From contig OMSJ01000001.1 of the NCBI GenBank assembly GCA_900313705.1, forward strand, positions 15,115 through 79,114: DNA of 64,000 bases, given 5' to 3'. The position numbers were made by a program, and so were the translations under genes. The stretch is from an uncultured Prevotellaceae bacterium (GTDB lineage: Bacteria; Bacteroidota; Bacteroidia; Bacteroidales; Bacteroidaceae). Below, piece after piece: positions 1 through 64,000 of the stretch; within the stretch, counting starts at the first letter, position 1; each line of letters starts with the position of its first letter. Below the pieces are notes generated by a model. That model searched no databases and was not told the origin of the DNA. It saw nothing but the letters and a program-made list of their open reading frames with translations.

Positions 1-32
1 TGAGCCCATGTAGCCTATGAGGATGATACTCT

Positions 33-2378
33 TCATTTACGTGGGAAGCGACGTTTGGTTGGCTTTGCCGCAGGCTTTTCACCTTGACCATTGATAATCT
101 GCATACACTCTTCGTAGGTCAGGTCTCTGGCGTGTTCATGCATTGCCTTCGGCAGACGATAGTTCGTGCCCTGATAAGCGATATATGGACCGTAACGGCC
201 ATTCAGCACTTCCAGCTCTGCATCCTCGCTGAAGCTCTTGAGGTGGCGCTCTGCCTCCTCGACGTGCTTGCGGTGCATCATGATAACAGCCTGCTCAAAG
301 GTTATCCCCATCGGATCGGTATCCTTGGGAATAGAGACATAAGAACCTCTGTGGGAGACATAGGGGCCGAACTTGCCGGCACCGATGACGATGGGCTCGC
401 CCTCGTACATACCAAGCTTACGCGGCAACCGGAAGAGCTCAAGGGCTTCCTCCAGGGTTATGGTCTCGAGCTTCTGACCTGCTGAGAGCTGTGCAAAGCG
501 AGGCTTCTGACCAGTAGATGTTCCGCCCATCTGTACCACAGGACCGAACCGACCAATCTTCACCGTTACCGGTGCACCGGTCTCAGGGTCGGTGCCAAGC
601 ATACGCTCGCCCACCTTGTGCTCCGTGCGAGTGTTGACAGACTTCTCTACCAAAGGCTCGAAGCCTTCATAGAACTTACGCACGACTCCCTCCCATTCGA
701 TTCTTCCTTCTGCTATTTCATCGAACTCCTTCTCTATGTCAGCAGTGAAGTTGTAGTCCATGATTTCGGGGAAGTTCTCTTTGAGGAAATCGTTCACGAC
801 GATGCCCGTGTCCGTAGGCAGCAACTTGCCTCGCTCCTGACCCACAATTGTCGTATGTGACTCTTTGACCACTTCATCGCCCGTGAGCGTAAGGGTCTGG
901 AAGACGCGCTCTTCTCCGGGCTTATCTCCCTTCTCTACATATTCGCGCTGCTGAATGGTGGTGATGGTGGTGGCATAAGTGCTTGGACGACCGATGCCGA
1001 GTTCTTCAAGCTTGCGCACCAGGCTGGCCTCGTTGTATCGGATGGGACGCTGAGAGAAGCGCTGAGTAGCCACAATCTGTTCGCGGCTGAGCTGCTCGCC
1101 CACCGTCATAGCAGGCAGAGTGGTCAGGTTCTCGTTGTCACCCTCGCCTTCATTATAGCCGTCACTGTTCATGTCACTATAGACACGCAGGAAGCCATCG
1201 AACTTGATGACCTCGCCATCTGCCTCGAAGGTCTCCTCTTTGCCGTTGATGCTGATGGTTACTTGCGTACGCTCCAGTTCAGCATCTGCCATTTGGCAAG
1301 CAATGGTTCGCTTCCAGATGAGGTCATAGAGACGACGCTCCTGCTGAGTGCCCTCAATCTGCTGCTGATTCATATAGGTGGGACGGATGGCTTCGTGAGC
1401 CTCCTGTGCGCCCTTTGAACTCGTATGATACTGACGCGTCTTCACGTATTCCTCGCCCATCTGTTCGGCAATGACACTCCTGCTTGCATTCAGACAGAGT
1501 TTGCTCAGGTTGACGCTGTCGGTACGCATGTAAGTGATGCGACCGTTTTCGTAGAGATGCTGAGCTACCATCATAGTCTGAGCTACGGTAAAGCCTAACT
1601 TGTGGGCCGCTTCTTGCTGCAGCGTACTGGTCGTGAAGGGGGGAGCCGGGGTACGCTTCACTGGCTTTGTCGTGATGTCCTGGACCGTAAAGTTGCAACC
1701 TTTGCAACTCTCCAGGAAAGCCTGTGCCTCCTCTATGGTGGGAAAACGACGGCTGAGCTCTGCCTTCACTTCGCTGCCATCGGCATTGCGGAAGACGGCT
1801 GTGACACGGTAATTCTCTTCGGGACAGAAATCCTCTATCTCGCGCTCACGCTCCACGATGAGGCGCACGGCAACGCTCTGGACACGACCTGCTGAAAGGC
1901 TCGGCTTGACCTTGCGCCAAAGCACAGGACTGAGCTTGAAGCCAACGATGCGGTCCAGTACGCGACGTGCCTGCTGAGCATTCACCAGATTGAGGTCTAT
2001 CTGCCTCGGATGCTCTATGGCCTCCAAGATGGCAGGCTTCGTGATTTCGTGAAAAACGATACGACGCGTGTTTTCAGGCTTGAGGCCGAGCACTTCGTAA
2101 AGGTGCCAGCTGATGGCTTCTCCTTCGCGGTCTTCATCGGATGCAAGCCATACCATACTCGCCTGCTGTGCCTGTCCCTTCAGCAACGCAACCACTTTAG
2201 CCTTGTCGGCAGGGACTTCATATTGAGGGGCAAAGGTCTTTTCATCTACACTGAACGATTTCTTCTTCAGGTCGCGTATATGCCCATAGCTTGACAGGAC
2301 CTTATACTTGTCGCCCAAGAACTTCTCGATAGTCTTAGCCTTTGCAGGACTCTCCACGATTACAAGATTTTCCTTCAT
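33..2378 (-). CDS. topA: DNA topoisomerase I
   Basis: 781-aa ORF. N-terminal Toprim signature MKENLVIVESPAKAKTIEKFLG and acidic DEDREGE cluster. Full type IA architecture with a basic C-terminal tail. Confidence 0.95.
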   Translation of the reverse strand: MKENLVIVESPAKAKTIEKFLGDKYKVLSSYGHIRDLKKKSFSVDEKTFAPQYEVPADKAKVVALLKGQAQQASMVWLASDEDREGEAISWHLYEVLGLKPENTRRIVFHEITKPAILEAIEHPRQIDLNLVNAQQARRVLDRIVGFKLSPVLWRKVKPSLSAGRVQSVAVRLIVEREREIEDFCPEENYRVTAVFRNADGSEVKAELSRRFPTIEEAQAFLESCKGCNFTVQDITTKPVKRTPAPPFTTSTLQQEAAHKLGFTVAQTMMVAQHLYENGRITYMRTDSVNLSKLCLNASRSVIAEQMGEEYVKTRQYHTSSKGAQEAHEAIRPTYMNQQQIEGTQQERRLYDLIWKRTIACQMADAELERTQVTISINGKEETFEADGEVIKFDGFLRVYSDMNSDGYNEGEGDNENLTTLPAMTVGEQLSREQIVATQRFSQRPIRYNEASLVRKLEELGIGRPSTYATTITTIQQREYVEKGDKPGEERVFQTLTLTGDEVVKESHTTIVGQERGKLLPTDTGIVVNDFLKENFPEIMDYNFTADIEKEFDEIAEGRIEWEGVVRKFYEGFEPLVEKSVNTRTEHKVGERMLGTDPETGAPVTVKIGRFGPVVQMGGTSTGQKPRFAQLSAGQKLETITLEEALELFRLPRKLGMYEGEPIVIGAGKFGPYVSHRGSYVSIPKDTDPMGITFEQAVIMMHRKHVEEAERHLKSFSEDAELEVLNGRYGPYIAYQGTNYRLPKAMHEHARDLTYEECMQIINGQGEKPAAKPTKRRFPRK

Positions 2379-2597
2379 TGTCTATTCGTTTTGTCATTTA
2401 GTCATTGAGTCGCCTGGCAAAGACATCGAGCTCGGCAGGGAATCGAAGCCCATGCGACCAAGCGACTTATTGCCAAACGGCCAATTGCGGCTGCAAAGGT
2501 AATGTATTTTTTTCAATCTACACATTATTTATTAAGAAAATGACCCCTTAGGCATAAAAATATCTGTCCTTTGTTCTCATGTCTGAAGTTTTTTCGC

Positions 2598-2605
2598 TAT
2601 TTTTG
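2598..2605 (+). promoter_or_regulatory. Bacteroidota sigma-A -7 box (TATTTTTG) for the YpfJ-like gene
   Basis: Matches the TAnnTTTG consensus, 36 nt upstream of the ATG at 2641. Confidence 0.55.
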
Positions 2606-2640
2606 CAGGCAACGAAGCATAAATCTTAAACCATACTATT

Positions 2641-3513
2641 ATGAAACTGACTGGAAGAAGAGAAAGTACCAACGTTGACGACCGCCGCGGAATGTCTGCT
2701 GCCAAGATGGGTGGCATCGGCGGCATCGGTGGCATCATCATTGCCCTATTGCTAACATTTCTGTCCAAGGGCAACCTTGACCTGACCGACATCGTCAGCA
2801 ATGTCGGGATGATGGGCAACGTCACGGAACAGGCTGAGGGAGGCCGCGAGTTTACTGCCGAAGAGCAAGAGCTCGCCAAGTTCTCAAAGCAGATTCTTGC
2901 CGGGACGGAAGACGTCTGGGCAGAAGAGTTCAAGAAACTGGGACGCACCTACGAGCCTCCGAAGATGGTGCTTTACACGGGAAGCGTACAGACTGGCTGC
3001 GGCAACGGGCAGTCGAGCATGGGTCCCTTCTATTGTTCTGCTGACCAATGCCTCTACATCGACCTCTCGTTCTTTACGTCGATGAAGCAGCAACTGGGTG
3101 CCGACGGCGACTTTGCCTATGCCTATGTCATTGCTCACGAAGTGGGACACCACGTGGAATACCTGCTTGGTACGCTTGGCAAGGTGCACCAGCAGATGTC
3201 GAGACTCAGCGAGACGGAGGCCAACAAGCTGAGTGTCCGCCTGGAACTTCTTGCCGACTTCTATGCAGGCGTCTGGGCTTATCACGACAACGAGATGTTC
3301 GGCAGCTTGGAGGACGGCGACCTGGAGGAAGCCATCCGCTGTGCACAGGTCATCGGCGACAACTACCTTCAGGAGAAAGCCCGTGGCTATTCGCAGCCTG
3401 AGACCTTCACCCACGGCACCAGCAAGCAGCGCATGAAATGGCTGAAGCTCGGCCTCAGCACTGGCGACATCCGCAAAGGCACCACTTTCCAGTGCAGCGA
3501 TGCTGAGCTCTAA
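2641..3513 (+). CDS. YpfJ-family neutral zinc metallopeptidase, membrane anchored
   Basis: 290 aa. Gly-rich N-terminal TM segment (GGIGGIGGIIIALLL) and HExxH motif IAHEVGHHVE. Resembles the YpfJ/PF04228 family from memory. Confidence 0.85.
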   Translation: MKLTGRRESTNVDDRRGMSAAKMGGIGGIGGIIIALLLTFLSKGNLDLTDIVSNVGMMGNVTEQAEGGREFTAEEQELAKFSKQILAGTEDVWAEEFKKLGRTYEPPKMVLYTGSVQTGCGNGQSSMGPFYCSADQCLYIDLSFFTSMKQQLGADGDFAYAYVIAHEVGHHVEYLLGTLGKVHQQMSRLSETEANKLSVRLELLADFYAGVWAYHDNEMFGSLEDGDLEEAIRCAQVIGDNYLQEKARGYSQPETFTHGTSKQRMKWLKLGLSTGDIRKGTTFQCSDAEL

Positions 3514-3555
3514 GTCCAGCCGTCCTGACATCAATATCGAATCTAATACTGCGCG

Positions 3556-4473
3556 ATGATGAAACACGGAATAACGCTCATTGCCTTACTGCTGCTCTCA
3601 TGCCTGACGATTTGTTCGCAGGACAATACGATGACCTTACGGTTAATGACCTACAACATTCGTCATGGAGCAGGAATGGATGACGTCATTGACTTGGACC
3701 GTCAGGCGAATGTCATTCGGGATGCCGCCCCGGACGTCGTAGGACTGCAGGAAGTGGATAGCTGCGTGAAACGCTCCGGGTACATCCCCGAGGCGGCAGT
3801 CTTAGGCAACAAGCTTGGCATGTACAGCACGTTCGGCCCTGCCATTCCCCTGACGGGCGGCAAGTATGGCGTTGCCATCTTGAGCAAGGAGCGTCCGCTG
3901 TCCGTCCGCAACATCCCTTTGCCCGGAACAGAGAAAAGGACCCTGCTGGTGTGTGAGTTCGAAGAATATGTGTTCGCCACCACCCATCTCGACCTTACAG
4001 AGGAGAACCGTCTTGCATCCCTGCCCATCATCATCGAGGAAGCAACGCGGTGGGACAAGCCCTTCTTCATCTGCGGCGACTGGAACGACACGCCTTCTTC
4101 CACCCTCATCAAGACCATGAAGAAATCCTTCTTCTTCATAAACAATACCACAGACAACTCTGCCAACTACACCTTCCCGGCACGCACACCGAAAAGCATC
4201 ATCGACTACATAGCCAGCTACGGCAAGGCCTTCACGTCGATAAGGAGTCGCAAAGTCATCAACGAACCCGAAGCCTCTGACCATAGGCCCGTAATCGTGG
4301 AAATCAAGCTCGAACGCTACTCGACCGGCATCCAAGCACCGGATGAGAGCACCGGACTCACTAAGGACGAGAAGATCTACGACCTTAGCGGCAAGCAGAT
4401 AGTAAAGCGTGACAGACTTCCTAAAGGCATCTATATCCTGAAGAACAAGAAGATAAAGATACAAAAGAATTAA
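3556..4473 (+). CDS. Endonuclease/exonuclease/phosphatase (EEP) family protein with T9SS-type C-terminal tail
   Basis: 305 aa with a signal peptide. EEP N-terminal motif LRLMTYNIRHGAG...VVGLQEVDS and C-terminal SDHRPV. Tail KIYDLSGKQIV..GIYILKNKKIKI looks like a Por/T9SS sorting domain. Paralogous to the EEP domain of 60725-63472. Confidence 0.8.
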   Translation: MMKHGITLIALLLLSCLTICSQDNTMTLRLMTYNIRHGAGMDDVIDLDRQANVIRDAAPDVVGLQEVDSCVKRSGYIPEAAVLGNKLGMYSTFGPAIPLTGGKYGVAILSKERPLSVRNIPLPGTEKRTLLVCEFEEYVFATTHLDLTEENRLASLPIIIEEATRWDKPFFICGDWNDTPSSTLIKTMKKSFFFINNTTDNSANYTFPARTPKSIIDYIASYGKAFTSIRSRKVINEPEASDHRPVIVEIKLERYSTGIQAPDESTGLTKDEKIYDLSGKQIVKRDRLPKGIYILKNKKIKIQKN

Positions 4474-4482
4474 AGCGAAACG

Positions 4483-5202
4483 ATGAAGATAGGCGACCAG
4501 GTGCGCTTCCTCTCCGAGGTGGGAGGAGGCAGAGTGAGTGGCTTCCAGGGGAAGAACATTGTCCTTGTCGAGGATGAGGACGGGTTTGAAATTCCGATGC
4601 TGGTGCAGGATGTCGTGGTTGTCGGCAACGAGGAATACGACAGCAGCAAGGTGAATACGATAGAGAGGGAAAAGCCTCTCTCCAAGACTCCCATCAAAGC
4701 GAGGGAACAAGAAGACCATGAAGAGAAGCCGATTACTTTCAAGCCAAAGCCTCTCGAAAGGCGTGAGGGGGAACGGCTCAACCTTTACCTGTCTTTCCTG
4801 CCAGACGACATCAAGGAAATCTCCAGCACGGGCTTCGAGTCGTACCTTGTGAACGACAGCAACTACTACATGCAGGTATCGTTGCTCAGCGCGGAAGGTG
4901 CGAGCTGGCATCTGCGCTTCTGCGGTGTCCTGGAGCCCAACAGCAAGCTCTTTGTAGAGGCTTTCGACCGCATGCAGGTCAACGACTTGGAACATCTATG
5001 CGTACAGGCCATCGCCTGGAAGCAGGACAAGCCGTTCCAACTGAAGCCTGCCATAACAACAGAACTTCGCCTCAACCTGACGAAGTTCTATAAACTGCAT
5101 GTCTTCCACCCAAATGAGTTCTTTGGTGAACCCAACTGGACGGAAGACATTATCCGTGACGACAAGCCTGTGCGCAGTGCCTGGTCGATACAGGAGTCTT
5201 AG
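4483..5202 (+). CDS. DUF2027-like conserved hypothetical protein
   Basis: 239 aa. The N-terminus MKIGDQVRFLSEVGGGRVSGFQGKNIVLVEDEDGFEIPML matches my recollection of Bacteroidales DUF2027 proteins. The TAG stop is the first unit of the GGTTAGA repeat array. Confidence 0.55.
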   Translation: MKIGDQVRFLSEVGGGRVSGFQGKNIVLVEDEDGFEIPMLVQDVVVVGNEEYDSSKVNTIEREKPLSKTPIKAREQEDHEEKPITFKPKPLERREGERLNLYLSFLPDDIKEISSTGFESYLVNDSNYYMQVSLLSAEGASWHLRFCGVLEPNSKLFVEAFDRMQVNDLEHLCVQAIAWKQDKPFQLKPAITTELRLNLTKFYKLHVFHPNEFFGEPNWTEDIIRDDKPVRSAWSIQES

Positions 5203-5346
5203 AGGTGGTTAGAGGTAAGAGGTTAGAGGTTAGGGGTTAGAGGTTAGAGGTTAGGGGTTAGAGGTTAGGGGTTAGAGGAATGTTTCGGGCTTTGATAACA
5301 GCCCCAAAGTATTCTCTAACCCCTAACCTCTTACCTCTTACCACTA
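5201..5346. repeat. Hairpin element with GGTTAGA/GGTTAGG heptamer-repeat arms, copy 1
   Basis: The left arm at 5201-5278 is about 11 tandem heptamers. The right arm at 5311-5346 is the complementary array. It starts on the TAG stop of the + gene and ends 4 nt from the stop of the - gene. Confidence 0.9.
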
Positions 5347-5349
5347 AAA

Positions 5350-6426
5350 TTAGCTTTTCGGGTCGCCGAACTTAGTGTCCGTATGCATACGTCGCATTGC
5401 AGCGACATCTTCACGCGGGCAAATCATTAGAATTTCACCTTCTTCTGCCACGACATAGTCATGCAGGTCCTTGATGACTGCCGTACGTCCCTTCGGCAGG
5501 CGAATGACGTTACCGGAGCATTCATAGAGAAGGGCTTCGGAGTCGAGCATGACGTTGCCTTTGTCGTCAGCAGGAACATCCTTGCCAATGCTGGCCCACG
5601 TACCGATGTCCGCCCAACCGAAGTGTCCACGCTGCACATAGACTTGGCTGCTACGCTCCAGGATGCTGATGTCCATGTTGTAATTGGGCAACATGCTGAA
5701 GCACTCGGGCACGAGCTTCGGGTCGTTGTTCTCGGCCTCAGCCATCATGCGTGGAATCTCCACTCTGTACTCGGGCACGAGCATGAAGAGGTTGTCGAGC
5801 ATGACGTGGGAGCTGAAGCAGAGCAGACCGGTGTTCCACAGGAAGTTGCCTTCCTGCATGAAGATGTTGGCAAACTCGTGATTGGGCTTTTCGGTAAACG
5901 ACTTGACGGGGAAGATGTCACCTGAGAGCGGCTTTTCGTCGTCCATCTGGATGTAGCCGTATCCCGTTTCGGGTCGTGAGGGTGTAATGCCCATGACGAG
6001 CAGCCCTTCGTTCTTGCCGACAAACTCCAGTCCTGCGAGTACGTCCTGCCTGTAGGTTTCCTCTTTGAGGATAATCTGGTCGGAAGGGGTGACGAACAGT
6101 GTTGCCTGCGGGTCCTGCTTTGCTACGAAGACCGAGCCCCAGGCTACAGCGGCCAGGGTTCCTCTGCGCAGCGGCTCTTCCAGGATGTGCATATCGTCCA
6201 CCTCAGGCAACTGCTCATAGACGAGTGGCAGGTAAGCCACATTCGTGCTGACGTAGATGTGGGAAGGGTCGATGAATTGTGCGACGCGGTCGTAGGTCTG
6301 CTGCAGCAGGGTGCGGCCCGTGCCGAAGAGGTCGAGGAACTGCTTGGGTTTCACAGTTCTGCTGATAGGCCAGAGTCGGCTTCCGTTGCCGCCTGCCAGG
6401 ATGATACAGTATTTGTTGTCGGCCAT
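5350..6426 (-). CDS. Mannose-1-phosphate guanylyltransferase (nucleotidyltransferase)
   Basis: N-terminal NTP-transferase motif CIILAGGNGSRLWPISR. I moved the start to MADNKY at 6426 because the longer ORF overlaps the upstream gene, whose stop is at 6431. Confidence 0.85.
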   Translation of the reverse strand: MADNKYCIILAGGNGSRLWPISRTVKPKQFLDLFGTGRTLLQQTYDRVAQFIDPSHIYVSTNVAYLPLVYEQLPEVDDMHILEEPLRRGTLAAVAWGSVFVAKQDPQATLFVTPSDQIILKEETYRQDVLAGLEFVGKNEGLLVMGITPSRPETGYGYIQMDDEKPLSGDIFPVKSFTEKPNHEFANIFMQEGNFLWNTGLLCFSSHVMLDNLFMLVPEYRVEIPRMMAEAENNDPKLVPECFSMLPNYNMDISILERSSQVYVQRGHFGWADIGTWASIGKDVPADDKGNVMLDSEALLYECSGNVIRLPKGRTAVIKDLHDYVVAEEGEILMICPREDVAAMRRMHTDTKFGDPKS

Positions 6427-6430
6427 GAGT

Positions 6431-7123
6431 TTAGCGCAGTTTCTTGATGACGGGCAGCAGGAGGTTCTCCATGACGGCATAGCCAGCGGCATTGGGGTGT
6501 ACGCCGGGATTGTCGTTAGCCAGTTCAGCCTTCATGGCAGTACCTTCGGCATTGACCATAGCGCTGAAGTAATCGACGTAGGGAATCTTGTTGGCCTGTG
6601 CGTAAGCCTTGACGCGTTCATTGAGCTTGCGTATCTTGTCCATGCTGTCGGTGATGGACGGACGCCAACTGAAGCCGCCTGCGGGAAGGCAACTGGTGAG
6701 GATGACCTTGCACTTGTGGTAGCGTGCCAGCTCGACCATCGAGAGGACGTTGCCGTAGGTGAGGTCTTCGTCGTATGCACCGGTGTTCTCAGCGATGTCG
6801 TTGGTGCCGTAGTTGATGACAACGACCTTTGGCTGCAGGTTGATGACGTCTTCGCGGAAGCGGAGGAGGAACTGGTAGCTGGTCTGTCCGCCGATGCCTC
6901 GACCGATGAGGTTGTTGTCCTTGAAGAACTCTGGCCTTGTGCGTGGCCATCCGTCGGTGATGGAGTTGCCCATGAGGACGACGCGCTTCTCGCCTTTGGC
7001 AGGAGCGCCGAGTTCTTTATTGGCGCCGGCATAGCGCTTCCAGTTGGCAAAATCATGTTTCTGTGCCTGTGTGCCGAGTGCGATGCAGAGCAAAGCGACG
7101 GCGGTGATGAGTCTAGTTTTCAT
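6431..7123 (-). CDS. SGNH/GDSL-family hydrolase (secreted)
   Basis: 230 aa with a signal peptide. Block I VVLMGNSITDGW (GDS-like Ser), block III GTNDI, and a C-terminal D..H-type region. Confidence 0.85.
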   Translation of the reverse strand: MKTRLITAVALLCIALGTQAQKHDFANWKRYAGANKELGAPAKGEKRVVLMGNSITDGWPRTRPEFFKDNNLIGRGIGGQTSYQFLLRFREDVINLQPKVVVINYGTNDIAENTGAYDEDLTYGNVLSMVELARYHKCKVILTSCLPAGGFSWRPSITDSMDKIRKLNERVKAYAQANKIPYVDYFSAMVNAEGTAMKAELANDNPGVHPNAAGYAVMENLLLPVIKKLR

Positions 7124-7146
7124 GATGCTTTATTATTGAGGTCTTT

Positions 7147-7184
7147 GGTTATGACGTTATAACATTATTTCGTTATGACGACGG
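7147..7184. repeat. GTTATGAC-type octamer micro-array, copy 1
   Basis: GGTTATGACGTTATAACATTATTTCGTTATGACGACGG, in the spacer between two co-directional genes. Confidence 0.85.
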
Positions 7185-7193
7185 TTAGTTTCA

Positions 7194-7586
7194 TCAAAAG
7201 GCTTTGCGGATGCTTTCTGCTATCTGCTGGAATTCCTCGGGCGTGAGCTGGAGGTGTGGGTTGGTGAACCGCATGTCGGCTTCGGACTGCATGGGTACGA
7301 GATGGATGTGGGCGTGTGGCACTTCGAGTCCGAGCACGCACTGTCCGACCTTGACGCAGGGTATGGCCTTCTTGATGGCACGGGCCACCTTCTTGGCAAA
7401 GACTTGGAGTCCGGCCAGCTCATCGTCTTCGAGGTCGAAGATGTAATCGACTTCGCGTTTGGGTATCACAAGGGTATGTCCCTTTTGCAGGGGGCTGATG
7501 TCGAGGAAGGCATAGTAACGGTCGTCCTCTGCTATCTTGTAGCTGGGTATCTCGCCTGCTACGATACGGGAAAAGATGCTTGCCAT
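7194..7586 (-). CDS. HIT-family nucleotide hydrolase
   Basis: Histidine triad HAHIHLVPM and GHTLVIPK motif. Start set at MASIFSRIVAGEIP (7586), the usual HIT N-terminus. Confidence 0.9.
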   Translation of the reverse strand: MASIFSRIVAGEIPSYKIAEDDRYYAFLDISPLQKGHTLVIPKREVDYIFDLEDDELAGLQVFAKKVARAIKKAIPCVKVGQCVLGLEVPHAHIHLVPMQSEADMRFTNPHLQLTPEEFQQIAESIRKAF

Positions 7587-7758
7587 AATGATATTAGGAG
7601 TTATAAGTGAAGTTAAAAGGGGAGTCAACTCGCTTCGCTCGTGGAAGTTAATTCACTATGTTCATGGACGATAGTTTCTTTTTTGCCATGTTGTTTTGTC
7701 CGGCACGAAGTGCTTAACTTCCTATATTACTTCCATGAGCAACGCGGATTTACTTCTT

Positions 7759-8226
7759 TTAGTCGAAATTGATGCTTACGACTTCGAGCTGGATGGTGCC
7801 TTGCGGTACTTTGATTTCAGCAATGTCGCCTACCTTCTTGCCGAGCAATCCTTTGGCGATAGGTGTTTCCACGCTGATCTTGCCGCTCTTGAGGTCGGCT
7901 TCTGTAGCGCTGACGATGGTGTATTTCATCGTCATCTTGTTCTTCACGTTGCGCAGCTCTACGGTAGAGAGGATCTGGACGGTGCTGGTGTCGAGGTGTG
8001 TGGTGTCGATGATTTTAGCCTCGATGATGGTTTTCTTCAGCATGGCAATCTCGGTCTCGAGCTTGCCCTGATGCTCTTTAGCAGCGTCGTACTCTGCATT
8101 TTCCGATAGGTCTCCTTTGTCGCGAGCCTCTGCGATGGCAGCACTGGCGGCAGGTCGGTCCACGCTCTCCATGTGCTGCAGTTTGGCCACGAGCTCGTCG
8201 TAGCCCTTTTGTGTCATGTAAGCCAT
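7759..8226 (-). CDS. greA: Transcription elongation factor GreA
   Basis: 155 aa. GDLSENAEYDAAKE coiled-coil signature and a C-terminal FKBP-like domain. Confidence 0.95.
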   Translation of the reverse strand: MAYMTQKGYDELVAKLQHMESVDRPAASAAIAEARDKGDLSENAEYDAAKEHQGKLETEIAMLKKTIIEAKIIDTTHLDTSTVQILSTVELRNVKNKMTMKYTIVSATEADLKSGKISVETPIAKGLLGKKVGDIAEIKVPQGTIQLEVVSINFD

Positions 8227-8489
8227 TTATAGTTTGTTTTAGTTATACATTATCTATATTATAGAGCCTTCCACTTTTTGGCGAGGCGCGAAAAAAATAA
8301 GAATCCCGACTGCCTAAGTCGGAACCCTTCATCTTTTCCCTGTTTTTTGTTTTACCGAATGCAAAGTTAGGAACTTTTTCTTAATCTGCAAACATTTTAC
8401 AAGAAAATTTCACTCCTGTGCATGTTTTTCCCTCCTTTTGAGGGAGTCGGAAAGGGGTTCACACCGTAAAAACCGACGGAAAGTTGCCT

Positions 8490-9620
8490 TTACCGTTTCA
8501 GTTTGTACTTGCCACCGACGAGCATCTGGACAGCCCCCTTCATTTCGAGTGTAAAAAGTAGGCTTGATAGCTGACTTACAGGGACATCCGTCTCGACGGA
8601 AAGGACGTTTATCTGTACGCCGTCGCTCTGGGACAAAGCCTTCAGGATGCGTTGCTCCTCAGGTGTGTAGTCCACGAAGAGTTCCTGCTGGATGCCTTCC
8701 TCTGCCAGCATTTGCCTGTGCTGCATGTCGTCGGTCCATCCCATGGCGAGGCAGAAGTCTTTGGCATCTGTGAGCAGCGAGGCTTTGTTCGAGAAGATGA
8801 GCTGGTTGCAGCCTGAGGAGTAGGTATCGTAGATGCGTCCGGGGAAGGCCCACACCTGCCGGTTGTAGCTCAGGGCGATGTCGGCTGTGATGAGCGAACC
8901 GCCTTTTGCTGCGCTCTCTACGACGACGACGGCGTCTGCCATACCTGCCACGATGCGGTTGCGCTGCACGAAGTTCCGCTTGTCGATGGCCGTGCCGGAC
9001 ATGTATTCCGTGAGCAGTCCGCCCTGCCCGACCATTTGCTTTGCCGTCTCGCGGTGCATCCTGGGATATATCTGGTCCAGGCCGTGAGCCAGGACGCCCA
9101 CCGTCGGGAGTCCGTCCTCCAAGGCTGCCCTGTGGCAATGTACATCGACGCCATAGGCCAGACCGCTTACCACGAGTGCATCGGGGCAGAGGCTCTTCAG
9201 GTCGGCGACGAAGGAGCGGCAGAGGTCCTTGCCGTAGCTGGTGATCTGTCGGGTGCCGACCATGCTGACGACGTGGCGGGCATTGAGGTCGGCTGTGCCC
9301 ATGCTGTAGAGCAGGACGGGCGCATCGGGGCAGTCCCTCAGGCGTTGGGGATAGTCCTCATCGGTCAAGCCAAGGCAACGGATGCCACTTTTCCGACAGA
9401 AGTCCAGCTCCTGCGCAGCACGCTGCAGATAGCTGTCCATCGCGGCGATGGCTGCGCAAGTGTTTTGCGAAGCGGCAGGCAGCAGGTCTTTTGCCGCATG
9501 GCGGTTCTCATAGACAGCCGTAGCTGAGCCTATCTCCTCGACGAGCAGATGCAGGTTCGTCAGGCTGAGCGAAGACACCTGCGTCAGCGCCATCATGTAT
9601 AGGGTTTCCTGGTCGGTCAT
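8490..9620 (-). CDS. dprA: DNA-processing protein DprA/Smf
   Basis: 376 aa. Rossmann-like DprA core (VSGLAYGVDVHCHRAAL, GGSLITA) and a C-terminal winged-helix region. Confidence 0.9.
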   Translation of the reverse strand: MTDQETLYMMALTQVSSLSLTNLHLLVEEIGSATAVYENRHAAKDLLPAASQNTCAAIAAMDSYLQRAAQELDFCRKSGIRCLGLTDEDYPQRLRDCPDAPVLLYSMGTADLNARHVVSMVGTRQITSYGKDLCRSFVADLKSLCPDALVVSGLAYGVDVHCHRAALEDGLPTVGVLAHGLDQIYPRMHRETAKQMVGQGGLLTEYMSGTAIDKRNFVQRNRIVAGMADAVVVVESAAKGGSLITADIALSYNRQVWAFPGRIYDTYSSGCNQLIFSNKASLLTDAKDFCLAMGWTDDMQHRQMLAEEGIQQELFVDYTPEEQRILKALSQSDGVQINVLSVETDVPVSQLSSLLFTLEMKGAVQMLVGGKYKLKR

Positions 9621-10027
9621 TTAATTTCAGCATTGAGATTCAGCTTCTTTTCCAGTTCTGGGCAGCGGCTGAGCTTGCCGTGAACGAGGCAGACGACATC
9701 GACCGTCCCCCTTGCCGCCAGCTTCATGTCAGAGAGACGGTATATGTCCTGACTGAAGATATAGCGGAGCCCTTCCTGCTTGACATTGAGGCAGGATAGA
9801 AACTCGTCGCGACTGCGGAGCGGTGTCTTGTAGCGAATTGTGATACTCGACACGACTGATATGATGTCCTGTGCAGTCATCTCGGCAAAGCTGATGCCCG
9901 CCGAGAGCAGGAACTCATGGCGCGTGTGCTCCATATAATGCTGATAATTAGCATTGTTGACAATCCCTTCGAGGTCGCACTCATAGTCGCGTACCTTCAT
10001 CTTCAGTTCGTAAGCGTATTCCTTCAT
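9617..10027 (-). CDS. Acyl-CoA thioesterase, YbgC/4HBT hot-dog family
   Basis: Motif VRDYECDLEGIVNNANYQHYMEHTRHEFL. Start moved to MKEYAYEL (10027) because the longer ORF start lies inside a 31-bp perfect palindrome. There is a 4-nt overlap with the dprA start. Confidence 0.8.
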   Translation of the reverse strand: MKEYAYELKMKVRDYECDLEGIVNNANYQHYMEHTRHEFLLSAGISFAEMTAQDIISVVSSITIRYKTPLRSRDEFLSCLNVKQEGLRYIFSQDIYRLSDMKLAARGTVDVVCLVHGKLSRCPELEKKLNLNAEIK

Positions 10028-10102
10028 TCGTCGTATTGGTTGGTTCATGCGGTCGAAATGCCCAGCTACACAAGGCTGATTGCCTGACATACCCTGTGAG
10101 GG

Positions 10103-10174
10103 AGTTTGATTGTTCATGTACTTGCAATTGCATGTTCATGTATATGCAATTGCAAGTACATGAACAATCAAACT
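10103..10174. repeat. 31-bp perfect inverted repeat with 10-nt loop
   Basis: AGTTTGATTGTTCATGTACTTGCAATTGCAT (10103-10133) pairs perfectly with ATGCAATTGCAAGTACATGAACAATCAAACT (10144-10174). No T-tract on either side. Confidence 0.9.
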
Positions 10175-10235
10175 ATGCAACGTGGGTAGTTGAGCAAGCA
10201 GGCTTGCGATGTTGGCTTTTTCTTCACGTCTGTTT

Positions 10236-11456
10236 TTAGTTGTTTCCCTTTAGATATTCGTATCCGAACCTGCATCGGAGGCAGTCGATTCGGTCGCAGT
10301 ATTGTCGTTTGAGCTGTATGAGGGCCTGGCTGTCGGCAGCCGAAGCGACACGCAGCCCGCAGTCTTGCCATTGCCGCAGGATGTAGTTGTTCTCGGCTGG
10401 AAGCTCCTCCAGAAGCCGGACCGCTCGCTGGCAGATGGTCTCGTCGCTGATGTGGCGGCCATAGGCAAAGAGGAGGGGCACCACGGTATTGATGATGAGC
10501 AGGCGTCGGCTCGCAGCCGTCATGCCCTTCACGGCGAGGCATCCGTGCAGTTCCTCTATGTTCCTGGCATCCAGGAGCCTGCTCATCTGAGCCCGTCCGC
10601 TGTGGTAGAGCTCCGCGATTTGCAGGATGCGGACGAAGGGGAAGTTCTTGGGGCGGGTGCGGAGGAAGCGCCAATCGGAGCGCTGCATCGGTTCGTCGAG
10701 GCTGAACTTGTGCCTGAGGAAGGCGAACTCCTGCTGGAGGAGCTGGACTTCCCTACTGCTCCTGACGGCTTCGGACTCTTCGATGAGACCGGCCATTCCG
10801 AGGAAGAGAGCCTCGATCTGGAACAGGTCGTCGCGATGTTTGCCAGCGGCAGAGAGGGGAATGCGCATGGCCCATCGCTCGAAGCAGTCGCCGTTCAGCC
10901 CAAAGCCAAAGCTACGACTCAAGGTGACGAAAGTGGCGCGTTCCCAGTCGCCGCCAGTCCGCTCGGCCCGCTCTGCCACCTTCTCCGAGCGCTCCTTCAG
11001 CCTCTCCACGAGCAGAGCGTCCATCCATTGATGCGCCTTCATGGGCGGTATGGAAGGGATGATGCGGTGGCAGCGCGGATAGTCCTCTGTCCTGCAAAGC
11101 TCATCGTAACTCCTGCGGATGCTCTCGGGTATGTCGAGCCGGACCTGGGCCGGTGTCTTTCCGTCCTGCGTCGTGACCTCTCCGTCTATCTCACCCACGA
11201 CGTGGAGGATGACGCTGTTGTAGGCAGGGTCCGTTTCGTGCCCGTGTCGGTACCAGTCCGACGAGCGCAAGTGCACTTCGACATTGCCCGCCCAGACGGT
11301 TCCGCCCAGCCGGATCTTGGCGTTGAAGAAGTCGGGGCCCTGGTCGTGGTTGTGCAGGCCGGGGTCGATGACCTCCAGCTCCTGACCGTCATCCGTGGTG
11401 AGCGGTTTCAGGGGCAATATCTTGTGCTTCCAGACGTAGTGCAGCAGTCTTTCCAT
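10236..11456 (-). CDS. DUF2851 family protein
   Basis: 406 aa. The N-terminus MERLLHYVWKHKILPLKPLTTDDGQELEVIDPG..NHDQGPDFFNAKI matches the conserved Bacteroidota DUF2851 family as I recall it. Confidence 0.75.
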   Translation of the reverse strand: MERLLHYVWKHKILPLKPLTTDDGQELEVIDPGLHNHDQGPDFFNAKIRLGGTVWAGNVEVHLRSSDWYRHGHETDPAYNSVILHVVGEIDGEVTTQDGKTPAQVRLDIPESIRRSYDELCRTEDYPRCHRIIPSIPPMKAHQWMDALLVERLKERSEKVAERAERTGGDWERATFVTLSRSFGFGLNGDCFERWAMRIPLSAAGKHRDDLFQIEALFLGMAGLIEESEAVRSSREVQLLQQEFAFLRHKFSLDEPMQRSDWRFLRTRPKNFPFVRILQIAELYHSGRAQMSRLLDARNIEELHGCLAVKGMTAASRRLLIINTVVPLLFAYGRHISDETICQRAVRLLEELPAENNYILRQWQDCGLRVASAADSQALIQLKRQYCDRIDCLRCRFGYEYLKGNN

Positions 11457-11520
11457 CCCTATTTTGGCTCCGTTAACTTATTTTGTGAAACAAAAGTACG
11501 GAAAATTGGTCGAAAAGCAG

Positions 11521-11528
11521 TACTTTTG
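11521..11528 (+). promoter_or_regulatory. -7 box TACTTTTG for dapB
   Basis: TAnnTTTG match 23 nt upstream of the dapB ATG. Confidence 0.6.
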
Positions 11529-11550
11529 CACGAAAATTATTATATAAGGT

Positions 11551-13810
<2,260 letters not shown>

Positions 13811-14563
13811 ATGAAGACCCTCTCTAACTCTCCCTTAAAGGGAGAGGACTCTGGTTCGCAAGTCTCCCCTTTAAGGGGCAATTGCCCGTTAGAAGCGGAG
13901 CAATTGGGGAGCGTCAGCGACGGAGGCCCGAAGGGTTTAGAAGGGTCTTTGCCTTGCTGCTACCTCGCACCTGTCTCCCACTATAGCGCTTACTATCGTG
14001 CCGATGAGGTGCGCCTTGAGGTCTGCGACAACTTTACGAAGCAGACGCTTCGCAACCGCTGCTACATCGACAGCCCGAATGGAGCGCTTGCCCTCACCAT
14101 CCCTGTCGTCAAGACAGAAGGCAAGACGATGATGAAGGACATACGCATCAGCGACCACGGCAACTGGCGCCACCAGCATTGGGTGGCTCTCGAGAGCAGC
14201 TACAGGCAATCGCCTTTCTTCGAATACTATGCCGATGACTTCGCTCCTTTCTACGAGAAGAAGTGGGAGTTCCTTGCCGACTTCAACGAGGAGCTCATGA
14301 TGTTGGTTGCTTCGTTGCTCGATATTGAGAAGCCCATCAAAAGGACTCAAGCCTTCAGCCCCCTCCCCGCTCCCCCTTTGGGGGAGTGCCACAATCCCAC
14401 TGGACAAGGAAGTTTTGGCGGCAACGGAGCACTCCCCCAAAGGGGGAGCGGGGAGGGGGCTCCCTACTACCAAGTCTTCGCCTCGCGTCACGGCTTCCTG
14501 CCCGACCTCAGCATCGTCGATTTGCTCTTTAACCAAGGACCGGAGGGCGTGCTATGGCTGTAA
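13811..14563 (+). CDS. WbqC-family protein
   Basis: The core YLAPVSHYSAYYRADEVRLEVCDNFTKQTLRNRCYIDSPNGALALTIPV is typical of the WbqC family. The first 46 codons are repeat-element derived, so a TTG start at 13949 is an alternative. A 103-bp palindromic element is inserted in frame near the C-terminus. Confidence 0.75.
   Translation: MKTLSNSPLKGEDSGSQVSPLRGNCPLEAEQLGSVSDGGPKGLEGSLPCCYLAPVSHYSAYYRADEVRLEVCDNFTKQTLRNRCYIDSPNGALALTIPVVKTEGKTMMKDIRISDHGNWRHQHWVALESSYRQSPFFEYYADDFAPFYEKKWEFLADFNEELMMLVASLLDIEKPIKRTQAFSPLPAPPLGECHNPTGQGSFGGNGALPQRGSGEGAPYYQVFASRHGFLPDLSIVDLLFNQGPEGVLWL
13815..13948. repeat. AGACCC...GGGTCT palindromic MITE-like element, copy 1 (134 bp, two inner hairpins)
   Basis: Termini AGACCCTCTCTAAC / GTTTAGAAGGGTCT are inverted repeats. 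Inner hairpins are TCTCCCTTAAAGGGAGA and TCCCCTTTAAGGGG. It lies in the 5' part of the wbqC ORF. Confidence 0.85.
14358..14460. repeat. 103-bp GC-rich palindromic element, copy A
   Basis: Arms GCCCCCTCCCCGCTCCCCCTTTGGGGGAGTGC and its exact complement enclose a 39-nt loop. In frame inside wbqC. Confidence 0.9.
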
Positions 14564-16170
14564 CTGTTCATCCCCTCCCCGCCGATGTGCAAGGCGTATC
14601 TCCGCCTTGCCAGTTCACCTATCCTTTCTGCTACGAGCCACACCCTCTCTGCATCGCAGCAGCAGACGGGGTGCGCCGTTACCTCGACCAGCATCCCGAA
14701 TGGCACGACGAGCTCCAACGCGGCAAGATGTTCGGGGTGCTGATAGTGGAGGGGGCTTTCCTCGCTGCCTTCTCCGGCACACTCGATGGCAAGACGCAGC
14801 ATGAATACTTCGTGCCGCCAGTCTTCGACCTCATGGCGCCTGGCTGTCATTTCCAAGAGGAAGAGGCTGCCATTAGCATCATCAACCATAAGATAGCCTT
14901 TCTCGAAGCCTCGCTTAAGCCAAGCCCTTTGCGTCAGCAGATGCAGGAAGAGCTTGCCGCCTACAAGGTGTTCATGCAGCAAAGCAAGGCCAAGCGAGAT
15001 GCCCTGCGCCAAAGCTCCTCCCTAAAGGGGGAGGACGGAAGGGGGCTGTTCCTCATCAAGGAGAGCCAGCACCAGAAGGCAGAGTTCCGTCGGCTGAAGC
15101 AAGTTTGGGAACAACGCATATCGAAAGAGGAGGCACCACTTCGGGAACAAGAAGCACAGATAGCGCAACTGCAAGAGGAGCGGCAAGAGCGCAGCCAGGC
15201 CTTGCAGCAATGGCTCTTCCAGCAGTTCAGGTTCCTCAACGCCTTAGGCGAGACCCGTACCTTGCCTGAACTCTTCTCGCCTGCCGTGCCGCCATCCGGT
15301 GCTGGGGAATGCTGTGCGCCACGGCTTCTGCAAGCTGCCTATCGGGAAGGACTAAAGCCGCTCTGCATGGCTGAGTTCTGGGTGGGTGCTTCGCCTAAAG
15401 ACGAGTTGCGCATCGACGGACATTACTATCCTGCCTGCAACAGCAAGTGCCGTCCGATTCTCCGGCACATGCTGAAAGGTCTTGACGTCGAGCCTAACCC
15501 TTTGCTTGCGAATCAGGAGACGTTGCTCTCCCAACTACACATTATATATAATAATAAGGAGCTGGCCGTGGTGAGCAAGCCTGCCGGGATGCTCTCCGTG
15601 CCAGGCAAGGAGGAGCTGCCCAACGTGCAGGATGCCATGCGACAGATGTTCCCTTGGGCCACCGGACCGCTCATCGTCCATCGTCTCGATATGGACACCA
15701 GCGGCCTCATGCTCGTCGCTCTCACCGAAGAGAAGTACCATGAACTGCAGGACCTCTTCCTCCGCCGCCGCATCCATAAGGTCTATCATGCCCTGCTCGA
15801 GCGGGAGATGCCCGTCGGACAGGAAGGTGACATCTGTCTGCCCCTTCGTCCCGACATCGACGACCGCCCGAGGCAGATGGTTGACCCGAAGCACGGCAAG
15901 CCGGCACAGACGCATTATCGTGTGCTGGCAAACAAGGATGGACATGCCCTGCTCGAGCTCAGGCCGATAACAGGCCGCACACATCAGCTCCGCGTCCATT
16001 GTGCCCATCCCCTCGGCCTTGGCAACCCCATCGTAGGGGATAGGCTTTATGGCAAGCCTGCAGAAAGACTTATGCTCCATGCTTACAGCATAACCATAGA
16101 GACCCCAAACTCCCCTTTAGGGGGAGTAATGTTCAACGATCAATGTTCAATGTTCAATGATAAAGCTTGA
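14554..16170 (+). CDS. RluA-family pseudouridine synthase with long N-terminal extension
   Basis: 538 aa. Catalytic motif HRLDMDTSGLML plus TGRTHQLRVH. The last ~20 residues (NSPLGGVMFNDQCSMFNDKA) are encoded by a hairpin element plus a TGTTCAA array. Confidence 0.85.
   Translation: MAVTVHPLPADVQGVSPPCQFTYPFCYEPHPLCIAAADGVRRYLDQHPEWHDELQRGKMFGVLIVEGAFLAAFSGTLDGKTQHEYFVPPVFDLMAPGCHFQEEEAAISIINHKIAFLEASLKPSPLRQQMQEELAAYKVFMQQSKAKRDALRQSSSLKGEDGRGLFLIKESQHQKAEFRRLKQVWEQRISKEEAPLREQEAQIAQLQEERQERSQALQQWLFQQFRFLNALGETRTLPELFSPAVPPSGAGECCAPRLLQAAYREGLKPLCMAEFWVGASPKDELRIDGHYYPACNSKCRPILRHMLKGLDVEPNPLLANQETLLSQLHIIYNNKELAVVSKPAGMLSVPGKEELPNVQDAMRQMFPWATGPLIVHRLDMDTSGLMLVALTEEKYHELQDLFLRRRIHKVYHALLEREMPVGQEGDICLPLRPDIDDRPRQMVDPKHGKPAQTHYRVLANKDGHALLELRPITGRTHQLRVHCAHPLGLGNPIVGDRLYGKPAERLMLHAYSITIETPNSPLGGVMFNDQCSMFNDKA
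16108..16157 (+). repeat. Hairpin ACTCCCCTTTAGGGGGAGT followed by (TGTTCAA)x4 heptamer array
   Basis: Hairpin at 16108-16127. Array TGTTCAA CGATCAA TGTTCAA TGTTCAA at 16130-16157. Encodes the C-terminus of the RluA-like protein and contains the first base of the ATG of the next gene. Confidence 0.85.
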
Positions 16171-16879
16171 CGTCCACACCCACACCGTCATGAGCGGCCA
16201 TGCCTACAGCACCATGCAGGAGATGGTGACTGCCGCCCAGCAGAAACATCTCGACATCCTCGGCATTACGGAACATGCCCCAGGCATCCCCGGCACATGC
16301 CATCCCATTTACTTCCGCAACCTCCACGTCGTGCCCCGACAGTACGACGGCCTCCGTCTGCTGCTTGGCGCAGAACTCAACATCCTCGACACGAAAGGTA
16401 CGCTCGACCTCGACGAGTACTACTACCGGAAGCTTGACCTGCGCATCGCCGGCATCCATCTGCTTTGCTGGGAAGGCGGCACCATCGAAGAGAACACGCA
16501 GGGCATGATAAACGCCATACGCAATCCCTGGACACAAATCATCTCCCACCCGGGCGACGGCACAGCAGACCTCCTCTTCGAGCCCATCGTCCTCGCTGCC
16601 AAAGAGACTAAGACCTTACTCGAAATCAACAACAGCAGCCTCAACCCTGTGCGTAAGAAGGAAACGGCCCTGAAGAACAACCTCGAAATTCTGCGCCTCT
16701 GCAAACGGTACGAGGTGCCCGTCATCCTGAGCAGCGACGCACACATCAGCTACGCCATTGCCGACTACAGCTTCATCTGGCCTCTGCTCCAAGAGACAGA
16801 CTTCCCCGACCAGCTCATCATGAACTACGACACCGAAAGGTTCTTGGAGTACATCTCACGGAAAGGAGGCACACAATGA
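16157..16879 (+). CDS. PHP-domain phosphatase (YcdX-like)
   Basis: 240 aa. N-terminal DVHTHTVMSGHAY metal-binding motif and C-terminal SSDAH. Confidence 0.85.
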   Translation: MIKLDVHTHTVMSGHAYSTMQEMVTAAQQKHLDILGITEHAPGIPGTCHPIYFRNLHVVPRQYDGLRLLLGAELNILDTKGTLDLDEYYYRKLDLRIAGIHLLCWEGGTIEENTQGMINAIRNPWTQIISHPGDGTADLLFEPIVLAAKETKTLLEINNSSLNPVRKKETALKNNLEILRLCKRYEVPVILSSDAHISYAIADYSFIWPLLQETDFPDQLIMNYDTERFLEYISRKGGTQ

Positions 16880-17736
16880 AGAAGATGCTATTTGCCTTGG
16901 CAGCCCTGATGTCGATGGCATGTCACTTGGAGTCGGCCGAACCGGTCTTGGACTCCCTGAAGATACAAGGTCAGATGCGCCGCTTCTGGATTTACAAGCC
17001 CGATGGCATCCAGAAGGATGCGCCGCTGGTGTTTGTGCTCCACGGCTACAGTAATCCTGGCAAGAAGGAGACATGGATGAACACAGCAGCAGAGAAGCAC
17101 AAGTTTGCCATCTGCATACCGCATGGATGGAAGGACCCCAAGGGAAAGCCTTCATGGAACGTCGGCTATCCCTTTCAGGAAGGATGGCAGGTGGATGAAG
17201 TAGCAGGCATGGAGAAGCTGGCCAGGTTTGTCCAGAAGAAGTATGACCTGAGCCGGGAGAACACCTTCATGACAGGCATGTCAAACGGTGGCGAGATGTG
17301 CTATCTGACAGCATTCAGCAAGCAGAAAACCTTTAAAGCGGTTGCGCCCGTATCGGGTCTGACCATGGAATGGATCTACCGAACGATGGATGCGCCGAGG
17401 CCCATGCCGCTGTTCGAGATACACGGCACAGCCGACCATGTCTCTGAGTGGAACGGCGACCTTGAGAACAAAGGCGGTTGGGGAGCCTACATGTCGGTTC
17501 CCATTGCCATCGGTTATTGGGTTGCCAAGAACAAGAACGAGCGCGAGCAAGTGGAACAAGTTGAGAGTCTGGACAAAGAGAGCGGACGGACCATCATCAA
17601 GCATAAGTACACAGGTGGGCCGACAGGCTGCGAGGTCTGGCTCTACGAAGTGACGAGCGGCTCACACAGTTGGTTCGTCGATGACTTCGACACAGGCGAG
17701 GAAATCTGGACTTTCTTCAGCAAGTATCTGAAATAA
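16876..17736 (+). CDS. Secreted alpha/beta-hydrolase esterase (PHB depolymerase / feruloyl esterase-like family)
   Basis: 286 aa with a signal peptide. VFVLHGYS and the nucleophile elbow GMSNGG. ATGA overlap with the upstream gene. Confidence 0.75.
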   Translation: MKKMLFALAALMSMACHLESAEPVLDSLKIQGQMRRFWIYKPDGIQKDAPLVFVLHGYSNPGKKETWMNTAAEKHKFAICIPHGWKDPKGKPSWNVGYPFQEGWQVDEVAGMEKLARFVQKKYDLSRENTFMTGMSNGGEMCYLTAFSKQKTFKAVAPVSGLTMEWIYRTMDAPRPMPLFEIHGTADHVSEWNGDLENKGGWGAYMSVPIAIGYWVAKNKNEREQVEQVESLDKESGRTIIKHKYTGGPTGCEVWLYEVTSGSHSWFVDDFDTGEEIWTFFSKYLK

Positions 17737-17760
17737 GCACGAGGGGCTTCGGGAATAATT

Positions 17761-18750
17761 CTACGAACTAAGCCAGCGCTCAATGTTGCGCATCAAGCCG
17801 TCGTACTTGGCACGCTTGACGGCAGAACCCTTGAAAAGCATTCGGTACTGCTCCACCGTGAGCGTTTTCCAGCCGTCGGGCGTCATCTGCAGAAGCGCTT
17901 CGGAAGGTTGGAAGGCAGGCTCATCTGTGGGCTTGGCCTCGAGGAACTGCGGCGTGGCGCGCAGGCAGCGGTCGCATCCGTAGAAAGTAGGGCCGAGACG
18001 TAAATCCTCGGGAAGTGGACCGCGATGCTCGATGGTCTGATAGCTGATGCAGCGACGCGCATCGAGTCCTTCAGATGTGAGGGCAGGACAGATAGTCCCC
18101 CCAGAAGCCCCCTCCCCGCTCCCCCTTTGGGGGAGTGCCTCAATCTCGCTGGACAGGGAAGCTTTGGCGGCAATGGAGCACTCCCCCAAAGGGGGAGCGG
18201 GGAGGGGGCTTTGGAGGGGGCTTTGGAGAGGGCTGTCGTAGTGGTCGGCCTTGGCAGTCAGGAAAAGCTCTCCGAGGAAGACCGTCGGTCCGTAGCCGGG
18301 CACGCTGAGGAAGCCGCCTTTGGGGGTGATGATGCCGATGCCACTCCGCCATGCCCAGTAGCGCTCGAGGACAGGTGCTGTATCGACAAAGCAACGCCCT
18401 TCGAGGTGGAGCTCCTGCATGAGCTGGTTCATTCTCTGCCGCATGACGTCGTGATAGTCCAGCCCTTGTGCATAAAGGCTGATGGCTGGCTGTTGGTGCC
18501 GAGGCATGAAGTTCATGGCAAGGCTGACAATCGTCTGCACCCCCGGCACAAGGCGGTCGGGATGAAGGCGCATATCGACGTTGCGGCGCATGTAGTCCAT
18601 CCCTGCACAATAGTCGAGCTCAAGCCAATGGCGGAAACGGGCAGCATAGTCCTCTGCCACGGCTTCTGCCTTAGCAAGGCCACATGCAACAAAGCCCAAG
18701 CGCAAGGCCTGGGCTTTGATGTCGTTGCTATTCAATAATGCCGAACTCAT
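17761..18750 (-). CDS. queG: Epoxyqueuosine reductase QueG homologue, probably degenerate
   Basis: 329 aa. N-terminal and C-terminal QueG-like sequence (RRCISYQTIEHRG, GCDRC). A 103-bp palindromic element plus a 12-mer triplication occupies the place of the first CxxCxxCxxxCP motif, and the last Cys of the second motif reads Thr. Confidence 0.8.
   Translation of the reverse strand: MSSALLNSNDIKAQALRLGFVACGLAKAEAVAEDYAARFRHWLELDYCAGMDYMRRNVDMRLHPDRLVPGVQTIVSLAMNFMPRHQQPAISLYAQGLDYHDVMRQRMNQLMQELHLEGRCFVDTAPVLERYWAWRSGIGIITPKGGFLSVPGYGPTVFLGELFLTAKADHYDSPLQSPLQSPLPAPPLGECSIAAKASLSSEIEALPQRGSGEGASGGTICPALTSEGLDARRCISYQTIEHRGPLPEDLRLGPTFYGCDRCLRATPQFLEAKPTDEPAFQPSEALLQMTPDGWKTLTVEQYRMLFKGSAVKRAKYDGLMRNIERWLSS
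18107..18233. repeat. 103-bp GC-rich palindromic element, copy B, plus 12-mer x3 tandem
   Basis: 18107-18209 has the same arms and length as copy A, and the loop differs at a few positions. It is followed by GGAGGGGGCTTT-type 12-mers up to 18233. In frame inside queG on the opposite strand. Confidence 0.9.
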
Positions 18751-19342
18751 ATCCTTCCTTCTTCAGCCACGACAGGATTTCTGGCAAGGCGTGCTTGAGC
18801 TTGTCGATGCTCTTGAGCGAATCGTGGAGGGTGATGATGCTGCCGTTGCGAGTGTAGCGCTTGACGTTGTTGACCACGTCGTCGGCTGTAAGCAGGCGGC
18901 TATAATCGCGTGTCACGACGTCCCACATCACGATCTTGACGCCTATGTAGCGCAGCACTCGGTATTGCACCATTCCTATCCATCCATGTGGGGGACGGAA
19001 GAGTTTGGTGTGGAGTACATCGTCGGCTTTCTTGATGTTGGCCAAGTAGGTCCAGGGCCTGTGGCGTGCTCCGGACATGTGGTTGTAGGTGTGGTTGCCT
19101 ATACCATGCCCGCGCAGCCGCACTTCCTGGAGCAGATGCGGATACTTCACGGCATTGTCTCCCACCATGAAGAAGGTGGCCTTTGCTCCGAAGCGGTCCA
19201 GCACATCGAGGATGAAGGGCGTAGCTTCGGGGATAGGTCCGTCGTCGAAGGTCAGATAGACCACCTTCCTGTCCTGGTTAATCCGCCATAATGCATGGGG
19301 ATAGAACCAGCGGAAGATTCTTGGAGGTTGCTCTATGAACAC
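18728..19342 (-). CDS. Polysaccharide deacetylase (CE4/NodB) family protein
   Basis: 204 aa. NodB motif YLTFDDGP, then ATFFMVG and GNHTYNH. Confidence 0.88.
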   Translation of the reverse strand: MFIEQPPRIFRWFYPHALWRINQDRKVVYLTFDDGPIPEATPFILDVLDRFGAKATFFMVGDNAVKYPHLLQEVRLRGHGIGNHTYNHMSGARHRPWTYLANIKKADDVLHTKLFRPPHGWIGMVQYRVLRYIGVKIVMWDVVTRDYSRLLTADDVVNNVKRYTRNGSIITLHDSLKSIDKLKHALPEILSWLKKEGYEFGIIE

Positions 19343-19377
19343 GACTCAGCTTGACTATTTGAGGATTTGACGATGCT

Positions 19378-19410
19378 GCGTCATCACGTTATAACGTCAT
19401 AACGATATGG
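19378..19410. repeat. GTTATGAC-type octamer micro-array, copy 2
   Basis: GCGTCATCACGTTATAACGTCATAACGATATGG. Confidence 0.8.
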
Positions 19411-19454
19411 CGACACAACGTAACTCCGGCTTCTCGCCTTTACATCTCATCGGT

Positions 19455-22400
19455 TCATACAGTATCATCCTCGTCGCTATACTCCTCCTCTGCCTCGTCT
19501 TCAGCATCCATGCCGACGCTTCCATAGAGACGGCTCTGCAGGAGTCTGTTGTAGGTATCGAGCTGTCTGACCAGTCCTGGTGTCTTGTCGCAGCCGGCAC
19601 TTTCCAGCACGGTCAAGGCGCTGTGCAACTGATAGAGGTAGTACATGCACTCCCTTTCGCTGATGAGGAGTATCTTGGCTGGCAGGTTCAAGTACCACTC
19701 CAGATACTCTGCGGCCTGGAGAGCCAAAGGATAAGCGATGTCGATAGCTTCCTTCTTCTTGCCCAAGGTGTTCCATACACGCGAGAGCTCAAGCGAGCCG
19801 CTACTGTAGCTATGGGGAACCGTGCTGGCCGGGATGACCTTTTCTGCTTTCGCTACCACACGGGCTGCCTTGTCGAGCTTGCCTTCCTGGACGAGGCGCG
19901 AGGCCAGCATCGAGAAGACGCGACGGTGGGTGCCGCACATGCGCATGACGGTCTCGTCGAGGTAGATACCGGGCTTGTCGATGCCGCCAAAGGCAAAGCG
20001 CGTCATCAGGTTCTCGTACATCTTCTCTGTGTCGATGTCCTTGCCGCTCTTCTTAGTATTGAAGGGCGTGATGCGATAGACGAGACCTTCCTGCACGAAG
20101 AAGTCCTGCACGGTGGCCTTATTCTCGGGGCCGACGGTCATTGCCATGTAGATAGGACGCTCCCAGTTGCACCTGTCAATCATCTCATACATCATCAGTT
20201 CGCTCTTATAGACTGCCCTTTTGCCCCTGAGCCTGATGACCATGTGGTCGGGGATGCTGTCGCCTGCTATCATCATGCCGCTTCTGCGGACGGCCTCCTT
20301 GTCGATGGTGAGGACGATACTGTCGGTGGGAATGAAGCGCAGGTCGGGATTGTCGTTGAGCACCCAGTTGTCTATGATGCTCCTGAGCTCGAATGGATTG
20401 TCACCAAGAAGGTTCTTTAGCGTTTCGGGGTCATCTTTGTACGAATCGACGAGGCGTTCCAAAGTGCCCGGACGGACGCTGATGCCTTCGCGAGTACCTG
20501 CCACGTACTGCAGGCGGCTCCAGTGGATGGGAACAGCCGGAGAGTCGTAAGCCGGACGCTTCATCTGGTCGATGTACCAGTCGGTCTGCAGATAGGAGAG
20601 GTTGCAGACGCGGGCATCGGTGCGGAACTCTTCGGTCTCCTGTGCATACCAGAGTGGGAAGGTGTCGTTGTCGCCGTTGGTATAGATGATGGGATAGTTG
20701 CCCTTCGAGAGCGACTCGAGGTAGTTGCGGCCAAAGTCGCGGCAGGCATAGCGTCCGCTACGGTCGTGGTCGTCCCACGTCTGACCTGCCATCTGAATGG
20801 GCACAAGGATGCAGAGGCAAGAGAGGAGCGCACATGCGGTCTCGTTCTTGAGCAGCTTCTGCAGGTAGTAGGCGAGGCCGGCAACGCCGAGACCTACCCA
20901 TATTGCAAAGGCATAGAAGGAGCCGGCATAAGCATAGTCACGTTCACGCGGCTGCATAGGTGTCTGGTTGAGGTAGAGCACGATGGCAAGGCCGGTCATA
21001 AAGAAGAGGAAGAAGACGATGCCGAACTGCTTCTCTCCTTCGCCCAGGTTCTTCTCGTCGTTCTTGAAGAGCTGCCAGAGGATGCCGATGAGTCCAAGCA
21101 GGAGCGGCAGGCAGTAGAAGACGTTGTGGCCCTTGTTCTCTTTGAGTTCGGTGGGCAGCTTGCTTTGATCGCCCAGTCGCATGTTGTCGAGGAAGGGGAT
21201 ACCTGTTATCCAGTTGCCGTGCTCCCATTCTCCGTTGCCCTGTATATCGTTCTGTCGGCCTGCAAAGTTCCACATGAAGTAGCGCCAGTACATGAAGTTA
21301 ACCTGGTAGCTGAGGAAGAAGCGGAGGTTCTCGAGCTGTGTCGGCATCTTTATCTGCACCATTTCTCCGCAGCGCTCGTAGCTTTTGACGGTTCCCTTCA
21401 CGCCGCCCATCCAGCTCTCGTAGGCTGAGGGATGCGGGTCGGAGGAGCTGTACATGCGGGGGAAGAACATGTTCTGCTGATAGACATAGTCCGTCTTGTA
21501 GCGCTGTATCTCGTAGCGGTCGGGCTCGTCGGGCGTCTGCTTTTCCTTGCGCTGATAGACGGGTGCTCCCTGCTTGCTGACTGGCACGCAGTAGTTGCCT
21601 TCGGGCTTGAGCAGCACCTGACTCGTGTAGGCCGGTCCGTAGAGGAGCGGACGGTCGCCGTACTGTTCGCGGCTCAGGTAGGTGCCCAGCGTGAAGATGT
21701 CCTCGGGCGAGTTCTGGTCCATAGGCGTATTGGCTGCGCTACGGATGACGATGACTGCGTAGGAACTGTAGCCTATCATAATCATCAGCATACAGAGCAA
21801 CGAGGTGTTCATCAGTCGAGCCGATACGAGGTCCTTGCCTTCCTTCTTCCATCGGAGGGCGAGGAAGAGCAGTCCCAGCACGATGACGCCGCAGACGATG
21901 CTCGTCCAGCCATAGCCGTAGAACGGAATGCCCAGCATACCGACGCTCAGCAGGTAGGAGATAATCATGCGGAGACGGCTCTTCTGCTTGATGGTCTCCC
22001 AGATGCTCCAGAGCACGATGCCGACAAGCAGGGCGATATAGATGATGACACCCGTATTGAAAGGCATGTTGAGCGTATTGACGAAGAGCAGTTCGAACCA
22101 TCCGCCGACCTTCACGATGCCCGGCACGATGCCGTAGAGCACGGCTGCGATGAGCAGACCGCTGCCCACGAGGGAGAGCATAGCGCCCTTCATCGTAGCG
22201 TTCTTCACCTTCCTGTAATAGAAGATGAGCACCAGGGCAGGCAGGCAGAGCAGGTTGAGCAGGTGGACGCCGATGCTCAGGCCCGTCAGGTAGGCGATGA
22301 GGATGAGCCAGCGGTCGCTGCCAGGTTCGTCAGCATGGTCCTCCCACTTGAGCATGAGCCAGAAGACAACGGCCGTGAAGAGGCTGCTGTAGGCATACAC

Positions 22401-22835
22401 CTCGCCCTCGACGGCGCTGAACCAGAACGTGTCGCTGAAGGTATAGACCAGAGCGCCGGTCAGGGCGCTGGCTTCCACGATGATGAGCTGAGCCAGCGTC
22501 TGCACCCGTCCGTTCTCGCCCACCAGCTTGCGTGCCAGATGGCTGATACTCCAGAAGAGGAACATGATACAGGCAGCGCTGAAGAGGGCGCTCATGATGT
22601 TAACCATCAAAGCCACCAGCGTTGGGTCGCTCACGAACTGAGTGAAGAGATTGGCCGTAAGCATGAAGAAAGGTGCCCCAGGCGGGTGACCGACTTCCAG
22701 CTTATAGGCTGTGGTGATGAACTCTGGGCAGTCCCAGAAACTGCACGTTGGCTCTACCGTGCTGCAATAGACGTAGGCAGCGATGGCAAAGGTGAGCCAA
22801 CCCATCAGGTTATCGACAAGTCTGAAATGTCTCAT
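19455..22835 (-). CDS. DUF2723 (TMEM260-like) polytopic membrane protein, putative glycosyltransferase
   Basis: 1126 aa. N-terminus STVEPTCSFWDCPEFITTAYKLEVGHPPGAPFFML, many TM helices and a C-terminal soluble TPR-like part. Confidence 0.8.
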   Translation of the reverse strand: MRHFRLVDNLMGWLTFAIAAYVYCSTVEPTCSFWDCPEFITTAYKLEVGHPPGAPFFMLTANLFTQFVSDPTLVALMVNIMSALFSAACIMFLFWSISHLARKLVGENGRVQTLAQLIIVEASALTGALVYTFSDTFWFSAVEGEVYAYSSLFTAVVFWLMLKWEDHADEPGSDRWLILIAYLTGLSIGVHLLNLLCLPALVLIFYYRKVKNATMKGAMLSLVGSGLLIAAVLYGIVPGIVKVGGWFELLFVNTLNMPFNTGVIIYIALLVGIVLWSIWETIKQKSRLRMIISYLLSVGMLGIPFYGYGWTSIVCGVIVLGLLFLALRWKKEGKDLVSARLMNTSLLCMLMIMIGYSSYAVIVIRSAANTPMDQNSPEDIFTLGTYLSREQYGDRPLLYGPAYTSQVLLKPEGNYCVPVSKQGAPVYQRKEKQTPDEPDRYEIQRYKTDYVYQQNMFFPRMYSSSDPHPSAYESWMGGVKGTVKSYERCGEMVQIKMPTQLENLRFFLSYQVNFMYWRYFMWNFAGRQNDIQGNGEWEHGNWITGIPFLDNMRLGDQSKLPTELKENKGHNVFYCLPLLLGLIGILWQLFKNDEKNLGEGEKQFGIVFFLFFMTGLAIVLYLNQTPMQPRERDYAYAGSFYAFAIWVGLGVAGLAYYLQKLLKNETACALLSCLCILVPIQMAGQTWDDHDRSGRYACRDFGRNYLESLSKGNYPIIYTNGDNDTFPLWYAQETEEFRTDARVCNLSYLQTDWYIDQMKRPAYDSPAVPIHWSRLQYVAGTREGISVRPGTLERLVDSYKDDPETLKNLLGDNPFELRSIIDNWVLNDNPDLRFIPTDSIVLTIDKEAVRRSGMMIAGDSIPDHMVIRLRGKRAVYKSELMMYEMIDRCNWERPIYMAMTVGPENKATVQDFFVQEGLVYRITPFNTKKSGKDIDTEKMYENLMTRFAFGGIDKPGIYLDETVMRMCGTHRRVFSMLASRLVQEGKLDKAARVVAKAEKVIPASTVPHSYSSGSLELSRVWNTLGKKKEAIDIAYPLALQAAEYLEWYLNLPAKILLISERECMYYLYQLHSALTVLESAGCDKTPGLVRQLDTYNRLLQSRLYGSVGMDAEDEAEEEYSDEDDTV

Positions 22836-22876
22836 TCTCGTTCCTTATATTATATAGATATGTGTAAAATTCCGCG

Positions 22877-22884
22877 CAAAGGTA
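22877..22884 (-). promoter_or_regulatory. -7 box TACCTTTG for the DUF2723 gene
   Basis: Reverse complement of CAAAGGTA, about 42 nt upstream of the ATG at 22835. Confidence 0.55.
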
Positions 22885-23013
22885 CGACAATTTTGCAATA
22901 AAAGCAACCTTGAGGCACGAAAACTCAACATTATTGAAATCTTTTAGCTTTTCAGGCGGCAAACAGGGCACAGACGGATGCCTGACTAAGCAGGCTCTTG
23001 TCACAAAGTAAGC

Positions 23014-23090
23014 GTACCTACTTCATCAATTAGGTGTACCTACTTCGTCAATTAGCTGTACCTACTTCGTCAATTAGCTGTACCTTCATT
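23014..23090. repeat. 22-bp tandem repeat x3.5 (GTACCTACTTCGTCAATTAGCT)
   Basis: Units at 23014, 23036 and 23058, with a partial unit at 23080. Sits between the DUF2723 promoter and the tRNA-Leu promoter. Confidence 0.9.
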
Positions 23091-23211
23091 TCAGGCTGGG
23101 TTTGCCGCGCGTAGCGACCAGGATGGGGTCACAAGCCCGCCATTTGCGGCTGGATGCGGACGCGCCTGAAGGTAATTATGCCGATTGACGTTAAAAAAAT
23201 TCGTCTTTCGC

Positions 23212-23242
23212 TTTGACGTTTAGCTAAAAAAGTGTAACTTTG
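23212..23242 (+). promoter_or_regulatory. tRNA-Leu promoter: -33 TTTG and -7 TAACTTTG
   Basis: TTTG at 23212-23215 and TAACTTTG at 23235-23242, with a 19-bp spacer. The tRNA 5' end is 15 nt downstream. Confidence 0.7.
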
Positions 23243-23256
23243 CACACGCTTAAATT

Positions 23257-23338
23257 GCGCTTGTGGTGGAATTGGTAGACACGCCAGACTTAGGATCTGG
23301 TGCCGAAAGGCGTGTAAGTTCGAGTCTTATCAGGCGTA
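23257..23338 (+). tRNA. tRNA-Leu (anticodon UAG), class II with long variable arm
   Basis: Cloverleaf read by eye. Acceptor GCGCTTG/CAGGCGT, anticodon stem CCAGA/TCTGG with loop CTTAGGA, variable arm TGCCGAAAGGCGT, T arm GTAAG-TTCGAGT-CTTAT. CCA is not encoded. Ends are accurate to about 2 nt. Confidence 0.9.
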
Positions 23339-23404
23339 CAAAACAACAAAACAAGACTGAAGGATTGACTTTTCAGGATTTAGCTTTACAGGTAACAGTA
23401 TTCT

Positions 23405-25537
23405 ATGGTAAATGGTAAATTGATTAGCAACTTGAAGCACGCGCTGTTTAGCTGTGCTTCCGTCATTTGTATTGCAGGCGCCATGCTGACTGCCGCCTGC
23501 ACGGAGGACATCGACACCTCTTCACGATATGTCTTCACGGAACGCACCATAGCCAGCTATCTCGAGGACCATCCGCAATTCAGCGAATACGTGCGGCTGC
23601 TGAAGGAGCAGAAAGTAAGCGACGTCAGCGAGACCACCGTCTATCAGCTCCTCACCGCATACGGCTACTACACCTGCTTCGCGCCCACCAACGACGCCAT
23701 TCAGCTCTACCTGGACTCGCTTGCCATCAAGGGCATCATCCCCGAAGCCAGTTGGGACGCCTTTGCCCGCGAGAGAGACCGCGACAGCATCCGGGCCGTC
23801 ATCGTGCTCAACAGTATTCTCGACGGCACCAATTCCGAGATGAAATTCTATTCGGCTGAATTCCCCAAGACCAACGAGGAGTTTGAAATCAACACAATGG
23901 CCGACCGCAAGATAAGCGCCTCCTATCCCAACAAGAACGACATGGACAGCGTCTGCATCGACGGTATCTGCCCCGTATCGAAGAAGAACCGCGACATCGA
24001 GACCATCAACGGATGCATCCACCAAATAGGCTATGTCATCAATCCCAGCAACGAAACGCTCGGCAGCACGATGCACAAGTTCTCCCGCGACTTCAAGTCG
24101 GGACTCAGCGTGATGGGAAAACTGATAGAGGCTTGCGGACTGACGGACACTCTCAGCGCCGTGAGGGACGAACGCTATGAGAAGCTTTACAAGACGGGAG
24201 CCTTCCCAAGCTTCAACTGGCAGTTGCGCTCCTGGCCTATACCTGCCCCTGAGCATCGCAAGTATGGATACACCCTCTTTGCCGAAACCGACGAGTTCTG
24301 GGAGGAACAACTCGGCAAGGAACGTCAGGACATCTCCGTCAAGGACGTCGTGACATGGCTTGAGAACCAGGGCTACTACCCCGAGGCTGTCAACGACGAA
24401 AACTATCAGGACAATAACAATTTGCTCAACCAGTTCGTCACATACCACCTGCTGCCCGAGCGAGTTCCCGTTGACAAACTTGTCCTGCACTACAACGAAA
24501 AGGGCTTCAACTACAGGAACAAAACCGCAAAACCCACGGTTCCCGTCTGGACTCACTACATCACAATGGGCAAACGTCGCCTGCTTCGTGCATGGGAAAG
24601 TAGTGAAAGCCAAGGCATTTACCTCAACCGTTTCCCAAAACTCTACAATGGCCGTCGGGAAGACTACCACGAGATGGAGTGCAGCGAGGAGAACAAAGGT
24701 GTGGAAATCAAAACGGACGATGCATCCGGCATCATCAAGCTCATCAACGGCATGATATACCCCATCCACGAACCCATCGCTTATACAGAGCATGTTCGCA
24801 ATCAGCTTGCCAAGGAGCGACTGCGCTACGATGCATGGGAACTGCAGCCGGAAGCCATGAACAACGACATGCGACTCGTCAGCCGTACAGACGCATGCTG
24901 GTACTTCTCCAGCGACCCCGACAAACAATACTTCGACAACCTTGTCGTCAACAGCAAGCAAACCAGGTTCATGTTGCTGTCCGGTCGCGACCAGAGCTGG
25001 CCGAACTATCAGGGCGACGAAGTGCTGGCAGAGGGTGTCTATGACATAACCATCACTTGCCCGCCTGTCCCCAAGACCGGAGTCTATGAGATACGCATGG
25101 GCGTATCAACGTATAGTGGCACGCGAGGCATCTGTCAGGTCTACTGGGGCTCACACAGAGACAAGCTCGTCGCTCAAGGCATCCCCGTCAACATGCAGTT
25201 GGGTGGTAACAGCGAAGACAACCTGCTGGGTTGGGAACGCGATACCGACGACGACGACTACAACGCCGAAGTGGACAAGAAGATGCGTAACAACGGCTTC
25301 ATGAAAGGACCTGAATACATCGTGGCCAGCGCCGGCGGAACCGAGACAAACCGCATGAATGCAGGCTCGACAAGGCGTATCGTCGTACGCGAACAGATGC
25401 AGGCCGACGTCGTTTACTACATGCGCTTCAAGACCGTGCAGTCCAACTACACGACAAAACAACTATTCGTCGATTACCTCGAATGGTGTCCCAAGGAAGT
25501 TTACGACAACCCCGAACATCCAGAAGACATTTGGTAA
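23405..25537 (+). CDS. Fasciclin (FAS1) domain-containing lipoprotein
   Basis: 710 aa. Lipobox MLTAAC and FAS1 signature YTCFAPTNDAIQLYL. The rest has no motif I recognise. Confidence 0.65.
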   Translation: MVNGKLISNLKHALFSCASVICIAGAMLTAACTEDIDTSSRYVFTERTIASYLEDHPQFSEYVRLLKEQKVSDVSETTVYQLLTAYGYYTCFAPTNDAIQLYLDSLAIKGIIPEASWDAFARERDRDSIRAVIVLNSILDGTNSEMKFYSAEFPKTNEEFEINTMADRKISASYPNKNDMDSVCIDGICPVSKKNRDIETINGCIHQIGYVINPSNETLGSTMHKFSRDFKSGLSVMGKLIEACGLTDTLSAVRDERYEKLYKTGAFPSFNWQLRSWPIPAPEHRKYGYTLFAETDEFWEEQLGKERQDISVKDVVTWLENQGYYPEAVNDENYQDNNNLLNQFVTYHLLPERVPVDKLVLHYNEKGFNYRNKTAKPTVPVWTHYITMGKRRLLRAWESSESQGIYLNRFPKLYNGRREDYHEMECSEENKGVEIKTDDASGIIKLINGMIYPIHEPIAYTEHVRNQLAKERLRYDAWELQPEAMNNDMRLVSRTDACWYFSSDPDKQYFDNLVVNSKQTRFMLLSGRDQSWPNYQGDEVLAEGVYDITITCPPVPKTGVYEIRMGVSTYSGTRGICQVYWGSHRDKLVAQGIPVNMQLGGNSEDNLLGWERDTDDDDYNAEVDKKMRNNGFMKGPEYIVASAGGTETNRMNAGSTRRIVVREQMQADVVYYMRFKTVQSNYTTKQLFVDYLEWCPKEVYDNPEHPEDIW

Positions 25538-25568
25538 AGCATGACCCAGTACAGGGCCTGAATCATCA

Positions 25569-26951
25569 ATGAAAAGACATATATTATTCTTAATCCTTCT
25601 CCTTTGCGCTTGCATCCCTGCCAGCTCACAGCAGAAGAACGACCAACTGTGGCAACGCGCCGAGAGTGAGGCTGCCGCAGGGAAGTACAAGGAAGCCTTC
25701 GAACATCTGCGCGACTTCGAACACGCCATTTCTGCCAACCCCAACCTCAGCGACAACGCCAAGGCTGCCGCGCGCTACAAGGCCATGCGGACACGCATGA
25801 ACATGTACATCAGGATGCACAGGCCGCAAAACGCGCTGGAGCAAATAGAGAAGATGGAGCAACTGGCCAAAGCTTCTGCCGACGTCTCAGTACAGAACGA
25901 CCTGCTCTACAACAAGGCCATCTTCTATTATACCGTCGGGCAGACGGACAAAGGCAACGCCGTCTTCAAGGAGATGACCACCAAACTCACCGCATCGAAA
26001 GACTACGGCAAGGTTGACGAAGTCTATAAGACGCTCATAGAGAATGGCCGGAAGTCCGGTAGTGCCAGCATGGTAGCACAGGCCTACAGCGGATACATCG
26101 CATGGAAAGACTCCGCCAACGCCATGAAAGTTGCCGACGAGACCAACGCCCTGAAGCAGCAAATCCAGGCGGGCGAACAGTCCATAGCAGAGAAGGACAG
26201 CTCCCTGGCTTCGCGACTGCACATCATCTATGCACTCTGCACCCTGCTTGCCATCCTGGTGGCAGCACTCGTTGCCTGTGCGCTCCTGCTCATCCGCTTT
26301 GTCTATCTCACCCGGAAGCAAAAGAAGACCATCCGAGTCCTCAACGAGAACATCGCCCTGAAAGCCAAGTTCACAAGCAACATCTCAGCACAGTTGACAC
26401 CAGCCTTGCAGAAGCTCTCAGGCAACCAGCCGGAGGTAAAAGCCCTGCTCGACTTTTCCAACCACATCCAGACCCTCTCCCAACTGGAGACAAGCACGGG
26501 CGAGACGCTGGAGAAGGAAGAGATTGCCCTGCACGACTTCTCAGAGAAACTCATGGACAAGATCAAGGACAAAGTCCGGAGCGGCGTAGTCCTGAGCACA
26601 GAAGTGCCCAAGATGACCGCCACCTTCAACAAGGACATGGTCACACACATCCTGAACCATCTGCTCATGGGCGCTGCCGAGCATACCCCCGAGGGCGGCC
26701 ACATCCGCCTGGAGTTCAAGAAGCGGAGCGTACACAAGTTCCAGTTCATCGTCTCCAACACAGGCCCCGTCATCCCGGAGGAAATGCGCGAGAACATCTT
26801 CAAGCCCTTTGTCGAAGTCAAGGACCTTACCACAGGCGATGGCCTTGGACTGCCCATCTGCCAACAGATGGCCATGAAGATGGACGGCGAGCTCCACATC
26901 GACCCCGAGTTCACCAAAGGCACACGCTTCGTCCTCAGCATCAACGCCTGA
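25569..26951 (+). CDS. Histidine-kinase-like ATPase membrane protein (degenerate H-box)
   Basis: 460 aa. Signal peptide, helical TPR-like periplasmic part and one TM helix. The DHp-like segment FTSNISAQLTPAL sits where kinases have SNMSHEIRTPL. The HATPase_c G-boxes are intact (GDGLGLPICQQMA). Confidence 0.75.
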   Translation: MKRHILFLILLLCACIPASSQQKNDQLWQRAESEAAAGKYKEAFEHLRDFEHAISANPNLSDNAKAAARYKAMRTRMNMYIRMHRPQNALEQIEKMEQLAKASADVSVQNDLLYNKAIFYYTVGQTDKGNAVFKEMTTKLTASKDYGKVDEVYKTLIENGRKSGSASMVAQAYSGYIAWKDSANAMKVADETNALKQQIQAGEQSIAEKDSSLASRLHIIYALCTLLAILVAALVACALLLIRFVYLTRKQKKTIRVLNENIALKAKFTSNISAQLTPALQKLSGNQPEVKALLDFSNHIQTLSQLETSTGETLEKEEIALHDFSEKLMDKIKDKVRSGVVLSTEVPKMTATFNKDMVTHILNHLLMGAAEHTPEGGHIRLEFKKRSVHKFQFIVSNTGPVIPEEMRENIFKPFVEVKDLTTGDGLGLPICQQMAMKMDGELHIDPEFTKGTRFVLSINA

Positions 26952-27063
26952 CGGCACCATCATTCCCCCTATCAACTCTTTACATCTCCTTCATGCCCTC
27001 CAAACGGTCAGTTATAGAGGAGAAAGCACAGAGTATCGCAAAACGCAGTACCCCCATGGAAAG

Positions 27064-27146
27064 AAGTACGTGTACTTGTTGCCATAAGTACGTGTACTTA
27101 TCCGAATAACTACGTGTACTTATCCCCATAAGTACGTGTACTTATC
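27064..27146 (+). repeat. 22-bp tandem repeat x4 (GTACGTGTACTTATCCnnATAA), locus A
   Basis: Unit starts at 27066, 27088, 27110 and 27132, an exact 22-bp phase. Confidence 0.9.
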
Positions 27147-27199
27147 TGACCACTTCCCGAGAGGGGAGCAAGGAGGGGCTTTTGCAGAATATCAAAAGA

Positions 27200-27281
27200 C
27201 GGATTACACGAATCCCACGGACTAACCTGCTACTGACTATCAGTATTGGTTAAACCCGTGGGATTCGTGTAATCCGCTTTT
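27200..27281. terminator. Bidirectional intrinsic terminator-like hairpin (21-bp perfect stem)
   Basis: CGGATTACACGAATCCCACGG (27200-27220) pairs perfectly with CCGTGGGATTCGTGTAATCCG (27256-27276). CTTTTT follows on + and CTTTTG on -. It sits between convergent genes. Confidence 0.7.
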
Positions 27282-27350
27282 TATATATCATCTGTAATAC
27301 GAGACGCGCTCTCCTTACATTATTATATATAATATGTATATCGTCTGCCA

Positions 27351-28568
27351 CTAAATGCCGAGCTTCTGACGGATGTCAGCAGGGATGGCATTCTTGTTGA
27401 TGACGATGTTCATGGTCTTGTAGGCTGCATAAGCCTGGCTGACGTACCAGAAGCCCTTGAAGGGACCGCTCTCGCCCCAAGAGTTCTTCATCATGAAGTA
27501 CTCCTTGCCGTACTGATCCTTAGCGAGACCATAGATCTGCATACCGTGGTCGTCGGTCGTCTCCCAGTTGTCATAAGCCTCTTGACGCATCTCAGGCGTA
27601 ATGGTCTTCTCAGCATTGGCGCTGACAATCTCGACCTTCTCTGAGGCCTTCTCGCCTGTCCAGCGTGCCTGGTCGCTGCCCACACCTGCCTTGAACTTCG
27701 TGTCGGGCACCATAGCTACGCTCTTGTTCTTGCCGCTGCGACGGCTGAAACCGTCCTCGCTGACGTCGGCACCCCAAGCGAATGTCCAGCCATTCTTGAC
27801 CGATTCGTACATCACACGCATCAGGTCGTCGAGGGGCAGGTTGTAGCTGCTTGCCCAGCGCCAGTTGTCTTCAATCTCCAGGATGAAGCTGCTCCAGTAG
27901 GGATGGTGCGTGTAGCTGGTCAGGCTGACATAGTCATTGGGGTCGAGGGTCAGATAATCCTTGACGAAGGACTGCGGCGTATAGCGCTTGCCTTTGTACT
28001 CGAACTCGGTGGGGCACTGGCCGAAGTAGCTGTCGAGCATAGCCTGCAGCGCGGACTTCCAAGCCTTCGGATAGATCTTCTTGGCGCCGCTCTTGCTGAT
28101 GCTCTGCAGATAAGCCGTCATCGGGGGGAAGAGCTGGCCGAAGTTGAAGAGGGAGTCGCCGTACTCGGTGATGGGATAAGGCATGATGCCCTCGGGGATG
28201 AGTCCGTAGTGCTCCATGCAGTAGAGGGCATCCTCGAAGCTACCGCCCTGGCTGAAGCTGGCGTCGCCGTGAGTGCGGACATGCTTGTCGGCACGATCGA
28301 CGTAAGTCTTGCTGATAAGGAATGACTCGCAGAGGTCGAGGTCACCCTTCATCTCGGGGTGCTTCTTGATGACCTCACTCTCCAGGAAAGCCAGCGAAGA
28401 ATAAGCCCAGCAAGTACCGCTGCTGTTCTGGTTCTTGATGCTTGTTACGGGTTGCTCCACGATGGTAGTGAAGATGAGGCTGTCCTTGTCTGCCTTCTTC
28501 TCCTTGTCCTTTGCAGCTGCAGGAATGACGAACAAAGCGGCTGCAGCAAGTGCGATGAGTTTTTTCAT
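27351..28568 (-). CDS. C1-family cysteine peptidase (aminopeptidase C-like, secreted)
   Basis: 405 aa with a signal peptide. Catalytic Cys motif QNSSGTCWAYSS and C-terminal NSWG. Confidence 0.85.
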   Translation of the reverse strand: MKKLIALAAAALFVIPAAAKDKEKKADKDSLIFTTIVEQPVTSIKNQNSSGTCWAYSSLAFLESEVIKKHPEMKGDLDLCESFLISKTYVDRADKHVRTHGDASFSQGGSFEDALYCMEHYGLIPEGIMPYPITEYGDSLFNFGQLFPPMTAYLQSISKSGAKKIYPKAWKSALQAMLDSYFGQCPTEFEYKGKRYTPQSFVKDYLTLDPNDYVSLTSYTHHPYWSSFILEIEDNWRWASSYNLPLDDLMRVMYESVKNGWTFAWGADVSEDGFSRRSGKNKSVAMVPDTKFKAGVGSDQARWTGEKASEKVEIVSANAEKTITPEMRQEAYDNWETTDDHGMQIYGLAKDQYGKEYFMMKNSWGESGPFKGFWYVSQAYAAYKTMNIVINKNAIPADIRQKLGI

Positions 28569-28608
28569 TTGGTTTATAATTATTTATTATTGTTTTTATG
28601 CTATTTTG

Positions 28609-28665
28609 TCCTCCCCCTTTGGGGGTCGGGAGGTACTTCCTCCCCCTAAAGGGGGCTGGGGGGTC
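28609..28665. repeat. Intergenic double-hairpin element (CCCCCTTTGGGGG / CCCCCTAAAGGGGG)
   Basis: CCTCCCCCTTTGGGGGTCGGGAGGTACTTCCTCCCCCTAAAGGGGGCTGGGGGGTC. It abuts the stop codon of the M24 peptidase gene. Confidence 0.8.
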
Positions 28666-30029
28666 TAGTATGGTATCCTGTCCTTGCCGAGGTATCGGCA
28701 ACCGTCTTTCGTGATGAGGATGTCGTCTTCGATGCGGATGCCGCCGAAGTCTTTGTATGTCTCCAACTTGTCGAAGTTGAGGAACTCCGCGCAATGTCCC
28801 GTCGAGCGCCACTCGTCGATGAGGGCAGGGATGAAGTAGATGCCCGGTTCGTCCGTCATAACAAAGCCTTCCTGCAAGCGGCGACCGCAGCGCAGGCAAT
28901 TGGTGCCGAACTGCTCGAGGTTGGGGCGCACCTCATCGTCGAAGCCGACATAGGTCTGCCCGAGGCCTTCCATGTCGTGAACGTCCATGCCCATCATGTG
29001 GCCGAGGCCGTGAGGCATGAACATGGCATGTGCTCCGGCACGGACGGCTTCCTCTGTGTCGCCCTTCATCAGACCAAGCTCCTTGAGGCGCTCCGTCATC
29101 AGTCGGCAAACGCCGAAGTGCACGTCCCACCACTTCACGCCAGGCGCGGCAAGCGTCAGAGCATAGTCATGGCAGTCCTTGACGATGTCGTAAATCTCCT
29201 TCTGACGTTGTGTAAAGGTGCCGCTTATGGGCGTCGTGCGGGTATTGTCGCTGCAATAGTTCTCGTTGGTCTCAGCTCCGGCATCGCAGAGAAGGAGTCG
29301 TCCTGCTTCAAGAGGGCGAGGGCTGGGATAGCCATGCATGATTTCGCCGTGCATCGTGACGATGCTGGGGAAGCTGACCATGCAGCCATGACTGCTGGCG
29401 ATACCGCTGATGCGACCCGCTATCTCCTGCTCCGTCACACCTTCACGGCACATTTGAATGGCCGTGGTGTGCATCTCGTAGCCAATGGCACAGGCACGCT
29501 CTATCTCGGCAATCTCGCCTGGACTCTTCACGGCACGCTGGTCGATGACGGCCTTGATGAGCTCCACGCTGGCTGCCACTCTTTGCTGAGAGGGATGAAT
29601 GCCCAGCATGTCCATGAGCTGGATCATGTGGTCGTGGCGATAAGGCGGCAGGAAATGGATGCGTTGACCGCTGGCTTTTGCCTTCTTTATGAAGTCCGAA
29701 AGACCTTTCATCGGCAAGGTCCTGGCCACGCCACACTCGGCAGCCATGTCCGCCACGCTGTTGACTGAGCCGAACCAGACGATGTCGTCGATGTCGATAT
29801 CATCGCCGACGAGGTATTCCTGATTGTTATCTACATCAATGATGCCGGCAAGCCCTTCGCGATGCTGTCCGTAGAAATAGAGGAACGAGCTGTCCTGACG
29901 GAAGCGATAGACGTTGCTCGGATAGTTGGCAGGCGAGTCGTTGTTGCCCATTAGCAAGATGATGCCTGAGCCGATGCGCTCTTTGAGCAGCCTGCGCCGC
30001 TCCATATAAGTCTGCTTATCAAATAACAC
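28665..30029 (-). CDS. Xaa-Pro aminopeptidase (M24B family)
   Basis: 454 aa. Metal-ligand motifs HGLGHMMGMDVHD, EPGIYF and IRIEDD. Creatinase/prolidase-type N-terminal domain. Confidence 0.88.
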   Translation of the reverse strand: MLFDKQTYMERRRLLKERIGSGIILLMGNNDSPANYPSNVYRFRQDSSFLYFYGQHREGLAGIIDVDNNQEYLVGDDIDIDDIVWFGSVNSVADMAAECGVARTLPMKGLSDFIKKAKASGQRIHFLPPYRHDHMIQLMDMLGIHPSQQRVAASVELIKAVIDQRAVKSPGEIAEIERACAIGYEMHTTAIQMCREGVTEQEIAGRISGIASSHGCMVSFPSIVTMHGEIMHGYPSPRPLEAGRLLLCDAGAETNENYCSDNTRTTPISGTFTQRQKEIYDIVKDCHDYALTLAAPGVKWWDVHFGVCRLMTERLKELGLMKGDTEEAVRAGAHAMFMPHGLGHMMGMDVHDMEGLGQTYVGFDDEVRPNLEQFGTNCLRCGRRLQEGFVMTDEPGIYFIPALIDEWRSTGHCAEFLNFDKLETYKDFGGIRIEDDILITKDGCRYLGKDRIPY

Positions 30030-30115
30030 CTTATTATATATATAATGATTTGATGATTTACGGTTTCCTGTTTTTCACCGTTTGACGTACACCGATGGGT
30101 TGTTGATGGCAGGAT

Positions 30116-31447
30116 TTAATTTTCGGAGTTGAGGTGTTCTGCAGCGGTGCGGATAAGGTTGATGGTTGTCGTGTCGCAAGCGAAGACGCAGTTGAGACCT
30201 TGTTCCTCTTGTGCAGGGTCACCTACATAGTCGTCCCATCGCTGCCAGCGCCGGTGCTGAGGCTGTGCATAGCCACCCCATGCCCAGAAGCAGCAGCCGG
30301 AGAGCTTCCCGCTGTCGCGTAGCAAATTGAAGACGTGAGCATAGTAGCCGTCGCGACCCAGAGTGGGCGAGCCCGGCTCGATGAGATAGCCGTCACGAGG
30401 ATAGCCAAACTCCTCCAACACCATCGGCTTGTTCAAGTCCTTCACGGCTTCCCAGCAAGCATCGAGGTAGGCATTGGTGTTCTGGCAAGCACTCATAAGG
30501 CTGTCTATCATAGAGGTGGCGCCGTTCTTTGCCAAGCCATTCTCCAGCGGACCACTGGCCGGACCGAGCCAATGCCAGTTGTAGGGCCAGATGTGGATGC
30601 AGATGTAGTCCATCTCAGGGAAGGCATGAACTTGGCGGAAGAGGTCAGGGTCGTATTCGCAACCTTCAAGTCCCTCGCTGCCAGTGGTAACGAGATGGTT
30701 GCTGTCCAGGCTCTTGATGAGTTTGGCCTGTGCCTGTACCCACTCAGCAAAGCAAGCCTTCGTCACAGAGTCCCTTGCAAAAGCGCGAGGCTCATTGGCA
30801 AGTTCCCAGGCCATGATGGCGGGCGACTCGCTGTAAGGCTTGCCTGTGACGGTATTGGTGCGCGACACCATGAAGCGGACATGCTGCTCAGCCATCTCCT
30901 TCGCCTTGTCGTTCTTCACGAACTGGCAATGGTAGTTCTGGGCAATAGTCCAGTCCGACCAGTCGGGTACAGGACCGCATCCTGCCCACTCAAGGTAAGC
31001 GCCGTATCCCCCACTCCATTCCCATGAGTTATTGAGGAAGAGGACAGCCGTCATATCGCGTTTCTCAAGTTCTGCCAAGAGGTAGTCCAGTCCACGGAGG
31101 ATTGTGTCGTTATAGACGCCGGGCTCTGGTTGCAAGACTGGTACGACATGCGAAGCCACCGTATCGGGCCCTTCGCCAGAAGCAAGGACACGAACATTCG
31201 TGATGCCCACTTCCTGCATCAGGTCGAGCTCCTTCTGGAGGCGTTCACGGTCACCGCCCTGACCTTCGCTAGCCAGCACAGCACCGAACCAGAAGTTCGC
31301 ACCGATAAACTTGTACTCTTTGTCGCCACGATAGAACTTGCCATCGTGGGTTGTCACATAACTCGGAGTTGCGGCTGGCTTATCACTCTGGCAAGCAAGG
31401 AAACCTGCCAAGCACGTCGCACACAATAGATACAGAATGCGTCTCAT
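30116..31447 (-). CDS. Glycoside hydrolase family 5 (beta-mannanase-like) lipoprotein
   Basis: 443 aa. Lipobox FLAC, acid/base motif WELANEPR and nucleophile motif LEEFGYP. Confidence 0.8.
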   Translation of the reverse strand: MRRILYLLCATCLAGFLACQSDKPAATPSYVTTHDGKFYRGDKEYKFIGANFWFGAVLASEGQGGDRERLQKELDLMQEVGITNVRVLASGEGPDTVASHVVPVLQPEPGVYNDTILRGLDYLLAELEKRDMTAVLFLNNSWEWSGGYGAYLEWAGCGPVPDWSDWTIAQNYHCQFVKNDKAKEMAEQHVRFMVSRTNTVTGKPYSESPAIMAWELANEPRAFARDSVTKACFAEWVQAQAKLIKSLDSNHLVTTGSEGLEGCEYDPDLFRQVHAFPEMDYICIHIWPYNWHWLGPASGPLENGLAKNGATSMIDSLMSACQNTNAYLDACWEAVKDLNKPMVLEEFGYPRDGYLIEPGSPTLGRDGYYAHVFNLLRDSGKLSGCCFWAWGGYAQPQHRRWQRWDDYVGDPAQEEQGLNCVFACDTTTINLIRTAAEHLNSEN

Positions 31448-31477
31448 AACTATTAACTATGAAGCATGAACTATGGA

Positions 31478-32356
31478 CTAGATGATGATTTTGCTCTTGT
31501 GGTAGTTGTCGCGGAAGGCTGTCGGCGAACAGCCCTTCTTCTTCTTGAAGATGCGGTTGAAGTTGCTGATGTTGTTGAAGCCGCAGCTGTAGCAAATCTC
31601 CGACACGCTGGTGTGTGTATCGACAAGCAGGCGGGATGCATAGCCCAGGCGAATGTCGATGATATAGTCGGACACGGTCTTGCCGGTGCGAGTGCGGAAG
31701 AAGCGGCTGAAAGCTGCTGGGGTCATTCCTGCGATGTCGGCAAGTGTCTTGAGACGAATCTCTTTCTTGAAGTTCTGGTCGATATGCTCTTCAACGGCCC
31801 TGACACGACGGCTCTCGGGCTGGTTCTTGACGTTGGCAAATGATTTGCTTGCCAGCAGATGATAGTTTTCCTGCAAGGAGAGTTCATAGAGAATCTCAAG
31901 CAGGGACAGCATACGATAGAACCCTGGCTGTGCCGAGGTGATGCCCGTTATCTTTCCGTAGAGCCCCATGATTGCCGGCAGCTCAAAGGCGATGCCACGC
32001 TTGGCATTGTCGAAGAGGGTGCGCAGACTGCTCAACTGGTTCTTCTGCAGGAACTGTTCGCCGAGCAGGTCTGGTGGGAACTGGATTGTTATCTCGTGGA
32101 TGGAGTGGCTTGTGCAGTCGTACTGGTCCCATGTGTGTTCCAGTCCGCTGCCTACAAGCACCAGGTCGTACTTGCCCAGCACCTCGATGCTGTCACCGAC
32201 TATGCGACGTGCGCCATCGCAATTCTCCACGAAGTTAAGCTCCATCTCATCGTGCTTGTGCAAGGGATAAGTGAAGGCATCCTTGTCACGGTCCACCATC
32301 AGGAAGCAATCCTTCTCGCCCAATGGGGTGACTTCTGTAATAACTTTATTCGTCAT
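31478..32356 (-). CDS. AraC-family transcriptional regulator (cupin + HTH)
   Basis: 292 aa. N-terminal cupin-like sensor and C-terminal AraC HTH (ICYSCGFNNISNFNRIFKKKKGCSP). Confidence 0.9.
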   Translation of the reverse strand: MTNKVITEVTPLGEKDCFLMVDRDKDAFTYPLHKHDEMELNFVENCDGARRIVGDSIEVLGKYDLVLVGSGLEHTWDQYDCTSHSIHEITIQFPPDLLGEQFLQKNQLSSLRTLFDNAKRGIAFELPAIMGLYGKITGITSAQPGFYRMLSLLEILYELSLQENYHLLASKSFANVKNQPESRRVRAVEEHIDQNFKKEIRLKTLADIAGMTPAAFSRFFRTRTGKTVSDYIIDIRLGYASRLLVDTHTSVSEICYSCGFNNISNFNRIFKKKKGCSPTAFRDNYHKSKIII

Positions 32357-32539
32357 GGTATTAAAATAAGGTTTTTATAATAACTATACATGCTTTTTGT
32401 TCTTTTTTCCTTTTTTCGGGCGTAAAATTACACTTTTTTCTTGAAAGGCACAAGTATTGCCCGAAAAAAATTGACAAGAATGCCGCTTCCTTGTGCTTTT
32501 TACAGCCCTAAGCGTTGCTTCGTGTCCTAAAGAAGGCTG

Positions 32540-33778
32540 TCAGAAGAGCTTCATTACGCCGCTTGCTGGTCTGCCGGCAAGCAGTTCCTGTCGCATGTAG
32601 TCCATATAGGGTGCGACATGGTGGAAGAATATCTGATAACCTGCGCAAAGATAGTTAAGCCCTGGTTCGCCATCGGCTGTCCTGAGGAAGCGCAGACGGG
32701 GACATTCTCCGTGACAGGCCTTGAGCCAAGGACATTCGCGGCACTGACGAGGGAGAGCCTCCTTCTTCAGTCGGCTGAAGCGGTTCTGCTTGGTGCCATA
32801 GAGCATCTGCGGCAGGCCATTCGTGCGTATGTTACCTAATTTATATTGTGGGAAGACGAAGTGGTCGCAGGAATAGACATCGCCGTTGTGCTCCATGACT
32901 GCGGCATGTCCACACTCTTCGGCATAGACGCAGACGCCGGGCTCTGCGCCCATCCAGCCTGCGAGGGTGGCATCAAAGAGCTGCACAAAGACTTCGCCTA
33001 CATCATGGCGCACCCATTCGTCGAAGATGGCACACATAAAATGTCCCCATTCTTCGGGTCGGATACTGAAGGGGGCTATGGGACAATCTTCATCGAAAAG
33101 CTGTGCCAAGTGTCGGCCATCGCTATGCTGCTTGATGCGTTCTACGACGGGACTTATCTGGAGGAACTTACATTGCAGTTCATCGCGAAAGAAGTGGTAA
33201 AAGGCAAGGGGGTCTTGTGCATTATGATGATTGGCTGTCGCCATTGCGTTCCACTCCACGCCATAGTCGTTCAAGAGCTTGATGCCGTCCATCACCTTCT
33301 GCCATGTTCCCCGACCCTGAACATCGAGTCGGTAGGCATCGTGCTGCTCCTGGGTGCCGTCGATGCTGATGCCCACGAGCCATCCTTCGTCGTGGAGGAA
33401 CTGGCACCACTCTGGGGTGAGCAAGGTGCCGTTTGTCTGTATGCTGTTGCTGATGCGCTTGCCTCGTCCATAATAGCGTTGCAGCCGGACTGCCTGTTTG
33501 TAGAAGCTGAGGGGCCTGAGCATGGGCTCGCCTCCGTGCCAGGTGAAGAGTACATCGGGCATCTGCTGCACCTGGATATAGTCGCGGATGTATTGCTCCC
33601 AGACCCTCTCTAACTCCCCCTTAAATGGGGAGGACTCTCTTCCTTTAAGGGAGGGTTGGGGAGGGTCTAAATGCTGCTTCTCCAAATAGTAGCAATACTC
33701 GCATCGCAGATTACACGTTGGTCCTGCAGGCTTGGCCATAACATAAAGCGGGCGGGCGAAAGGATAGGCAGTTTGCAT
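32540..33778 (-). CDS. Anaerobic sulfatase-maturating enzyme (radical SAM, SPASM domain)
   Basis: 412 aa. Radical-SAM motif CNLRCEYCYY and Cys-rich SPASM C-terminus. Carries an in-frame 68-bp palindromic element (PSLKGRESSPFKGELERV). Confidence 0.85.
   Translation of the reverse strand: MQTAYPFARPLYVMAKPAGPTCNLRCEYCYYLEKQHLDPPQPSLKGRESSPFKGELERVWEQYIRDYIQVQQMPDVLFTWHGGEPMLRPLSFYKQAVRLQRYYGRGKRISNSIQTNGTLLTPEWCQFLHDEGWLVGISIDGTQEQHDAYRLDVQGRGTWQKVMDGIKLLNDYGVEWNAMATANHHNAQDPLAFYHFFRDELQCKFLQISPVVERIKQHSDGRHLAQLFDEDCPIAPFSIRPEEWGHFMCAIFDEWVRHDVGEVFVQLFDATLAGWMGAEPGVCVYAEECGHAAVMEHNGDVYSCDHFVFPQYKLGNIRTNGLPQMLYGTKQNRFSRLKKEALPRQCRECPWLKACHGECPRLRFLRTADGEPGLNYLCAGYQIFFHHVAPYMDYMRQELLAGRPASGVMKLF
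33601..33668. repeat. AGACCC...GGGTCT element, copy 2 (68 bp)
   Basis: AGACCCTCTCTAACTCCCCCTTAAATGGGGAGGACT...CCTTTAAGGGAGGGTTGGGGAGGGTCT, inside the sulfatase-maturase ORF. Confidence 0.85.
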
Positions 33779-33790
33779 GTTATTAATGTA

Positions 33791-33950
33791 TTAAGGATTA
33801 AGGATTAAAGATTAAGGATTAAGGTTTTGTTGATTTGGGAAGTAGGACAGCATTGCATCGGGCTTATTTCTTAATATATTACTTGGTATTTAGGAACCAA
33901 AGCAAACAGCTTTAATCATTAATCTTTAATCCTTAATCCTTAATCTCTAA
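33791..33950. repeat. Hairpin element with TTAAGGA heptamer arms
   Basis: Left arm 33791-33824 (TTAAGGATTAAGGATTAAAGATTAAGGATTAAGG). The complementary right arm at 33910-33950 overlaps the lolE-like stop codon. Confidence 0.85.
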
Positions 33951-35176
33951 TTCAATATCTTGCCTGCAAGATACTTCACCGGATACCATATTGCGAGCCA
34001 GCCGACGGCGAGGACGGTGACGAGGACAAGGAGGATGTCGGTGAGATAGACGCTGACGGGATAGGTCTCGATGATGAAGCTGCCTTCGCTGTCGCCCATC
34101 GTTACGATGCCATACTCTTGCTGAATCCAGCAGAGGACAGTGCCGAGCACCAGTCCGAGCAAGGCTCCGGCAAGGCTGATGATGTGGCCTTCCAAACGGA
34201 AGATGGTACAGATCTGCGAGTCGTTGGCACCAAGGCTGCGGAGTGTCTGGATGTCCTGTCGCTTGTCTATCATCAGCATCGAGAGGGAGCCGATGATGTT
34301 GAAGCAGGCAACGAGCAGGATGAAGGAGAGGAAGAAGTAGGAGATGAGCTTCTCGATGCGCATCACGCGGAAGACATCGTTCTGCTGTTCATAGCGATCC
34401 TCCACCTTGAAGCGCTCGCCGAGCTGTGCCTTTAGCTGTGCCTTCACCTTGTCTGCCTTGAGGCCGTCCTTGAGCTTCAGCTCGACGGACGACACTCTGC
34501 CCTGTCGGTCGAAGAGGCGCTGGGCAAAGCCGAGACTGGTGAGGATGTAGTTGGCATCGTACTTGGCCTGTCTGACCATGAAGACGACGCCCGGGCTTTG
34601 CAGCTCGTCGTGATTGAAGGAGGACAGTGGATTGCCGATGTTGACGCGCTCACCTGGCTTGGGAGCATAGATCTGTAGAGGGTCTTCGAAAAAGGCAGAG
34701 AGGCCCAGTTGCTGAGCCAGTTGTATGCCGAGGACGCCGTACTCCAGGATGTCGGCATGTAGGCAGAAGGAGCCGTCGCCATAGAGGATTTCCTCGATGC
34801 GTGTCTGTTTCGTGAAGTTGTCGGCAACGCCTTTGATGGTCACGACCTGCTGCCGTCCGTTCTGCACCACGAGTGCCTGTCCTTCGAGGACTGGCGTATA
34901 GACTTCCACGGCATCGCTCTTCTTGAGCTCCAGCAGGGCGGCGTCCTTGATGCTGACGGTCTGCCCGTCTGCCGGTGTGACGCGCAGTTCGGCATCGAAT
35001 GCCGTGAAGAGGTCGGCCACGAGGTCCTGGAAGCCGTTGAAGACGCTCAGCGTGACCACCATTGCCATCGTTGCCACAGCCACTCCGAGCACAGAGATGC
35101 CGCTGATGATGTTGATGGCATGGTGGCTCTTCTTGGCGAAGAGGTAGCGGCGAGCTATGAACAATTCATAATTCAT
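33947..35176 (-). CDS. FtsX/LolE-like ABC transporter permease
   Basis: 409 aa. N-terminus MNYELFIARRYLFAKK...INIISGISVLGVAV and a C-terminal FtsX 3-TM block. Confidence 0.85.
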   Translation of the reverse strand: MNYELFIARRYLFAKKSHHAINIISGISVLGVAVATMAMVVTLSVFNGFQDLVADLFTAFDAELRVTPADGQTVSIKDAALLELKKSDAVEVYTPVLEGQALVVQNGRQQVVTIKGVADNFTKQTRIEEILYGDGSFCLHADILEYGVLGIQLAQQLGLSAFFEDPLQIYAPKPGERVNIGNPLSSFNHDELQSPGVVFMVRQAKYDANYILTSLGFAQRLFDRQGRVSSVELKLKDGLKADKVKAQLKAQLGERFKVEDRYEQQNDVFRVMRIEKLISYFFLSFILLVACFNIIGSLSMLMIDKRQDIQTLRSLGANDSQICTIFRLEGHIISLAGALLGLVLGTVLCWIQQEYGIVTMGDSEGSFIIETYPVSVYLTDILLVLVTVLAVGWLAIWYPVKYLAGKILN

Positions 35177-35273
35177 GGTTGAAAATCAGAAATGTAGAAA
35201 TGTAGATAATAAGATAGGGGATATTCACATTTTCTTATTTTCACATTTTCTTATTTTCACATTTTCTTATTTT
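35177..35273. repeat. Imperfect hairpin; right arm is a 16-mer (CACATTTTCTTATTTT) x3
   Basis: Perfect 16-mers at 35226, 35242 and 35258. The left part GAAAATCAGAAATGTAGAAATGTAGATAATAAG is partially complementary. Confidence 0.85.
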
Positions 35274-35602
35274 CCTAAGAGCTCGTCGATGTGTTCGACG
35301 TAATCTAATGAGTCATCCACAAAGAACTTGAGCTCTGGGATGATGCGGAGCTGTTTACCTACGCGGGTGCCGAGCTCATAGCGCACCTGTCGCTGGTTCG
35401 TACTGATGTTCTTCACTATCTCCTCTGCCTTCTCGCTTGGGAAGACGCTGAGATAGACGCGGCAGACGCTCAGGTCGGGACTGATGCGGCAAGCGCTGAC
35501 GCTCACCAGCACGCCTCTCATCGCGCTTGTCTGCTTCTGGAAGATGTCGCTCAGCTCCTTCTGTATGAGGCGAGCTATCTTGTTTTGTCGGGTTGTTTCC
35601 AT
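35267..35602 (-). CDS. rbfA: Ribosome-binding factor A
   Basis: 111 aa. RQNKIARLIQKELSDIF and VSVSACRISPDLSVCRVYLSVF are typical of RbfA. The stop codon lies in the last 16-mer repeat unit. Confidence 0.9.
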   Translation of the reverse strand: METTRQNKIARLIQKELSDIFQKQTSAMRGVLVSVSACRISPDLSVCRVYLSVFPSEKAEEIVKNISTNQRQVRYELGTRVGKQLRIIPELKFFVDDSLDYVEHIDELLGK

Positions 35603-35625
35603 AACTTTTTTATTTAAGAAGATAG

Positions 35626-35760
35626 AAGAAGATAAATGGAGATAGAAGAAGATAGAAGACGTTAGTTTTTGCAGCCGATAAAGGTATCGTCCTCTATCTT
35701 CGCCGCTGGAAGCGGCATATCTTCCTCTAACTTCCTCTATCTACTTCATCTTTAATCTTC
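35626..35760. repeat. Imperfect hairpin with GATAGAAGAA-type arms
   Basis: AAGAAGATAGAAGAAGATAAATGGAGATAGAAGAAGATAGAAG on the left, CTTCCTCTAACTTCCTCTATCTACTTCATC on the right, with an inner GCCGCT-GGA-AGCGGC hairpin. Confidence 0.75.
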
Positions 35761-37188
35761 CTCGCTGAACATCGGATCCCACGCTGGCAGGCGGATGGGC
35801 TTCTGCTTGAGCAGGTCGAGGACAGAGGCGGGACAGTACCTGCGGTTGGCGACGATGCGGAACATGTACTCGCGGAACCATTCGTCGGTCATGATGATGT
35901 AGCCGTTTGCGCCGCTGGCCGAGCCCCAACTGTTCTCCACCTTCCACTTCGTTGGCTTGCCCTCGCCGTCGAGGTCCACGGCCATGAGGGTCATGGCGTG
36001 CGTGCTGCCGCTGTCGAAGGTCTGGATGCGCTGTTTCTTGTTCATGCCGAAGGTGGTGCCCAGCAGACTGTCGTAGTCGAAGTTCTTGAGGTCGGCGATG
36101 CCCGTGTTGCGGTCGAGGCACTTGCCCACGTCGCAACTGAAGTATATCTGGCTACTGTCCTTGAGCGAAGCGATGGCGATGCTCTCCAGCTCCTCGATGG
36201 GCAGGTTGACGTAGAGCCAGTTGTGCCCGTCATAGACGTGGCGGTCGTAGTCTATCTCATAGACCTTGCCAAAGGGTCGGCTGGGGTCGTTCATCAGCAT
36301 GACGTAGTCCTTGTTGAGGTCCTCGCCCTCGCTGATGCAATAGGTCTTGAAGAAATCGAGGGGAGAAAAGACCCTCTCTAACTCCCCCTTAAAGGGGGAG
36401 GACTGGGGTAGGTCTTTCCAAGTGAATGTTTTTGGCGGTACGCCATAGGCCATGACGAGCATCTTATAGACGGTCTGGAGCTGCTCCACCTTCAGGGCTT
36501 CGAGCTGCTTCTCGCTCATGCCTGCCTCGCTCTTCTCGCGGAGGGTGATGCCGAACTCGCGGAGCTTGCGTTTCAGGTGACCGCAGAACTCGCTGGTACT
36601 GTTGCTGACGTAGGTCTCGGGCATGATGTCGGCAGGCACGACGCCGTATTTCGTGGCGAGGTCGGCCACGCCTGTGTAGGTGCCGCCGTCGGAGAGTGGG
36701 TGCTGGAAGAGCCAGCGCACCATCTCGCTGTCGATGGCTTCCTTGCGGGTGTCGATGATGCCTTGCAGGAAGAGGTTGCTCTTCTCCAGTTGGTCGTAGA
36801 AGAAGAGGTAGCCCTGGCTGAGCACGAAGTTCTTTGTGCCGAGCTTCTTCATGGCGCGTCCTCTCAGGATATTCAGCCCTGTGAAGAGCCAGCACCGCCC
36901 GCTACTCTTCTGGTCAGTGATTCCAGTATTCTTCACCTCGATGCTGAAGTCCAGATTCTTCGCTCCGGCGTTCTCCTGATTGATGGCCATCTTCTGCAGG
37001 CCGACATTGCTGATGGCGTTGCGGAGGGCCTTCTCGGCGGGTGTAGCGGTGTAGCTGCCTTCGAGCTTCTTCAGCACATCGGGCGTGATGTTCGTCTGGG
37101 CGCAGGCAGTAGAAAGTTGGACATCGAACATTGAACATTGAACTCCTGCTACAGCAAGGAGCAGGGCGCATAGAGTCGTTCTTTTCAT
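35752..37188 (-). CDS. pepC: Aminopeptidase C (bleomycin-hydrolase type C1B peptidase)
   Basis: 478 aa. Catalytic Cys motif QKSSGRCWLFTGLN and C-terminal ENSWG. Carries an in-frame palindromic element (SSPFKGELERV) and a TGTTCAA array in the signal-peptide region. Confidence 0.9.
   Translation of the reverse strand: MKRTTLCALLLAVAGVQCSMFDVQLSTACAQTNITPDVLKKLEGSYTATPAEKALRNAISNVGLQKMAINQENAGAKNLDFSIEVKNTGITDQKSSGRCWLFTGLNILRGRAMKKLGTKNFVLSQGYLFFYDQLEKSNLFLQGIIDTRKEAIDSEMVRWLFQHPLSDGGTYTGVADLATKYGVVPADIMPETYVSNSTSEFCGHLKRKLREFGITLREKSEAGMSEKQLEALKVEQLQTVYKMLVMAYGVPPKTFTWKDLPQSSPFKGELERVFSPLDFFKTYCISEGEDLNKDYVMLMNDPSRPFGKVYEIDYDRHVYDGHNWLYVNLPIEELESIAIASLKDSSQIYFSCDVGKCLDRNTGIADLKNFDYDSLLGTTFGMNKKQRIQTFDSGSTHAMTLMAVDLDGEGKPTKWKVENSWGSASGANGYIIMTDEWFREYMFRIVANRRYCPASVLDLLKQKPIRLPAWDPMFSEED
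36369..36415. repeat. AGACCC...GGTCT element, copy 3 (about 47 bp, single hairpin)
   Basis: AGACCCTCTCTAACTCCCCCTTAAAGGGGGAGGACTGGGGTAGGTCT, inside pepC. The first 36 nt are nearly identical to copy 2. Confidence 0.85.
37124..37144 (-). repeat. (TGTTCAA)x3 heptamer array in pepC signal-peptide region
   Basis: The minus strand reads GTTCAATGTTCAATGTTCGA, encoding QCSMFDV. Confidence 0.8.
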
Positions 37189-37222
37189 ATCATTATATGG
37201 TTTTATTTGTCGTATTTGCCTG

Positions 37223-37230
37223 CAAATGTA
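37223..37230 (-). promoter_or_regulatory. -7 box TACATTTG for pepC
   Basis: Reverse complement of CAAATGTA, 35 nt upstream of the ATG at 37188. Confidence 0.6.
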
Positions 37231-37309
37231 CGAAAAAGAATTAAGAGTTAAGAATTATGGGTGAATAAAAATAGATTATAATGAGGAAAACAACTCTTTT
37301 ACTGAAGTT

Positions 37310-37881
37310 CCCAAGGGTTTGTTTATCTCTAAGGAGTTGAGGAGTTATAGGAGATTTTCCCTGAGGCGCTGACGCAGTCCTCCTTTGACTCCTTGACTCC
37401 TTAGAATTATTATTGCCTAAGGAGTGAAGGAGGAAGGGAGTACCACAGCGTCTCATGGTACTGCCTTCCAGGCAGCAGGGAGAAAGTTACACGCTGACTC
37501 CGAGGGCTTCGCCCCCGGTTACTAAAAGTAAAGCCCTACAGGCTTTTTTGCCCATCATGGCATTTCCAAGCCCCAAGCAATCTCATCTTGCTCTAAATGC
37601 TGATATTATCGAGGGTGCAGACTATGATGAAAACTTTTAGCGGACAGCAATAAAACTATTTCTCCTTTGACTCCTTGACTCCTTAGAATTGATTATTGCC
37701 TAAGGAGTGAAGGAGGAAGGGAGTTGTTTCGCCAGCGAAACGTTTTCTCCTTTGACTCCTTCGCCAATGGGGTGTTTCTCTCTAAGGAGTTGAGGAGTTA
37801 TAGGAGATTTTCCCTAAAGCGCTGACGCAGTCCTCCTTTGACTCCTTGACTCCTTAGAATTGATTATTGCCCAAGGAGTGA
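37310..37881. repeat. Nest of AAGGAGT/GACTCCT octamer-arm hairpin modules (A-B-C modules)
   Basis: A1 37329-37353, B1 37378-37404, C1 37417-37440; B2 37661-37686, C2 37700-37723; A3 37782-37806, B3 37831-37857, C3 partial 37870-37881. A and C are both complementary to B. Confidence 0.8.
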
Positions 37882-37885
37882 AAAA

Positions 37886-37968
37886 AAGTACGTGTACTTG
37901 TCGCCATAAGTACGTGTACTTATCCGACTAACTACGTGTACTTATTGCCATAAGTACGCGTACTTATC
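37886..37968 (+). repeat. 22-bp tandem repeat x4, locus B (about 90 percent identical to locus A by eye)
   Basis: Unit starts at 37888, 37910, 37932 and 37954. Same orientation and register as locus A. Confidence 0.9.
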
Positions 37969-37980
37969 ACATATAATAAT

Positions 37981-38015
37981 AGAGGGTATGTCCGTTCATG
38001 TTGGACATACCCTCT
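37981..38015 (-). terminator. Hairpin after the 58-aa ORF (13-bp perfect stem)
   Basis: AGAGGGTATGTCC / GGACATACCCTCT with a 9-nt loop. An A/T-rich tail (ATTATTATAT) follows on the minus strand. Confidence 0.55.
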
Positions 38016-38020
38016 ATTCC

Positions 38021-38197
38021 TTACCATTCTTCGTCCCAGACGCTTCGGGATTCCCTGGTGCGGGCGTCACCGTCTCCAGCGCCGCCGTAGTTTATATCGG
38101 CATTGCTACTGAGAGTATGCACACTATCCACCAGCAAATGCTGTTTGTGTTGCAGTTGCACCATAATCATTCCTGGCGCCAAATAGGTCTTTTTCAT
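38021..38197 (-). CDS. Unannotated 58-aa ORF immediately downstream of the giant surface-protein gene
   Basis: Hand-translated: MKKTYLAPGMIMVQLQHKQHLLVDSVHTLSSNADINYGGAGDGDARTRESRSVWDEEW. ATG preceded by AGGAGG. It starts 17 nt after the upstream stop and is followed 6 nt later by a perfect 13-bp stem hairpin. It falls below the 60-aa cutoff of the ORF track. Confidence 0.4.
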   Translation of the reverse strand: MKKTYLAPGMIMVQLQHKQHLLVDSVHTLSSNADINYGGAGDGDARTRESRSVWDEEW

Positions 38198-38213
38198 ATT
38201 GCAGTCCTCCTAT

Positions 38214-41200
38214 TTATTTAATGATGAGTTTATGTCCGTTGTTGATATAGATGCCCTTCTGGGTTGGCTTGCTGCCGAGGCGACGTCCATTCAGGTCGTA
38301 CCACTCTGCATCGTTGCCGTTTGTCTGCTTTTCGCTCTCGATGGAGATGATGCCCGTCGCATCGTCGTCCTCGCCGAAGTTCAGCACGAAGGACTTGACG
38401 CTAGCGCCTCCGAGCACAACCTGGAAGTAGGCGCGGAAGGCCTTGATGCTGGTCGGAGCGGTACCACTGGGATAATAGAGCGTGTTGCCTGTGCCCAGGA
38501 AGAGGACGCTCTTGTTCTCTGTTTCATAGCTGACGCGATCGTAAGTGCCCTGGAATGTCACATCGTTCAAGCCTGCATTATGGGCAACAACAGCTTCGGG
38601 ATCTGTAGCATTGATGGTAACGCCTGTGAACACAGGATTGGTGATATTAGAACCCGTAGGCCACTTCACGAGGTAAGGCACACCAGCCTTCATGCCCTCG
38701 CCAAGGTTATTTTCGTCGGTGGGATCATCGTCGAAGGCAACGTCTGTGAAGTTGAGGAAGAGCGTACTCGTGGTAGCATCAAAGCCGGTCTGATGACGGC
38801 CTTCACCAGCTTCATCGTAATGATTACCCTCGGCATCGTAGTAACCATCCACATCGAGTTCCTTGATGGAAACGGCACTCGAGAAGGGTGATGCCAGGAA
38901 GACGCTGCCATTCAGGTCGAAGGGCAGGCAGACGGTGTTCCAGTCGCCATCCTTGTAGAAGGTGCGGCCTTTGAGTGTGACTGTCATGCCAGAGATGTGG
39001 TCATTCGTACTGAGGACAGAAGAGTTGTTGTCATTGTCCTGAAGGGCGAGCGACTTTTTCCAAGTGAAGTAGCCCGTCATGGGGTTGGCCATTGCAGAGT
39101 TTATCTTGAACGGGGTGTACTTCACGCCACCTGTTAAGCTCTTGCAGAACGCGAACATGTCTTCTGAAGTTTCAATGTTCCAGGTGTTTTCACAATAGAT
39201 GGTAGTCAACGAGGGGCAGTTACTGAACATGGTGGTGGTGTTGGTCACCTTGCTTACGTCAAAGCCGTTGACATCTATTGTCACCAATTTTTCGCAACTG
39301 GCGAATGTGGCGTTCATAACTGTCACCTCGCTGGTATTCAGATTATCGATTCCAACTATCATGGTCAAATCTTTGAAGTCGTAGAACCACATGTAGAGGC
39401 TGTTGGGCTTCACGTCCTTGAAGCTCGAGTCGAAGACGACTCTGGTGGCAGTTTTGGCGACTTCCAACCACTTCGGCATGCCCCAGCCAGTCTTGGTGAC
39501 ATCGTTGCCTTTCCAAGAGTTTCCGCTGGTAACGGCCACGCCATTCCAGTGACCATCTGTTATATTTATTTCAGTCGTGACGAAGTAGAGCGTCGTGTTC
39601 TCACTGTCCCAGATGGCATATGGGGTGACTTCAGAAGAAAGTGTCACACCCTCGGCGGGCATGGTGAAGTAGTAGTAAGGTGCTCCATCAGTAGTACTGT
39701 CTTCACTAAGGTCAACATTAGCTTCGCCCTCTGTCGTCTTGGCAGTAGTAATTACCGAGCTGGTGAATATCACTGTCTGGCCGCTGGCACCATAATACTT
39801 GAATTCTTCACCGGTGAACATCATGAGCATATTGCCGCCGACGAACATGCTGCTGGCACTATAGAAGTTATTCATGTATGGCATCACAGCACCTGTCTCG
39901 TCTTTTATCTCATAGACCAGATTGCCTTGGGCTTCACCAAAAGTTGTGGTGTAATAACAGTTCTGCACTTCCGCAAATTGAGAAGCAGCCTGTGTTCCTC
40001 CCCAGCGGACGAAAGTCTTGCTGTTCGATGTTCCGAAAGTCCTCTCCGCAGGAGCGAACAGGCCGTTTTTGATAGTCAAAGACATACCAGTGATGTTTGT
40101 CCAACCTACGAAGCCACCGCAGTGTGTTGTGCTTGAGCCAAGCAGTTTGCCAGCGAAGACGCATCCTTCAATGGTGCACTTGCTGGTATATAAATTGCTG
40201 TAGGGATTCTGGAGAATACCTACCAGACCACCGATAGTGCCGTCGCCACTTACTGAACTGGTAATGGCAACATCGCTGTAGCAGTTCGTCAATTTAAGAT
40301 ACATGCCGCGTCCCACGATACTGCCGGCAAACTTACCCGAGGTAGAGATGGTTCCCGTTACCTTGAGGTTGTATATATTGCCGTCCACGTTTCTGAAGGG
40401 AGCTACAGCGAGCTCTCCGCTTTCACCCGCGAGAGCCATTGTGATGGTGTGGCCGTTACCGTCAAAGTAGCCCTTGAATGCATTTCCTCCGGTTATGTTG
40501 TTGCCATCGGCTTCAATGGTTCCCACCATGGTGTTGCCGATGTTGATGTCAGCTGTGAGCTTCACATATTGTCCTTCATGGGTCCAGCCATCATTTACCT
40601 TTGCAGCAAATGCTTGCCATTGTCTGGCTGTACCGATGAGGAATGGGTCGTTATCCGTGCCACGACCTTGAATGGTGGAAGCACCATCTGTCTCGGTGAA
40701 GTAGCCTGTGTCGGGGTTAGCCATATTGCCATGAACCTTTGAACCATTGTAAGCCACGCTCTTAGGCGTATTTCTCAAAGCACCGCATCCATCGAACATG
40801 AAAACGGCCGTTTCTATATCCCACGCATTATCACAGGTAATCGTCGTCAGATGAGTACATTGGCCGAACATTGCAGAGGCATTGGTCACCTTGCTGACAT
40901 CGAATTTGTTGACATTGATGGATGTAAGACCATAACACTTAAAGAACATCGAGTTCATGTTTGTGCACTCACTGGTGTTCAAGTTCTCGATTCCAGTTAT
41001 TGTGGTCAAATACTGGAATTCCATGAACCACCAGTACATGCTGCGGGGCTTCACATCAGCAAAGCTATCGTCGAAGACTACGGTGGTGATATTGGCTTTG
41101 TTTGTTGAATTTACCCATCCTGGACTAAGCCAACCTATATCATCTACAGCCTTACCGCTCCAAAGTTCTTCGATGGTTCCTACTTCTCTCCATGTGTCAC

Positions 41201-42947
41201 CGACTTTATATTTCCCCTTCGAATAGGCAAAGACAAGTTTATTGGTTCCAATCCTGAAGACATAGGCACTACCCTCGTTAGCAGATACCATGACAGACTT
41301 GGCAGGCATAGTGAAAGAATAGGGGTCAGGGCCAGTGTATGAAACAGTTTTGCCATCTTCATCCGTTATACCGTATAAGGTTCCTGCTCCTTTAAGGTTG
41401 AAGTAGAAAACATCGCCTTCTGCTGCGAACGCCAAAAGGTCGTCATCTTCTCCGGGTTCGGAAAGGTAACTCATGGCACCACCATTATAGACTTTGATGC
41501 TACTGGTATAGTATTGATTGTGAAGCCGTGCGGGTTCCAGGACATCATCGTCGTCCAACTCTATTTCGAGAGCCTGCTTGCCTGCGCTCCACTTGTGGAA
41601 GTTATAGTTGCTCGAGTTGCCAAAAGCCTGAGTACTACCGCTATTGTAGCAATAGTTGAGGTTTGTGTTTGTGAAGTTCGTGTAGGTGCCTTTCTCCACA
41701 CAGTCGTTAACTGAGATGTAGGCCTTGGTGTCGCACCAGCCTACAATGGCACCGGCATATAAGCCACCGCTACTTTCACGTTTGATGGTACCTTCGAACA
41801 GACAGCCTTCAATAGGAGTGCCTACATTGGGAGAATGACCATGGCCGACGACACCTCCAGCATACCGGTCTGTAGTGATAACAGTCGTTGCAACGCGACA
41901 GTCGCGGATGGTGGCTTGGTTTCGAATACTGCCTACGAGTCCGGCCGCGTGGCGGTCACCCTTTACAGTTCCCTTCACATAGACATTCTGAATGGTTGCG
42001 TGGGAGACGCAGGCAAAAGGAGCAACGAACTCTTTAGAGCCTTCATCGATATCCACGGTAAGCACATATTGATTAACATTATCTTTACCGATGAAAGTTC
42101 CACTGAAAGGCTTTCTATTAGCTTCATTGTCATCTTCTACACCGATGCAAGTCTTCACGGAAATGCTGTCTCCCAATTGGAAGAAAAGTGTAGAGCAGTT
42201 GTTGCCGGCTGCCACATAGCTACTCAGAGCATCCCACTGTGCAGCGTATTTGATAACGAAGGGATCATTCTCCGCTCCTGTACCTGTCATTGCAGGCTTG
42301 GTGGTGAAATAGCCGGTAAAGGGATTGGCCATGCTGATGTCATCAGGAGAAGAATCTTTCACATATCCCTTCAACTTGGTATTATAGAACATGTCGTTCG
42401 AACTGGCGATGCCCGACCAAGTCTTGTTACAATAAATGGTCCTCAAATTTTTACAAGCATAGAACATACCATTGACATCTGTAACCTTGCTCATGTCGAA
42501 AGTGGAGACATCAATTGATGTAAGACTAGTGCAAAGGCTGAACATGGACGCCATGGTCGTTACCTCAGAAGTATTGAGGTTTTCTATGCCTATAATGCTA
42601 TTTAAGCTTCCCAAGCCACTAAACCATTTCTGAAGGCTCTTAGGCTGCACGTCCTTGAAACTGCTGTCGAACTTGACAGTTGTTGCATCCATAGCCCGCG
42701 AATACCATTGAGATGTCGAAGGTGAGTTTGTCACATCTGGACCGCTCCACACTGCTGACACTGTCTGTCCGTCGAAAGTGTCATCTTTTGAAACCTGCTC
42801 CAGATTCACGAAATAGAGCGTGCGGTTACCTGCACACCAGACAGCCTGAGCCACTGGATCTGCCTGGGCAATACCTGTCCCAGACAACAAGACCGAGAGA
42901 AGGATAAGCATCCTCTTCATGGGCCTCAATAAAAATCTTTTTGCCAT
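38214..42947 (-). CDS. Giant BspA-type LRR (DUF285-like) / GLUG-motif surface protein with T9SS C-terminal domain
   Basis: Three repeats of the module VxFDSSFKDVxPxSxxxWF...NLNTSEVTxMxxMFxxCxxLTxIDVxxFDxSKVTxxxxMFxxCxxLxTIYCxxxW. GLUG-like beta-solenoid stretches (AGLVGS, GGVVGH, IGGLVGI, CGGFVGW). C-terminal WYDLNGRRLG..GIYINNGHKLIIK sorting tail. The track start (TTG 43001) overlaps the -7 box, so I use ATG 42947. ATG 42920 (MKRMLILL signal peptide) is equally possible. Confidence 0.85.
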   Translation of the reverse strand: MAKRFLLRPMKRMLILLSVLLSGTGIAQADPVAQAVWCAGNRTLYFVNLEQVSKDDTFDGQTVSAVWSGPDVTNSPSTSQWYSRAMDATTVKFDSSFKDVQPKSLQKWFSGLGSLNSIIGIENLNTSEVTTMASMFSLCTSLTSIDVSTFDMSKVTDVNGMFYACKNLRTIYCNKTWSGIASSNDMFYNTKLKGYVKDSSPDDISMANPFTGYFTTKPAMTGTGAENDPFVIKYAAQWDALSSYVAAGNNCSTLFFQLGDSISVKTCIGVEDDNEANRKPFSGTFIGKDNVNQYVLTVDIDEGSKEFVAPFACVSHATIQNVYVKGTVKGDRHAAGLVGSIRNQATIRDCRVATTVITTDRYAGGVVGHGHSPNVGTPIEGCLFEGTIKRESSGGLYAGAIVGWCDTKAYISVNDCVEKGTYTNFTNTNLNYCYNSGSTQAFGNSSNYNFHKWSAGKQALEIELDDDDVLEPARLHNQYYTSSIKVYNGGAMSYLSEPGEDDDLLAFAAEGDVFYFNLKGAGTLYGITDEDGKTVSYTGPDPYSFTMPAKSVMVSANEGSAYVFRIGTNKLVFAYSKGKYKVGDTWREVGTIEELWSGKAVDDIGWLSPGWVNSTNKANITTVVFDDSFADVKPRSMYWWFMEFQYLTTITGIENLNTSECTNMNSMFFKCYGLTSINVNKFDVSKVTNASAMFGQCTHLTTITCDNAWDIETAVFMFDGCGALRNTPKSVAYNGSKVHGNMANPDTGYFTETDGASTIQGRGTDNDPFLIGTARQWQAFAAKVNDGWTHEGQYVKLTADINIGNTMVGTIEADGNNITGGNAFKGYFDGNGHTITMALAGESGELAVAPFRNVDGNIYNLKVTGTISTSGKFAGSIVGRGMYLKLTNCYSDVAITSSVSGDGTIGGLVGILQNPYSNLYTSKCTIEGCVFAGKLLGSSTTHCGGFVGWTNITGMSLTIKNGLFAPAERTFGTSNSKTFVRWGGTQAASQFAEVQNCYYTTTFGEAQGNLVYEIKDETGAVMPYMNNFYSASSMFVGGNMLMMFTGEEFKYYGASGQTVIFTSSVITTAKTTEGEANVDLSEDSTTDGAPYYYFTMPAEGVTLSSEVTPYAIWDSENTTLYFVTTEINITDGHWNGVAVTSGNSWKGNDVTKTGWGMPKWLEVAKTATRVVFDSSFKDVKPNSLYMWFYDFKDLTMIVGIDNLNTSEVTVMNATFASCEKLVTIDVNGFDVSKVTNTTTMFSNCPSLTTIYCENTWNIETSEDMFAFCKSLTGGVKYTPFKINSAMANPMTGYFTWKKSLALQDNDNNSSVLSTNDHISGMTVTLKGRTFYKDGDWNTVCLPFDLNGSVFLASPFSSAVSIKELDVDGYYDAEGNHYDEAGEGRHQTGFDATTSTLFLNFTDVAFDDDPTDENNLGEGMKAGVPYLVKWPTGSNITNPVFTGVTINATDPEAVVAHNAGLNDVTFQGTYDRVSYETENKSVLFLGTGNTLYYPSGTAPTSIKAFRAYFQVVLGGASVKSFVLNFGEDDDATGIISIESEKQTNGNDAEWYDLNGRRLGSKPTQKGIYINNGHKLIIK

Positions 42948-42998
42948 AAGAATAAATGATATAATAATAAATAATGTATTTAGTATGATTTGAGCGTG

Positions 42999-43006
42999 CA
43001 AATGTA
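42999..43006 (-). promoter_or_regulatory. -7 box TACATTTG for the giant surface-protein gene
   Basis: Same octamer as the pepC promoter. It lies on the TTG start proposed by the ORF track, which argues for a downstream ATG. Confidence 0.55.
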
Positions 43007-43282
43007 CGAATAAGTTAGTTTAGTACAAAATAATATCACTATTTTTTTTATAAATATCAATAACTTTTCATCCTAATTGTACCTTTATAGTGCCTATTCA
43101 CAGAGTAGTACAAGTAATAATCGCTCTGTTCTTCCCTTCGGTCAGGCGCAGACGGAACTCCCCTCCAGGAAAAAAAAGTGTCTGTCAGTCAGCTTACCCT
43201 ATTGAACAGATTTCGACAAACTCACGTTATGTTAATTTTGTATTTTATCCACGATGATTTTGCTTTTTTGAATTATATGTTG

Positions 43283-43290
43283 TATCTTTG
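43283..43290 (+). promoter_or_regulatory. -7 box TATCTTTG for the mannose isomerase/ROK/MFS cluster
   Basis: TAnnTTTG match 21 nt upstream of the ATG at 43311. Confidence 0.6.
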
Positions 43291-43310
43291 CAAAAGAAAT
43301 ATCATGTTTT

Positions 43311-45041
43311 ATGAGAAAAAGCAACTACGACAAGCAACCCAGCACCCACATCGACGGCAAGGCTGTCATTGGCTGGGACAATATCGTTCAGACACTCAGC
43401 AAAGCTTGGGCTGACGAGCCCGTCTGGGCCATCGACCTCTATCCGGGCACCTACGAGGAGGACTTCATCAACGCCTTTGCCAAGACCGGCCGAAAGATTA
43501 TCAATACCCGCGACCTCATGCGGCCTGAAGAGGAAATCCGACAACTGACGGAACGCTTTATGACCGATGACGTGCTCTTCGGATACATGTCGAACATTCG
43601 CTTACACGAATATTTCGACAATTCAAAATTAATAAATTCAAAATTCAAAATTGAAGAGCCCATTGCCATCATTGGCACAGGCGCAGCCTTCGTCGCCGAG
43701 AAATGGTCAATGGTCAATGGTCAATGGTCAATAGTTTACGCCGACATGGCCCGCTGGGAGATTCAGCAACGCTTCCGCCGACACGAAGTGAAGGCGCTCG
43801 GCATCGACAACCACGAGGACAGTCCCTCGGTGCAATATAAAAGAGGTTACTTCAACGACTGGAACATCATCGACCGCTACAAGGACGAGCTGATGCAGAG
43901 CGGACGCATCGAGTTCTGGATTGACTCGAACCGTCGCGACGAGCCGAAGATGATTACCGACGCGCAGATGCGGCAAGGACTGGAGCGCACGGCTCACAAA
44001 CCTTTCCGCGTCGTTCCCTTCTTCGACCCGGCTCCTTGGGGAGGCCAGTGGATGAAGGAAGTCTGCGACCTGCCTCGCGAGGAGGTGAACTACGGCTGGT
44101 GCTTCGACTGCGTGCCCGAGGAGAACAGCCTCTATCTGGAGGCCGACGGCATGCTCTTCGAACTGCCTTCGCAGGACGTCGTGCTGGCTCACACTCGCGA
44201 GCTGCTCGGACAGCAGGTGTGGCATCGCTTCGGCAAGAGTTTCCCCATCCGCTTCGACTTCCTCGACACCATGCAGGGCGGCAACCTCAGCCTGCAGGTG
44301 CATCCCACCAACGAGTTCGCACAGAAGGAGTTCGGTCTGCCCTACACGCAGGACGAGAGCTACTATCTGCTTGATGCTGGCGAGGATGCGGTGGTCTATC
44401 TCGGCCTGAAAGAAGGCATCGACAAGGTGCAGATGATAGAGGACCTGCGGGCTGCCCAGCGGGGCGAGATTCTGTTCGACGCCGAGAAGTACGTCAACAA
44501 ATTGCCTGCCAAGAAGCACGACCACTACCTCATCCCCGCCGGCACCATCCATTGCTCCGGCCACGACAGCATGGTGCTCGAGATAAGCTCTACGCCCAGC
44601 ATCTTCACCTTCAAGCTATGGGACTGGGCACGCCTCGGACTGGACGGCAAGCCAAGGCCCATCAACGTGGAGCGCGGCAAGTTCGTCATCCAATGGGAGC
44701 GCACCACATCCTTCGTCAAGTCGCAAATAGCCAACCACTTCGAGGTATTGAGCGAGGAAGAAGGCATCAAGGAAGAGCGGACCGGACTGCATCCCAACGA
44801 GTTCATCGAGACGCGGAGGCACACCTTCACTCGTCCCGTAGAGCACGACACGCGTGGCGGCGTCAACGTCCTCAACCTCGTTGATGGCGAAGCAGCACTC
44901 ATCGAGAGTCCCGAAGGCAAGTTCGAGCCCTTTGAGGTGCACTATGCCGAGACCTTCATCATCCCCGCTTGCGTAGGGCGCTACACCATCAAGCCCCTCG
45001 ACAAGGAGTGCATGACAATCAAGGCATACGTGAGAGCCTGA
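43311..45041 (+). CDS. Class I mannose-6-phosphate isomerase-like protein (long form)
   Basis: 576 aa. Cupin/PMI signature LSLQVHPTNEFAQKEFGLPYTQDESYY. Contains an in-frame (TGGTCAA)x4 array (WSMVNGQWS). Confidence 0.7.
   Translation: MRKSNYDKQPSTHIDGKAVIGWDNIVQTLSKAWADEPVWAIDLYPGTYEEDFINAFAKTGRKIINTRDLMRPEEEIRQLTERFMTDDVLFGYMSNIRLHEYFDNSKLINSKFKIEEPIAIIGTGAAFVAEKWSMVNGQWSIVYADMARWEIQQRFRRHEVKALGIDNHEDSPSVQYKRGYFNDWNIIDRYKDELMQSGRIEFWIDSNRRDEPKMITDAQMRQGLERTAHKPFRVVPFFDPAPWGGQWMKEVCDLPREEVNYGWCFDCVPEENSLYLEADGMLFELPSQDVVLAHTRELLGQQVWHRFGKSFPIRFDFLDTMQGGNLSLQVHPTNEFAQKEFGLPYTQDESYYLLDAGEDAVVYLGLKEGIDKVQMIEDLRAAQRGEILFDAEKYVNKLPAKKHDHYLIPAGTIHCSGHDSMVLEISSTPSIFTFKLWDWARLGLDGKPRPINVERGKFVIQWERTTSFVKSQIANHFEVLSEEEGIKEERTGLHPNEFIETRRHTFTRPVEHDTRGGVNVLNLVDGEAALIESPEGKFEPFEVHYAETFIIPACVGRYTIKPLDKECMTIKAYVRA
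43704..43731 (+). repeat. (TGGTCAA)x4 heptamer array inside the isomerase ORF
   Basis: Four perfect units encoding WSMVNGQWS. Confidence 0.95.
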
Positions 45042-45054
45042 GCCCCCTGCGAAC

Positions 45055-45097
45055 TGTCGTCATAACGAAATAACGATAAAACGTCATAACGAAAAAC
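45055..45097. repeat. GTTATGAC-type octamer micro-array, copy 3 (inverted)
   Basis: TGTCGTCATAACGAAATAACGATAAAACGTCATAACGAAAAAC. Confidence 0.85.
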
Positions 45098-45111
45098 TAA
45101 AACCCACTATT

Positions 45112-46206
45112 ATGAGTAAAGACAAGAAAATCGTGCTGACCCTCGATGCGGGCGGCACCAACTTCGTTTTCTCCGCCATTTGCAACAATGAGGAGATTGT
45201 GGAACCTGTTCGCCTGAAGGCTGTCACCACCGACACCGAGGGCTGCCTGGCTACCCTTGTGCAAGGCTTCACCACCGTCAAGGAGAAACTCGGCACAGAA
45301 CCCGTTGCCATCAGCTTCGCCTTCCCCGGCCCTGCAGACTACGAGCGTGGCGTCATCGGCGACTTGCCCAACTTCCCCTCCTTCCGAGGCGGCGTAGCGC
45401 TCGGTCCGTACCTGGAGAGCGTCTTCAAGATTCCTGTGTATGTAAACAACGACGGCAACCTCTTTGCCTACGGCGAAGCTCTGGCAGGTGCCCTGCCCAG
45501 AGTGAACAAAGCTCTGGAGGAGGCTGGCTGCAAGCGTCGCTACAAGAACATGGTGGGCATCACCCTCGGCACAGGTTTCGGCTGCGGCGTGGTGATAGAC
45601 AAGGTGCTGCTGACGGGCGACAACGGTTGCGGCGGCGACGTCTGGTGTATGCGCAACGGCATGTATCCCTTCGTCATCGCAGAGGAAAGCGTCAGCATCC
45701 GTGCCGTCCGCAGGGTATATGCTGAGATGTCGCACGAAGAGATAGGCGACCTCACGCCCAAGGACATCGGCGACATTGCCAATGGCACACGTCCCGGCAA
45801 CCAGAAGGCCGCACAGGAGAGTTTCCGCCAGTTAGGTCAGGTCACGGCAGCCGCTCTGGTAAATGTGCTGAACATCGTCGATGGCATCGTCGTCATCGGT
45901 GGCGGTCTCTCGCACAACTCGAAGTGGATTCTGCCCGGCATGATGGAGGAGTTCGCACGTCCGGCAGGCACCTTCACCGGCAACCTGCTTCCCACGCTCC
46001 AGTCGGAGGTCTATAACTTCGAAGACGAAGAGCAGCGAGCAGCCTTCCTCGAGGACAAGGATGTCTATGTCGATGTGCCTCATTCGGACCAGAAGGTGCT
46101 CTACCAAGCCCAGCGCAAGGTGGCCGTTCTGGTGTCGGAACTGGGTGCCAGCAAAGCCATCAACCTGGGCGCCTACAACTTCGCACTTAATCAGTTGGGA
46201 CAATGA
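45112..46206 (+). CDS. ROK-family sugar kinase
   Basis: 364 aa. N-terminal ATP-binding LTLDAGGTNFVFSAI and ROK-like GFGCGVV. Confidence 0.85.
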   Translation: MSKDKKIVLTLDAGGTNFVFSAICNNEEIVEPVRLKAVTTDTEGCLATLVQGFTTVKEKLGTEPVAISFAFPGPADYERGVIGDLPNFPSFRGGVALGPYLESVFKIPVYVNNDGNLFAYGEALAGALPRVNKALEEAGCKRRYKNMVGITLGTGFGCGVVIDKVLLTGDNGCGGDVWCMRNGMYPFVIAEESVSIRAVRRVYAEMSHEEIGDLTPKDIGDIANGTRPGNQKAAQESFRQLGQVTAAALVNVLNIVDGIVVIGGGLSHNSKWILPGMMEEFARPAGTFTGNLLPTLQSEVYNFEDEEQRAAFLEDKDVYVDVPHSDQKVLYQAQRKVAVLVSELGASKAINLGAYNFALNQLGQ

Positions 46207-46306
46207 CCCCCCAACCCCCTTTAGGGGGAGGGAAAGAAACATTAGTATAACCCTTAACAAAAATCCCTCCGACCGTAATCTCCCCCCTAAAGGGGGTCGG
46301 GGGGTG
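46205..46306. repeat. Intergenic MITE-like element with hairpin-containing terminal inverted repeats
   Basis: The left end ACCCCCCAACCCCCTTTAGGGGGAGGGA is the inverted counterpart of the right end TCCCTCCGACCGTAATCTCCCCCCTAAAGGGGGTCGGGGGGT. It fills the ROK-MFS spacer. Confidence 0.8.
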
Positions 46307-46312
46307 TGAATT

Positions 46313-47491
46313 ATGAATAAGAAGTTAATCCCCGTCATGCTATGCTTCTTCGCCATGGGCTTCGTCGATATGGTAGGCATAGCAAGCAACTATGTAAAAG
46401 AGGACTTGAACCTCACCGACTCGATGGCCAACACGCTGCCATCGCTTGTGTTCCTCTGGTTCCTCATCTTCAGCATTCCCACGAGTCTGCTGATGAACAA
46501 GATAGGCCGCAAGAATACCGTCCTGCTGAGCCTTGTTATGACCCTTGTGGCAATGGCGATTCCGGTATTCACCCTCGATTTCACCATGCTGCTGCTCTCC
46601 TTCTCCCTTTTGGGAATAGGCAACGCCATCCTTCAGACCTCGCTCAACCCGTTGGTTGATAGCGTGATGAAAGGCGGAGCATCAGCCAGCACCCTGACCT
46701 TTGGGCAGTTCATCAAGAGCATCGCCTCGTTCCTGGCTCCCATCATTGCCTCTTGGGGAGCTACGACGAATGCTTTCGGCTTGGGTTGGCAGGCACTCTA
46801 TCCTATATATTTATGTGTAGGAGTTGTGGCAACGCTGCTGCTCTTCGGAACGAAGATAACAGACCCCTCTAAATCTCCCCTTAAAGGGGAGACTTCCTGC
46901 GCAGGCTCCTCCCCTTTAAGGGGAGGTTGGGTAGGGTCTTTTGCCTTGCTGGGCAATCCCTTCATCCTGCTTTGCTTCCTCGCCATCATCTGCCATGTAG
47001 GCATTGATGTCGGCACCAGCATCACAGCCCCGAAGATCCTGATGGAGCGCACCGGCATGAGCCTCAACGATGCCGCCTTCGTCTGCACCATCTACTTTGT
47101 GGCCAAGGCTGCAGGCAGCTTCAGCGGTAGCTTCATCATGGGTTTCCTCAAGGACTGGACCTTCCTACTCCTGAGTGTCCTGTTGATGGTGGCAGCCGCC
47201 TTCGGCCTCATCTACGGAGAGAGCACCGCCGTCATCTATGCCAGCGTTGCCTTGATGGGCTTCGGCAATGGCAATCCCTTCAGCATCATCTTTGCCCGTG
47301 CCATGCAAGCCGTACCGGAGAAGAAGAACGAAGTCAGCGGCCTGCTCATCATGGGCATCTTCGGCGGCACCATCTTCCCGCTTCTGATGGGCTTTGCCAG
47401 CGATGCGATGGGACAGGTGGGTGCCGTCCTCGTCATGAGTGTCGGCATTCTCTACCTGCTTGGCTTCTGGCTACAAGGCAGGAAAGCATAG
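46313..47491 (+). CDS. MFS sugar transporter (glucose/galactose or fucose permease-like)
   Basis: 392 aa and about 12 TM helices. The central loop carries an in-frame 79-bp palindromic element (DPSKSPLKGETSCAGSSPLRGGWVGS). Confidence 0.85.
   Translation: MNKKLIPVMLCFFAMGFVDMVGIASNYVKEDLNLTDSMANTLPSLVFLWFLIFSIPTSLLMNKIGRKNTVLLSLVMTLVAMAIPVFTLDFTMLLLSFSLLGIGNAILQTSLNPLVDSVMKGGASASTLTFGQFIKSIASFLAPIIASWGATTNAFGLGWQALYPIYLCVGVVATLLLFGTKITDPSKSPLKGETSCAGSSPLRGGWVGSFALLGNPFILLCFLAIICHVGIDVGTSITAPKILMERTGMSLNDAAFVCTIYFVAKAAGSFSGSFIMGFLKDWTFLLLSVLLMVAAAFGLIYGESTAVIYASVALMGFGNGNPFSIIFARAMQAVPEKKNEVSGLLIMGIFGGTIFPLLMGFASDAMGQVGAVLVMSVGILYLLGFWLQGRKA
46861..46939. repeat. AGACCC...GGGTCT element, copy 4 (79 bp)
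   Basis: AGACCCCTCTAAATCTCCCCTTAAAGGGGAGACT...CTCCTCCCCTTTAAGGGGAGGTTGGGTAGGGTCT, inside the MFS ORF. Confidence 0.85.
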
Positions 47492-47527
47492 CCGTCAAGC
47501 TCCAGAGCAACGCGCTATCTGGTTATA

Positions 47528-47561
47528 AGGAAAGGGGCAGCCTCACGGTTGCCCCTTTCCT
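47528..47561. terminator. Hairpin between convergent MFS and anti-sigma-like genes
   Basis: AGGAAAGGGGCA (47528-47539) pairs with TGCCCCTTTCCT (47550-47561) around a 10-nt loop. Confidence 0.55.
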
Positions 47562-47650
47562 GTCGTTAGTCATGGTTTTTTAGAGAAAACTTCCGCTTCT
47601 CTGTACAATTGATTGTTTTATTAAGCAATTATCCTAAGAACATGAAATGA

Positions 47651-48163
47651 TTATCTCGTCAATGTGTTGAGCGTATCCTTTACGGGCTTGGCAAGCTCGG
47701 CAGATTGTTGTTCGGGCTTGGAAGCAATGGAGTCGTTGCCCATGGACCATTGAGCATCGACCACGACTTCTCCCTTCTTCGCAGCGGGACTGGGGTCGTC
47801 GGTGAAGCTTTGCTGTGCTGCATTGCCGATGGTAAGAAGGATGGCGATGAGTCCTGCTGCCCTGTAGAAAGGACGAAGGCGACGCACAAAGGTTAGGCGG
47901 CGAGCCTTGCAAATGTTCCCTTCCTGCCTTCCTCCGTTGTGGGAAGTGTCTTCCCCAACCATCTGAAGCATCTTGTCGGCAAAGTCTTTGCTCAAGTGCT
48001 CGCTTGCCATCTCGTCTTGCTCTTTGAAGAACTGACGATAGGGAAGCAGACTGGCCGGTACATCTTCCTGACGGAAGAAATTGCGCAGGATAGTCTCCTC
48101 TTCAAGCGTCGTCTGGCACTCCCAGTAGCGCTCAAGCAGTTGCTCTATGTATTTATAGTCCAT
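47651..48163 (-). CDS. Single-pass membrane protein, putative anti-sigma factor partner
   Basis: 170 aa and one TM helix (AAGLIAILLTIGNAA). Sits directly downstream of an ECF sigma gene. No motif I can name. Confidence 0.45.
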   Translation of the reverse strand: MDYKYIEQLLERYWECQTTLEEETILRNFFRQEDVPASLLPYRQFFKEQDEMASEHLSKDFADKMLQMVGEDTSHNGGRQEGNICKARRLTFVRRLRPFYRAAGLIAILLTIGNAAQQSFTDDPSPAAKKGEVVVDAQWSMGNDSIASKPEQQSAELAKPVKDTLNTLTR

Positions 48164-48173
48164 TGTCTTACCA

Positions 48174-48297
48174 AATTAAGAATTAAGAGATAGGAATTAA
48201 GAATTTGCTATTGTTCAAAGATCTTTAATCTTTAATCCTTAATCTTTAATCCTTAATCTTTAATCCTTAATCTTTAATCTTTAATCTTTATTCCCTC
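48174..48297. repeat. AATTAAG / TAATCTT-TAATCCT heptamer arrays
   Basis: 48221-48297 is about 11 tandem heptamers of the same family as 33910-33950. A short AATTAAG array lies at 48174-48205. Confidence 0.85.
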
Positions 48298-48771
48298 TTT
48301 TATCTTCGTCCTGGCCCTGTGGAGATAGACCTTGACTTGTGTCTCGCTGATGTCGAGGGTCTGTGCTATCTCCTGATAGGTCTTGCCTTCGATGTCGCGC
48401 AGCAGCATGATGGTGCGTTGCAGTTCCGGCAAGCTATCCATGAGGCGGCGCACGAGAGAGAGTTGTTCGCGGGCTTCCATCGAAGACTGCACGTTGGGCA
48501 TTGCGGAATGCACATCGTCAACCTCGTCGAGGGACTTGGTGTTGCGGCCCGCCCGTTTCAGCACATCGAGCGCTCTGTTCCTGCAAATGGCGATTGCGAA
48601 GGCTTCGAGGCTGTTTATCTGCTCCCACTGGCTGCGCTGCTCCCACACTTTCAGGAGTGTGTCCTGCACCACATCTTCGGCCTCTGCCCTGTTCATCGTG
48701 ATGCGCAGAGCAAGGCGGAAGAGCCTGTCGCTCAGCGGCAAAACGGTGGTTCGGAAGCTGATGTTTTCCAT
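48274..48771 (-). CDS. ECF-subfamily RNA polymerase sigma-70 factor
   Basis: Region 2 (AEDVVQDTLLKVW) and region 4 (TYQEIAQTLDISETQVKVYLHRAR). Start set to MENISF (48771). The last 7 codons and the stop lie in the TAATCTT heptamer array. Confidence 0.9.
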   Translation of the reverse strand: MENISFRTTVLPLSDRLFRLALRITMNRAEAEDVVQDTLLKVWEQRSQWEQINSLEAFAIAICRNRALDVLKRAGRNTKSLDEVDDVHSAMPNVQSSMEAREQLSLVRRLMDSLPELQRTIMLLRDIEGKTYQEIAQTLDISETQVKVYLHRARTKIKEGIKIKD

Positions 48772-48815
48772 CTCTCTACTTATGAAGACGATTGAAGAGG
48801 GCAAAAGTTACACAT

Positions 48816-48927
48816 GAAAAGGGAAAAAGTTGAAAAGGTAAAAAATTGAAAAGGGGTTACGACATAAGATGATACAAGTTCTCCTCCTTTTTTTACCTTT
48901 TCAATTTTTTACCTTTTCACCTTTTAT
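48816..48927. repeat. Hairpin with 23-bp perfect stem of GAAAAGG-type repeats
   Basis: GAAAAGGTAAAAAATTGAAAAGG (48832-48854) pairs perfectly with 48896-48918. The right arm encodes the argB C-terminus. Confidence 0.9.
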
Positions 48928-49719
48928 CGTTGTTCCCTTCGTGCCGTCGATGTTCTCGGAATGTGTGATGATGACCTGCTTTACGCCCTGATGGATGGCG
49001 CTGAAGGCGTTCTCTATCTTCGGTATCATGCCGCCCGAAATGATGCCGTCTTCTATCAAAACCGCTGCCTGCTCTTCGGTGATGAGCGGGATGACGCTGC
49101 TGTCATCGTCGGCATCGCGGAGCACACCGGCCTTCTCGAAGCAGAAGGTCAGCGTGACATCGTAGTGCCCGGCCAACGCACAGGCCACCGACGAAGCGAT
49201 GGTGTCGGCATTGGTGTTGAGGATGTGCCCCTCGCCGTCATGCGTGAGCGGAGCCACTACGGGCACGTTTCCGCTTTCGATAAGCGAGGCGAGCAAGCGG
49301 GCATCGACTTTATCGACATCGCCCACAAAGCCGAAATCGACCATTTGCTCCGTGCCGTCGTCCATCTTGACGCGCTTCAGCGGACGCCGGTGACTGCGGA
49401 TGACATCGCCGTCGGCACCAGTCAGGCCGATGGCCTTGACGCCCTTTGCCTGCAGGCCAGCCACGATGTTTTTGTTCACCAGACCGCCATAGACCATCGT
49501 CACCACGCGGAGCATCTCCTCGTCCGTAATGCGACGACCGCCCACCATGCGGCTCTCTATGCCAAGACGCGTAGCCATCGACGTTGCCAGTCGCCCGCCG
49601 CCATGCACCAGCACCTTGCGGCCTTCCATCCGCGCAAACTGGCTCAGCAGCGAGGCAAGCGAGGCGGCATTCTCAACTACGCCGCCTCCTACCTTTATTA
49701 TATTAAGCTTTTCTTTCAT
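48901..49719 (-). CDS. argB: Acetylglutamate kinase
   Basis: AAK family: IIKVGGG, VLVHGGG, GFVGDV. Start set to MKEKLNIIKVGGG (49719). The C-terminal KGEKVKN and the stop are encoded by a repeat arm. Confidence 0.9.
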   Translation of the reverse strand: MKEKLNIIKVGGGVVENAASLASLLSQFARMEGRKVLVHGGGRLATSMATRLGIESRMVGGRRITDEEMLRVVTMVYGGLVNKNIVAGLQAKGVKAIGLTGADGDVIRSHRRPLKRVKMDDGTEQMVDFGFVGDVDKVDARLLASLIESGNVPVVAPLTHDGEGHILNTNADTIASSVACALAGHYDVTLTFCFEKAGVLRDADDDSSVIPLITEEQAAVLIEDGIISGGMIPKIENAFSAIHQGVKQVIITHSENIDGTKGTTIKGEKVKN

Positions 49720-49760
49720 CCTTATAACTTTATAATGTCCGACTTCACATGTCAACTTCG

Positions 49761-49826
49761 TTGCACCGTCGCGACAATTCAATTGCATCGTCGCGACGAT
49801 GCAATTGCAGCATCGCGACGCTGCAA
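49761..49826. repeat. Three abutting 22-bp dyads TTGCAnCG-TCGCGA-CGnTGCAA
   Basis: TCGCGA cores at 49769, 49791 and 49813. The middle unit is part of a perfect 24-bp palindrome, ATTGCATCGTCGCGACGATGCAAT (49782-49805). Sits between the rsgA stop and the argB start. Confidence 0.9.
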
Positions 49827-49839
49827 CGGATGTCTGCTG

Positions 49840-50802
49840 TCAGAAGGCCGCACGATACTTGCCTTCATCCTTGTCGTCGAGCATCGAGAGATAGCTCATA
49901 TAGCGGCTCTCGGCAATGCTCCCTTCGGCTACGGCCTGCAAGACGGCGCAGCCCGGTTCGTGGGTATGCGTGCAGTTGCCGAAGCGACAGCCGTCGGAGG
50001 TGCGGAAGATCTCGCGGAAGTAGTGGGACACCTCCTCGCGCTCCATGTCAAAAGTGCCGAAGCCTTTGATGCCCGGCGTGTCGATGAGCGCCCCGCCTTC
50101 CGGCAGGAAGAACATCTGCGAGAAAGTCGTGGTGTGCATCCCTGAGTCGTGTACCGCGCTGATTTCTGCGGTCTTGGCATCGGCATCGGGCACGAGCAGG
50201 TTGAGCAACGTGCTCTTCCCCACCCCGCTGTTGCCGCTGAGAAGGGTCGTCCGGCCTTGAAGTTCCTTTCGAAGTTCTTCGATGCCCGTCCTTTCCTCTG
50301 CAGAGCAAGTCAGGCAGGAATAGCCGATGCCACGATACAGGGCAACGATTTCCTCGAGTTGCTTCTGCTCCGCTTCATCATAGAGATCCGTCTTGTTGAA
50401 GACAATCAAGACAGGTACACGATACGCCTCGGCGCTTGCCAGGAAGCGGTCGATGAAGGTGGTGCTCGTCTCGGGGTGGGCAATGGTGACAATCAGCGCA
50501 GCCATATCAACGTTGGCTGCGATGATGTGATCCTCGATGTCCTCTATCAGAGCAGTCGGACATTGAACATTGACCATTGACCATTGACCATTGACCGTTG
50601 GGGCGTTGGGGCTTTGCGAGGGGGGCTGGCCGTTGGGCATCGGTTGGGGTATGATGCTGACCACATCTCCTACGGCCACGGGGCTGGTGCTACGGATGCC
50701 TTTGAGGCGAAAGTTGCCTTTCACCTTGCATTCGTAGAGCCGGCCGTCGTCCGCCTGAACGGTGTACCAACTGCCGGTGTTCCTTATGACGAGACCCTTC
50801 AT
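49840..50802 (-). CDS. rsgA: Ribosome small-subunit-dependent GTPase A
   Basis: 320 aa. N-terminal OB fold [16 protein letters not shown]...VAVGD, circularly permuted GTPase motifs ([17 protein letters not shown]) and a C-terminal zinc knuckle [17 protein letters not shown] repeat-derived insertion lies after the OB fold. Confidence 0.88.
50563..50597 (-). repeat. (TGGTCAA)x4 + TGTTCAA array inside rsgA
   Basis: The plus strand reads TTGAACA TTGACCA x3 TTGACCG, encoding [12 protein letters not shown]. Further GTTGGGG-type repeats follow up to about 50660. Confidence 0.9.
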
Positions 50803-50810
50803 GTAAATTA

Positions 50811-50918
50811 AGGTTTAAGAGGTTAGAGGTTAGAGGTTAGGGGTTAGAGGATACCTCTGGAAGCTGACATGCTGCCAAGACAATTCTCTAACCCCTAACC
50901 TCTTACCTCTTACCACTA
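50811..50918. repeat. Hairpin element with GGTTAGA heptamer arms, copy 2
   Basis: Left arm 50811-50850. The right arm at 50883-50918 is identical over 36 nt (ATTCTCTAACCCCTAACCTCTTACCTCTTACCACTA) to 5311-5346. A partial arm is also present at 58211-58230. Confidence 0.9.
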
Positions 50919-50926
50919 TCAGCCCA

Positions 50927-51487
50927 CTAAACTGTCATGATTTCCTTCTCCTTGGCAGCAAGCAGTTCTTCCACCTTCTTGATGTACTTGTCGTGCATCT
51001 TCTGCATGTCGCCCTCAGCATCCTTCTCCACGTCCTCGGAGAGACCGTCCTTGATGCTCTTCTTGAGCTTCTCGATGACGTCACGACGTGTGTTGCGGAT
51101 GCTCATCTTGGCCTGCTCGCCCTCCTTGCCGCACTGCTTCGCAAGCTGCTTACGACGCTCCTCCGTCAAAGGGGGAATGCCCAGGCGGATAATCTCGCCA
51201 TTGTTCTCGGGCGTGATGCCCACGTTGCTGTCCATGATGGCCTTCTCGATGGGACGGAACATGCTCTTGTCCCAAGGCTTGATGGTGATGGTGCGCGGGT
51301 CGGGAGCATTGACTGCTGCCACCTGGTTCAAGGGCACCAGACTACCGTAACTATCTACGCGAATACCATCCAGGATCTTCACGTTGGCCTTGCCTGCACG
51401 GATGTGGGCCAGAGTCTCCTCAAGATACATTACAGCTTCTTCCATTTTCTCCTCGGCCTTGCCAAGGGTTTCTTTTACATCAATCAT
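50927..51487 (-). CDS. frr: Ribosome recycling factor
   Basis: Start set to MIDVKETL (51487). Typical RRF sequence ([26 protein letters not shown]). Confidence 0.95.
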
Positions 51488-51538
51488 ATTCTTTTGCGTT
51501 TTATGGTTTATAACTCGTCTTTTTACGTTATTCTTTAG

Positions 51539-51546
51539 CAAAAGTA
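51539..51546 (-). promoter_or_regulatory. -7 box TACTTTTG for frr
   Basis: Reverse complement of CAAAAGTA, about 52 nt upstream of the ATG at 51487. Confidence 0.55.
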
Positions 51547-51600
51547 GTGATTTTTTGTTAAAAACATAACGCCACACTCCATTATTTGTGCAAAAAGTGC

Positions 51601-51608
51601 TATATTTG
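51601..51608 (+). promoter_or_regulatory. -7 box TATATTTG for the VTC gene cluster
   Basis: TAnnTTTG match 23 nt upstream of the ATG at 51631. Divergent from the frr promoter. Confidence 0.6.
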
Positions 51609-51630
51609 TCGCGCAGAACATAAAAAAAGG

Positions 51631-52410
51631 ATGGATATTGATGCCCGCATAGACGATTTACTGACAAATCTGAAGCCTATCACGCTGGACGAGATGAAGG
51701 AGATTCGTCTGATGAACCGCACCGACACGAAATTCGTGACGAACAAGGAAACCCTGGCACGCCTGCTGGAGCTGGCGCAGGGCAAGTACTATGCGCAATT
51801 CCACAACGGCAGCAAGATAGCCAACTACATGACAACCTACTGGGACACCGACACCCACAAGTTCTACATGGAGCACCACAATGGTCGCGCACCACGGCAG
51901 AAAGTACGCGTCAGGACCTACATGGACAGCGACGACACCTTCCTCGAGATAAAGACAAAGAACAACCACGGACGGACGAAGAAGAAGCGCGTCGCAGTCC
52001 CCAGCCAGCAGATAACAGGCGAGAACGGCAACGAGGAGTTCCTGCAGGAGCGCGTCCACCTCAGCCTGGCAGACATACACCCCACCGTACGCAACCAGTT
52101 CCACCGCATCACACTCGTCAACTACGGCAAGACGGAACGCCTCACCATCGACTACGACGTACACTTCCATAACATGGAGACCGGCAGGGACGCCAACGTC
52201 GGGCCACTCGTCATCGTAGAGCTCAAACGCGACGGCAACGTCTTCAGCCCCGTGCTCGACATCCTCCGCAGGCTGCGCATCAAGCCAAGCGGATTCAGCA
52301 AGTACTGCATCGGCTCCGTCATGACAAACAAAAGCCTGAAGCAAAACAACTTCATGGAACGCATGGTCCTCTTTGACAAACTGGCAGGACAAAAACTACA
52401 AACCAACTAA
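51631..52410 (+). CDS. VTC-domain (polyphosphate polymerase-like, triphosphate-tunnel) protein
   Basis: 259 aa from [30 protein letters not shown] and VIVELKRD beta-strand motifs are typical of VTC/CYTH tunnel folds. TATATTTG -7 box 23 nt upstream. Confidence 0.8.
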
Positions 52411-52441
52411 ACAACACACCAGAGAACAAAAAAACTTATAT

Positions 52442-53155
52442 ATGGATTTCATTAACAACCTAAACTACGAGCTGGGCAACCTGATCGGTTTGACGCTCTT
52501 CGACCCCCAGCACTCCATCTCACTGGTAATTCGCTTCGTCATCAACCTGATAGTAGTGAGCGTCATCGCCCGTTACCTTTACTATCCCCGCAGCCATCGC
52601 CGCGACTACATGTTCATCTTTATCCTGATGTCCATGAGCATCTTCCTGCTGGTCAGCCTGATGGAAGGCGACGGCATGAACCTCGGAGCAGCAATGGGCC
52701 TCTTTGCCATCTTCGGCATCATGCGCTTCCGGACGGAAGCTGTGCCCATTCGCGAAATGACATACCTCTTCATGCTCATTGCCGTAAGTGTCGTAAATGC
52801 CCTCGGTCGTGCTGAATACCACCCCAAGGCAGACTATTGGGACGGCTTCGGACTGGTGACCATCATATTCGTCAACCTAATCTTCCTGGGTATGGCATGG
52901 CTCTTCGAGAGCAGCAGACTGGTCAGCTCCAACTGTAGTAAGTACATCAAGTACGACAATATCGCCCTCATCGCTCCCGACAAGCGCGAAGAACTGAAGG
53001 CAGACCTCGAGAAGCGTACAGGACTGAAGATTGAGCGTCTGGAAATTGGCCTCGTCGATTTCCTCAAGGACGCCTGCCTCATCCGCATCTTCTACAACGA
53101 ACCGGCAGACCGCGGCAACAGCATAGAGGAAATGACTAAGATGCCACGCCTATAA
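52442..53155 (+). CDS. DUF4956 membrane protein
   Basis: 237 aa from MDFINNL with 3-4 TM helices. This is the usual genomic partner of bacterial VTC-domain proteins, as I recall the family. Confidence 0.7.
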   Translation: MDFINNLNYELGNLIGLTLFDPQHSISLVIRFVINLIVVSVIARYLYYPRSHRRDYMFIFILMSMSIFLLVSLMEGDGMNLGAAMGLFAIFGIMRFRTEAVPIREMTYLFMLIAVSVVNALGRAEYHPKADYWDGFGLVTIIFVNLIFLGMAWLFESSRLVSSNCSKYIKYDNIALIAPDKREELKADLEKRTGLKIERLEIGLVDFLKDACLIRIFYNEPADRGNSIEEMTKMPRL

Positions 53156-53159
53156 CAAC

Positions 53160-54101
53160 ATGAAACTGCGCCATTCCATACTTGCACTCCTGCTCTTTAC
53201 CCAGTGGTCAATGGTCAATAATCAATGGTCAATGATTCGGGCACAAGAGAACGACGAGGTCGGCATCTGGTCGGAGATAGGAGTAGAGAAGTCCATCACG
53301 AAGAAATGGAACGTGGGCCTGGACTTGGAGTATCGTGCCCAGAACAGGTCGCGCTTCTCCGCAGGACTCAGCACAAGCTACAAGCCGTGGAAATGGCTAA
53401 AGTTCGGCATCGGCTATAACTACCTCCACTCCTACCGCCCGGACAGGTACAAGGAGAAAAACACCAAAGAGGAAGATCCCGACAACTATTCCATCGGCTA
53501 CAACCTCACTCCCGAGTACTGGTTCCCCCGACATCGCTTCAGCGTAGAAGCGATTGGCAGCGTCAAACTCTGGGGATGGCTCAAGGTTTCACTCAGAGAG
53601 CGCTATCAGTTGACATACTGCAAAGAAAGAAACGTCGCCAAATACAAGTACCGTCAGGACTATACGACACAAATGGACCTGGTATATCCTCCAGGCAATC
53701 CCGACGACCCATGGGATCCCATCAACTGGGCTGACCCGACGCCCGTCTATACCTACGACGTCCCCGACGGAGAACCGACAGGAACATGGGAGACAGAAGT
53801 CAAACCATCCTCTACCGACCAGGTGCTGCGCTCGCGACTGAAACTTGAATTTGACAAGAAGCGCAACCCATTCTCGCCATTCATCTCGGCAGAGCTACAC
53901 AACAGCGTCAAGCCAGGCGACAAGATGCTTCTGCAGAAGATACGAACCGCTGCAGGCCTAAGCTATAAATTCCGCAAGCACCACGAGGTGACCTTTGCAT
54001 ACCTGCTGACCTTCGACATTCACGACGTCGAAGAAGATGTTGTGGTCAGCGTACACAACAGGATGCACGCCATCAACTTCGGATACAACTACAGCTTCTG
54101 A
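53160..54101 (+). CDS. DUF2490-like outer-membrane beta-barrel protein
   Basis: 313 aa with a signal peptide. Alternating amphipathic strands ending in an aromatic residue (NFGYNYSF). A TGGTCAA array sits next to the signal-peptide cleavage region. Confidence 0.55.
   Translation: MKLRHSILALLLFTQWSMVNNQWSMIRAQENDEVGIWSEIGVEKSITKKWNVGLDLEYRAQNRSRFSAGLSTSYKPWKWLKFGIGYNYLHSYRPDRYKEKNTKEEDPDNYSIGYNLTPEYWFPRHRFSVEAIGSVKLWGWLKVSLRERYQLTYCKERNVAKYKYRQDYTTQMDLVYPPGNPDDPWDPINWADPTPVYTYDVPDGEPTGTWETEVKPSSTDQVLRSRLKLEFDKKRNPFSPFISAELHNSVKPGDKMLLQKIRTAAGLSYKFRKHHEVTFAYLLTFDIHDVEEDVVVSVHNRMHAINFGYNYSF
53205..53232 (+). repeat. (TGGTCAA)x4 (one unit TAATCAA) array in the DUF2490-like ORF
   Basis: TGGTCAA TGGTCAA TAATCAA TGGTCAA, encoding WSMVNNQWSM just after the signal peptide. 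Confidence 0.9.
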
Positions 54102-54175
54102 TAGACCATCATTCAACCCGAACCAATAACAGCATAACTATATAGCAAATCACAAACCATTAAACAATACAAAAG

Positions 54176-54631
54176 ATGAAGACAAAGAACATTCTGGCAG
54201 CCCTGCTGCTCATGGCCAGCTCCACCGCTATGGCCGACAACTCCAAGTTCCTCACCATTACCTACAGCGGTACCGAACAGAACATCTCCCTGCCCATCGT
54301 GCAGAGAATCACCTTCGAGGAAGGCTATGTCGTTGTCACCACAACAGAAGGCAAGCACTCCTACCCCATCTCTGTCCTGGACAAGATGACCTTCACCGAA
54401 AAGGACGAAGCTACCGCCATCCAGGCACTGCCCGAACAGGCAGAGAACATCACCTGCAAGGACGGCACACTCGCCATCAAGGGCAACGGCATGTTGCGCA
54501 TCTACAACACAGCCGGCGCACTCGTCAGCATTGCCAACGTCAAGGAAGGTGCCAACATCAGCCTCGACAACCTGCCTGCCGGTGTCTATGTTGTGCGCAT
54601 GGGTGACAAGGCCATCAAGATAAGGAAATAA
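54176..54631 (+). CDS. Small secreted protein with T9SS C-terminal sorting domain
   Basis: 151 aa with a signal peptide. C-terminal LRIYNTAGALV...LPAGVYVVRMGDKAIKIRK. Confidence 0.6.
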   Translation: MKTKNILAALLLMASSTAMADNSKFLTITYSGTEQNISLPIVQRITFEEGYVVVTTTEGKHSYPISVLDKMTFTEKDEATAIQALPEQAENITCKDGTLAIKGNGMLRIYNTAGALVSIANVKEGANISLDNLPAGVYVVRMGDKAIKIRK

Positions 54632-54637
54632 CACACA

Positions 54638-55849
54638 ATGAAACGTACTCTTATCACAAGTGTACTCTTGTGCTGTGCGTTCATGTTGCAAGCCCAGGAG
54701 CAGATACGCATCTGGCAAGCTGGCAACGACACACGCGTGACGACCACTGAGATGCCGTTCTCCGACGGAGGAACAAGCTTCACCATAGGAGACAAGACGT
54801 TCAGCACAAGCAGCGTGGACAGCATCACGGTGGTACACACCATCTACGTCACGTTTGCCGGAAGCACGGCCACCGTCGATCTGGGACATGCTCCAGAGGT
54901 TACGGCAACTACTGACGGCGCGCATGTCTCCATCGTCAGCACAAACACCAGGAGCGAACTGGAGCTTGTGCTGCAAGGCGAGAGCACACAAGGGTCACTG
55001 ACCTACGAAGGTCCGCTCAAGTGTAAGTTCTACCTGAACGGCCTCAATCTCACGAGCGACCGTGGCGCTGCCATCGACATCCAGTGCGGCAAGCGCGTTG
55101 ACCTCATCCTCAACCCTGGCACGCAGAACTTCCTTACCGATGCTGCCGGTGGAACCCAGAAGGCAGCCTTGTACTGCAAGGGACACCTCGAAGTGGAAGG
55201 CAGCGGCTCACTCACCGTTGCCGGAAACGCCAAGCACGCCATCGCCTCCAAGGAGTATATGCAGCTGAAGAAGGATGTCGGCAGCATCACCGTCACCAAG
55301 GCAGCATCTGACGCCATGCACGTCGGCCAATACTTCCTTATGAGCGGCGGAACACTGACGCTCACCGGACAGGCTGGCGACGGACTGCAGGTCGAAGTGA
55401 TGACACTCGACGATGACGTCACGCCCAACCCCGAGAAGGAGAACAACGGAAAGATGTTCATCCGTGGAGGCAAGCTGAACATTGAGGCTGCGAACAACGA
55501 TGTCAAGGGCATCAAGGTTCCAGGCGACCTGACCGTCAGTGGCGGAACATTCCAAATCATCGCCTCCGGCAACGGAAGCAAAGGCATCTCTGTCTCAGGC
55601 AACATGCTGGTCAACGAAGATGACAACACTACCCTCATGCAGATACGTGCCACAGGCAACATCTATGAGAACGAGGAAACGGAGGAAGAATCACGCTGCA
55701 TGGGCATCAAGGTGGACGGCAACCTGACCGTCAATGCCGGCACCATACGCGTCTCCAACACCGGTAGGGACTCACGCGGCATCAGGGTACATGGCACATA
55801 CACAAAGTCTGCCAACGCCACAGTTCAAGCCAACATCAAGCAAGGCTAA
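54638..55849 (+). CDS. Secreted beta-helix protein, carbohydrate-binding (Cthe_2159-like) candidate
   Basis: 403 aa with a signal peptide. Repetitive G-x-L/I-x-V/I turns (LEVEGSGSLTV, LTLTGQAGDGLQV, LNIEAANNDVKGIKV, LTVSGGTFQI) suggest a right-handed beta-helix. The family assignment is from memory only. Confidence 0.45.
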   Translation: MKRTLITSVLLCCAFMLQAQEQIRIWQAGNDTRVTTTEMPFSDGGTSFTIGDKTFSTSSVDSITVVHTIYVTFAGSTATVDLGHAPEVTATTDGAHVSIVSTNTRSELELVLQGESTQGSLTYEGPLKCKFYLNGLNLTSDRGAAIDIQCGKRVDLILNPGTQNFLTDAAGGTQKAALYCKGHLEVEGSGSLTVAGNAKHAIASKEYMQLKKDVGSITVTKAASDAMHVGQYFLMSGGTLTLTGQAGDGLQVEVMTLDDDVTPNPEKENNGKMFIRGGKLNIEAANNDVKGIKVPGDLTVSGGTFQIIASGNGSKGISVSGNMLVNEDDNTTLMQIRATGNIYENEETEEESRCMGIKVDGNLTVNAGTIRVSNTGRDSRGIRVHGTYTKSANATVQANIKQG

Positions 55850-55872
55850 ATACAGAATAGGCCTACATACAC

Positions 55873-55910
55873 AAAGAGGCTGTGTCACAAAACACAGCCT
55901 CTTTTGTTTT
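55873..55910. terminator. Bidirectional intrinsic terminator
   Basis: AAAGAGGCTGTGT / ACACAGCCTCTTT 13-bp stem with a 6-nt loop, followed by TGTTTTT. It sits between the convergent beta-helix gene and rfbA. Confidence 0.85.
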
Positions 55911-55926
55911 TATTCACACAACTTGC

Positions 55927-56835
55927 TTAGAAGTCGTCGCTGGCAGTGCCAAAGCGCTTCACATCTTCAATCACCTTGAGCAGGTACTGCCCGTACTGGT
56001 TCTTGAGCATGGGCTTTGCCAGTTGGCGCATCCTTTCCTCGTCTATCCAACCTTTGCGGTAGGCAATGCCTTCCAAGCAACCCACCTTGAGTCCCTGGCG
56101 CTTCTCGAGCACCTCGATGTAGGTGGAAGCCTCAGAGAGGGAATCGAAAGTGCCTGTGTCGAGCCAGGCAAAGCCGCGGCCAAGGGTCTGTACCTTCAGT
56201 TCACCATCGGCGAGGAAGCACTGGTTGACCGTCGTTATCTCATACTCACCTCTTGCGCTGGGCTTGATGTTCTTTGCCACATCCACCACCTTGTTGGGGT
56301 AGAAGTACAGACCAACCACGGCATAATTACTCTTGGGCTTTGTCGGCTTCTCCTCGATGGAGAGGCAGTTGCCCTGCTTGTCGAACTCGGCCACGCCGTA
56401 GCGCTCAGGGTCGTTCACCCAGTAGCCGAAGACCGTTGCCTTCTTCTCAACCTCTGCCGTACGTACCGCTTCGCGGAGCATGGCACTGAAACCGTTGCCT
56501 TGGAAGATATTATCGCCCAGGACGAGGCAGGCGCAATCGTCGCCGACGAAGTCAGCCCCAATGGTGAAAGCCTGTGCCAATCCGTCGGGCGAAGGCTGTT
56601 CAGCATACTCGAAGTGCACGCCGTAGTCGCTGCCGTCGCCCAGCAAGCGCTTGAAGCCTGGCAAGTCGAAGGGTGTAGAGATGATGAGGATGTCACGTAT
56701 GCCCGCCAGCATGAGGACGCTGATGGGATAGTATATCATCGGCTTGTCGTAGATGGGCATGAGCTGTTTGCTGATACCCTTCGTGATGGGATAGAGCCGG
56801 GTGCCTGAGCCGCCGGCCAGTACAATTCCTTTCAT
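55927..56835 (-). CDS. rfbA: Glucose-1-phosphate thymidylyltransferase
   Basis: 302 aa. [18 protein letters not shown] and the full RmlA pattern. Confidence 0.95.
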
Positions 56836-56850
56836 AGTTCTTCTTATTTT

Positions 56851-56890
56851 TGTCGTTATGACGTTATAACGTTATTCCGTTATGACGCGA
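56851..56890. repeat. GTTATGAC-type octamer micro-array, copy 4
   Basis: TGTCGTTATGACGTTATAACGTTATTCCGTTATGACGCGA. Confidence 0.85.
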
Positions 56891-56899
56891 TGGTTTTGC

Positions 56900-57208
56900 T
56901 TACTTTATCTCATAGTCGAGGCATGTGCGCAGACAAGTATAGGGGCGGACCTTGCCGTCTGCGACTGCCACATGTTCGGGATGCACGGCGTAGGCCTTGA
57001 GTGCTGCCTCGTCGATAAATGTACTGTCGAGCATGACGTCAGCATTCGACGAGTCCAGACGTCCATCCACGTTGACGGTGATATCCACCATTCCGGGTAT
57101 GCGTCCTGCCAGCCCTTCCAGTCCAGACTTGATGCCTTGCTTCACGCTTTCCTTTTCCTCAGCAGTGAGGTCTTCCCTCAGCCGCCACAATATGATATGC
57201 TTTACCAT
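56900..57208 (-). CDS. Dabb (stress-responsive A/B barrel) family protein
   Basis: 102 aa. MVKHIILWRL...AYAVHPEHV is typical of the Dabb family. Confidence 0.85.
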   Translation of the reverse strand: MVKHIILWRLREDLTAEEKESVKQGIKSGLEGLAGRIPGMVDITVNVDGRLDSSNADVMLDSTFIDEAALKAYAVHPEHVAVADGKVRPYTCLRTCLDYEIK

Positions 57209-57272
57209 AATATATATTATATAATGTGTTATTGTGCTACAAAGATAACATGAATTATGGACATATACAAAT

Positions 57273-58163
57273 TTAAGAGTGGAAATATCCTGCTGTAGGA
57301 GACTTTAGGAAGAGCCAGACAGCCCCTGCAAGCATCATGAAGATACCACAATAGACGAATGGCAGCCATGGGTCGTGCACCAGTTCAAGGACGCTGATGT
57401 CGCTCATGCTGCCCTTAGCCTCATCGTAGCTGTACTGGTAAATCTTCCATCCGTTGATGCTTAGAGGCTTGTTGACACGGATGGTGTCACGCACAGCAGC
57501 GCCATCCTTCGTATAGGCTGTCACGTCGGACGAGAAGCTGAGCTTCGGGGACTCCTCAATGGCGAAATCGTGAAGTTCAATGGCGATGGGCAACTGGTGC
57601 ACTCTGTGCTTTGCATCAATGGCACGCCACTCAGTCTTACCCTCTTGCACGACCATACGCAGACGCTGCATGTCGGCATTGCCGAGCGTGCCAGCGACGA
57701 GGGCGAGAAGCAGCCCGGCGTGGTTGAGCAGGAAGGGAACACTGCGCCAGGACGGACGGGAGAGTTTGGTCATGCAGACCATGCCAAGCAGCAAGGCAAG
57801 CCACACATAAGTGAGTACGAAAGGCCAGAAGGAAAGCATGTCGGTGATGCCGATGGGGTCAGCCGCCATGTGTCCGGGAGGAACCTGTCGCGTGACGCCC
57901 ATGAGCATCGTCAGCATGACGCAAGCCAGCAGAGCCGGTATGCCTGCCTGCAACGTTGACATCCAACGGAAGAGGCCGACACGCTTGCGGCACAGATGCA
58001 TCGTGATGACTGCGCACGACAGCACTGCCAGCACAACGGCATTGACGGGCCACGCCAGCATGTCCCATCGGACAGGACCTGCCACCAGTTGCAACAACAT
58101 CCCCACGGCAACAAGTCCGCTGCAGAACAGTCCGCCTGCAGCCATTCCCTTTGTCTTATTCAT
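57273..58163 (-). CDS. ResB-like (cytochrome c biogenesis family) membrane protein, orphan
   Basis: 296 aa and several TM helices. ResB-like C-terminal block ELHDFAIE...FSSDVTAY...IRVNKPLSINGWKIYQYSY. There is no ccsA or cytochrome gene adjacent. Confidence 0.5.
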   Translation of the reverse strand: MNKTKGMAAGGLFCSGLVAVGMLLQLVAGPVRWDMLAWPVNAVVLAVLSCAVITMHLCRKRVGLFRWMSTLQAGIPALLACVMLTMLMGVTRQVPPGHMAADPIGITDMLSFWPFVLTYVWLALLLGMVCMTKLSRPSWRSVPFLLNHAGLLLALVAGTLGNADMQRLRMVVQEGKTEWRAIDAKHRVHQLPIAIELHDFAIEESPKLSFSSDVTAYTKDGAAVRDTIRVNKPLSINGWKIYQYSYDEAKGSMSDISVLELVHDPWLPFVYCGIFMMLAGAVWLFLKSPTAGYFHS

Positions 58164-58236
58164 CTGCTTAACCTATAGCACATGCAAAGATACAAACTTT
58201 TTTTGGATTGGAGGTTAGAGATTAGAGATTATTTCG

Positions 58237-58244
58237 TAACTTTG
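58237..58244 (+). promoter_or_regulatory. -7 box TAACTTTG for xth
   Basis: TAnnTTTG match 25 nt upstream of the ATG at 58269. Confidence 0.65.
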
Positions 58245-58268
58245 CACTCAACAATAAACTCACATGCT

Positions 58269-59021
58269 ATGAAATACGTCAGTTGGAACGTCAACGGGCT
58301 GCGGGCTGTCGTTGGCAAGAACTTTGGAGAAACCTTCGCGCAGCTTGACGCGGACTTCTTTTGCCTACAGGAGACAAAGATGCAAGCTGGTCAGCTCGAC
58401 CTCTGCTTCCCAGGTTATACCTCGTACTGGAACTACGCCGAAAAGAAGGGCTACTCAGGCACCGCTGTCTTCACGCGGCAGACTCCCCTGAATGTCACCT
58501 ACGGCATGGGCATCGATGAGCACGACCACGAGGGACGCATCATAACACTGGAGATGGAGGACCACTATCTGGTCTGCGTCTATACGCCCAACAGTCAGGA
58601 TGGTCTGCGCCGCCTCAGCTATCGTATGCAGTGGGAGGATGACTTCCGCCAGTATCTGCTTTCGCTCGACAAGAAGAAGCCTGTCATTGTGTGCGGCGAC
58701 ATGAACGTGGCTCACCAAGAAATCGACCTGAAGAATCCGAAGACGAATCACATGAATGCGGGCTTCACAGACGAGGAGCGGGAGAAGATGACCACGCTGC
58801 TGGACAGCGGCTTCATCGACACCTTCCGACACTTCTACCCCGATGCCACCGACCGCTATAGCTGGTGGAGCTATCGCTTCCGGGCCAGGGAGAAGAACGT
58901 GGGCTGGCGCATCGACTACTTCCTCGTCTCTGAGCGCCTGGCATCGCGTCTGCAATCAGCCGACATCCACGACAGCATCATGGGCAGCGACCACTGCCCT
59001 GTCTCTCTGGTGCTGCAATAG
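58269..59021 (+). CDS. xth: Exodeoxyribonuclease III
   Basis: Start set at MKYVSWNVNGLRA (58269), 25 nt after a TAACTTTG -7 box. Motifs LQETK, GDMNVAH and SDHCPV. Confidence 0.92.
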   Translation: MKYVSWNVNGLRAVVGKNFGETFAQLDADFFCLQETKMQAGQLDLCFPGYTSYWNYAEKKGYSGTAVFTRQTPLNVTYGMGIDEHDHEGRIITLEMEDHYLVCVYTPNSQDGLRRLSYRMQWEDDFRQYLLSLDKKKPVIVCGDMNVAHQEIDLKNPKTNHMNAGFTDEEREKMTTLLDSGFIDTFRHFYPDATDRYSWWSYRFRAREKNVGWRIDYFLVSERLASRLQSADIHDSIMGSDHCPVSLVLQ

Positions 59022-59846
59022 TCAGCAGGGACGCACCTTGGGCAGGTTGAAGACGTCCTGCACTTCCTTCATGGCCTCGTCCGTCATCCCTTCCGGCTCG
59101 CTGCCCATCGAGCGGGCACACATATATATATTGGCTGCCTTGCAAAGGACATCCGTCTGGTCGAAAGCATCCATGATATCCGTGCCGACGGACACCGTGC
59201 CGTGCTTTTCCCAGAGGACGACATCGTAGTCCTTGATGAGCTTGAGCGTGGCGTCGGCCAGTTGGACAGACCCCGGCAAGGTGTAGGGGACGATGCCTAT
59301 GCCAAGCGGAGCAAAGGCAAGGGTCTCGGGAATCATGGACCAAAGCACATGCGTCATCTCGCCTGGCTGCAGGAAGCATTTGATATGGCTCATTGCCACC
59401 AGTTCGATGGGATGTGTGTGAAGCGTCGCCTTGTAGCAGGAGCCTGAGCCGATGAGGTAGTCCTGAAGAGCCAGATGGCTGGGCAATTCGCTGGTAGGCG
59501 CCACGGGAGCATCGGCGATGATTTCATAGCTTTGGCAATCGTCGCAGATGCGGATGATGGCACCATTCTCCATCGGCTTACGCGCCAGGTCACGCATACG
59601 CTTCCCTGTTCCTTTTGCATAGAAATACTTCCCCCGCAGGTTCGGCAGCACCTTGCCTATCTGCCTTGGCGAAGCGATGGCTGGCATAGTGCGGCATTCC
59701 TCGTCCATGAACTCTGTGACGTTCACGGTGATATTGCCACCGTTGCGCTCGGCCCATCCCTTCTGCCAGAGGTAGCCCGCCACCTCAGCCACTTGTTCTA
59801 TCACTGCTGCCAGCTCAGGCCGGCCTTTCAATACTGATTCCTTCAT
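59022..59846 (-). CDS. rhaD: Class II aldolase, rhamnulose-1-phosphate aldolase-like
   Basis: 274 aa. ERNGGNITV and THTHP zinc-ligand region. The length matches RhaD. Confidence 0.75.
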   Translation of the reverse strand: MKESVLKGRPELAAVIEQVAEVAGYLWQKGWAERNGGNITVNVTEFMDEECRTMPAIASPRQIGKVLPNLRGKYFYAKGTGKRMRDLARKPMENGAIIRICDDCQSYEIIADAPVAPTSELPSHLALQDYLIGSGSCYKATLHTHPIELVAMSHIKCFLQPGEMTHVLWSMIPETLAFAPLGIGIVPYTLPGSVQLADATLKLIKDYDVVLWEKHGTVSVGTDIMDAFDQTDVLCKAANIYMCARSMGSEPEGMTDEAMKEVQDVFNLPKVRPC

Positions 59847-59908
59847 TACACACTATTTATGTTATACCTTTGCAAAGATGCGAATAAGCGAAGACGACCC
59901 AGGTCGTA

Positions 59909-60646
59909 TCAATTCACCTCGTCGGGCTGCTGCCCGTCGTGAGCCTTCCACGCACACTCCGTAATCTTCATGTCTGAGAAGACCGCCGTGAAGGACGATT
60001 CCTCGGGCGAGCAGGCATAAACGCCAAAGCTGATTTCCTCGGCAGCAGCATACATGTGGCAGATGCGCATCTGGCTGAAGTCGATGCCATTGGTGGAGCA
60101 CTCGATGCAGTAGTCGTCCTCGCGGCGCGAGAAGCGATACCACATGGTCTTGACGTCAGCAGGAATGGCTGTCGTTGCCCAGTCGGAATAGCCATTGTTC
60201 GTTGCCACACTGCCCAGGTGCTGGAACTCGTCGTTCTCATACTCCACGGAACCTTTCAGCCAGTTCTCGCTATCCAGGTACATGACGATGCCGCACTGGT
60301 CGAAGCGTTGATGGCTCTGTGTGAAGTCGGTCTTTACGACAAAGCTGAAGAACTTCTCCCGCGTCTTCATCTGAAGGACAGGGGCATTGTCGTTCTGGAA
60401 GTGATAGTAGGTGCGTTGCCAGAGGTCGGTGTGAGGAGCCGTCGTAATGACTATCGTATCGCCTTTCACCTCATAGCCTGCCGGTTTTCTTGTCCATTGC
60501 AAGCTGTTGAGGTCGATGCTACCACCTGCCGAAAGAGCAACAGCCACATCATCGGTAAAAGGTTCACTTGTCTCTTTCTGACTCTGCTCGCCACAAGCCG
60601 TTAGCAGCAGTCCAAGACTCATCAATGCAAATAGACTTTTCTTCAT
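59909..60646 (-). CDS. DUF1349 (concanavalin-like) lipoprotein
   Basis: 245 aa. Lipobox LLTAC. TAPHTDLWQRTYYHF and FDQCGIVMY are typical of DUF1349 as I recall it. Confidence 0.7.
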   Translation of the reverse strand: MKKSLFALMSLGLLLTACGEQSQKETSEPFTDDVAVALSAGGSIDLNSLQWTRKPAGYEVKGDTIVITTAPHTDLWQRTYYHFQNDNAPVLQMKTREKFFSFVVKTDFTQSHQRFDQCGIVMYLDSENWLKGSVEYENDEFQHLGSVATNNGYSDWATTAIPADVKTMWYRFSRREDDYCIECSTNGIDFSQMRICHMYAAAEEISFGVYACSPEESSFTAVFSDMKITECAWKAHDGQQPDEVN

Positions 60647-60724
60647 AAGCTCTTTATTTCTTAGTGCATTTAGTTATATTCCATCGTAGTGATGCGGATA
60701 ACCACAGCGGACGGAGGAGGTGAT

Positions 60725-63472
60725 TTACTTCACCACCTTCCGTCCGTTGTAGATATAGATACCGCTCTGGAGGATATTGCTCGACGACTTGCCGTTCACT
60801 CTCTGACGGCCCTGCAGGTCGTACCAGATGCCGTCGTCATGTGACTTGGACTCAGAGTTCCTGATGCAACCTATTCCTGTGCCGCTGTCAAAGCCAATGC
60901 GGAAGTCACCCACGATAGGCATGTGGTCAGAGGTGACCTTGTCGTTGACCACTTCGTAGCTGAGTTTCTCTACACCGCCTATCGGGTCATAGCTGATGAT
61001 GTTGTCGATGACGTACGTGCCGTCGCTCCAAGTCGGAGTGGTGAGGTCAGAGTGGAAGGTGAAGCCGTTCTCCTGCAAGTACTTGGTGAGCACGCCGCGT
61101 GCTCCCTGCATCTCGTCGTCGGTGCCATCGTCGTTGAAGTCGCCGGCTATGATGAGCGGTTTGCCTGTCTCAACCCATTCCTCAGCAGCAGCCTTAATGA
61201 TAGGACCTGTACCACGCCTTGCGTTAGCCGAGAGACCGACGTGGAGACTTGCGAAGACATAGTTGTCGAACTCAGCTATGAGCATACGGCGAGGCTCGAA
61301 GTCGGGCGTCAGGGACACGACCTTGACGGAGAGCGGCAGTTCCTTACAGAGGATGCCTACGCCATAGCCGGTCAGGGCGCTGCAGAAGATGCCGTACATG
61401 CCTGTGGCCTCAGCCAGTTCCTTTATCTGATACTTGTTGTCGGAACGTGTGGAGAAGACGCTATCAACCTCTTGCAGAGCCACCACGTCGGCCTGCTGTG
61501 CGGCGATGACACTTGCTGTCCTCGCTAAGTTCAGCCCGTCCTTGTTGCCGGCACAATGCTTCACGTTGTAGCTCAGCACACGCAGGTTCTGCTTCTTGTA
61601 CTTGTCGTAAACGGGTGCGACGTACTTGCCTTGTGCAGCAGCATCGAGGTCGGCAATCAGACGCTCGAGGATGATGTCGTAGGCACCGTTGGTGACGGCT
61701 TCGTCAGCTTTGCTCCAGATATTGCGGAAGTCCTGAAGCTGTGTCTGGCTAAGGCCGGTTTGGTCGCAGAAGTCGGGGTTTCCCACCTCGTCCATCTTCT
61801 TGGCGAGAGCGAGTCGGAGCTTGGCGGAAGGGCTGTCCAGCGAGGCGGCATCCACCTTCTGCGTCTTCCAGTTTTCCACCACGGCTGCGTCCGTTGTGCC
61901 GATATGGGTGTAGGGAGTTCCGCTGACGGGAGCAAACATCTCGCTGTTGGCGTTGTAGATGGAGAACTCTCTGTTGTTGGTCAGCACGCGGAAGAACGTG
62001 AGCGGTTCCTCTTCCGTGTCGGACATGAAGACCAGTCCGTCTTCGGTCATCGTGCCGCTGACGTACCTGCCCGACGCATAGTTGCGAATTCGGTACTGCC
62101 CTTTCTCCCTATCTACAGCCTCGATGCGGAAGATGTTGCGCGGATCACCGCTGTGCTGTGTGTCGAGGATGAGACTTGCGCCTTGCTCGTAGGCCTGTGC
62201 GTCGGCCTTCTTGTCGCTCCAGCATTTCTTCTCCGTGCCGTTGGGGTAGAGGATGTTGTAGTAGCCGTTGGCCAGGTTGAAGTAGTCCGACTGTTCCTCG
62301 CTGCCCGGGTTGACCTTCATCAGTTTCCAGCGTCCGGGATAGCCGGCGGTTGCTGCGTCGCTGGAGTAGTCATCGTCGCCTACGTTCTGCTTGGCCAGGC
62401 TGTTGTTGGGGCGGTCGCTGCGCAGGTAGCCCTGGACGTGCGGCGAATGCTCCGACTCGCTGTTGGTCATAAAGAAGCGTCCTGCGCCTTCGGTGAGGTC
62501 GGTGAGCGTGTAGCCCACGGGAGCGTCGGAGAAGATGATGTCGGCCTCGGCAGGCATGTTCATGTTGCCAAGGAATCGGCCGTTCTCCTTATTGAGGAAA
62601 GCCCACTGCCCCTCTTCGCCGGCCTTCAGTGCGGTCCAGATGAAGCCGTCGGACTCCTTGTCGAGGTCGGCCCAATAGACATACTGGTTGCCCCAGTTAA
62701 TCTTGAAGTTATCCTGCAGACATGCCATTGCCTTTGGCAGTCCGGTGCTGTTGCCTGCGAACTTCGTGCGGTCGCTGACGATATAGTACTGCTCGCCTTC
62801 CTTGATTTCGCTCACGTCCGTTATCCAGACGTTCTGCAAGGAGCCCTCAGCTTCGTAAATCTGCCAGCGGCCCGGATAGCCGTTGGTCTGGCCGTCGCCA
62901 GGATAGTCGTCGTCGCCCACGCCCTGCTTGGCAAGGCTGTTGTTGGGACGGTCGCTACGCAGGTAGCCCTGTACGTGTGGTGAGTGCGAGTTGTCGCTGC
63001 TGACCATGTAGAAACGTCCTGCACCTTCGTCCAGGTCGGTGAGGGTATAGCCCACGGGAGTGGCGGAGAAGAGCACGTCATCGTCGTAGCTGTTCTTCAC
63101 GCCGAGGTACTCGTCCTTCACCTTGTTCTTGAAAGCCCACTGGTCTTCGCCTACCTTTTCTGCTATCCATTGGAAGCCTTCCTCCTCCTCATTGAAGTCG
63201 CCCCAATAGACGAAGTAGATGCCGTCGGAGGGCTTGTCCCAACTGATTGTATAGCTATCCAGCTTGTTGGACATGCCTTTGGGCTTGCCTGTGTTGTTGC
63301 CCGCAAACTTTGTGCGGTCGCTAATGATGAAATACGTCTTTCCTTCCTCGATGTCGTCGGCATAGAGCACGCGCTTGTAGCCTTCGATGAGGTCTTGTGC
63401 ACTTACGCTCATGCTGCCCATGAACAGCAGAGCGCCTACAAAAAGCTGTAATAATAAATAAATCTTTTTCAT
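60725..63472 (-). CDS. Large EEP-family T9SS protein with tandemly duplicated N-terminal domain
   Basis: 915 aa with a signal peptide. Two ~180-aa repeats (..DRTKFAGNxTGxPK....PVGYTLTDLxEGAGRF...HSPHVQGYLRSDRPNNSLAKQ.VGDDDY..). EEP domain LRVLSYNVKHCAG..VVALQEVDS..SDHMPIV. T9SS tail IWYDLQGRQ..GIYIYNGRKVVK. Confidence 0.8.
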   Translation of the reverse strand: MKKIYLLLQLFVGALLFMGSMSVSAQDLIEGYKRVLYADDIEEGKTYFIISDRTKFAGNNTGKPKGMSNKLDSYTISWDKPSDGIYFVYWGDFNEEEEGFQWIAEKVGEDQWAFKNKVKDEYLGVKNSYDDDVLFSATPVGYTLTDLDEGAGRFYMVSSDNSHSPHVQGYLRSDRPNNSLAKQGVGDDDYPGDGQTNGYPGRWQIYEAEGSLQNVWITDVSEIKEGEQYYIVSDRTKFAGNSTGLPKAMACLQDNFKINWGNQYVYWADLDKESDGFIWTALKAGEEGQWAFLNKENGRFLGNMNMPAEADIIFSDAPVGYTLTDLTEGAGRFFMTNSESEHSPHVQGYLRSDRPNNSLAKQNVGDDDYSSDAATAGYPGRWKLMKVNPGSEEQSDYFNLANGYYNILYPNGTEKKCWSDKKADAQAYEQGASLILDTQHSGDPRNIFRIEAVDREKGQYRIRNYASGRYVSGTMTEDGLVFMSDTEEEPLTFFRVLTNNREFSIYNANSEMFAPVSGTPYTHIGTTDAAVVENWKTQKVDAASLDSPSAKLRLALAKKMDEVGNPDFCDQTGLSQTQLQDFRNIWSKADEAVTNGAYDIILERLIADLDAAAQGKYVAPVYDKYKKQNLRVLSYNVKHCAGNKDGLNLARTASVIAAQQADVVALQEVDSVFSTRSDNKYQIKELAEATGMYGIFCSALTGYGVGILCKELPLSVKVVSLTPDFEPRRMLIAEFDNYVFASLHVGLSANARRGTGPIIKAAAEEWVETGKPLIIAGDFNDDGTDDEMQGARGVLTKYLQENGFTFHSDLTTPTWSDGTYVIDNIISYDPIGGVEKLSYEVVNDKVTSDHMPIVGDFRIGFDSGTGIGCIRNSESKSHDDGIWYDLQGRQRVNGKSSSNILQSGIYIYNGRKVVK

Positions 63473-63543
63473 GACAACGATTATTATAAGGTTTAGTAAT
63501 AAATATATGTCTCTTGGGTATCGTTTCTTTTTTACATCCCTGC

Positions 63544-63551
63544 AAAGTTAC
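63544..63551 (-). promoter_or_regulatory. -7 box TAACTTTG for the 915-aa EEP gene
   Basis: Reverse complement of CAAAGTTA, about 72 nt upstream of the ATG at 63472. Confidence 0.55.
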
Positions 63552-64000
63552 TATTTTTTTCTGAAAGGGCACACATCTTGAAGACTTTTTCAGTAAGAAT
63601 TGAGTCTATTGCTTGCTCTATATGCTGAAAGGCATAATATCGGGGATGAAAAAGGACCGGCACGAGAAAAAAGAGGCGAAATAATTTGTACGGATGAAGA
63701 ATTTGTCCTACATTTGCAGCCGCTAAAGCGAGAAACAGCATGACCGGATAGGTAAAATCGACTGCATGACAGTGTAACAGACTGGGGGACTTGCCCCTAC
63801 AGACATCCTTCGCAGGAGAGGGGTGCTCTGTGCGTTCTTTTATTTATTGTTACACTTAATCATGTAGTTATGAGAAAACGATTTAATCATTGCTGTGTGT
63901 GTACGTGCTCTCCCGAAAGAGGAGTAGCGTTTATGGATGTCGAGATGCTGAAGGGCATCGTGAATCGCGGAATACATGCCATCCGTTGTGCTTCCACCTG

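Follow-up and report, generated by a model that had tools for sequence, protein, structure and literature searches.

The locus examined here raises the question of what kind of DNA can lie, in frame and free of stop codons, within four genes for unrelated proteins, and how it came to be there. In the 64,000-nt stretch of an uncultured Prevotellaceae bacterium that was analysed (the window), four palindromic blocks had been predicted from the sequence alone to be copies of one MITE-like element, and all four were confirmed at their predicted positions:

13815-13948, plus strand: copy 1, a 134-nt composite with an M1 module on the left, then a linker, then on the right an M2-type module split by a 54-nt inner insert
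33601-33668, plus strand: copy 2, the canonical 68-nt form with M1 and M4 modules and no linker
36369-36415, plus strand: copy 3, 47 nt, the 68-nt form minus 21 nt (internal deletion)
46861-46939, plus strand: copy 4, 79 nt, with M2-type and M3-type modules

A 36-nt left end (AGACCCTCTCTAACTCCCCCTTAAAGGGGGAGGACT) was matched with 0-2 mismatches at 13815, 33601 and 36369; the expectation from 100 shuffles was 0, and chance does not explain the left end common to copies 1-3. The left end of copy 4 at 46861 was related (AGACCCCTCTAAATCTCCCCTTAAAGGGGAGA; module HMM E=9e-6, right end E=2e-7). The ends of the copies were mutual inverted repeats and each copy contained one or two C4-5/G4-5 hairpins, as the original prediction had it, except that TTTGCCTTGCTG, which had been counted with the termini, proved to be host sequence lying 3' of copies 1 and 4, outside the element. 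The notion of a single element held only in part: the four copies are not one homogeneous element, being assembled in different combinations from at least four module subtypes. Copy 1 corresponded to an 80-nt form, found at the same site in locus L129, plus the 54-nt inner insert, and the same 134-nt composite also occurred in a histidine-kinase-like ORF of L001. Folded as single-stranded DNA, the full-length copies formed one long hairpin with z = -3.5 to -5.3 (-35.1 kcal/mol and z = -5.3 for copy 1, z = -3.5 for copy 2, z = -5.0 for copy 4); the fold of the 47-nt copy 3 alone was not significant (z = -0.9). Pairing of the left module with the right one was seen in the single-strand folds of 68-, 79-, 105- and 134-nt copies (z = -3.5 to -10).

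The host genes were assigned as follows:

13811-14563, plus strand: wbqC-like gene (Pfam WbqC, residues 58-182), carrying copy 1 (5' end) and an element of a related second family (14357-14461)
32540-33778, minus strand: radical-SAM/SPASM gene, anaerobic sulfatase maturase-like (Pfam Radical_SAM 19-196, SPASM 292-350)
35752-37188, minus strand: aminopeptidase C/bleomycin-hydrolase-like gene, pepC (Pfam Peptidase_C1_2, 34-473)
46313-47491, plus strand: MFS transporter gene (Pfam MFS_1 11-354)

Each copy lay within a long ORF and was stop-free in the host frame, confirming this claim for WbqC, the maturase, aminopeptidase C and the MFS transporter, and the Pfam match bridged the insertion in the Radical_SAM, Peptidase_C1_2 and MFS_1 hosts. 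Copy 2 encodes DPPQPSLKGRESSPFKGELERV in the maturase loop directly after the CxxxCxxC motif, copy 3 encodes LPQSSPFKGELERV in aminopeptidase C, and copy 4 encodes DPSKSPLKGETSCAGSSPLRGGWVGS in the central loop of the transporter. The predicted sharing of the identical peptide SSPFKGELERV by two unrelated enzymes was also borne out, the two being the maturase and the peptidase. Copy 1 was placed between the lepB stop codon (13808-13810) and the WbqC core, and reading from the ATG at 13811 gave MKTLSNSPLKGEDS...GLEGSLPCCY. Its assignment to wbqC at the lepB junction held, with the proviso that copy 1 is translated only if this ATG is the start codon, which is likely because of the TAAATG arrangement and the orthologues.

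Three further elements in the window belong to the same picture:

14357-14461, plus strand: 105-nt element of the second family, its inverted arms (AGCCCCCTCCCCGCTCCCCCTTTGGGGGAGTGC) perfect over 33 nt, in frame in wbqC
18094-18222 (core 18106-18210), plus strand: another copy from the 105-nt family, its core 94% identical to the element above
14748-14755, plus strand: probable hairpin-element remnant (GGAGGGGG) at a hot spot in an RluA-like gene

The first of these stood in place of the ancestral WbqC loop EGDAFAQLPxFExR and folded at -49.9 kcal/mol (z = -10.2). The second (z = -9.2) was in frame in a minus-strand queG-like ORF, and the RluA-like hot spot was filled in relatives by 35-80-nt elements from several subfamilies.

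Comparison with orthologues showed insertion polymorphism at pepC, the maturase, the MFS loop, the lepB-wbqC junction, the wbqC loop and the RluA-like site. Close orthologues of the hosts lacked the element or carried other variants, and the pepC, maturase, MFS and wbqC-loop sites were length-variable loops in the alignments. At pepC, the full 68 nt was present in L064 and L109 and the element was missing from L106, L107 and L108 and from proteins P0007, P0008, P0011, P0017, P0020 and P0028; the window and L064 differed there by the 21-nt internal deletion, with flanks ~96% identical. Alignment to bleomycin hydrolase 7v5l placed the pepC insert in a stretch of variable length among homologues. 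An AlphaFold2 model of the protein (27-row alignment, mean pLDDT 45.5) was too poor for judging exposure of the insert. The maturase site was occupied in both orientations among relatives, with the opposite orientation in L109, a degenerate copy in L108 and no element in L106. At the lepB-wbqC junction L129 carried the 80-nt form, and L114, L116, L118, L123 and L133 had a compact TAATG junction. In MFS orthologue alignment A2, 384-aa forms were without the element and 399/407-aa forms held other module combinations; proteins P0121 and P0122 were 100% and 99% identical to the window protein.

Which element occupied a given loop, terminus or gene junction varied between lineages, and short remnants remained; L023 and L115, for example, carried different repeats at one site between flanks ~97% identical. 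Some shared sites held unrelated repeat types, heptamer arrays included. Bases resembling element ends often persisted in 'empty' alleles: the wbqC start kept ACCC, pepC kept AAGACCTAC, and the RluA-like gene kept GGAGGGGG. Copies are lost by internal deletion, leaving remnants behind. The orthologue alignment that had been proposed for fixing insertion boundaries yielded absences and variants but no readable boundaries: in every comparison at the pepC, maturase and wbqC-loop sites a few host codons were replaced and possible remnants were present. Near-identical genomes supplied no clean filled/empty pair with an exact junction.

Beyond the window, an exact left-module 25-mer matched more than 105 places in ~20 rumen Prevotellaceae genomes in a collection scan. 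This sample was picked by an exact 25-mer of one module, which biases it towards well-kept M1 copies, and every carrier sequence seen was a metagenome assembly. Copies were scattered at a density of ~1 per 10-15 kb (close relatives, ~1 per 10 kb), whereas 209 kb from relatives with WbqC identity of 76% or lower contained no copy. We conclude that the repeats form a short, non-autonomous, palindromic family restricted to a lineage of rumen Prevotellaceae. The claim that they are repeat, probably mobile, DNA tolerated in coding sequence, as in Rickettsia palindromic elements (RPEs), and not a case of protein homology is supported by the orthologue variation and by these further copies; it would have been refuted by distant orthologues bearing the same peptide segments, in which the element was never present, or by a wider search that found no more copies. 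The window matched Rfam 15 at gathering score only at one tRNA. A viral collection of 2.9 million contigs gave a single match to the repeat.

The unit of the family consists of two inverted ~35-nt modules around a linker of 0 to ~40 nt, and each module runs from a terminal AGACCC through 6-8 nt of spacer to a GC-rich stem of 6-8 bp, which closes a TTAAA/TTTAA loop. Over 109 distinct modules, 95-100% of cells were paired at stem positions 1-8 and 88% at position 9, and at positions 6-8, where 95-98% of cells were paired, both partners changed together between C-G and T-A. Several secreted proteins (L017, L056, L063, L069, L081) also carried a solo module in the C-terminal tail, where its position was conserved.

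Each orientation of the element has one stop-free frame, reading ..TLSNSPLKGE.. or ..SSPFKGELERV. Stop-free spans of at least 450 nt contained 101 of 114 copies, all in the single open frame; the TLSNSPLKGE frame was used in 92 of the 114 and the frame of the other orientation in 22. Element lengths equalled 2 mod 3 in 65 of 86 cases, and such a length plus one flanking base, which completes the first codon, is a multiple of three. At position -1, where a T would make TAG, T was nearly absent. Further hosts included HisRS, PurB and FolC-like genes, intact housekeeping enzymes with Pfam matches flanking the insert, and copies also occurred between genes. Open frame of at least 150 nt on both sides was found for 71 of 103 copies; for random positions drawn from the same loci the figure was 71%, so that the genic share of copies is about that of random positions.

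Evidence for mobility was sought at the element boundaries. A search over 81 boundary offsets with k = 2-6 revealed no target-site duplication; whichever offset was taken, at most 3 of 76 loci showed a 3-nt direct flank repeat. The space between inverted module pairs 0.3-5 kb apart (window and loci, ~1.2 Mb) held ordinary genes only and no transposase-like ORF. Searches by tblastn with IS200 TnpA and E. coli RayT queries (approximate sequences) returned only noise. A motif scan detected one 407-aa HUH/Y1 protein (DHIH..WQ..YVKDNP) at L078 4918-6141, which matched NCBIfam REP_Tyr_transpos (E=1e-7; 31.7 bits against a curated cut-off of 80) and Pfam Y1_Tnp (22 bits against a curated cut-off of 23). 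Its best 120 homologues were 73-99% identical, one being named RayT by JGI, and the gene was syntenic in two carrier MAGs, UBA4336 (L193) and RGIG4467 (L195). No modules lay beside it in 4 of 5 loci (L191, L193, L194, L195). The RayT-like gene is single-copy, conserved in carrier genomes and unlinked to the repeats, the window's own genome not being covered.

Taken together, the data are probably best read as a selfish or neutral REPIN/RPE-like repeat filtered by selection. Genic copies would be translated through as Pro/Gly/Ser/Lys/Glu-rich inserts, as inferred from the open frames (translation was not observed), and persistence would be limited to in-frame copies at permissive sites. Spread within genomes would proceed by a mechanism without target duplication, most plausibly through single-stranded hairpin intermediates processed by a Y1 (HUH) tyrosine transposase. 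These steps are inferred, and transposition itself remains unproven because the element seems to replace a few host codons at every site. The conserved RayT-like gene may be the mobiliser, a candidacy that we hold with clearly more doubt than confidence. The genic share, being as high as that of random positions, exceeds what random insertion with purifying selection predicts, so that either target preference or faster extragenic loss is needed. A bolder reading regards the family as a REPIN-like replicator adapted to coding sequence, moved by a domesticated Y1 (RayT-like) transposase via hairpin single strands, and at the same time as a major contributor to the variability of loops and termini across rumen Prevotella proteomes. 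The single open frame per orientation, the three-base length steps and the coding of flexible peptides would then have evolved for a mainly genic life, and the variability would come from copies being constantly inserted, deleted and replaced at permissive loops. As a joint proposition it is less likely than not.

Four alternatives to the selfish-repeat reading were weighed. The label MITE-like was not justified by the data: a classical MITE, that is, an IS deletion derivative with inverted AGACCC...GGGTCT ends moved in trans by a DDE transposase, is very improbable here. The small size and the terminal inverted repeats (AGACCC...GGGTCT, indeed whole inverted modules) speak for it, and computational catalogues of MITEs exist for Prevotella and their phages (PMC11602168). 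Against it, a target-site duplication was missing at every offset, no parent IS was seen between inverted module pairs (~1.2 Mb, whole genomes not covered), the 'ends' are whole hairpin modules of several freely combined subtypes, and only one of 2.9 million viral contigs matched. Less easily dismissed, though still unlikely, is spread by recombination and repair, in which fragile loops suffer breaks or stalled forks that are repaired from ectopic copies by microhomology or gene conversion and alleles are shuffled between strains by homologous recombination. This would suit the replacement of host codons in place of clean insertion, the element-end-like bases often kept by 'empty' alleles, the unrelated repeat types at the same sites between ~97% identical flanks, and the pepC flank of L109, which was closer to the window than to that of its near-syntenic neighbour L106. 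It leaves unexplained, however, both the initial seeding of ~200 dispersed sites per genome and the fixed distance of the conserved terminal motif from the hairpin, and the remnants fit hairpin-mediated deletion after ordinary insertion equally well.

A selected functional module, recruited repeatedly for a peptide role (linker, cleavage or sorting signal) or for an mRNA hairpin tuning translation or stability, would account for stem pairing maintained by paired changes, for the 92:22 skew towards one reading orientation and for the solo modules in the tails of secreted proteins noted above. We consider it very unlikely: the element comes and goes among close orthologues of housekeeping enzymes, its two orientations at one site give unrelated peptides, copies occur between genes and decay to remnants, and paired stem changes are also expected from a transposase's need for the hairpin or from correction within the palindrome. 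An assembly or binning artefact, by collapsed repeats or chimeric joins, is suggested only by the metagenomic origin of all carrier sequences and is practically ruled out, as assemblies that are independent of one another in study, animal and assembler (the window, L119, L064, L109, P0121-P0125) share the same in-frame insert at the same site, and host reading frames ran intact through it.

Several other identities were rejected. DNA uptake sequences are 9-12 nt long and arise by point mutation; here whole 47-134-nt blocks were present or absent. Intrinsic terminators were excluded by GGAC/GAAC in place of a T run after the hairpins, most of which lie within ORFs. Introns and inteins were excluded by the shortness of the elements, the open frames and three-base length steps favouring translation, and CRISPR repeats by the lack of arrayed copies.

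Among known systems, RPEs (Ogata et al. 2000, per PMC10969869, PMC3733652) are likewise palindromic repeats lying in frame in many unrelated, apparently functional genes; in both cases there is no protein of their own, the mobilising enzyme is unidentified and the inserts are thought to sit at permissive places in proteins. RPEs, however, belong to obligate intracellular Alphaproteobacteria and measure ~100-150 nt, whereas the present elements come from free-living rumen anaerobes of the Bacteroidota, measure 47-134 nt and are built of interchangeable hairpin modules, with ~85-90% of sampled copies genic. As taxon and lengths differ and no sequences were compared, we treat the resemblance as analogy and not membership. 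REP/REPIN-RAYT systems (Bertels & Rainey 2011, PMC3116915; Quentin et al. 2018, PMC6006769) share with the family ~35-nt imperfect palindromes, inverted doublets with a short spacer forming one long hairpin, several subtypes per genome, absence of target duplication and a single-copy, conserved Y1 transposase homologue in carrier genomes that looks vertically inherited. They differ in the GTAG/CGTC tag at the stem foot, which the present modules lack (AGACCC starts 6-8 nt from the stem), in that REPINs are almost wholly extragenic whereas the present copies are mostly genic, and in that RAYT genes are typically flanked by repeats, unlike the RayT-like gene here, which also scores below curated family cut-offs. 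REP-type hairpins wholly inside ORFs of known proteins have been described in several species and read as tolerated insertions (Di Nocera et al. 2013, PMC3733652), but as a minority of an extragenic family; the present family is mainly genic and its length classes track the codon period. The Correia/NEMIS, Nezha, QMITE1 and ERIC MITEs (reviewed in PMC10969869) are also short and non-autonomous, with inverted ends and occasional in-frame fusions; in contrast, they are mainly intergenic and have target duplications and/or a parent IS, neither of which was found here. The BrickBuilt/MITEPgRS MITEs of Porphyromonas gingivalis (PMC4596501) are small repeats in Bacteroidota too, but larger, IS-related, intergenic and of unlike architecture (no sequence comparison). 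The literature searched, with incomplete coverage, held no earlier description of the present family, in agreement with the original prediction that none was known in Bacteroidota. 

Most known cases of palindromic repeats lying in frame within genes come from Rickettsia and are commonly attributed there to small populations and relaxed selection. In this study they occur at high density in abundant free-living rumen Prevotellaceae and affect essential enzymes (histidyl-tRNA synthetase, adenylosuccinate lyase, a FolC-like ligase). If our reading is right, relaxed selection may not be necessary for such elements to persist in genes, and the family would offer a tractable system for studying the entry of elements into genes and the tolerance of proteins to 15-45 added residues; for many proteins, filled, empty and variant alleles can already be found in nature. 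Identical peptides in unrelated proteins may also mislead homology searches, gene calling and start-codon choice, and the repeats may mislead assembly or binning of rumen metagenomes.

The window contained other GC hairpins:

15011-15036, plus strand: one GC hairpin (CTCCTCCCTAAAGGGGGAGG) lying in frame within the RluA-like ORF and weakly related to the modules (module HMM E=0.013)
16104-16158, plus strand: one hairpin, CTCCCCTTTAGGGGGAG, with TGTTCAA heptamer repeats after it, at the RluA-like ORF's 3' end (module HMM E=1e-3)
28617-28665, plus strand: two neighbouring GC hairpins, probably intergenic
46205-46300, plus strand: two GC hairpins in the spacer 5' of the MFS gene

The original prediction that palindromic repeats lie in frame within host genes was confirmed. 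The coordinates proposed for the four AGACCC segments all held, as did the claim that every copy lies within an ORF and is stop-free in the frame of its host, the ORFs being long in all four cases:

13811-14563, plus strand, wbqC-like gene, host of copy 1 (13815-13948)
32540-33778, minus strand, radical-SAM/SPASM maturase gene, host of copy 2 (33601-33668)
35752-37188, minus strand, Peptidase_C1_2 aminopeptidase gene (pepC), host of copy 3 (36369-36415)
46313-47491, plus strand, MFS transporter gene, host of copy 4 (46861-46939)

The 36-nt left end AGACCCTCTCTAACTCCCCCTTAAAGGGGGAGGACT was found with 2, 1 and 0 mismatches at 13815, 33601 and 36369, respectively, and had zero matches in 100 shuffles. 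The related left module of copy 4, AGACCCCTCTAAATCTCCCCTTAAAGGGGAGA, and its inverted right end were recovered with a profile built from related modules (E=9e-6 and E=2e-7, respectively). In the maturase, the aminopeptidase and the MFS transporter the Pfam match spans the insert, and the peptide SSPFKGELERV, predicted to be identical in two enzymes, is indeed common to the maturase and the peptidase.

Reading 114 copies revealed a modular architecture, in which each module consists of AGACCC, a 6-8-nt spacer and a GC-rich stem closed by a loop of TTAAA or TTTAA. The modules fall into four or more subtypes:

M1, AGACCCTCTCTAAC-TCCCCC
M2, AGACCCCTCTAAA-TCTCCCC
M3, AGACCCTTCCAAA-CCTCCCC
M4, AGACCC(A/T)CCCCAGC-CCTCCC

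A full element is an inverted module pair separated by 0 to ~40 nt of linker; some modules occur alone, and others in nested or tandem combinations. Among 109 distinct modules, stem positions 1-8 were paired in 95-100%, and C-G to T-A exchanges in either direction at positions 6-8 affected both sides in concert. Full-length copies folded as single-stranded DNA form one long hairpin of the left against the right module, the same architecture of inverted modules as in REPINs, with fold z-scores of −3.5 to −5.3; no match to these elements was found in Rfam. Copy 2 is the canonical 68-nt M1+M4 form, and copy 3 is the same form lacking 21 nt, the full 68 nt being present at this site in L064, a syntenic locus with ~96% identical flanks. 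Copy 4 combines M2 with M3. Copy 1 is an 80-nt M1+M2 form, found at the same lepB-wbqC junction in the related locus L129, with a 54-nt piece inside its right module; the same 134-nt composite lies in a histidine-kinase-like ORF of another locus (L001).

In each orientation of the M1 module a single frame is free of stops, encoding (K)TLSNSPLKGE(D/N) in one and SSPFKGELERV in the other. A stop-free span of ≥450 nt surrounded 101 of the 114 copies, using the open frame every time; of all 114 copies, 92 are read in the TLSNSPLKGE frame and 22 in the other. The AGACCC-to-GGGTCT lengths cluster at 68, 71, 74, 80, 83, 89, 92, 95 and 101 nt and equal 2 modulo 3 in 65/86 elements, so that together with one flanking base, which completes the first codon, they are multiples of three. 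The preceding base is A in 58% of loci and T, which would make a TAG stop, in only 2/76. That the frames are open and the lengths differ in steps of three leads us to infer that the segments are translated and not removed. Insert positions are scattered along the host proteins without exclusive preference for the termini, and in all seven hosts checked against Pfam, each an ordinary enzyme, domains are matched both before and after the insert (a Mur-ligase/FolC-like protein, an RlmI-type methyltransferase, adenylosuccinate lyase, histidyl-tRNA synthetase, RmlD, a U5-methyltransferase and an amidohydrolase).

An open frame extended ≥150 nt on both sides of 71/103 whole elements and ≥60 nt of 90/103, compared to 71% and 84%, respectively, for random positions in the same loci, indicating that the frequency of genic elements is close to that expected from chance placement. 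REPs and MITEs, in contrast, avoid genes. Random insertion and selection alone do not explain this chance-level share; the elements would also need to prefer certain targets or to be lost faster outside genes. Sampling by an exact 25-mer may favour well-kept genic copies. A solo M1 module also occupies the same place in the C-terminal tails of several proteins (L017, L056, L063, L069 and L081), which read ...TLSNSPLKGE(D/N)IYN(V/L)AGQ(R/K)L...GINIVNGKK... and are secretion-type by appearance; possibly the module became fixed in the tail domain, which was copied afterwards.

Comparison of orthologues revealed that the host sites are polymorphic. PepC orthologues 85-88% identical read FTWKD-K(S/T)YTPQEFF without the element; three other orthologues (P0001-P0003) and locus L109 read ...KDLPQPSLKGRESSPF/SKGELERV(F/Y)(S/T)P..., a close variant is found in P0004 and a shortened form in the window. 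At the maturase site, the loop of L106, QHLSERQQAGMTDKLLEQY, resembles the one in distant relatives, the L108 copy is decayed, and the window and L109 (TLSNSPLKGEDSLPLREGLGGS) carry the element in opposite orientations. The MFS transporter exists as 384-aa forms without the element and as 392-, 399- and 407-aa forms with differing module pairs. Eighty orthologous wbqC loci were compared from rumen metagenomes, and many lineages have a compact lepB-wbqC junction, with a TAATG stop/start overlap followed by M-x-(x)-L-P-C-C-Y; in others it contains the AGACCC element (80 or 134 nt), different GC-hairpin families, single hairpins accompanied by heptamer repeats, or inverted arrays of octamers. Some of these repeats are in frame with an upstream ATG, and others contain stops, a downstream ATG being used. 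The TAAATG arrangement and the lack of a downstream ATG make 13811 the likely start of the window wbqC, with the element forming a 46-residue N-terminal extension. The same occupancy pattern was observed at the wbqC C-terminal loop and at one site in the adjacent RluA-like gene. Distant relatives retain the ancestral wbqC loop, EGDAFAQLPxFExR, which in close relatives has given way to elements of several subfamilies or to 9-nt and 7-nt repeats that stay in frame. In some alleles of these two sites only 8-15 nt resembling element ends are left, as in the probable window remnant GGAGGGGG at 14748-14755, and in two pairs of loci with 96-98% identical flanks quite different repeats occupy one site.

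The AGACCC family is lineage-restricted: its density was ~1 copy per 10 kb in loci with WbqC identity of ≥84%, the window carries 4 copies in its 64 kb, and no copy was found in 209 kb from relatives at ≤76%. A scan of one genome per species with the exact 25-mer of the left end returned more than 105 stretches from ~20 metagenome-assembled genomes (MAGs). The rumens sampled were those of sheep, goat, deer, reindeer, buffalo and yak, and the MAG titles name Prevotella, Prevotellaceae, Bacteroidaceae or Bacteroidales, with one Paludibacteraceae bin. The two copies in this bin (L028 and L059), outside Prevotellaceae, might reflect horizontal transfer or a binning error. The sole exact left-module match among 2.9 million viral contigs (L110, IMG/VR UViG_3300031993_000436, 906-930) may lie in a prophage or a host fragment.

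Repeat or mobile DNA tolerated in coding sequence, as originally predicted, was supported; the MITE label and the mechanism of mobility remain unproven. No flanking direct repeat of ≥3 nt was found at any boundary offset, which argues against DDE-type MITE transposition and fits Y1 (HUH) single-strand transposition, as in REPs and IS200/IS605. No transposase was found between inverted module pairs. A motif scan of 1.26 Mb of window and relative loci identified one HUH/Y1 protein:

L078 4918-6141, RayT-like protein, 407 aa, with DHIH, WQ and YVKDNP motifs

Its matches to NCBIfam REP_Tyr_transpos (E=1e-7) and Pfam Y1_Tnp (22 bits) are both below curated cut-offs; identity to its top 120 homologues is 73-99%, and one of these was named RayT by JGI. 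The gene lies between hflX and fumarate hydratase in 3/4 contexts examined, including the element-carrying MAGs UBA4336 and RGIG4467. An element is located 440 nt upstream of it in L078, and no module was found near it in four other loci (L191, L193, L194 and L195). RAYT subclasses centred on Bacteroidetes and having atypical flanking structures have been reported (PMC6006769), and RAYT genes without flanking REPs, as well as a minority of intragenic REPs in several species, have been described (PMC3733652). The RayT-like protein is a reasonable candidate for the mobilising transposase, nothing more, and our confidence in this step is low. The gene is conserved and single-copy (L078; L191, L193, L194 and L195 from 3001), its product varying from 389 to 454 aa owing to tandem repeats (GENAAKVHGEG...) in the loop that separates the HUH motif from the Tyr motif.

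Alternatively, spread by recombination or a repair-templated route remains possible, given that host codons seem to be replaced, "empty" alleles contain end-like bases and the same sites are used repeatedly. Hairpin-mediated deletion after ordinary insertion accounts for these observations as well. The family is probably a REPIN/RPE-like repeat, selfish or neutral, whose copies persist in genes only where they are in frame and the site is permissive. It resembles REPINs in architecture and, by analogy without sequence comparison, Rickettsia palindromic elements (RPEs) in functional behaviour, but lacks the GTAG/CGTC tag and extragenic location of REPs and the target duplication of MITEs. No description of the family or its encoded peptides was found in the full-text literature searched; a large computational MITE catalogue mentions Prevotella only in connection with phage-host links (PMC11602168).

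Another hairpin-repeat family, 105 nt long, with perfect 33-nt arms AGCCCCCTCCCCGCTCCCCCTTTGGGGGAGTGC and fold z-scores of −9 to −10, has two window copies (94% identical):

14357-14461, in frame in wbqC, replacing a loop conserved in distant orthologues
18094-18222 (core 18106-18210), in frame in a queG-like ORF

The queG-like ORF (17761-18750, minus strand) can be aligned with B. subtilis epoxyqueuosine reductase (5d08) both before and after the repeat. In our reading of the sequence, most cysteines of its two CxxCxxCxxxCP iron-sulfur motifs are missing, only ..ICP.. and GCDRCLRATP being left, and it could be a decaying gene or a diverged paralogue. Weaker single hairpins occur at 15011, 16104, 28617, 46205 and 46277. 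Intergenic 7-8-nt tandem arrays of the types TTAGAGG/TTAAGGA, GTTATGACG and TGGTCAA, several consisting of two inverted blocks around a short centre, fall into three groups:

5188-5347, 33784-33961, 48178-48309 and 50795-50918, first group
7141-7186, 19380-19420, 45052-45097 and 56847-56895, second group
16130-16158, 43690-43746, 50568-50602 and 53191-53234, third group

In related loci such arrays occupy hairpin-element hot spots, sometimes within ORFs (the RluA-like site in L130 and the wbqC loop in L146). A 9-nt tandem repeat, TGAGCCCCA/TGAGTCCCA, of ~12 units (12247-12363) ends at the lepB start codon, and in-frame 9-nt repeats fill the wbqC loop in L118, L124 and L128. Direct repeats of 22 nt with the palindromic core AAGTACGTGTACTT form two clusters of three or four units (27013-27168 and 37857-37990, 10.8 kb apart), which look like possible arrays of protein-binding sites, an inference from their appearance. 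Three segments in 39064-42687, spaced by ~1.6 kb and having 66-nt and 29-nt stretches in common at 71-83% identity, may by appearance be tandem paralogous genes. Local direct repeats were also present at 62327-62549/62864-63086 (223 nt, 78% identity) and 37311-37408/37764-37861 (98 nt, 94% identity).

Follow-up and report, generated by a model that had tools for sequence, protein, structure and literature searches.

In-frame hairpin repeats of rumen and gut Prevotellaceae and their association with DUF559 nuclease genes

Introduction

In the window analysed here, the whole 64,000-nucleotide stretch of DNA from an uncultured Prevotellaceae bacterium, a long palindrome sits in frame within a gene on the forward strand, and a close copy of it sits in frame within a different gene on the reverse strand. 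This raises the question of whether the two copies are a private pair or members of a dispersed family and, if the latter, how such a hairpin comes to lie inside protein-coding sequence and what might copy it. The original prediction, made from sequence alone, was that the palindrome is a bidirectionally translatable insertion module belonging to a repeat family, a reading to be refuted if the two copies proved to be the only ones and fixed in all orthologues of their host genes.

Results

Two copies of one palindrome in the window

An exact search of the window for the 32-nt arm, GCCCCCTCCCCGCTCCCCCTTTGGGGGAGTGC, returned exactly four occurrences, with none expected (100 shuffles), and confirmed that there are two palindromic copies with identical arms, one within a gene of each strand (Table 1). 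The predicted dimensions of 103 bp with 32-nt arms required correction, as complementarity runs one further base on each side (A…T), giving 33-nt arms and 105-bp units. Copies A and B share 94% identity, with their loops oriented alike on the forward strand; the loops, described beforehand as closely similar, agree at 33 of 39 positions. The arms are free of stop codons in all six frames. The earlier statement that the element is stop-free in every frame checked held for copy A (six of six frames) and not fully for copy B, in which five of six frames are open and a single TGA interrupts one reverse-strand frame.

Table 1. Coordinates of the two palindromic elements, their parts and their host genes in the window.
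Feature	Position	Strand	Details
WbqC-family host ORF of copy A, 250 aa	13811-14563	+	Pfam PF08889
QueG-like DUF1730 host ORF of copy B, 329 aa	17761-18750	-	QueG_DUF1730 PF08331
32-nt arm, four occurrences	14358-14389; 14429-14460; 18107-18138; 18178-18209	+; -; +; -	
Element copy A, 105 bp	14357-14461		33-nt arm + 39-nt loop + 33-nt arm; codons 183-217 of the WbqC ORF, in frame
Copy A left arm, AGCCCCCTCCCCGCTCCCCCTTTGGGGGAGTGC	14357-14389	+	Read as SPLPAPPLGEC
Copy A loop, 39 nt	14390-14428	+	Subterminal motif C.CA.T.CC.C, inverted at both ends
Copy A right arm	14429-14461	+	Exact reverse complement of the left arm; read as ALPQRGSGEGA
Mini-palindrome CTCCCCC-TTT-GGGGGAG in copy A left arm	14370-14386		
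Equivalent mini-palindromes	14432-14448; 18119-18135; 18181-18197		
Element copy B, 105 bp	18106-18210		In frame within the - strand QueG-like ORF
Copy B left arm	18106-18138	+	
Copy B loop	18139-18177	+	Exact reverse complement present in orthologue L128
Copy B right arm	18178-18210	+	
Two 12-nt tandem partial arm-end copies, TTGGAGGGGGCT and TTGGAGAGGGCT	18211-18234	+	Encode SPLQSPLQ in the QueG-like protein

When the RNA was folded, a check that the original prediction had called for, the elements gave a near-perfect, strong hairpin (-88 to -99 kcal/mol, z about -9). Membership of a known RNA family was rejected: the elements fell below every Rfam gathering score, their E-value matches being generic eukaryotic miRNA hairpin models far below threshold, and the only match in the window at a gathering score was a tRNA elsewhere. 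A promoter and terminator scan gave no signal at the elements, and a search for direct repeats flanking them, as a target-site duplication would leave, found none.

Host genes and predicted insert peptides

Of the two host assignments made beforehand, wbqC held, and the gene called queG is better described as encoding a QueG-like DUF1730 protein, which scores under the TIGR00276 cutoff and lacks the canonical Fe-S cysteines. The Pfam match of the WbqC protein is broken at residue 182, exactly where the insert starts, and the first ~46 codons of the same open reading frame derive from a second hairpin-arm family (AGACCC). In both proteins the insert occupies a hypervariable linker, between KRT.AF and YYQVF in WbqC and between ADHYD and CPALT in the QueG-like protein. 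The claim that the two hosts gain the same peptides was partly borne out, in that both read the arms as SPLPAPPLGEC and ALPQRGSGEGA; the loop peptides differ (HNPTGQGSFGGNG in WbqC versus SIAAKASLSSEIE in the QueG-like host) because the loops are read in opposite directions.

Both host genes are under purifying selection. The dN/dS of WbqC is 0.06-0.07 against orthologues that also bear the element, and that of the QueG-like host is 0.14 against an orthologue from a different species (L041), which bears it as well, at dS near 0.85. That the inserts are translated is inferred from the continuity of the reading frames together with this selection on the hosts, and there are no protein data. Protein searches with the insert peptides were uninformative, yielding two matches among 1.8e9 representatives and no candidate in a word-index search, and an AlphaFold2 model of the QueG-like host was too poor for placing the insert (pLDDT 49).

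A dispersed family of hairpin repeats

Metagenome-assembled genomes (MAGs) were searched for an exact 23-nt core of the arm, a procedure for which all counts are lower bounds. At least 119 loci carry the core, spread over at least 32 species-level MAGs; single MAGs contain at least 18-20 arm loci, and every locus came from rumen or gut Prevotellaceae/Bacteroidales. Within these loci blastn-short located 240 arms. Seventy-five pairs were convergent, enclosing loops of 16-99 nt with modes at 28 and 39 nt, and 84 arms were single, some of these being paired with an arm of another variant. Elements measure 93-140 bp. Their arms are strongly conserved (127 of 221 perfect and a further 40 with one mismatch), their loops are variable, and each arm carries its own 7-bp/3-nt mini-palindrome, possibly a recognition site or a hairpin, for which there are no binding data. 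No copy of the element was found in searches of plasmid, phage and IMG/VR contigs. The 105-bp palindrome is therefore one member of a hairpin repeat family dispersed widely among rumen and gut Prevotellaceae, and the two window copies are not a private pair. We found no paper describing in-frame palindromic elements in Bacteroidota in the literature searched.

Location in coding sequence and reading frame

Clustering of arm loci by their flanks gave 109 unique sites, again a lower bound for the family. Eighty of these (~73%) lie within open reading frames of at least 100 aa, as do 57 of 72 pairs and 62 of 80 single arms when counted per copy. As 81% of random positions fall within such frames, the repeats show no visible depletion from coding DNA. 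Gene calls here are open reading frame proxies, and only a sample of 10 randomly chosen host frames was checked against Pfam. Nine of the 10 contained strong Pfam domains, with the element within or between domains (RmlD, twice; a sigma-70/OMP fusion; APH/NTP-transferase; ABC ATPase; NanM-SSF; PmbA/TldD; FAD oxidoreductase; ThiF). Host genes and insert positions are mutually unrelated.

The elements are also strongly biased in frame. Although the arms are open in all frames, unique sites favour the SPLPAPPLGEC reading by 41:7:14 and the ALPQRGSGEGA reading by 48:10:14. An in-frame coding location is thus established for this hairpin family, with translation predicted. Together with the stop-free arms, the at least 109 sites in at least 32 genomes and the in-frame orthologues described below, this supports the reading of the element as a bidirectionally translatable insertion module of a repeat family. 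Selection on the loops for openness in all frames received only weak support, as loops have on average 3.48 open frames, shuffled loops 3.17 and random genomic 105-mers 2.55.

Three other explanations for an interrupted gene were considered and rejected, namely an intein, an intron and translational bypass. The insert is only 35 aa long and lacks intein motifs. The in-gene copies overwhelmingly keep the frame and are free of stops in the frame used, as in the pairs within continuous open reading frames counted above, which argues further against bypass, since bypass would need neither property.

Turnover of elements at orthologous sites

Orthologues of the two hosts vary in occupancy, loop sequence, loop orientation and element family. 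The two copies are neither the only ones nor fixed, and the outcome that would have refuted the original prediction was not met. The long element is absent in some relatives, among them one at 95% identity (P0005) and another orthologue (P0165), and further relatives carry shorter variants or wholly different arm families at the same site. The loop lies in the opposite orientation in four orthologues of the QueG-like gene (P0002, P0009, P0010, P0014) and one of WbqC (P0133), and in both host genes orthologues with either orientation stay in frame. In the QueG-like orthologue L128, the copy B loop is present as its exact reverse complement, while the arms and the 12-nt tandem duplication are unchanged. 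That tandem repeat also varies, L041 having one copy fewer than the window.

Comparisons across the element and its flanks point to short conversion-like tracts. The window and L041 are 80.3% identical outside the element, and 147 of 149 positions are identical across the element and its ~20-nt flanks (P = 5e-12). In the WbqC orthologue comparison, the element is identical at 98 of 103 positions versus 82% upstream. A further orthologue (L125) is 98-99% identical to the window elsewhere and differs in a ~240-nt mosaic tract that lacks the element. Over orthologous sites, arms are 97% identical versus 80% for flanks, and the loops at other orthologous sites are either ~100% identical or unrelated in both sequence and length. 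These data show that loops are inverted and replaced and that the element is surrounded by short tracts of high identity or mosaic sequence.

A comparison of orthologues for an empty site, proposed with the original prediction, did find alleles lacking the element. Short alleles of both hosts retain a similar remnant of ~33 nt that resembles an arm, and none of the compared orthologues of either gene had a pristine empty site. An empty site, and hence a target-site duplication, therefore cannot be defined.

A referee might ask whether the palindromes, and the loop inversions in particular, were made by metagenome assemblers, since inverted repeats can give ambiguous de Bruijn graph paths at small k. 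The evidence all but excludes this. At 105 bp the element falls short of the final k (141) used for the MEGAHIT contigs in question, seven contigs from independent samples carry the same protein, and both loop orientations recur, with frames kept, in many independent orthologues of two genes.

A second possibility is that the elements are not mobile now and that the arms are an old host-selected DNA or RNA motif, such as a protein-binding site, a recombination signal or an mRNA-stability hairpin. In its favour, the arms, and often the loops, are far more conserved than the flanking coding DNA, and the reading-frame bias is strong. Against it, close relatives differ at one and the same site in occupancy, loop sequence, orientation and element family, the host genes and positions are unrelated, and the elements have neither an Rfam match at gathering score nor a promoter or terminator signal. 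We consider this explanation very unlikely.

Association of the arms with DUF559 nuclease genes

Loci selected by their arms included some in which a 129-aa DUF559 gene (PF04480, E = 6e-32) lies between convergent arms spaced 430-500 bp apart. Such arm-enclosed genes occur in two unrelated contexts, Na-symporter/epimerase and RluB/AsnS. More distant DUF559 genes at the same loci have different arms in the same architecture, and one locus (L005) retains an internally deleted DUF559 remnant between perfect 36-nt arms. The window itself contains no DUF559 gene.

In order to guard against ascertainment bias, 80 DUF559 loci were taken from metagenomes by protein homology alone, and 78 were tested by comparing the best inverted repeat between the two 220-nt flanks with 325 shifted-position controls. 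The best flanking repeat exceeded the 95th percentile of the controls in 74 of the 78 loci and the control maximum in 52. DUF559 identity correlates with arm identity (Mantel rho 0.45, reached by 0 of 999 permutations), and the clade at least 64% identical to the query is flanked by exactly the arms of the window elements. These results show that DUF559 genes are associated with, and co-vary with, the arms, with the reservation that co-variation between a gene and the arms beside it is partly expected from linkage alone.

The arms share a common plan, consisting of AGCC(C/T)n…, a short spacer and a perfect 7-11-bp pyrimidine/purine palindrome with a 2-5-nt loop. Thirteen arm families differ by compensated C:G to T:A changes under which the mini-palindrome stays perfect (palindrome pair counts across families were computed in Python). 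The subterminal loop motif links short elements to full-length units clearly at the left motif only.

DUF559 itself evolves under constraint (dN/dS ~0.10 at dS 0.4-1.8) and occupies ~13 conserved syntenic contexts among the 78 loci, nearly always co-directional with the next gene and abutting it. Of 52 units, 48 have their right arm in an open frame running on into the downstream gene, and the arm-DUF559-arm unit is therefore not a clean insertion. Profile searches matched DUF559 to the PDB entry 3hrl, itself a DUF559 structure (E = 9e-23), and weakly to I-Bth0305I (3r3p, E = 1.6e-3), a homing endonuclease of the Vsr-like/EDxHD clade to which DUF559 has been assigned (PMC3424549). The DUF559 clade is essentially absent from viral contigs, and plasmid, phage and IMG/VR searches returned a single distant relative; as these searches did not recover the element either, there is no support for a phage or plasmid vehicle. 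PADLOC gave weak nuclease-domain matches only, and no defence-system assignment is therefore made.

The association has gaps. No family-1 DUF559 gene was present among the captured loci of the MAGs that were richest in arms in this search (RGIG6885, CAMVDV and RGIG6784), which are incomplete, and the 80 loci yielded no DUF559 partner for the window's AGACCC arm family. The literature searched contained no link between DUF559 and repeats or mobility.

Two rival readings of this association were weighed. The first is that the hairpins are the target of DUF559 and not its product, DUF559 being a free-standing homing endonuclease gene that recognises the palindrome and inserts into its loop, with the short elements spread by unseen machinery. 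The membership of DUF559 in the clade that includes I-Bth0305I, the position of the gene between two arms exactly at the place of the loop, and clade-specific arm variants that fit target specificity all speak for it, as do the conversion-like tracts, which were seen around short elements and not for the DUF559 gene. We nevertheless regard it as unlikely, given that DUF559 occupies so few syntenic contexts despite hundreds of available hairpins, that its long purifying selection is unlike the usual decay cycle of homing genes, and that the clade is essentially missing from viral contigs.

The second is that the repeats are conventional MITEs whose arms are terminal inverted repeats for a transposase encoded elsewhere, DUF559 being a passenger or neighbour. 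Perfect 33-bp terminal inverted repeats, a length of 93-140 bp, high copy number and a variable interior all fit this reading. Against it, no target-site duplication was seen, the sole longer arm-bounded unit in ~900 kb of arm-containing loci carries DUF559 and no transposase, and a passenger is hard to square with an association in 74 of 78 loci over ~13 arm families. In addition, MITEs are normally intergenic (PMC10969869). This reading, too, is improbable.

Discussion

We interpret the elements as a hairpin population akin to REPIN/RAYT, with DUF559 as the nuclease that serves it, and as being tolerated in coding sequence in the manner of Rickettsia palindromic elements (RPEs), a reading that we favour with a probability of roughly 0.6. 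The role of DUF559 as a trans-acting mobiliser recognising the arm palindrome is inferred, with no biochemical or genetic evidence. In the proposed mechanism, DUF559 would recognise the arm palindrome and introduce nicks or breaks that would be mended from other copies, the identical arms supplying homology, with the outcome that elements would be copied, homogenised, swapped and flipped. Loop inversion would follow because the arms are reverse complements and a template can pair in either orientation. Such a mechanism would explain the homogeneity of the arms, the loop swaps and inversions and the short conversion tracts, as well as the partial tandem duplications at arm ends. As the arms are stop-free in all frames, copies that keep the frame would survive in genes at permissive linkers, where they would be read from either strand as peptides rich in Pro, Gly and Ser.

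A bolder reading, which we judge slightly less likely than not, is that DUF559 nucleases and their cognate hairpin arms form an undescribed class of bacterial repeat/nuclease systems, a functional parallel of REPIN/RAYT built on a PD-(D/E)XK enzyme, with at least 13 arm families in Bacteroidales. The short elements would then be non-autonomous units adapted to coding DNA, with arms lacking stops in six frames and a reading available on both strands, their loops flipped and swapped through arm-guided gene conversion.

If this reading is true, it gives a testable role to DUF559, a large and widespread orphan nuclease family of unknown function, it means that REPIN-like replicators are not bound to HUH transposases, and it provides a second, independent and much larger case, after RPEs, of selfish DNA in frame in housekeeping genes. 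The hosts are abundant and partly culturable rumen and gut bacteria in which proteomics, Ribo-seq and genetics are feasible. In practice, many Prevotellaceae proteins would be lengthened by 30-45 residues, with domain matches split and N- or C-terminal extensions created, with consequences for annotation, orthology calls and structure prediction in rumen MAGs.

Comparison with known systems

The closest parallel in architecture is that of REPINs and their RAYT (REP-associated tyrosine transposase), in which two inverted palindrome-bearing repeats and a spacer form a long hairpin and singlets also occur (PMC3116915, PMC5581495). The likeness extends to a small nuclease gene flanked by cognate inverted repeats at conserved chromosomal sites (here ~13 contexts among 78 loci), under purifying selection and co-varying with its repeat family. 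The systems differ in that the flanked gene here is a DUF559 PD-(D/E)XK nuclease (PF04480) and not an IS200-like HUH Y1 transposase, in that the Prevotellaceae elements are mostly intragenic and in frame whereas REPINs are extragenic, and in the absence of a GTAG head and the placement of the hosts in Bacteroidota.

In their coding location the elements resemble RPEs (summarised in PMC10969869), which Ogata et al. 2000 reportedly described as palindromes of ~100-150 bp lying in frame in many unrelated housekeeping genes. Both are palindromes in this size range that lie in frame, with several families coexisting, and the Prevotellaceae elements are predicted to be read, as RPEs are, as an extra peptide at positions that may be tolerated. 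The Prevotellaceae elements belong to another phylum and apparently have another sequence, all matches to the family being from Prevotellaceae/Bacteroidales MAGs; their arms are perfect and nearly invariant, their loops flip and are swapped, and they have a candidate cognate enzyme, whereas none is known to us for RPEs.

Correia/NEMIS elements, the MITEs of Neisseria, are likewise short, many-copy units with terminal inverted repeats whose transcripts fold into long hairpins (PMC10969869). Correia/NEMIS hairpins are processed by RNase III, of which the Prevotellaceae hairpins would also be substrates. The Prevotellaceae elements differ in being mainly in coding sequence rather than between genes, and neither a TA or other target-site duplication nor, among the arm-containing loci, a parental IS or transposase could be found for them. 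With I-Bth0305I (3r3p) and 3hrl, DUF559 shares the nuclease fold by profile match, weakly so for 3r3p, and short conversion-like tracts around the elements are a further likeness; unlike I-Bth0305I, DUF559 lies outside any intron or intein, keeps its syntenic chromosomal position across long divergence, and is tied to dispersed repeats.

Finally, chloroplast DNA shows small inversions of hairpin-flanked loops that are exact, recurrent and homoplasious among relatives. As in the Prevotellaceae elements, a segment enclosed by short perfect inverted repeats undergoes exact inversion; in the Prevotellaceae, in contrast, the inverted segment lies within an open reading frame that stays open in both orientations, each of them predicted to be translated.

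Arm-like remnants and decayed DUF559 copies

In addition to the alleles that carry the 105-bp hairpin element, "short" alleles of both host genes were found among the orthologues, and each contains a similar arm-like remnant of about 33 nt (table). These remnants may be collapsed or decayed elements, or they may represent a preferred target sequence. Decayed copies of DUF559, the small Vsr-like nuclease gene that is flanked by inverted arms in relatives, were also detected, with either in-frame stops or an internal deletion, and in all three (L048, L137 and L005, loci from related genomes) the arms on both sides are still intact. Separately, several DUF559 clades have no stop in the DUF559 frame ahead of the right arm, and the frame runs on into the gene downstream; the resulting ORFs, 290-850 codons long, look like DUF559-arm-host fusions.

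The outer arm end is partially tandem-duplicated at two sites. In the window, two 12-nt arm-end copies encode SPLQSPLQ in the QueG-like protein, with one copy fewer in the related locus L041; WbqC of L212 carries a 21-nt copy. These partial duplications suggest slippage at the hairpin base.

Coordinates of repeats, remnants and DUF559 loci (window positions unless a related locus, L, is named)
Feature	Location	Detail
Arm-like remnants, short alleles	L125 6540-6600; L211 1905-1945	GCTCCTCTTTTGGAGGGGGCAGGGGAGAGGCT and GCTCCCCCTTTAACGGAGGGCAGGAGAGAGTCT
Decayed DUF559	L048 2383-2769; L137 2501-2887	in-frame stop
Decayed DUF559	L005 3602-3796	internal deletion
Apparent DUF559-arm-host fusions	L174, L175, L178, L181 (human-gut contigs), L167/L168, L187, L189	
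Arm-end duplications	18211-18234; L212 about 1915-1935	
AGACCC-family copies	13814-13855, 15015-15036, 16085-16129, 28637-28681, 33600-33641, 36368-36409, 46859-46926	
Heptamer arrays	5188-5347, 50795-50918, 33784-33975, 48202-48309, 43690-43746, 50568-50602, 53191-53233	TTAGAGG, TAAGGAT, TGGTCAA
GTTATRAC-type octamer arrays	7141-7186, 19380-19420, 45052-45097, 56847-56895	both orientations
TGAGYCCCA array	12247-12363	about 13 units
22-nt arrays	27013-27168, 37857-37990	palindromic GTACGTGTAC core in both
3 x 22-nt array	23014-23085	
Inverted repeat	10103-10174	36+36 nt, no spacer, 94% complementary

Other repeats in the window

The 105-bp element shares its architecture with a second family of hairpin arms, AGACCC(T/C)CTCTAACTCCCCCTTAAAGGGGGAGGAC. 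In the WbqC ORF, whose orthologues start at M(V/I/L)LPCCYLAP, the opening ~46 codons are provided by the copy of this second family at 13814, and further copies lie within ORFs 14554-16170, 35752-37188 and 46313-47491. No DUF559 partner for these arms was seen among the 80 DUF559 loci.

The heptamer arrays are commonly laid out as inverted pairs, for which long hairpins are predicted, and related TGGTCAA arrays are present in the orthologous loci L078 and L084. The TGAGYCCCA array adjoins the ORF for signal peptidase I (12362-13810) at its start codon. The two longer 22-nt arrays, spaced about 10.8 kb apart, share 92% identity over 90-nt reference copies, and the separate three-unit array lies upstream of a tRNA (23257-23338).

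The QueG-like host protein

The host originally called queG (17761-18750, minus strand) encodes a QueG-like DUF1730 protein, which scores 179 bits against TIGR00276 (cutoff 200). A variable linker and the element stand in place of the segment aligned to residues 204-229 of B. subtilis QueG (5d08), and the second motif reads GCDRCLRATP, compared to GCDTCQTVCP in the B. subtilis protein. These features are common to all aligned relatives (23/23).

Follow-up and report, generated by a model that had tools for sequence, protein, structure and literature searches.

Heptanucleotide repeat arrays in housekeeping genes of a ruminal Prevotella-like bacterium: probable selection-filtered microsatellites

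The heptanucleotide repeats of cyanobacteria termed STRRs were reportedly first described by Mazel et al. in 1990, in Calothrix PCC 7601. Classical STRR units are CCCCAGT, TTGGTCA and CAACAGT, none of which is a rotation of the unit TGGTCAA treated here. To our knowledge, what generates these period-7 repeats is still an unanswered question. Bacterial coding DNA is normally kept free of non-triplet microsatellites; here, heptamer arrays are common in genes for core metabolism and ribosome biogenesis in a dominant genus of the rumen. In Xanthomonas and Nostoc, GGGNATC heptamer repeats occur throughout the genome as heptameric simple sequence repeats (SSRs); they are rich in G and fold into quadruplexes (Rehm et al. 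2015, PMC4692102). Rickettsia palindromic elements (RPEs), as summarized in a later article, are 100-150 bp long, and both their consensus and the peptide encoded by it are conserved (Ogata et al. 2000, via PMC10969869). Contingency loci of Haemophilus and Neisseria contain SSRs, including 7-bp repeats upstream of hmw1A (PMC8262952), and REPINs are REP doublets that form hairpins (PMC3116915).

The window analysed here is the whole stretch of 64 kb. Five TGGTCAA/TGTTCAA arrays had been noticed in it before, and each was found in an ORF with a Pfam-supported domain (Table 1). The positions given in the earlier note held, with its pepC start of 37124 slightly short (37117 here); two further coding arrays (43620-43652 and 47736-47763) had been missed. 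A scan for TGKTCAAx3 with up to three mismatches yielded 16 matches at six loci in the window, while 0.00 were expected from 100 dinucleotide shuffles. By a strict criterion the window contains seven arrays of period 7, one of period 9 and none of periods 4-6, 8 or 10-12, and TRF reported ~20 period-7 arrays. As in simple sequence repeats, short units stand head to tail far above chance, with 7 essentially the sole enriched period, and the copy number at one locus differs among related strains. The five coding arrays consist of iterated 7-mers only; they are solitary, lack a core and have unique flanks. The decayed array at 47736-47763 is in sense orientation to its 170-aa ORF and gave matches with three mismatches, where none were expected by chance; in the protein alignment, VVDAQWSMGND stands as a replaced segment. 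One ORF is falsely extended at its N-terminus by a stretch that contains a GATTAGA array (58206-58231) and precedes a -7 promoter box. An Rfam gathering scan of the window returned one tRNA and nothing else. Literature searches with Prevotella or Bacteroidetes heptamer repeats, and with the repeat strings themselves, found nothing relevant.

Table 1. Positions of genes, heptamer arrays and hairpin elements in the window.
Feature	Position	Strand	Units, domains or fold	Context
Second GGTTAGA hairpin element	5199-5347	.	fold z = -8.9	
RluA-family pseudouridine synthase, 538 aa	14554-16170	+	PseudoU_synth_2 337-485	
TGTTCAA-type array	16130-16157	+	TGTTCAA CGATCAA TGTTCAA TGTTCAA	C-terminal tail of RluA-like ORF
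PHP-domain ORF	16157-16879	+		ATG overlaps end of array 16130-16157
Inverted pair (ATTAAGG)n ... (TTAATCC)n	33782-33951	.	fold z = -6.7	fills gap of two minus-strand genes
Aminopeptidase C (pepC), 478 aa	35752-37188	-	Peptidase_C1_2 34-473 (domain match)	
TGTTCAA-type array, ~4 units, decayed	37117-37144	-	sense TTCAA TGTTCAA TGTTCGA TGTCCAA	pepC
Class I mannose-6-phosphate isomerase homologue, 576 aa	43311-45041	+	weak PMI_typeI_cat match	
AATTCAA x4.6 array (TRF)	43620-43652	+		isomerase ORF, site 1
TGGTCAA x4 array, perfect	43704-43731	+		isomerase ORF, site 2
Decayed TGGTCAA-like array	47736-47763	-	TGGTCGA TGCTCAA TGGTCCA TGGGCAA	170-aa ORF beside sigma-70 gene
Inverted pair AATTAAG / ATCTTTA (x10)	48174-48294	.	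fold weak, z = -2.2	
rsgA, 320 aa	49840-50802	-	RsgA_N 2-51, RsgA_GTPase 91-249	
Six-unit TGGTCAA/TGTTCAA array	50556-50597	-	CGGTCAA, TGGTCAA x3, TGTTCAA, TGTCCGA	rsgA
Hairpin element	50813-50918	.	(GGTTAGA)n, 35-nt core, (TCTAACC)n; fold z = -6.9	between frr and rsgA
DUF2490 family protein, 313 aa	53160-54101	+	domain match	
Four-unit TGGTCAA array	53205-53232	+	TGGTCAA x2, TAATCAA, TGGTCAA	DUF2490 ORF

All five arrays are sense with respect to the host ORF, three on the plus and two on the minus strand, as the earlier note had stated. Its triplet arithmetic is also right: TGGTCAA and TGTTCAA are free of stop triplets and their complements contain TGA. The same is true of AATTCAA. As 7 and 3 share no common factor, all seven triplets of a unit are read in every frame, and therefore only the stop-free strand is tolerated. 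In an intact ORF the sense orientation is thus forced for an array of at least three units, and it is not evidence for selection by itself. The comparison was extended to ~595 kb of ruminal Prevotella DNA, where 216 period-7 arrays were found. By-catch arrays were situated in ORFs in 45 cases and between genes in 94, while ORFs make up 87% of the DNA; the density is ~14x higher between genes than within them. TGKTCAA arrays fully embedded in ORFs were sense in 31 of 31 cases. Outside ORFs, relative to the flanking genes, ~16 were antisense and 11 sense. Since both orientations occur outside ORFs, the all-sense pattern within them is not an insertion bias. In this wider sample about two thirds of the TGKTCAA arrays lie in ORF contexts and about one third outside. 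In the window all are genic and none is intergenic, which is somewhat unexpected under uniform seeding followed by filtering and counts against our main reading. Many intergenic arrays precede promoter boxes of the Bacteroidetes -7 type by ~10 nt, and adjacent arrays of different units are common. A mode of ~4 units per array was left uninterpreted, as it is probably an effect of the detection threshold.

Apparent violations of the stop rule turned out to be false ORFs or patched stops in 13 of 13 cases. Stop-bearing or antisense arrays in real genes (purM, RluA, RmlD) are rare, and in them the in-frame stop unit is mutated. Antisense arrays in intact ORFs had been named beforehand as an observation that would speak against selection, and formally they exist, in purM (L048) and in a gene for RluA (L031). 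The TGA has been patched in each (to TTA in purM, to TCA in RluA), and the selection argument is thereby strengthened, not refuted. A TAA was likewise changed to CAA in the L001 isomerase, and the phase of an array was reset by 1 nt in L114. Antisense arrays cluster precisely at gene 3' ends, where their TGA is used as the stop codon (L007, L102, L103, L076 and L064). GGTTAGA and TTAAGGA do carry stops on both strands, as had been noted, but the arrays described as lying only between genes touch gene ends. The sigma-70 ORF (48274-48804, minus strand) takes its final codons and its stop from the array at 48221-48290, at the edge of the inverted pair 48174-48294. Tested in this way beyond the window, filtering by selection is supported. 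The accompanying idea that repeats are seeded everywhere is too simple, as permissive sites and gene junctions are repeatedly reoccupied by different units or elements.

For four of the five arrays, orthologues with an empty site were found; relative to these genes the arrays are insertions. Homologues of the isomerase ORF with 86-94% identity carry the NCBI name class I mannose-6-phosphate isomerase; an exact-protein lookup of the window protein gave no record. Conserved protein sequence continues in frame on both sides of the arrays. Site 2 encodes WSMVNGQWS (aa 132-141). Its four units are identical in L130, which belongs to the same species (95% DNA identity), while L004 has 10 units and L005 an empty site. 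Among L126-L132, other units or a G-rich element are found there, and the G-rich element leaves a one-unit remnant of the array. Units at this site across relatives are TGGTCAA, TGTTCAA, TTGTCAA, TTATCAA, ACATCAG and CTCNCAA. Site 1 encodes NSKLINSKFKI and is a hypervariable cassette among 120 homologues. L001 has the isomerase arrays in common with the window and none of the other coding arrays. A metagenome scan for isomerase relatives brought ~7 close relatives (the source of L130-L133) and little by-catch. The term surface loop for the isomerase insert is inferred from domain boundaries and alignment gaps, because the AlphaFold2 model was unusable (mean pLDDT 43.7, shallow alignment of 40 sequences). 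A hairpin of sites 1 and 2 around a conserved GTGAA was considered and rejected: the units are not complementary and the fold of the region lacks significance (z = -1.2). The sequence GGCGCAGCC between the two arrays matches the core motif 'GGCTGCGCC' of some hairpin elements, which was treated as coincidence: the sequence is ancestral, codes for G-A-A and varies at synonymous sites.

The rsgA product has homologues in the PDB (1u0l, 2rcn). Its array corresponds to aa ~69-82, between RsgA_N and the GTPase domain, and is preceded by 8-mers of the GCCCCAA type. The nearest relative at this gene, L128, has nine units at the same site compared to six in the window, and the site is empty (311 aa) in L001, L005, L127 and L129; conserved protein sequence is in frame on both sides. 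In pepC the array covers aa 16-24, in the signal peptide and ahead of Peptidase_C1_2, and it is absent from L001, L004 and L005. The DUF2490 array (aa 16-25) lies past the core of the signal peptide and is absent from L001 and L005, relative to which the window protein is 8 aa longer at this position. In both genes the array follows a conserved MKxx signal-peptide start common to the orthologues. The L005 lineage has empty isomerase, pepC, rsgA and DUF2490 sites and no period-7 array in 21.7 kb. In other genomes, arrays are flanked by domains in purM, RluA, RmlD, MetH, carbamoyl-phosphate synthase, GH94 and TamB, and likewise in the DUF5715 gene of the cultured strain HUN156. At the rluA/PHP junction the array forms the C-terminal tail MFNDQCSMFN (aa 526-535) of the RluA-like protein and abuts the PHP ATG. 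An CTCCCCTTTAGGGGGAG hairpin is located directly upstream. In P0121 the protein is 99% identical and of equal length. The tail is common to homologues down to ~74% identity, with its length fixed. In other lineages (TATGAAT)n provides the rluA stop and the PHP ATG, so that both start and stop codons are donated by arrays at gene ends.

We consider it likely that the arrays are lineage-specific heptanucleotide microsatellites, carried in genes as passengers that look functionless and filtered by selection. Heptamer arrays would have multiplied in the genomes of a clade of Prevotella-like Bacteroidota from the rumen, and an array within a gene would have to pass four filters. It would have no in-frame stop, and would hence be on the stop-free strand only, unless the offending unit is mutated. 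It would change the length by a multiple of 3 nt, and later copy-number changes would then be restricted to steps of three units (21 nt, 7 aa). It would occupy a tolerant protein position, such as a signal peptide, a terminus, an interdomain linker or a variable loop; this tolerance is deduced from domain boundaries and not from structure. Finally, it would encode an innocuous cyclic heptapeptide that does not depend on the frame (TGGTCAA, WSMVNGQ; TGTTCAA, CSMFNVQ). Expansion, contraction and unit change could take place at the site by replication slippage and point mutation, and arrays may also be overwritten by other small repeats. Two points count against this reading: the stop-free filter explains neither the dominance of TGGTCAA and TGTTCAA among many possible stop-free heptamers nor a period of 7 rather than 6 or 9.

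New sites would be seeded mainly by copy-paste of existing repeat DNA, either through hairpin elements with heptamer-array arms, possibly mobile, whose copying we hold to be a likely route, or through gene conversion or microhomology-mediated template switching from other arrays. Independent origin of each array, by slippage from chance proto-repeats at the site with converging units and no DNA movement between loci, is less likely, and on the whole we find it doubtful. It would account for unit changes at persistent loci, with (TATGAAT)n or (TGTTCAA)n at rluA/PHP and many units at isomerase site 2, for the frequency of neighbouring arrays with different units, and for the gradation along the rsgA array from GCCCCAA through CGGTCAA and TGGTCAA to TGTTCAA. 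The ancestral rsgA site also has a CGGGCAA, one mismatch from CGGTCAA. As a seed this heptamer was not convincing, because it is kept upstream of the insertion, where it does not adjoin the array. Against such an origin, TGKTCAA recurs at six loci where none was expected, and the empty ancestral sites bear little resemblance to the unit. The two GGTTAGA hairpin elements at 5199-5347 and 50813-50918 have one arm that is identical over 33-36 nt, imperfect units included, and GGTTAGA hairpin cores are homologous at four non-orthologous loci. One G-rich 33-mer is shared by isomerase site 1, isomerase site 2 and window position 18190. In purM and RluA, complete inverted-array hairpins were inserted in frame. 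The frr/rsgA junction is empty in L005 and L127, and L128 and L129 have hairpins with different arms there, the core being inverted relative to L001. Across lineages the junction has three hairpin families, or none. Counting against copy-paste, no target-site duplication was evident at this junction, and a transposase, RAYT or reverse transcriptase was not found among the ten large window ORFs scanned. Only 16 inverted pairs exist among neighbouring pairs of the 216 arrays, and most arrays are solitary.

A further possibility is that the arrays are the arms or footprints of undescribed, very small mobile hairpin elements, which we hold to be rather improbable. Such elements would have a short conserved core and inverted tandem-heptamer arms differing between families; they would insert into ORFs and at gene junctions, their core would be able to invert, and at hot spots one element would take the place of another. 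If the mobile-element reading were true, a dedicated enzyme that generates or recognises repeats, and not generic slippage, would lie behind the strict period of 7 nt that is seen in several phyla (Prevotella, heterocystous cyanobacteria, Chitinophagales and their phages). The 35-year-old question of STRR origin could then be put to the test in a clade for which hundreds of closely related genomes exist.

Gain or loss of a unit had been expected to frameshift housekeeping genes. The logic is correct, but no frameshifted allele or split gene was seen at ~60 arrays. In silico, the isomerase with one unit fewer or two more reaches a TAG immediately, and with one unit more or two fewer it acquires an out-of-frame tail of 35 aa. 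A protein-database search with the predicted tail of the +1-unit form returned no candidates, but even the in-frame words of the query were unmatched, so that this negative carries no information. Unit number was polymorphic in related strains (isomerase 4 vs 10, rsgA 6 vs 9), and all copy-number differences observed between relatives are multiples of three units. At the isomerase, a period-21 substructure was also seen. These results bear on phase variation, by which one-unit slippage would switch host genes off and on as in contingency loci. A unit of 7 nt is not divisible by 3 and ±1 or ±2 units therefore shift the frame, copy number varies between strains, and the number of units upstream of -7 boxes could tune expression. 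Nevertheless, the three-unit steps and the lack of split genes at ~60 arrays make this explanation very unlikely. Moreover, the hosts are housekeeping genes (rsgA, isomerase, pepC and RluA here; purM, metH, carAB and rmlD elsewhere) and not genes for surface structures, host interaction or restriction-modification, signal peptides or a C-terminal tail account for the positions of three of the five arrays, and the rluA tail has a constant length across lineages to ~74% identity.

The heptapeptides might instead be kept as useful, e.g. as flexible linkers or for surface variation. Inserts are indeed retained in many lineages: the isomerase WSMVNGQWS persists across 8-10% amino-acid divergence, and the rluA tail down to ~74% identity. 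Yet the same DNA units occur in non-coding DNA in both orientations, the host proteins are unrelated, and the positions include signal peptides that are cleaved off. At one site the peptide may be swapped for unrelated sequence or be absent while the remaining protein is >86% identical. The conserved feature is the DNA repeat and not the peptide, and we regard a useful peptide as highly improbable. Scarcely credible is an artefact, in which intergenic or mis-assembled arrays are read as genic by ORFs running through the stop-free strand: stop-free repeats do extend ORFs, as in the case of GATTAGA, and the rluA, pepC and DUF2490 arrays are close to gene ends, but isomerase and rsgA continue in frame on both sides, pepC and DUF2490 have the orthologue-shared start ahead of the array, and assembly error is unlikely because the arrays (28-42 nt) do not exceed the length of a read, were seen again in assemblies made independently (L130, P0121) and are present in cultured isolates (L062, L110). 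Cultured strains with arrays include Xylanibacter ruminicola D31d and Prevotellaceae HUN156.

Taken as selection-filtered microsatellites, the arrays are edited at single-nucleotide resolution: stops are patched, lengths change in 21-nt steps only, and start and stop codons are donated. They offer a natural experiment on the filtering of selfish or neutral repeats and on protein sites that tolerate insertion. They are also a warning for annotation and for MAGs, since ORFs are lengthened by arrays, start and stop codons arise from them, and proteins come to look more diverse than they are. With many related rumen genomes and phages, the system is rich in data for the origin of bacterial period-7 repeats.

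The closest analogues appear to be the cyanobacterial STRR heptamers and the Rickettsia palindromic elements. GGGNATC repeats are likewise heptameric SSRs found genome-wide with variable unit number, but the units here are not G-tracts, and many are translated in frame in housekeeping genes. With contingency loci the arrays share a non-triplet SSR in an ORF or promoter, where slippage could shift the frame or alter the promoter; they differ in their three-unit steps, in the lack of out-of-frame alleles among those seen and in their housekeeping hosts. The intergenic GGTTAGA and ATTAAGG inverted doublets resemble REPINs, being dispersed, with homologous cores and long hairpins (z -6.7 to -8.9), and the purM and RluA inserts are inverted-array hairpins too. 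However, the arms are tandem heptamers and not single REP sequences, the five coding arrays are solitary, and no RAYT was present among the ten large window ORFs scanned. Compared with RPEs as the later article summarizes them, both are selfish short repeats placed in frame in many unrelated housekeeping genes, where they add a segment of peptide without destroying the protein, whereas the arrays here are iterated 7-mers only, with variable copy number and neither a conserved core nor palindromic ends. In the window genes WbqC and QueG, G-rich inverted doublets were seen which are true RPE-like cases. STRRs likewise form dispersed 7-nt tandem arrays at many loci per genome, in several unit families and with few to ~15 copies. 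Exact TGKTCAA x3 arrays were found in Calothrix, Nostoc, Fischerella, Tolypothrix and Westiellopsis. The host here belongs to the Bacteroidota (ruminal Bacteroidaceae/Prevotella lineage) and not to the cyanobacteria, and 19 of 22 sampled cyanobacterial arrays lie outside ORFs, in contrast to about two thirds within ORF contexts in Prevotella. By analogy, the arrays would seem to be the same kind of sequence as the cyanobacterial STRRs.

The earlier note had described five TGGTCAA or TGTTCAA arrays inside genes of the window, and their positions as well as the triplet arithmetic of the heptamer units were borne out by the sequence. The list was, however, incomplete, as two further arrays in coding regions had been omitted: an AATTCAA array in the isomerase gene and a decayed array in a 170-aa ORF (see table). 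Scanning the window (53.7% G+C) for TGKTCAA x3, allowing at most 3 mismatches, yielded 16 overlapping matches at six loci, compared to 0.00 matches in 100 dinucleotide-preserving shuffles. By a strict criterion the window contains seven arrays of period 7, one of period 9 and none of periods 4-6, 8 or 10-12, and TRF reported ∼20 period-7 arrays in the 64 kb. The window proteins have their nearest relatives in ruminant-gut MAGs labelled Prevotella or 'Bacteroidaceae bacterium'.

Heptamer arrays and other features of the window
Feature	Position	Strand	Basis
Array 1, RluA-like C-terminal tail	16130-16157	+	sequence
pepC array	37117-37144	-	sequence
Isomerase site 2, TGGTCAA x4, all units perfect	43704-43731	+	sequence
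rsgA array	50556-50597	-	sequence
DUF2490 array	53205-53232	+	sequence
Isomerase site 1, AATTCAA x4.6	43620-43652	+	TRF
Decayed TGGTCAA-like array, 170-aa ORF	47736-47763	-	degenerate-pattern scan
Array at 3' end of sigma-70 ORF	48274-48294
Arrays near -7 box	37236-37257; 58206-58231
G-rich inverted doublets	14355-14470; 18105-18234
CTCCCC(N)GGGGAG hairpins	16110-16128; 33614-33670; 36365-36420 (pepC); 46860-46945 (MFS)
22-nt-period tandem repeats	10111-10166; 23014-23085; 27064-27146; 37886-37968; 49761-49826
9-nt repeat	12265-12355
DUF285-repeat gene	38288-43306
Missing residues of rsgA	∼50529/50530	-

According to Pfam, RsgA_N (2-51) and the GTPase domain (91-249) flank the rsgA array, the pepC array falls in the signal peptide ahead of Peptidase_C1_2 (34-473), and array 1 belongs to the tail C-terminal to a PseudoU_synth_2 domain that ends at 485. 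The DUF2490 array directly follows the signal-peptide core. For the isomerase, whose exact protein sequence has no database record, 120 homologues (86-94% identity) aligned in the same frame on either side of the array. Orthologue comparison, one of the checks proposed in the earlier note, revealed empty sites. In syntenic contigs of related genomes, the isomerase, pepC, rsgA and DUF2490 sites are all empty in the L005 lineage, where intergenic spacers are much shorter and no period-7 array was detected in 21.7 kb. Only the isomerase arrays are common to the window and L001, another related stretch. L130, from the same species (95% DNA identity), has the identical four isomerase units apart from one point change, and the RluA tail of the 99% identical protein P0121 equals that of the window.

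Isomerase site 2 is a cassette. It is empty, carries TGGTCAA x4 or has 10 units, the latter in L004 (+42 nt, with a period-21 substructure); other alleles are built of TTGTCAA, TTATCAA, ACATCAG or CTCNCAA, and one consists of a 33-nt G-rich hairpin element with a one-unit array remnant. Site 1, ∼50 nt upstream, is equally variable. The rsgA array has nine units in L128, the closest relative at this gene, versus six in the window, and the site is empty in four other lineages. Length polymorphisms in both genes thus amount to exactly three or six units, and the frame is kept. The tail encoded by the array at the rluA/PHP junction, MFNDQCSMFNDKA, is constant in length down to ∼74% protein identity; in other lineages this place is taken by (TATGAAT)n, which provides both the TGA that ends rluA and the ATG of PHP. 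The arrays are thus of unequal age, and some are effectively fossilised.

In the window, intergenic arrays come in inverted pairs, which form long hairpins with folding z-scores between -6.7 and -8.9. One imperfect arm is identical in the two window GGTTAGA elements, and these share a homologous ∼35-nt core (AAATGTTT..GGC..GCC..AGGTATT) with elements of L001 and L004, at four non-orthologous loci. At the frr/rsgA junction the core is inverted in the window (50813-50918) relative to L001 (17085-17187). Depending on the lineage, this junction carries a GGTTAGA-, AATTCAT- or GGATTAG-armed hairpin or none; the arms are wholly different in L128 (8428-8526) and L129 (7391-7488), and two lineages lack the hairpin. 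Moreover, purM and RluA contain full hairpins (antisense arm, spacer, sense arm) as in-frame insertions. These observations argue that arrays reach new places by copy-paste between loci of repeat-armed elements, and not purely by independent birth at each site. The seeding step is nevertheless inferred, because in-place unit turnover clearly happens, only 16 inverted pairs occur among the 216 arrays of the clade survey described below, each of the five coding arrays stands alone, the frr/rsgA junction shows no evident target-site duplication, and none of the ten window ORFs scanned encodes a transposase. We regard an independent in situ origin of each array as unlikely. The repeat-armed hairpins might represent a novel kind of miniature mobile element.

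The earlier note had read the sense orientation of all five arrays as fitting a filter by selection. On its own this pattern is uninformative about mechanism, because stop codons force the sense orientation on three or more units in an intact ORF. Wider data do support the claim. At least 119 stretches of the GTDB species collection contain TGKTCAA x3. Among the matches listed, ∼55 stem from ruminal Prevotella, Bacteroidaceae or Bacteroidales genomes, 22 are cyanobacterial, and the remainder belong to Chitinophagales, Ignavibacteria, Acidobacteriota, Nitrospira and others. The 59 arrays of the Prevotella group among these matches lie inside long ORFs (21), outside ORFs (19), or near an N terminus (16) or C terminus (3) of an ORF; in cyanobacteria 19/22 are outside ORFs. 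Within the same matches, all 31 arrays lying wholly in a long ORF are sense, those outside ORFs are antisense (∼16) or sense (∼11) to neighboring genes, and antisense arrays sit precisely at gene 3' ends. The array TGA is the gene stop in L007, L102, L103, L076 and L064, and the array begins 3-5 nt from the stop in L117, L115, L091 and L109. A sense array supplies the start codon in L035 and in the window PHP gene. At the sigma-70 ORF of the window and in L007, L102, L103 and L076, the stop, sometimes with the last few residues, is donated to the upstream gene, so that orthologue C-termini differ only in an array-derived tail.

A clade survey of all period-7 arrays in ∼595 kb gave 216 arrays, 139 of them not chosen by the query. 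The latter divide into 45 in ORFs and 94 intergenic; since ORFs make up 87% of the DNA, the density of arrays is ∼14-fold higher between genes. Where the unit has a stop on each strand, 39 arrays were intergenic and 5 apparently within ORFs. Within ORFs, 42/77 arrays occupy the first third of the gene (18 the first 40 codons). All 13 arrays seemingly carrying a sense-strand stop were inspected, and each was either a false ORF call (e.g. at position 58206 of the window, where a GATTAGA array precedes a -7 promoter box, and a wrong-strand ORF in L127) or had exactly the in-frame-stop unit mutated. The earlier note had named antisense arrays in intact ORFs as counter-evidence; such an arm does exist in purM of L048, with its TGA changed to TTA. 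Stops were likewise removed in the RluA gene of L031 (TGA to TCA) and the isomerase of L001 (TAA to CAA), similarly in L034, L088 and L127, while in L114 the phase is reset by a 1-nt insertion. The patched cases also include a double array of ∼90 nt in RmlD of L004. Pfam confirmed the patched hosts as well as further ones, namely MetH, carbamoyl-phosphate synthase, GH94 and TamB. Both orientations outside ORFs, stop donation at 3' ends, stop patching, three-unit steps and ORF depletion together speak for repeats that arise in both orientations and are acted on by selection. The array observation is confirmed and its selective interpretation supported with refinements.

The predicted frameshift hazard is real in principle, as losing one or gaining two isomerase units in silico leads to an immediate TAG, but no out-of-frame allele was seen at the consensus level. 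A search at ∼60 arrays revealed no gene split at an array, the lone candidate being a promoter region. A contingency-locus system was rejected by the available tests. The arrays are not assembly artefacts, since they are shorter than sequencing reads and two cultured isolates, Xylanibacter ruminicola D31d and Prevotellaceae HUN156, carry them as well.

Several other features were noticed. The end of a heptamer array often lies ∼10 nt ahead of a -7 promoter box of the Bacteroidetes type (TAnnTTTG), twice in the window and in L034, L040, L067, L099, L104 and L114; judged from this spacing, unit number could affect promoter geometry. The G-rich inverted doublets (∼115 nt; arm AAGCCCCCTCCCCGCTCCCCCTTTGGGGGAGTGC, spacer ∼40 nt) form in-frame insertions in a WbqC-like ORF and QueG and look like true RPE-like or REPIN-like elements; in L128 and L131 their 33-mer recurs, oppositely oriented, at isomerase sites 1 and 2. 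CTCCCC(N)GGGGAG hairpins within ORFs are read through in frame (e.g. SSPFKGEL in pepC), and one adjoins array 1. The 22-nt-period repeats have palindromic cores, with the unit AAGTACGTGTACTTATC[C/G]CCAT at two separate loci, and the 9-nt unit TGAGCCCCA (x10, 27-nt super-period) lies directly upstream of a signal peptidase ORF start (12362). A stretch of 16 conserved residues (RRNYIIRKASNLSKQS, 48 nt) is missing from window rsgA but present in all relatives, including L128, a close match to the window in the N-terminal part that was compared. Without these residues the protein would lose the last OB-fold strand and its linker; the gap could stem from decay of the gene, a deletion specific to the strain or misassembly. 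Between pepC and isomerase, a 1595-aa DUF285-repeat gene is replaced by unrelated DNA in L130 (134-2779) and absent from L001 and L004; the region looks like a strain-variable island. In IMG/VR, 73 viral contigs (L212-L284; median G+C 51%) carry exact TGKTCAA x3, with 50 of 81 arrays in ORF contexts, and the repeats may therefore populate phages too.

Heptameric SSRs are over-represented in some bacteria, and the first description, under the name STRRs, reportedly came from Calothrix. Among them, the GGGNATC repeats of Xanthomonas and Nostoc have been studied best (PMC4692102), while Rickettsia RPEs are selfish in-frame elements of housekeeping genes (PMC10969869). For Prevotella or Bacteroidota, our literature search brought up no publication on repeats of this kind. 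Heptamer arrays are shared with the cyanobacterial STRRs, but here they are frequently in-frame passengers of core genes; in-frame insertion in housekeeping genes is shared with the Rickettsia RPEs. The case is a combination of two known phenomena, STRR-like heptamers and in-frame passengers of core genes.
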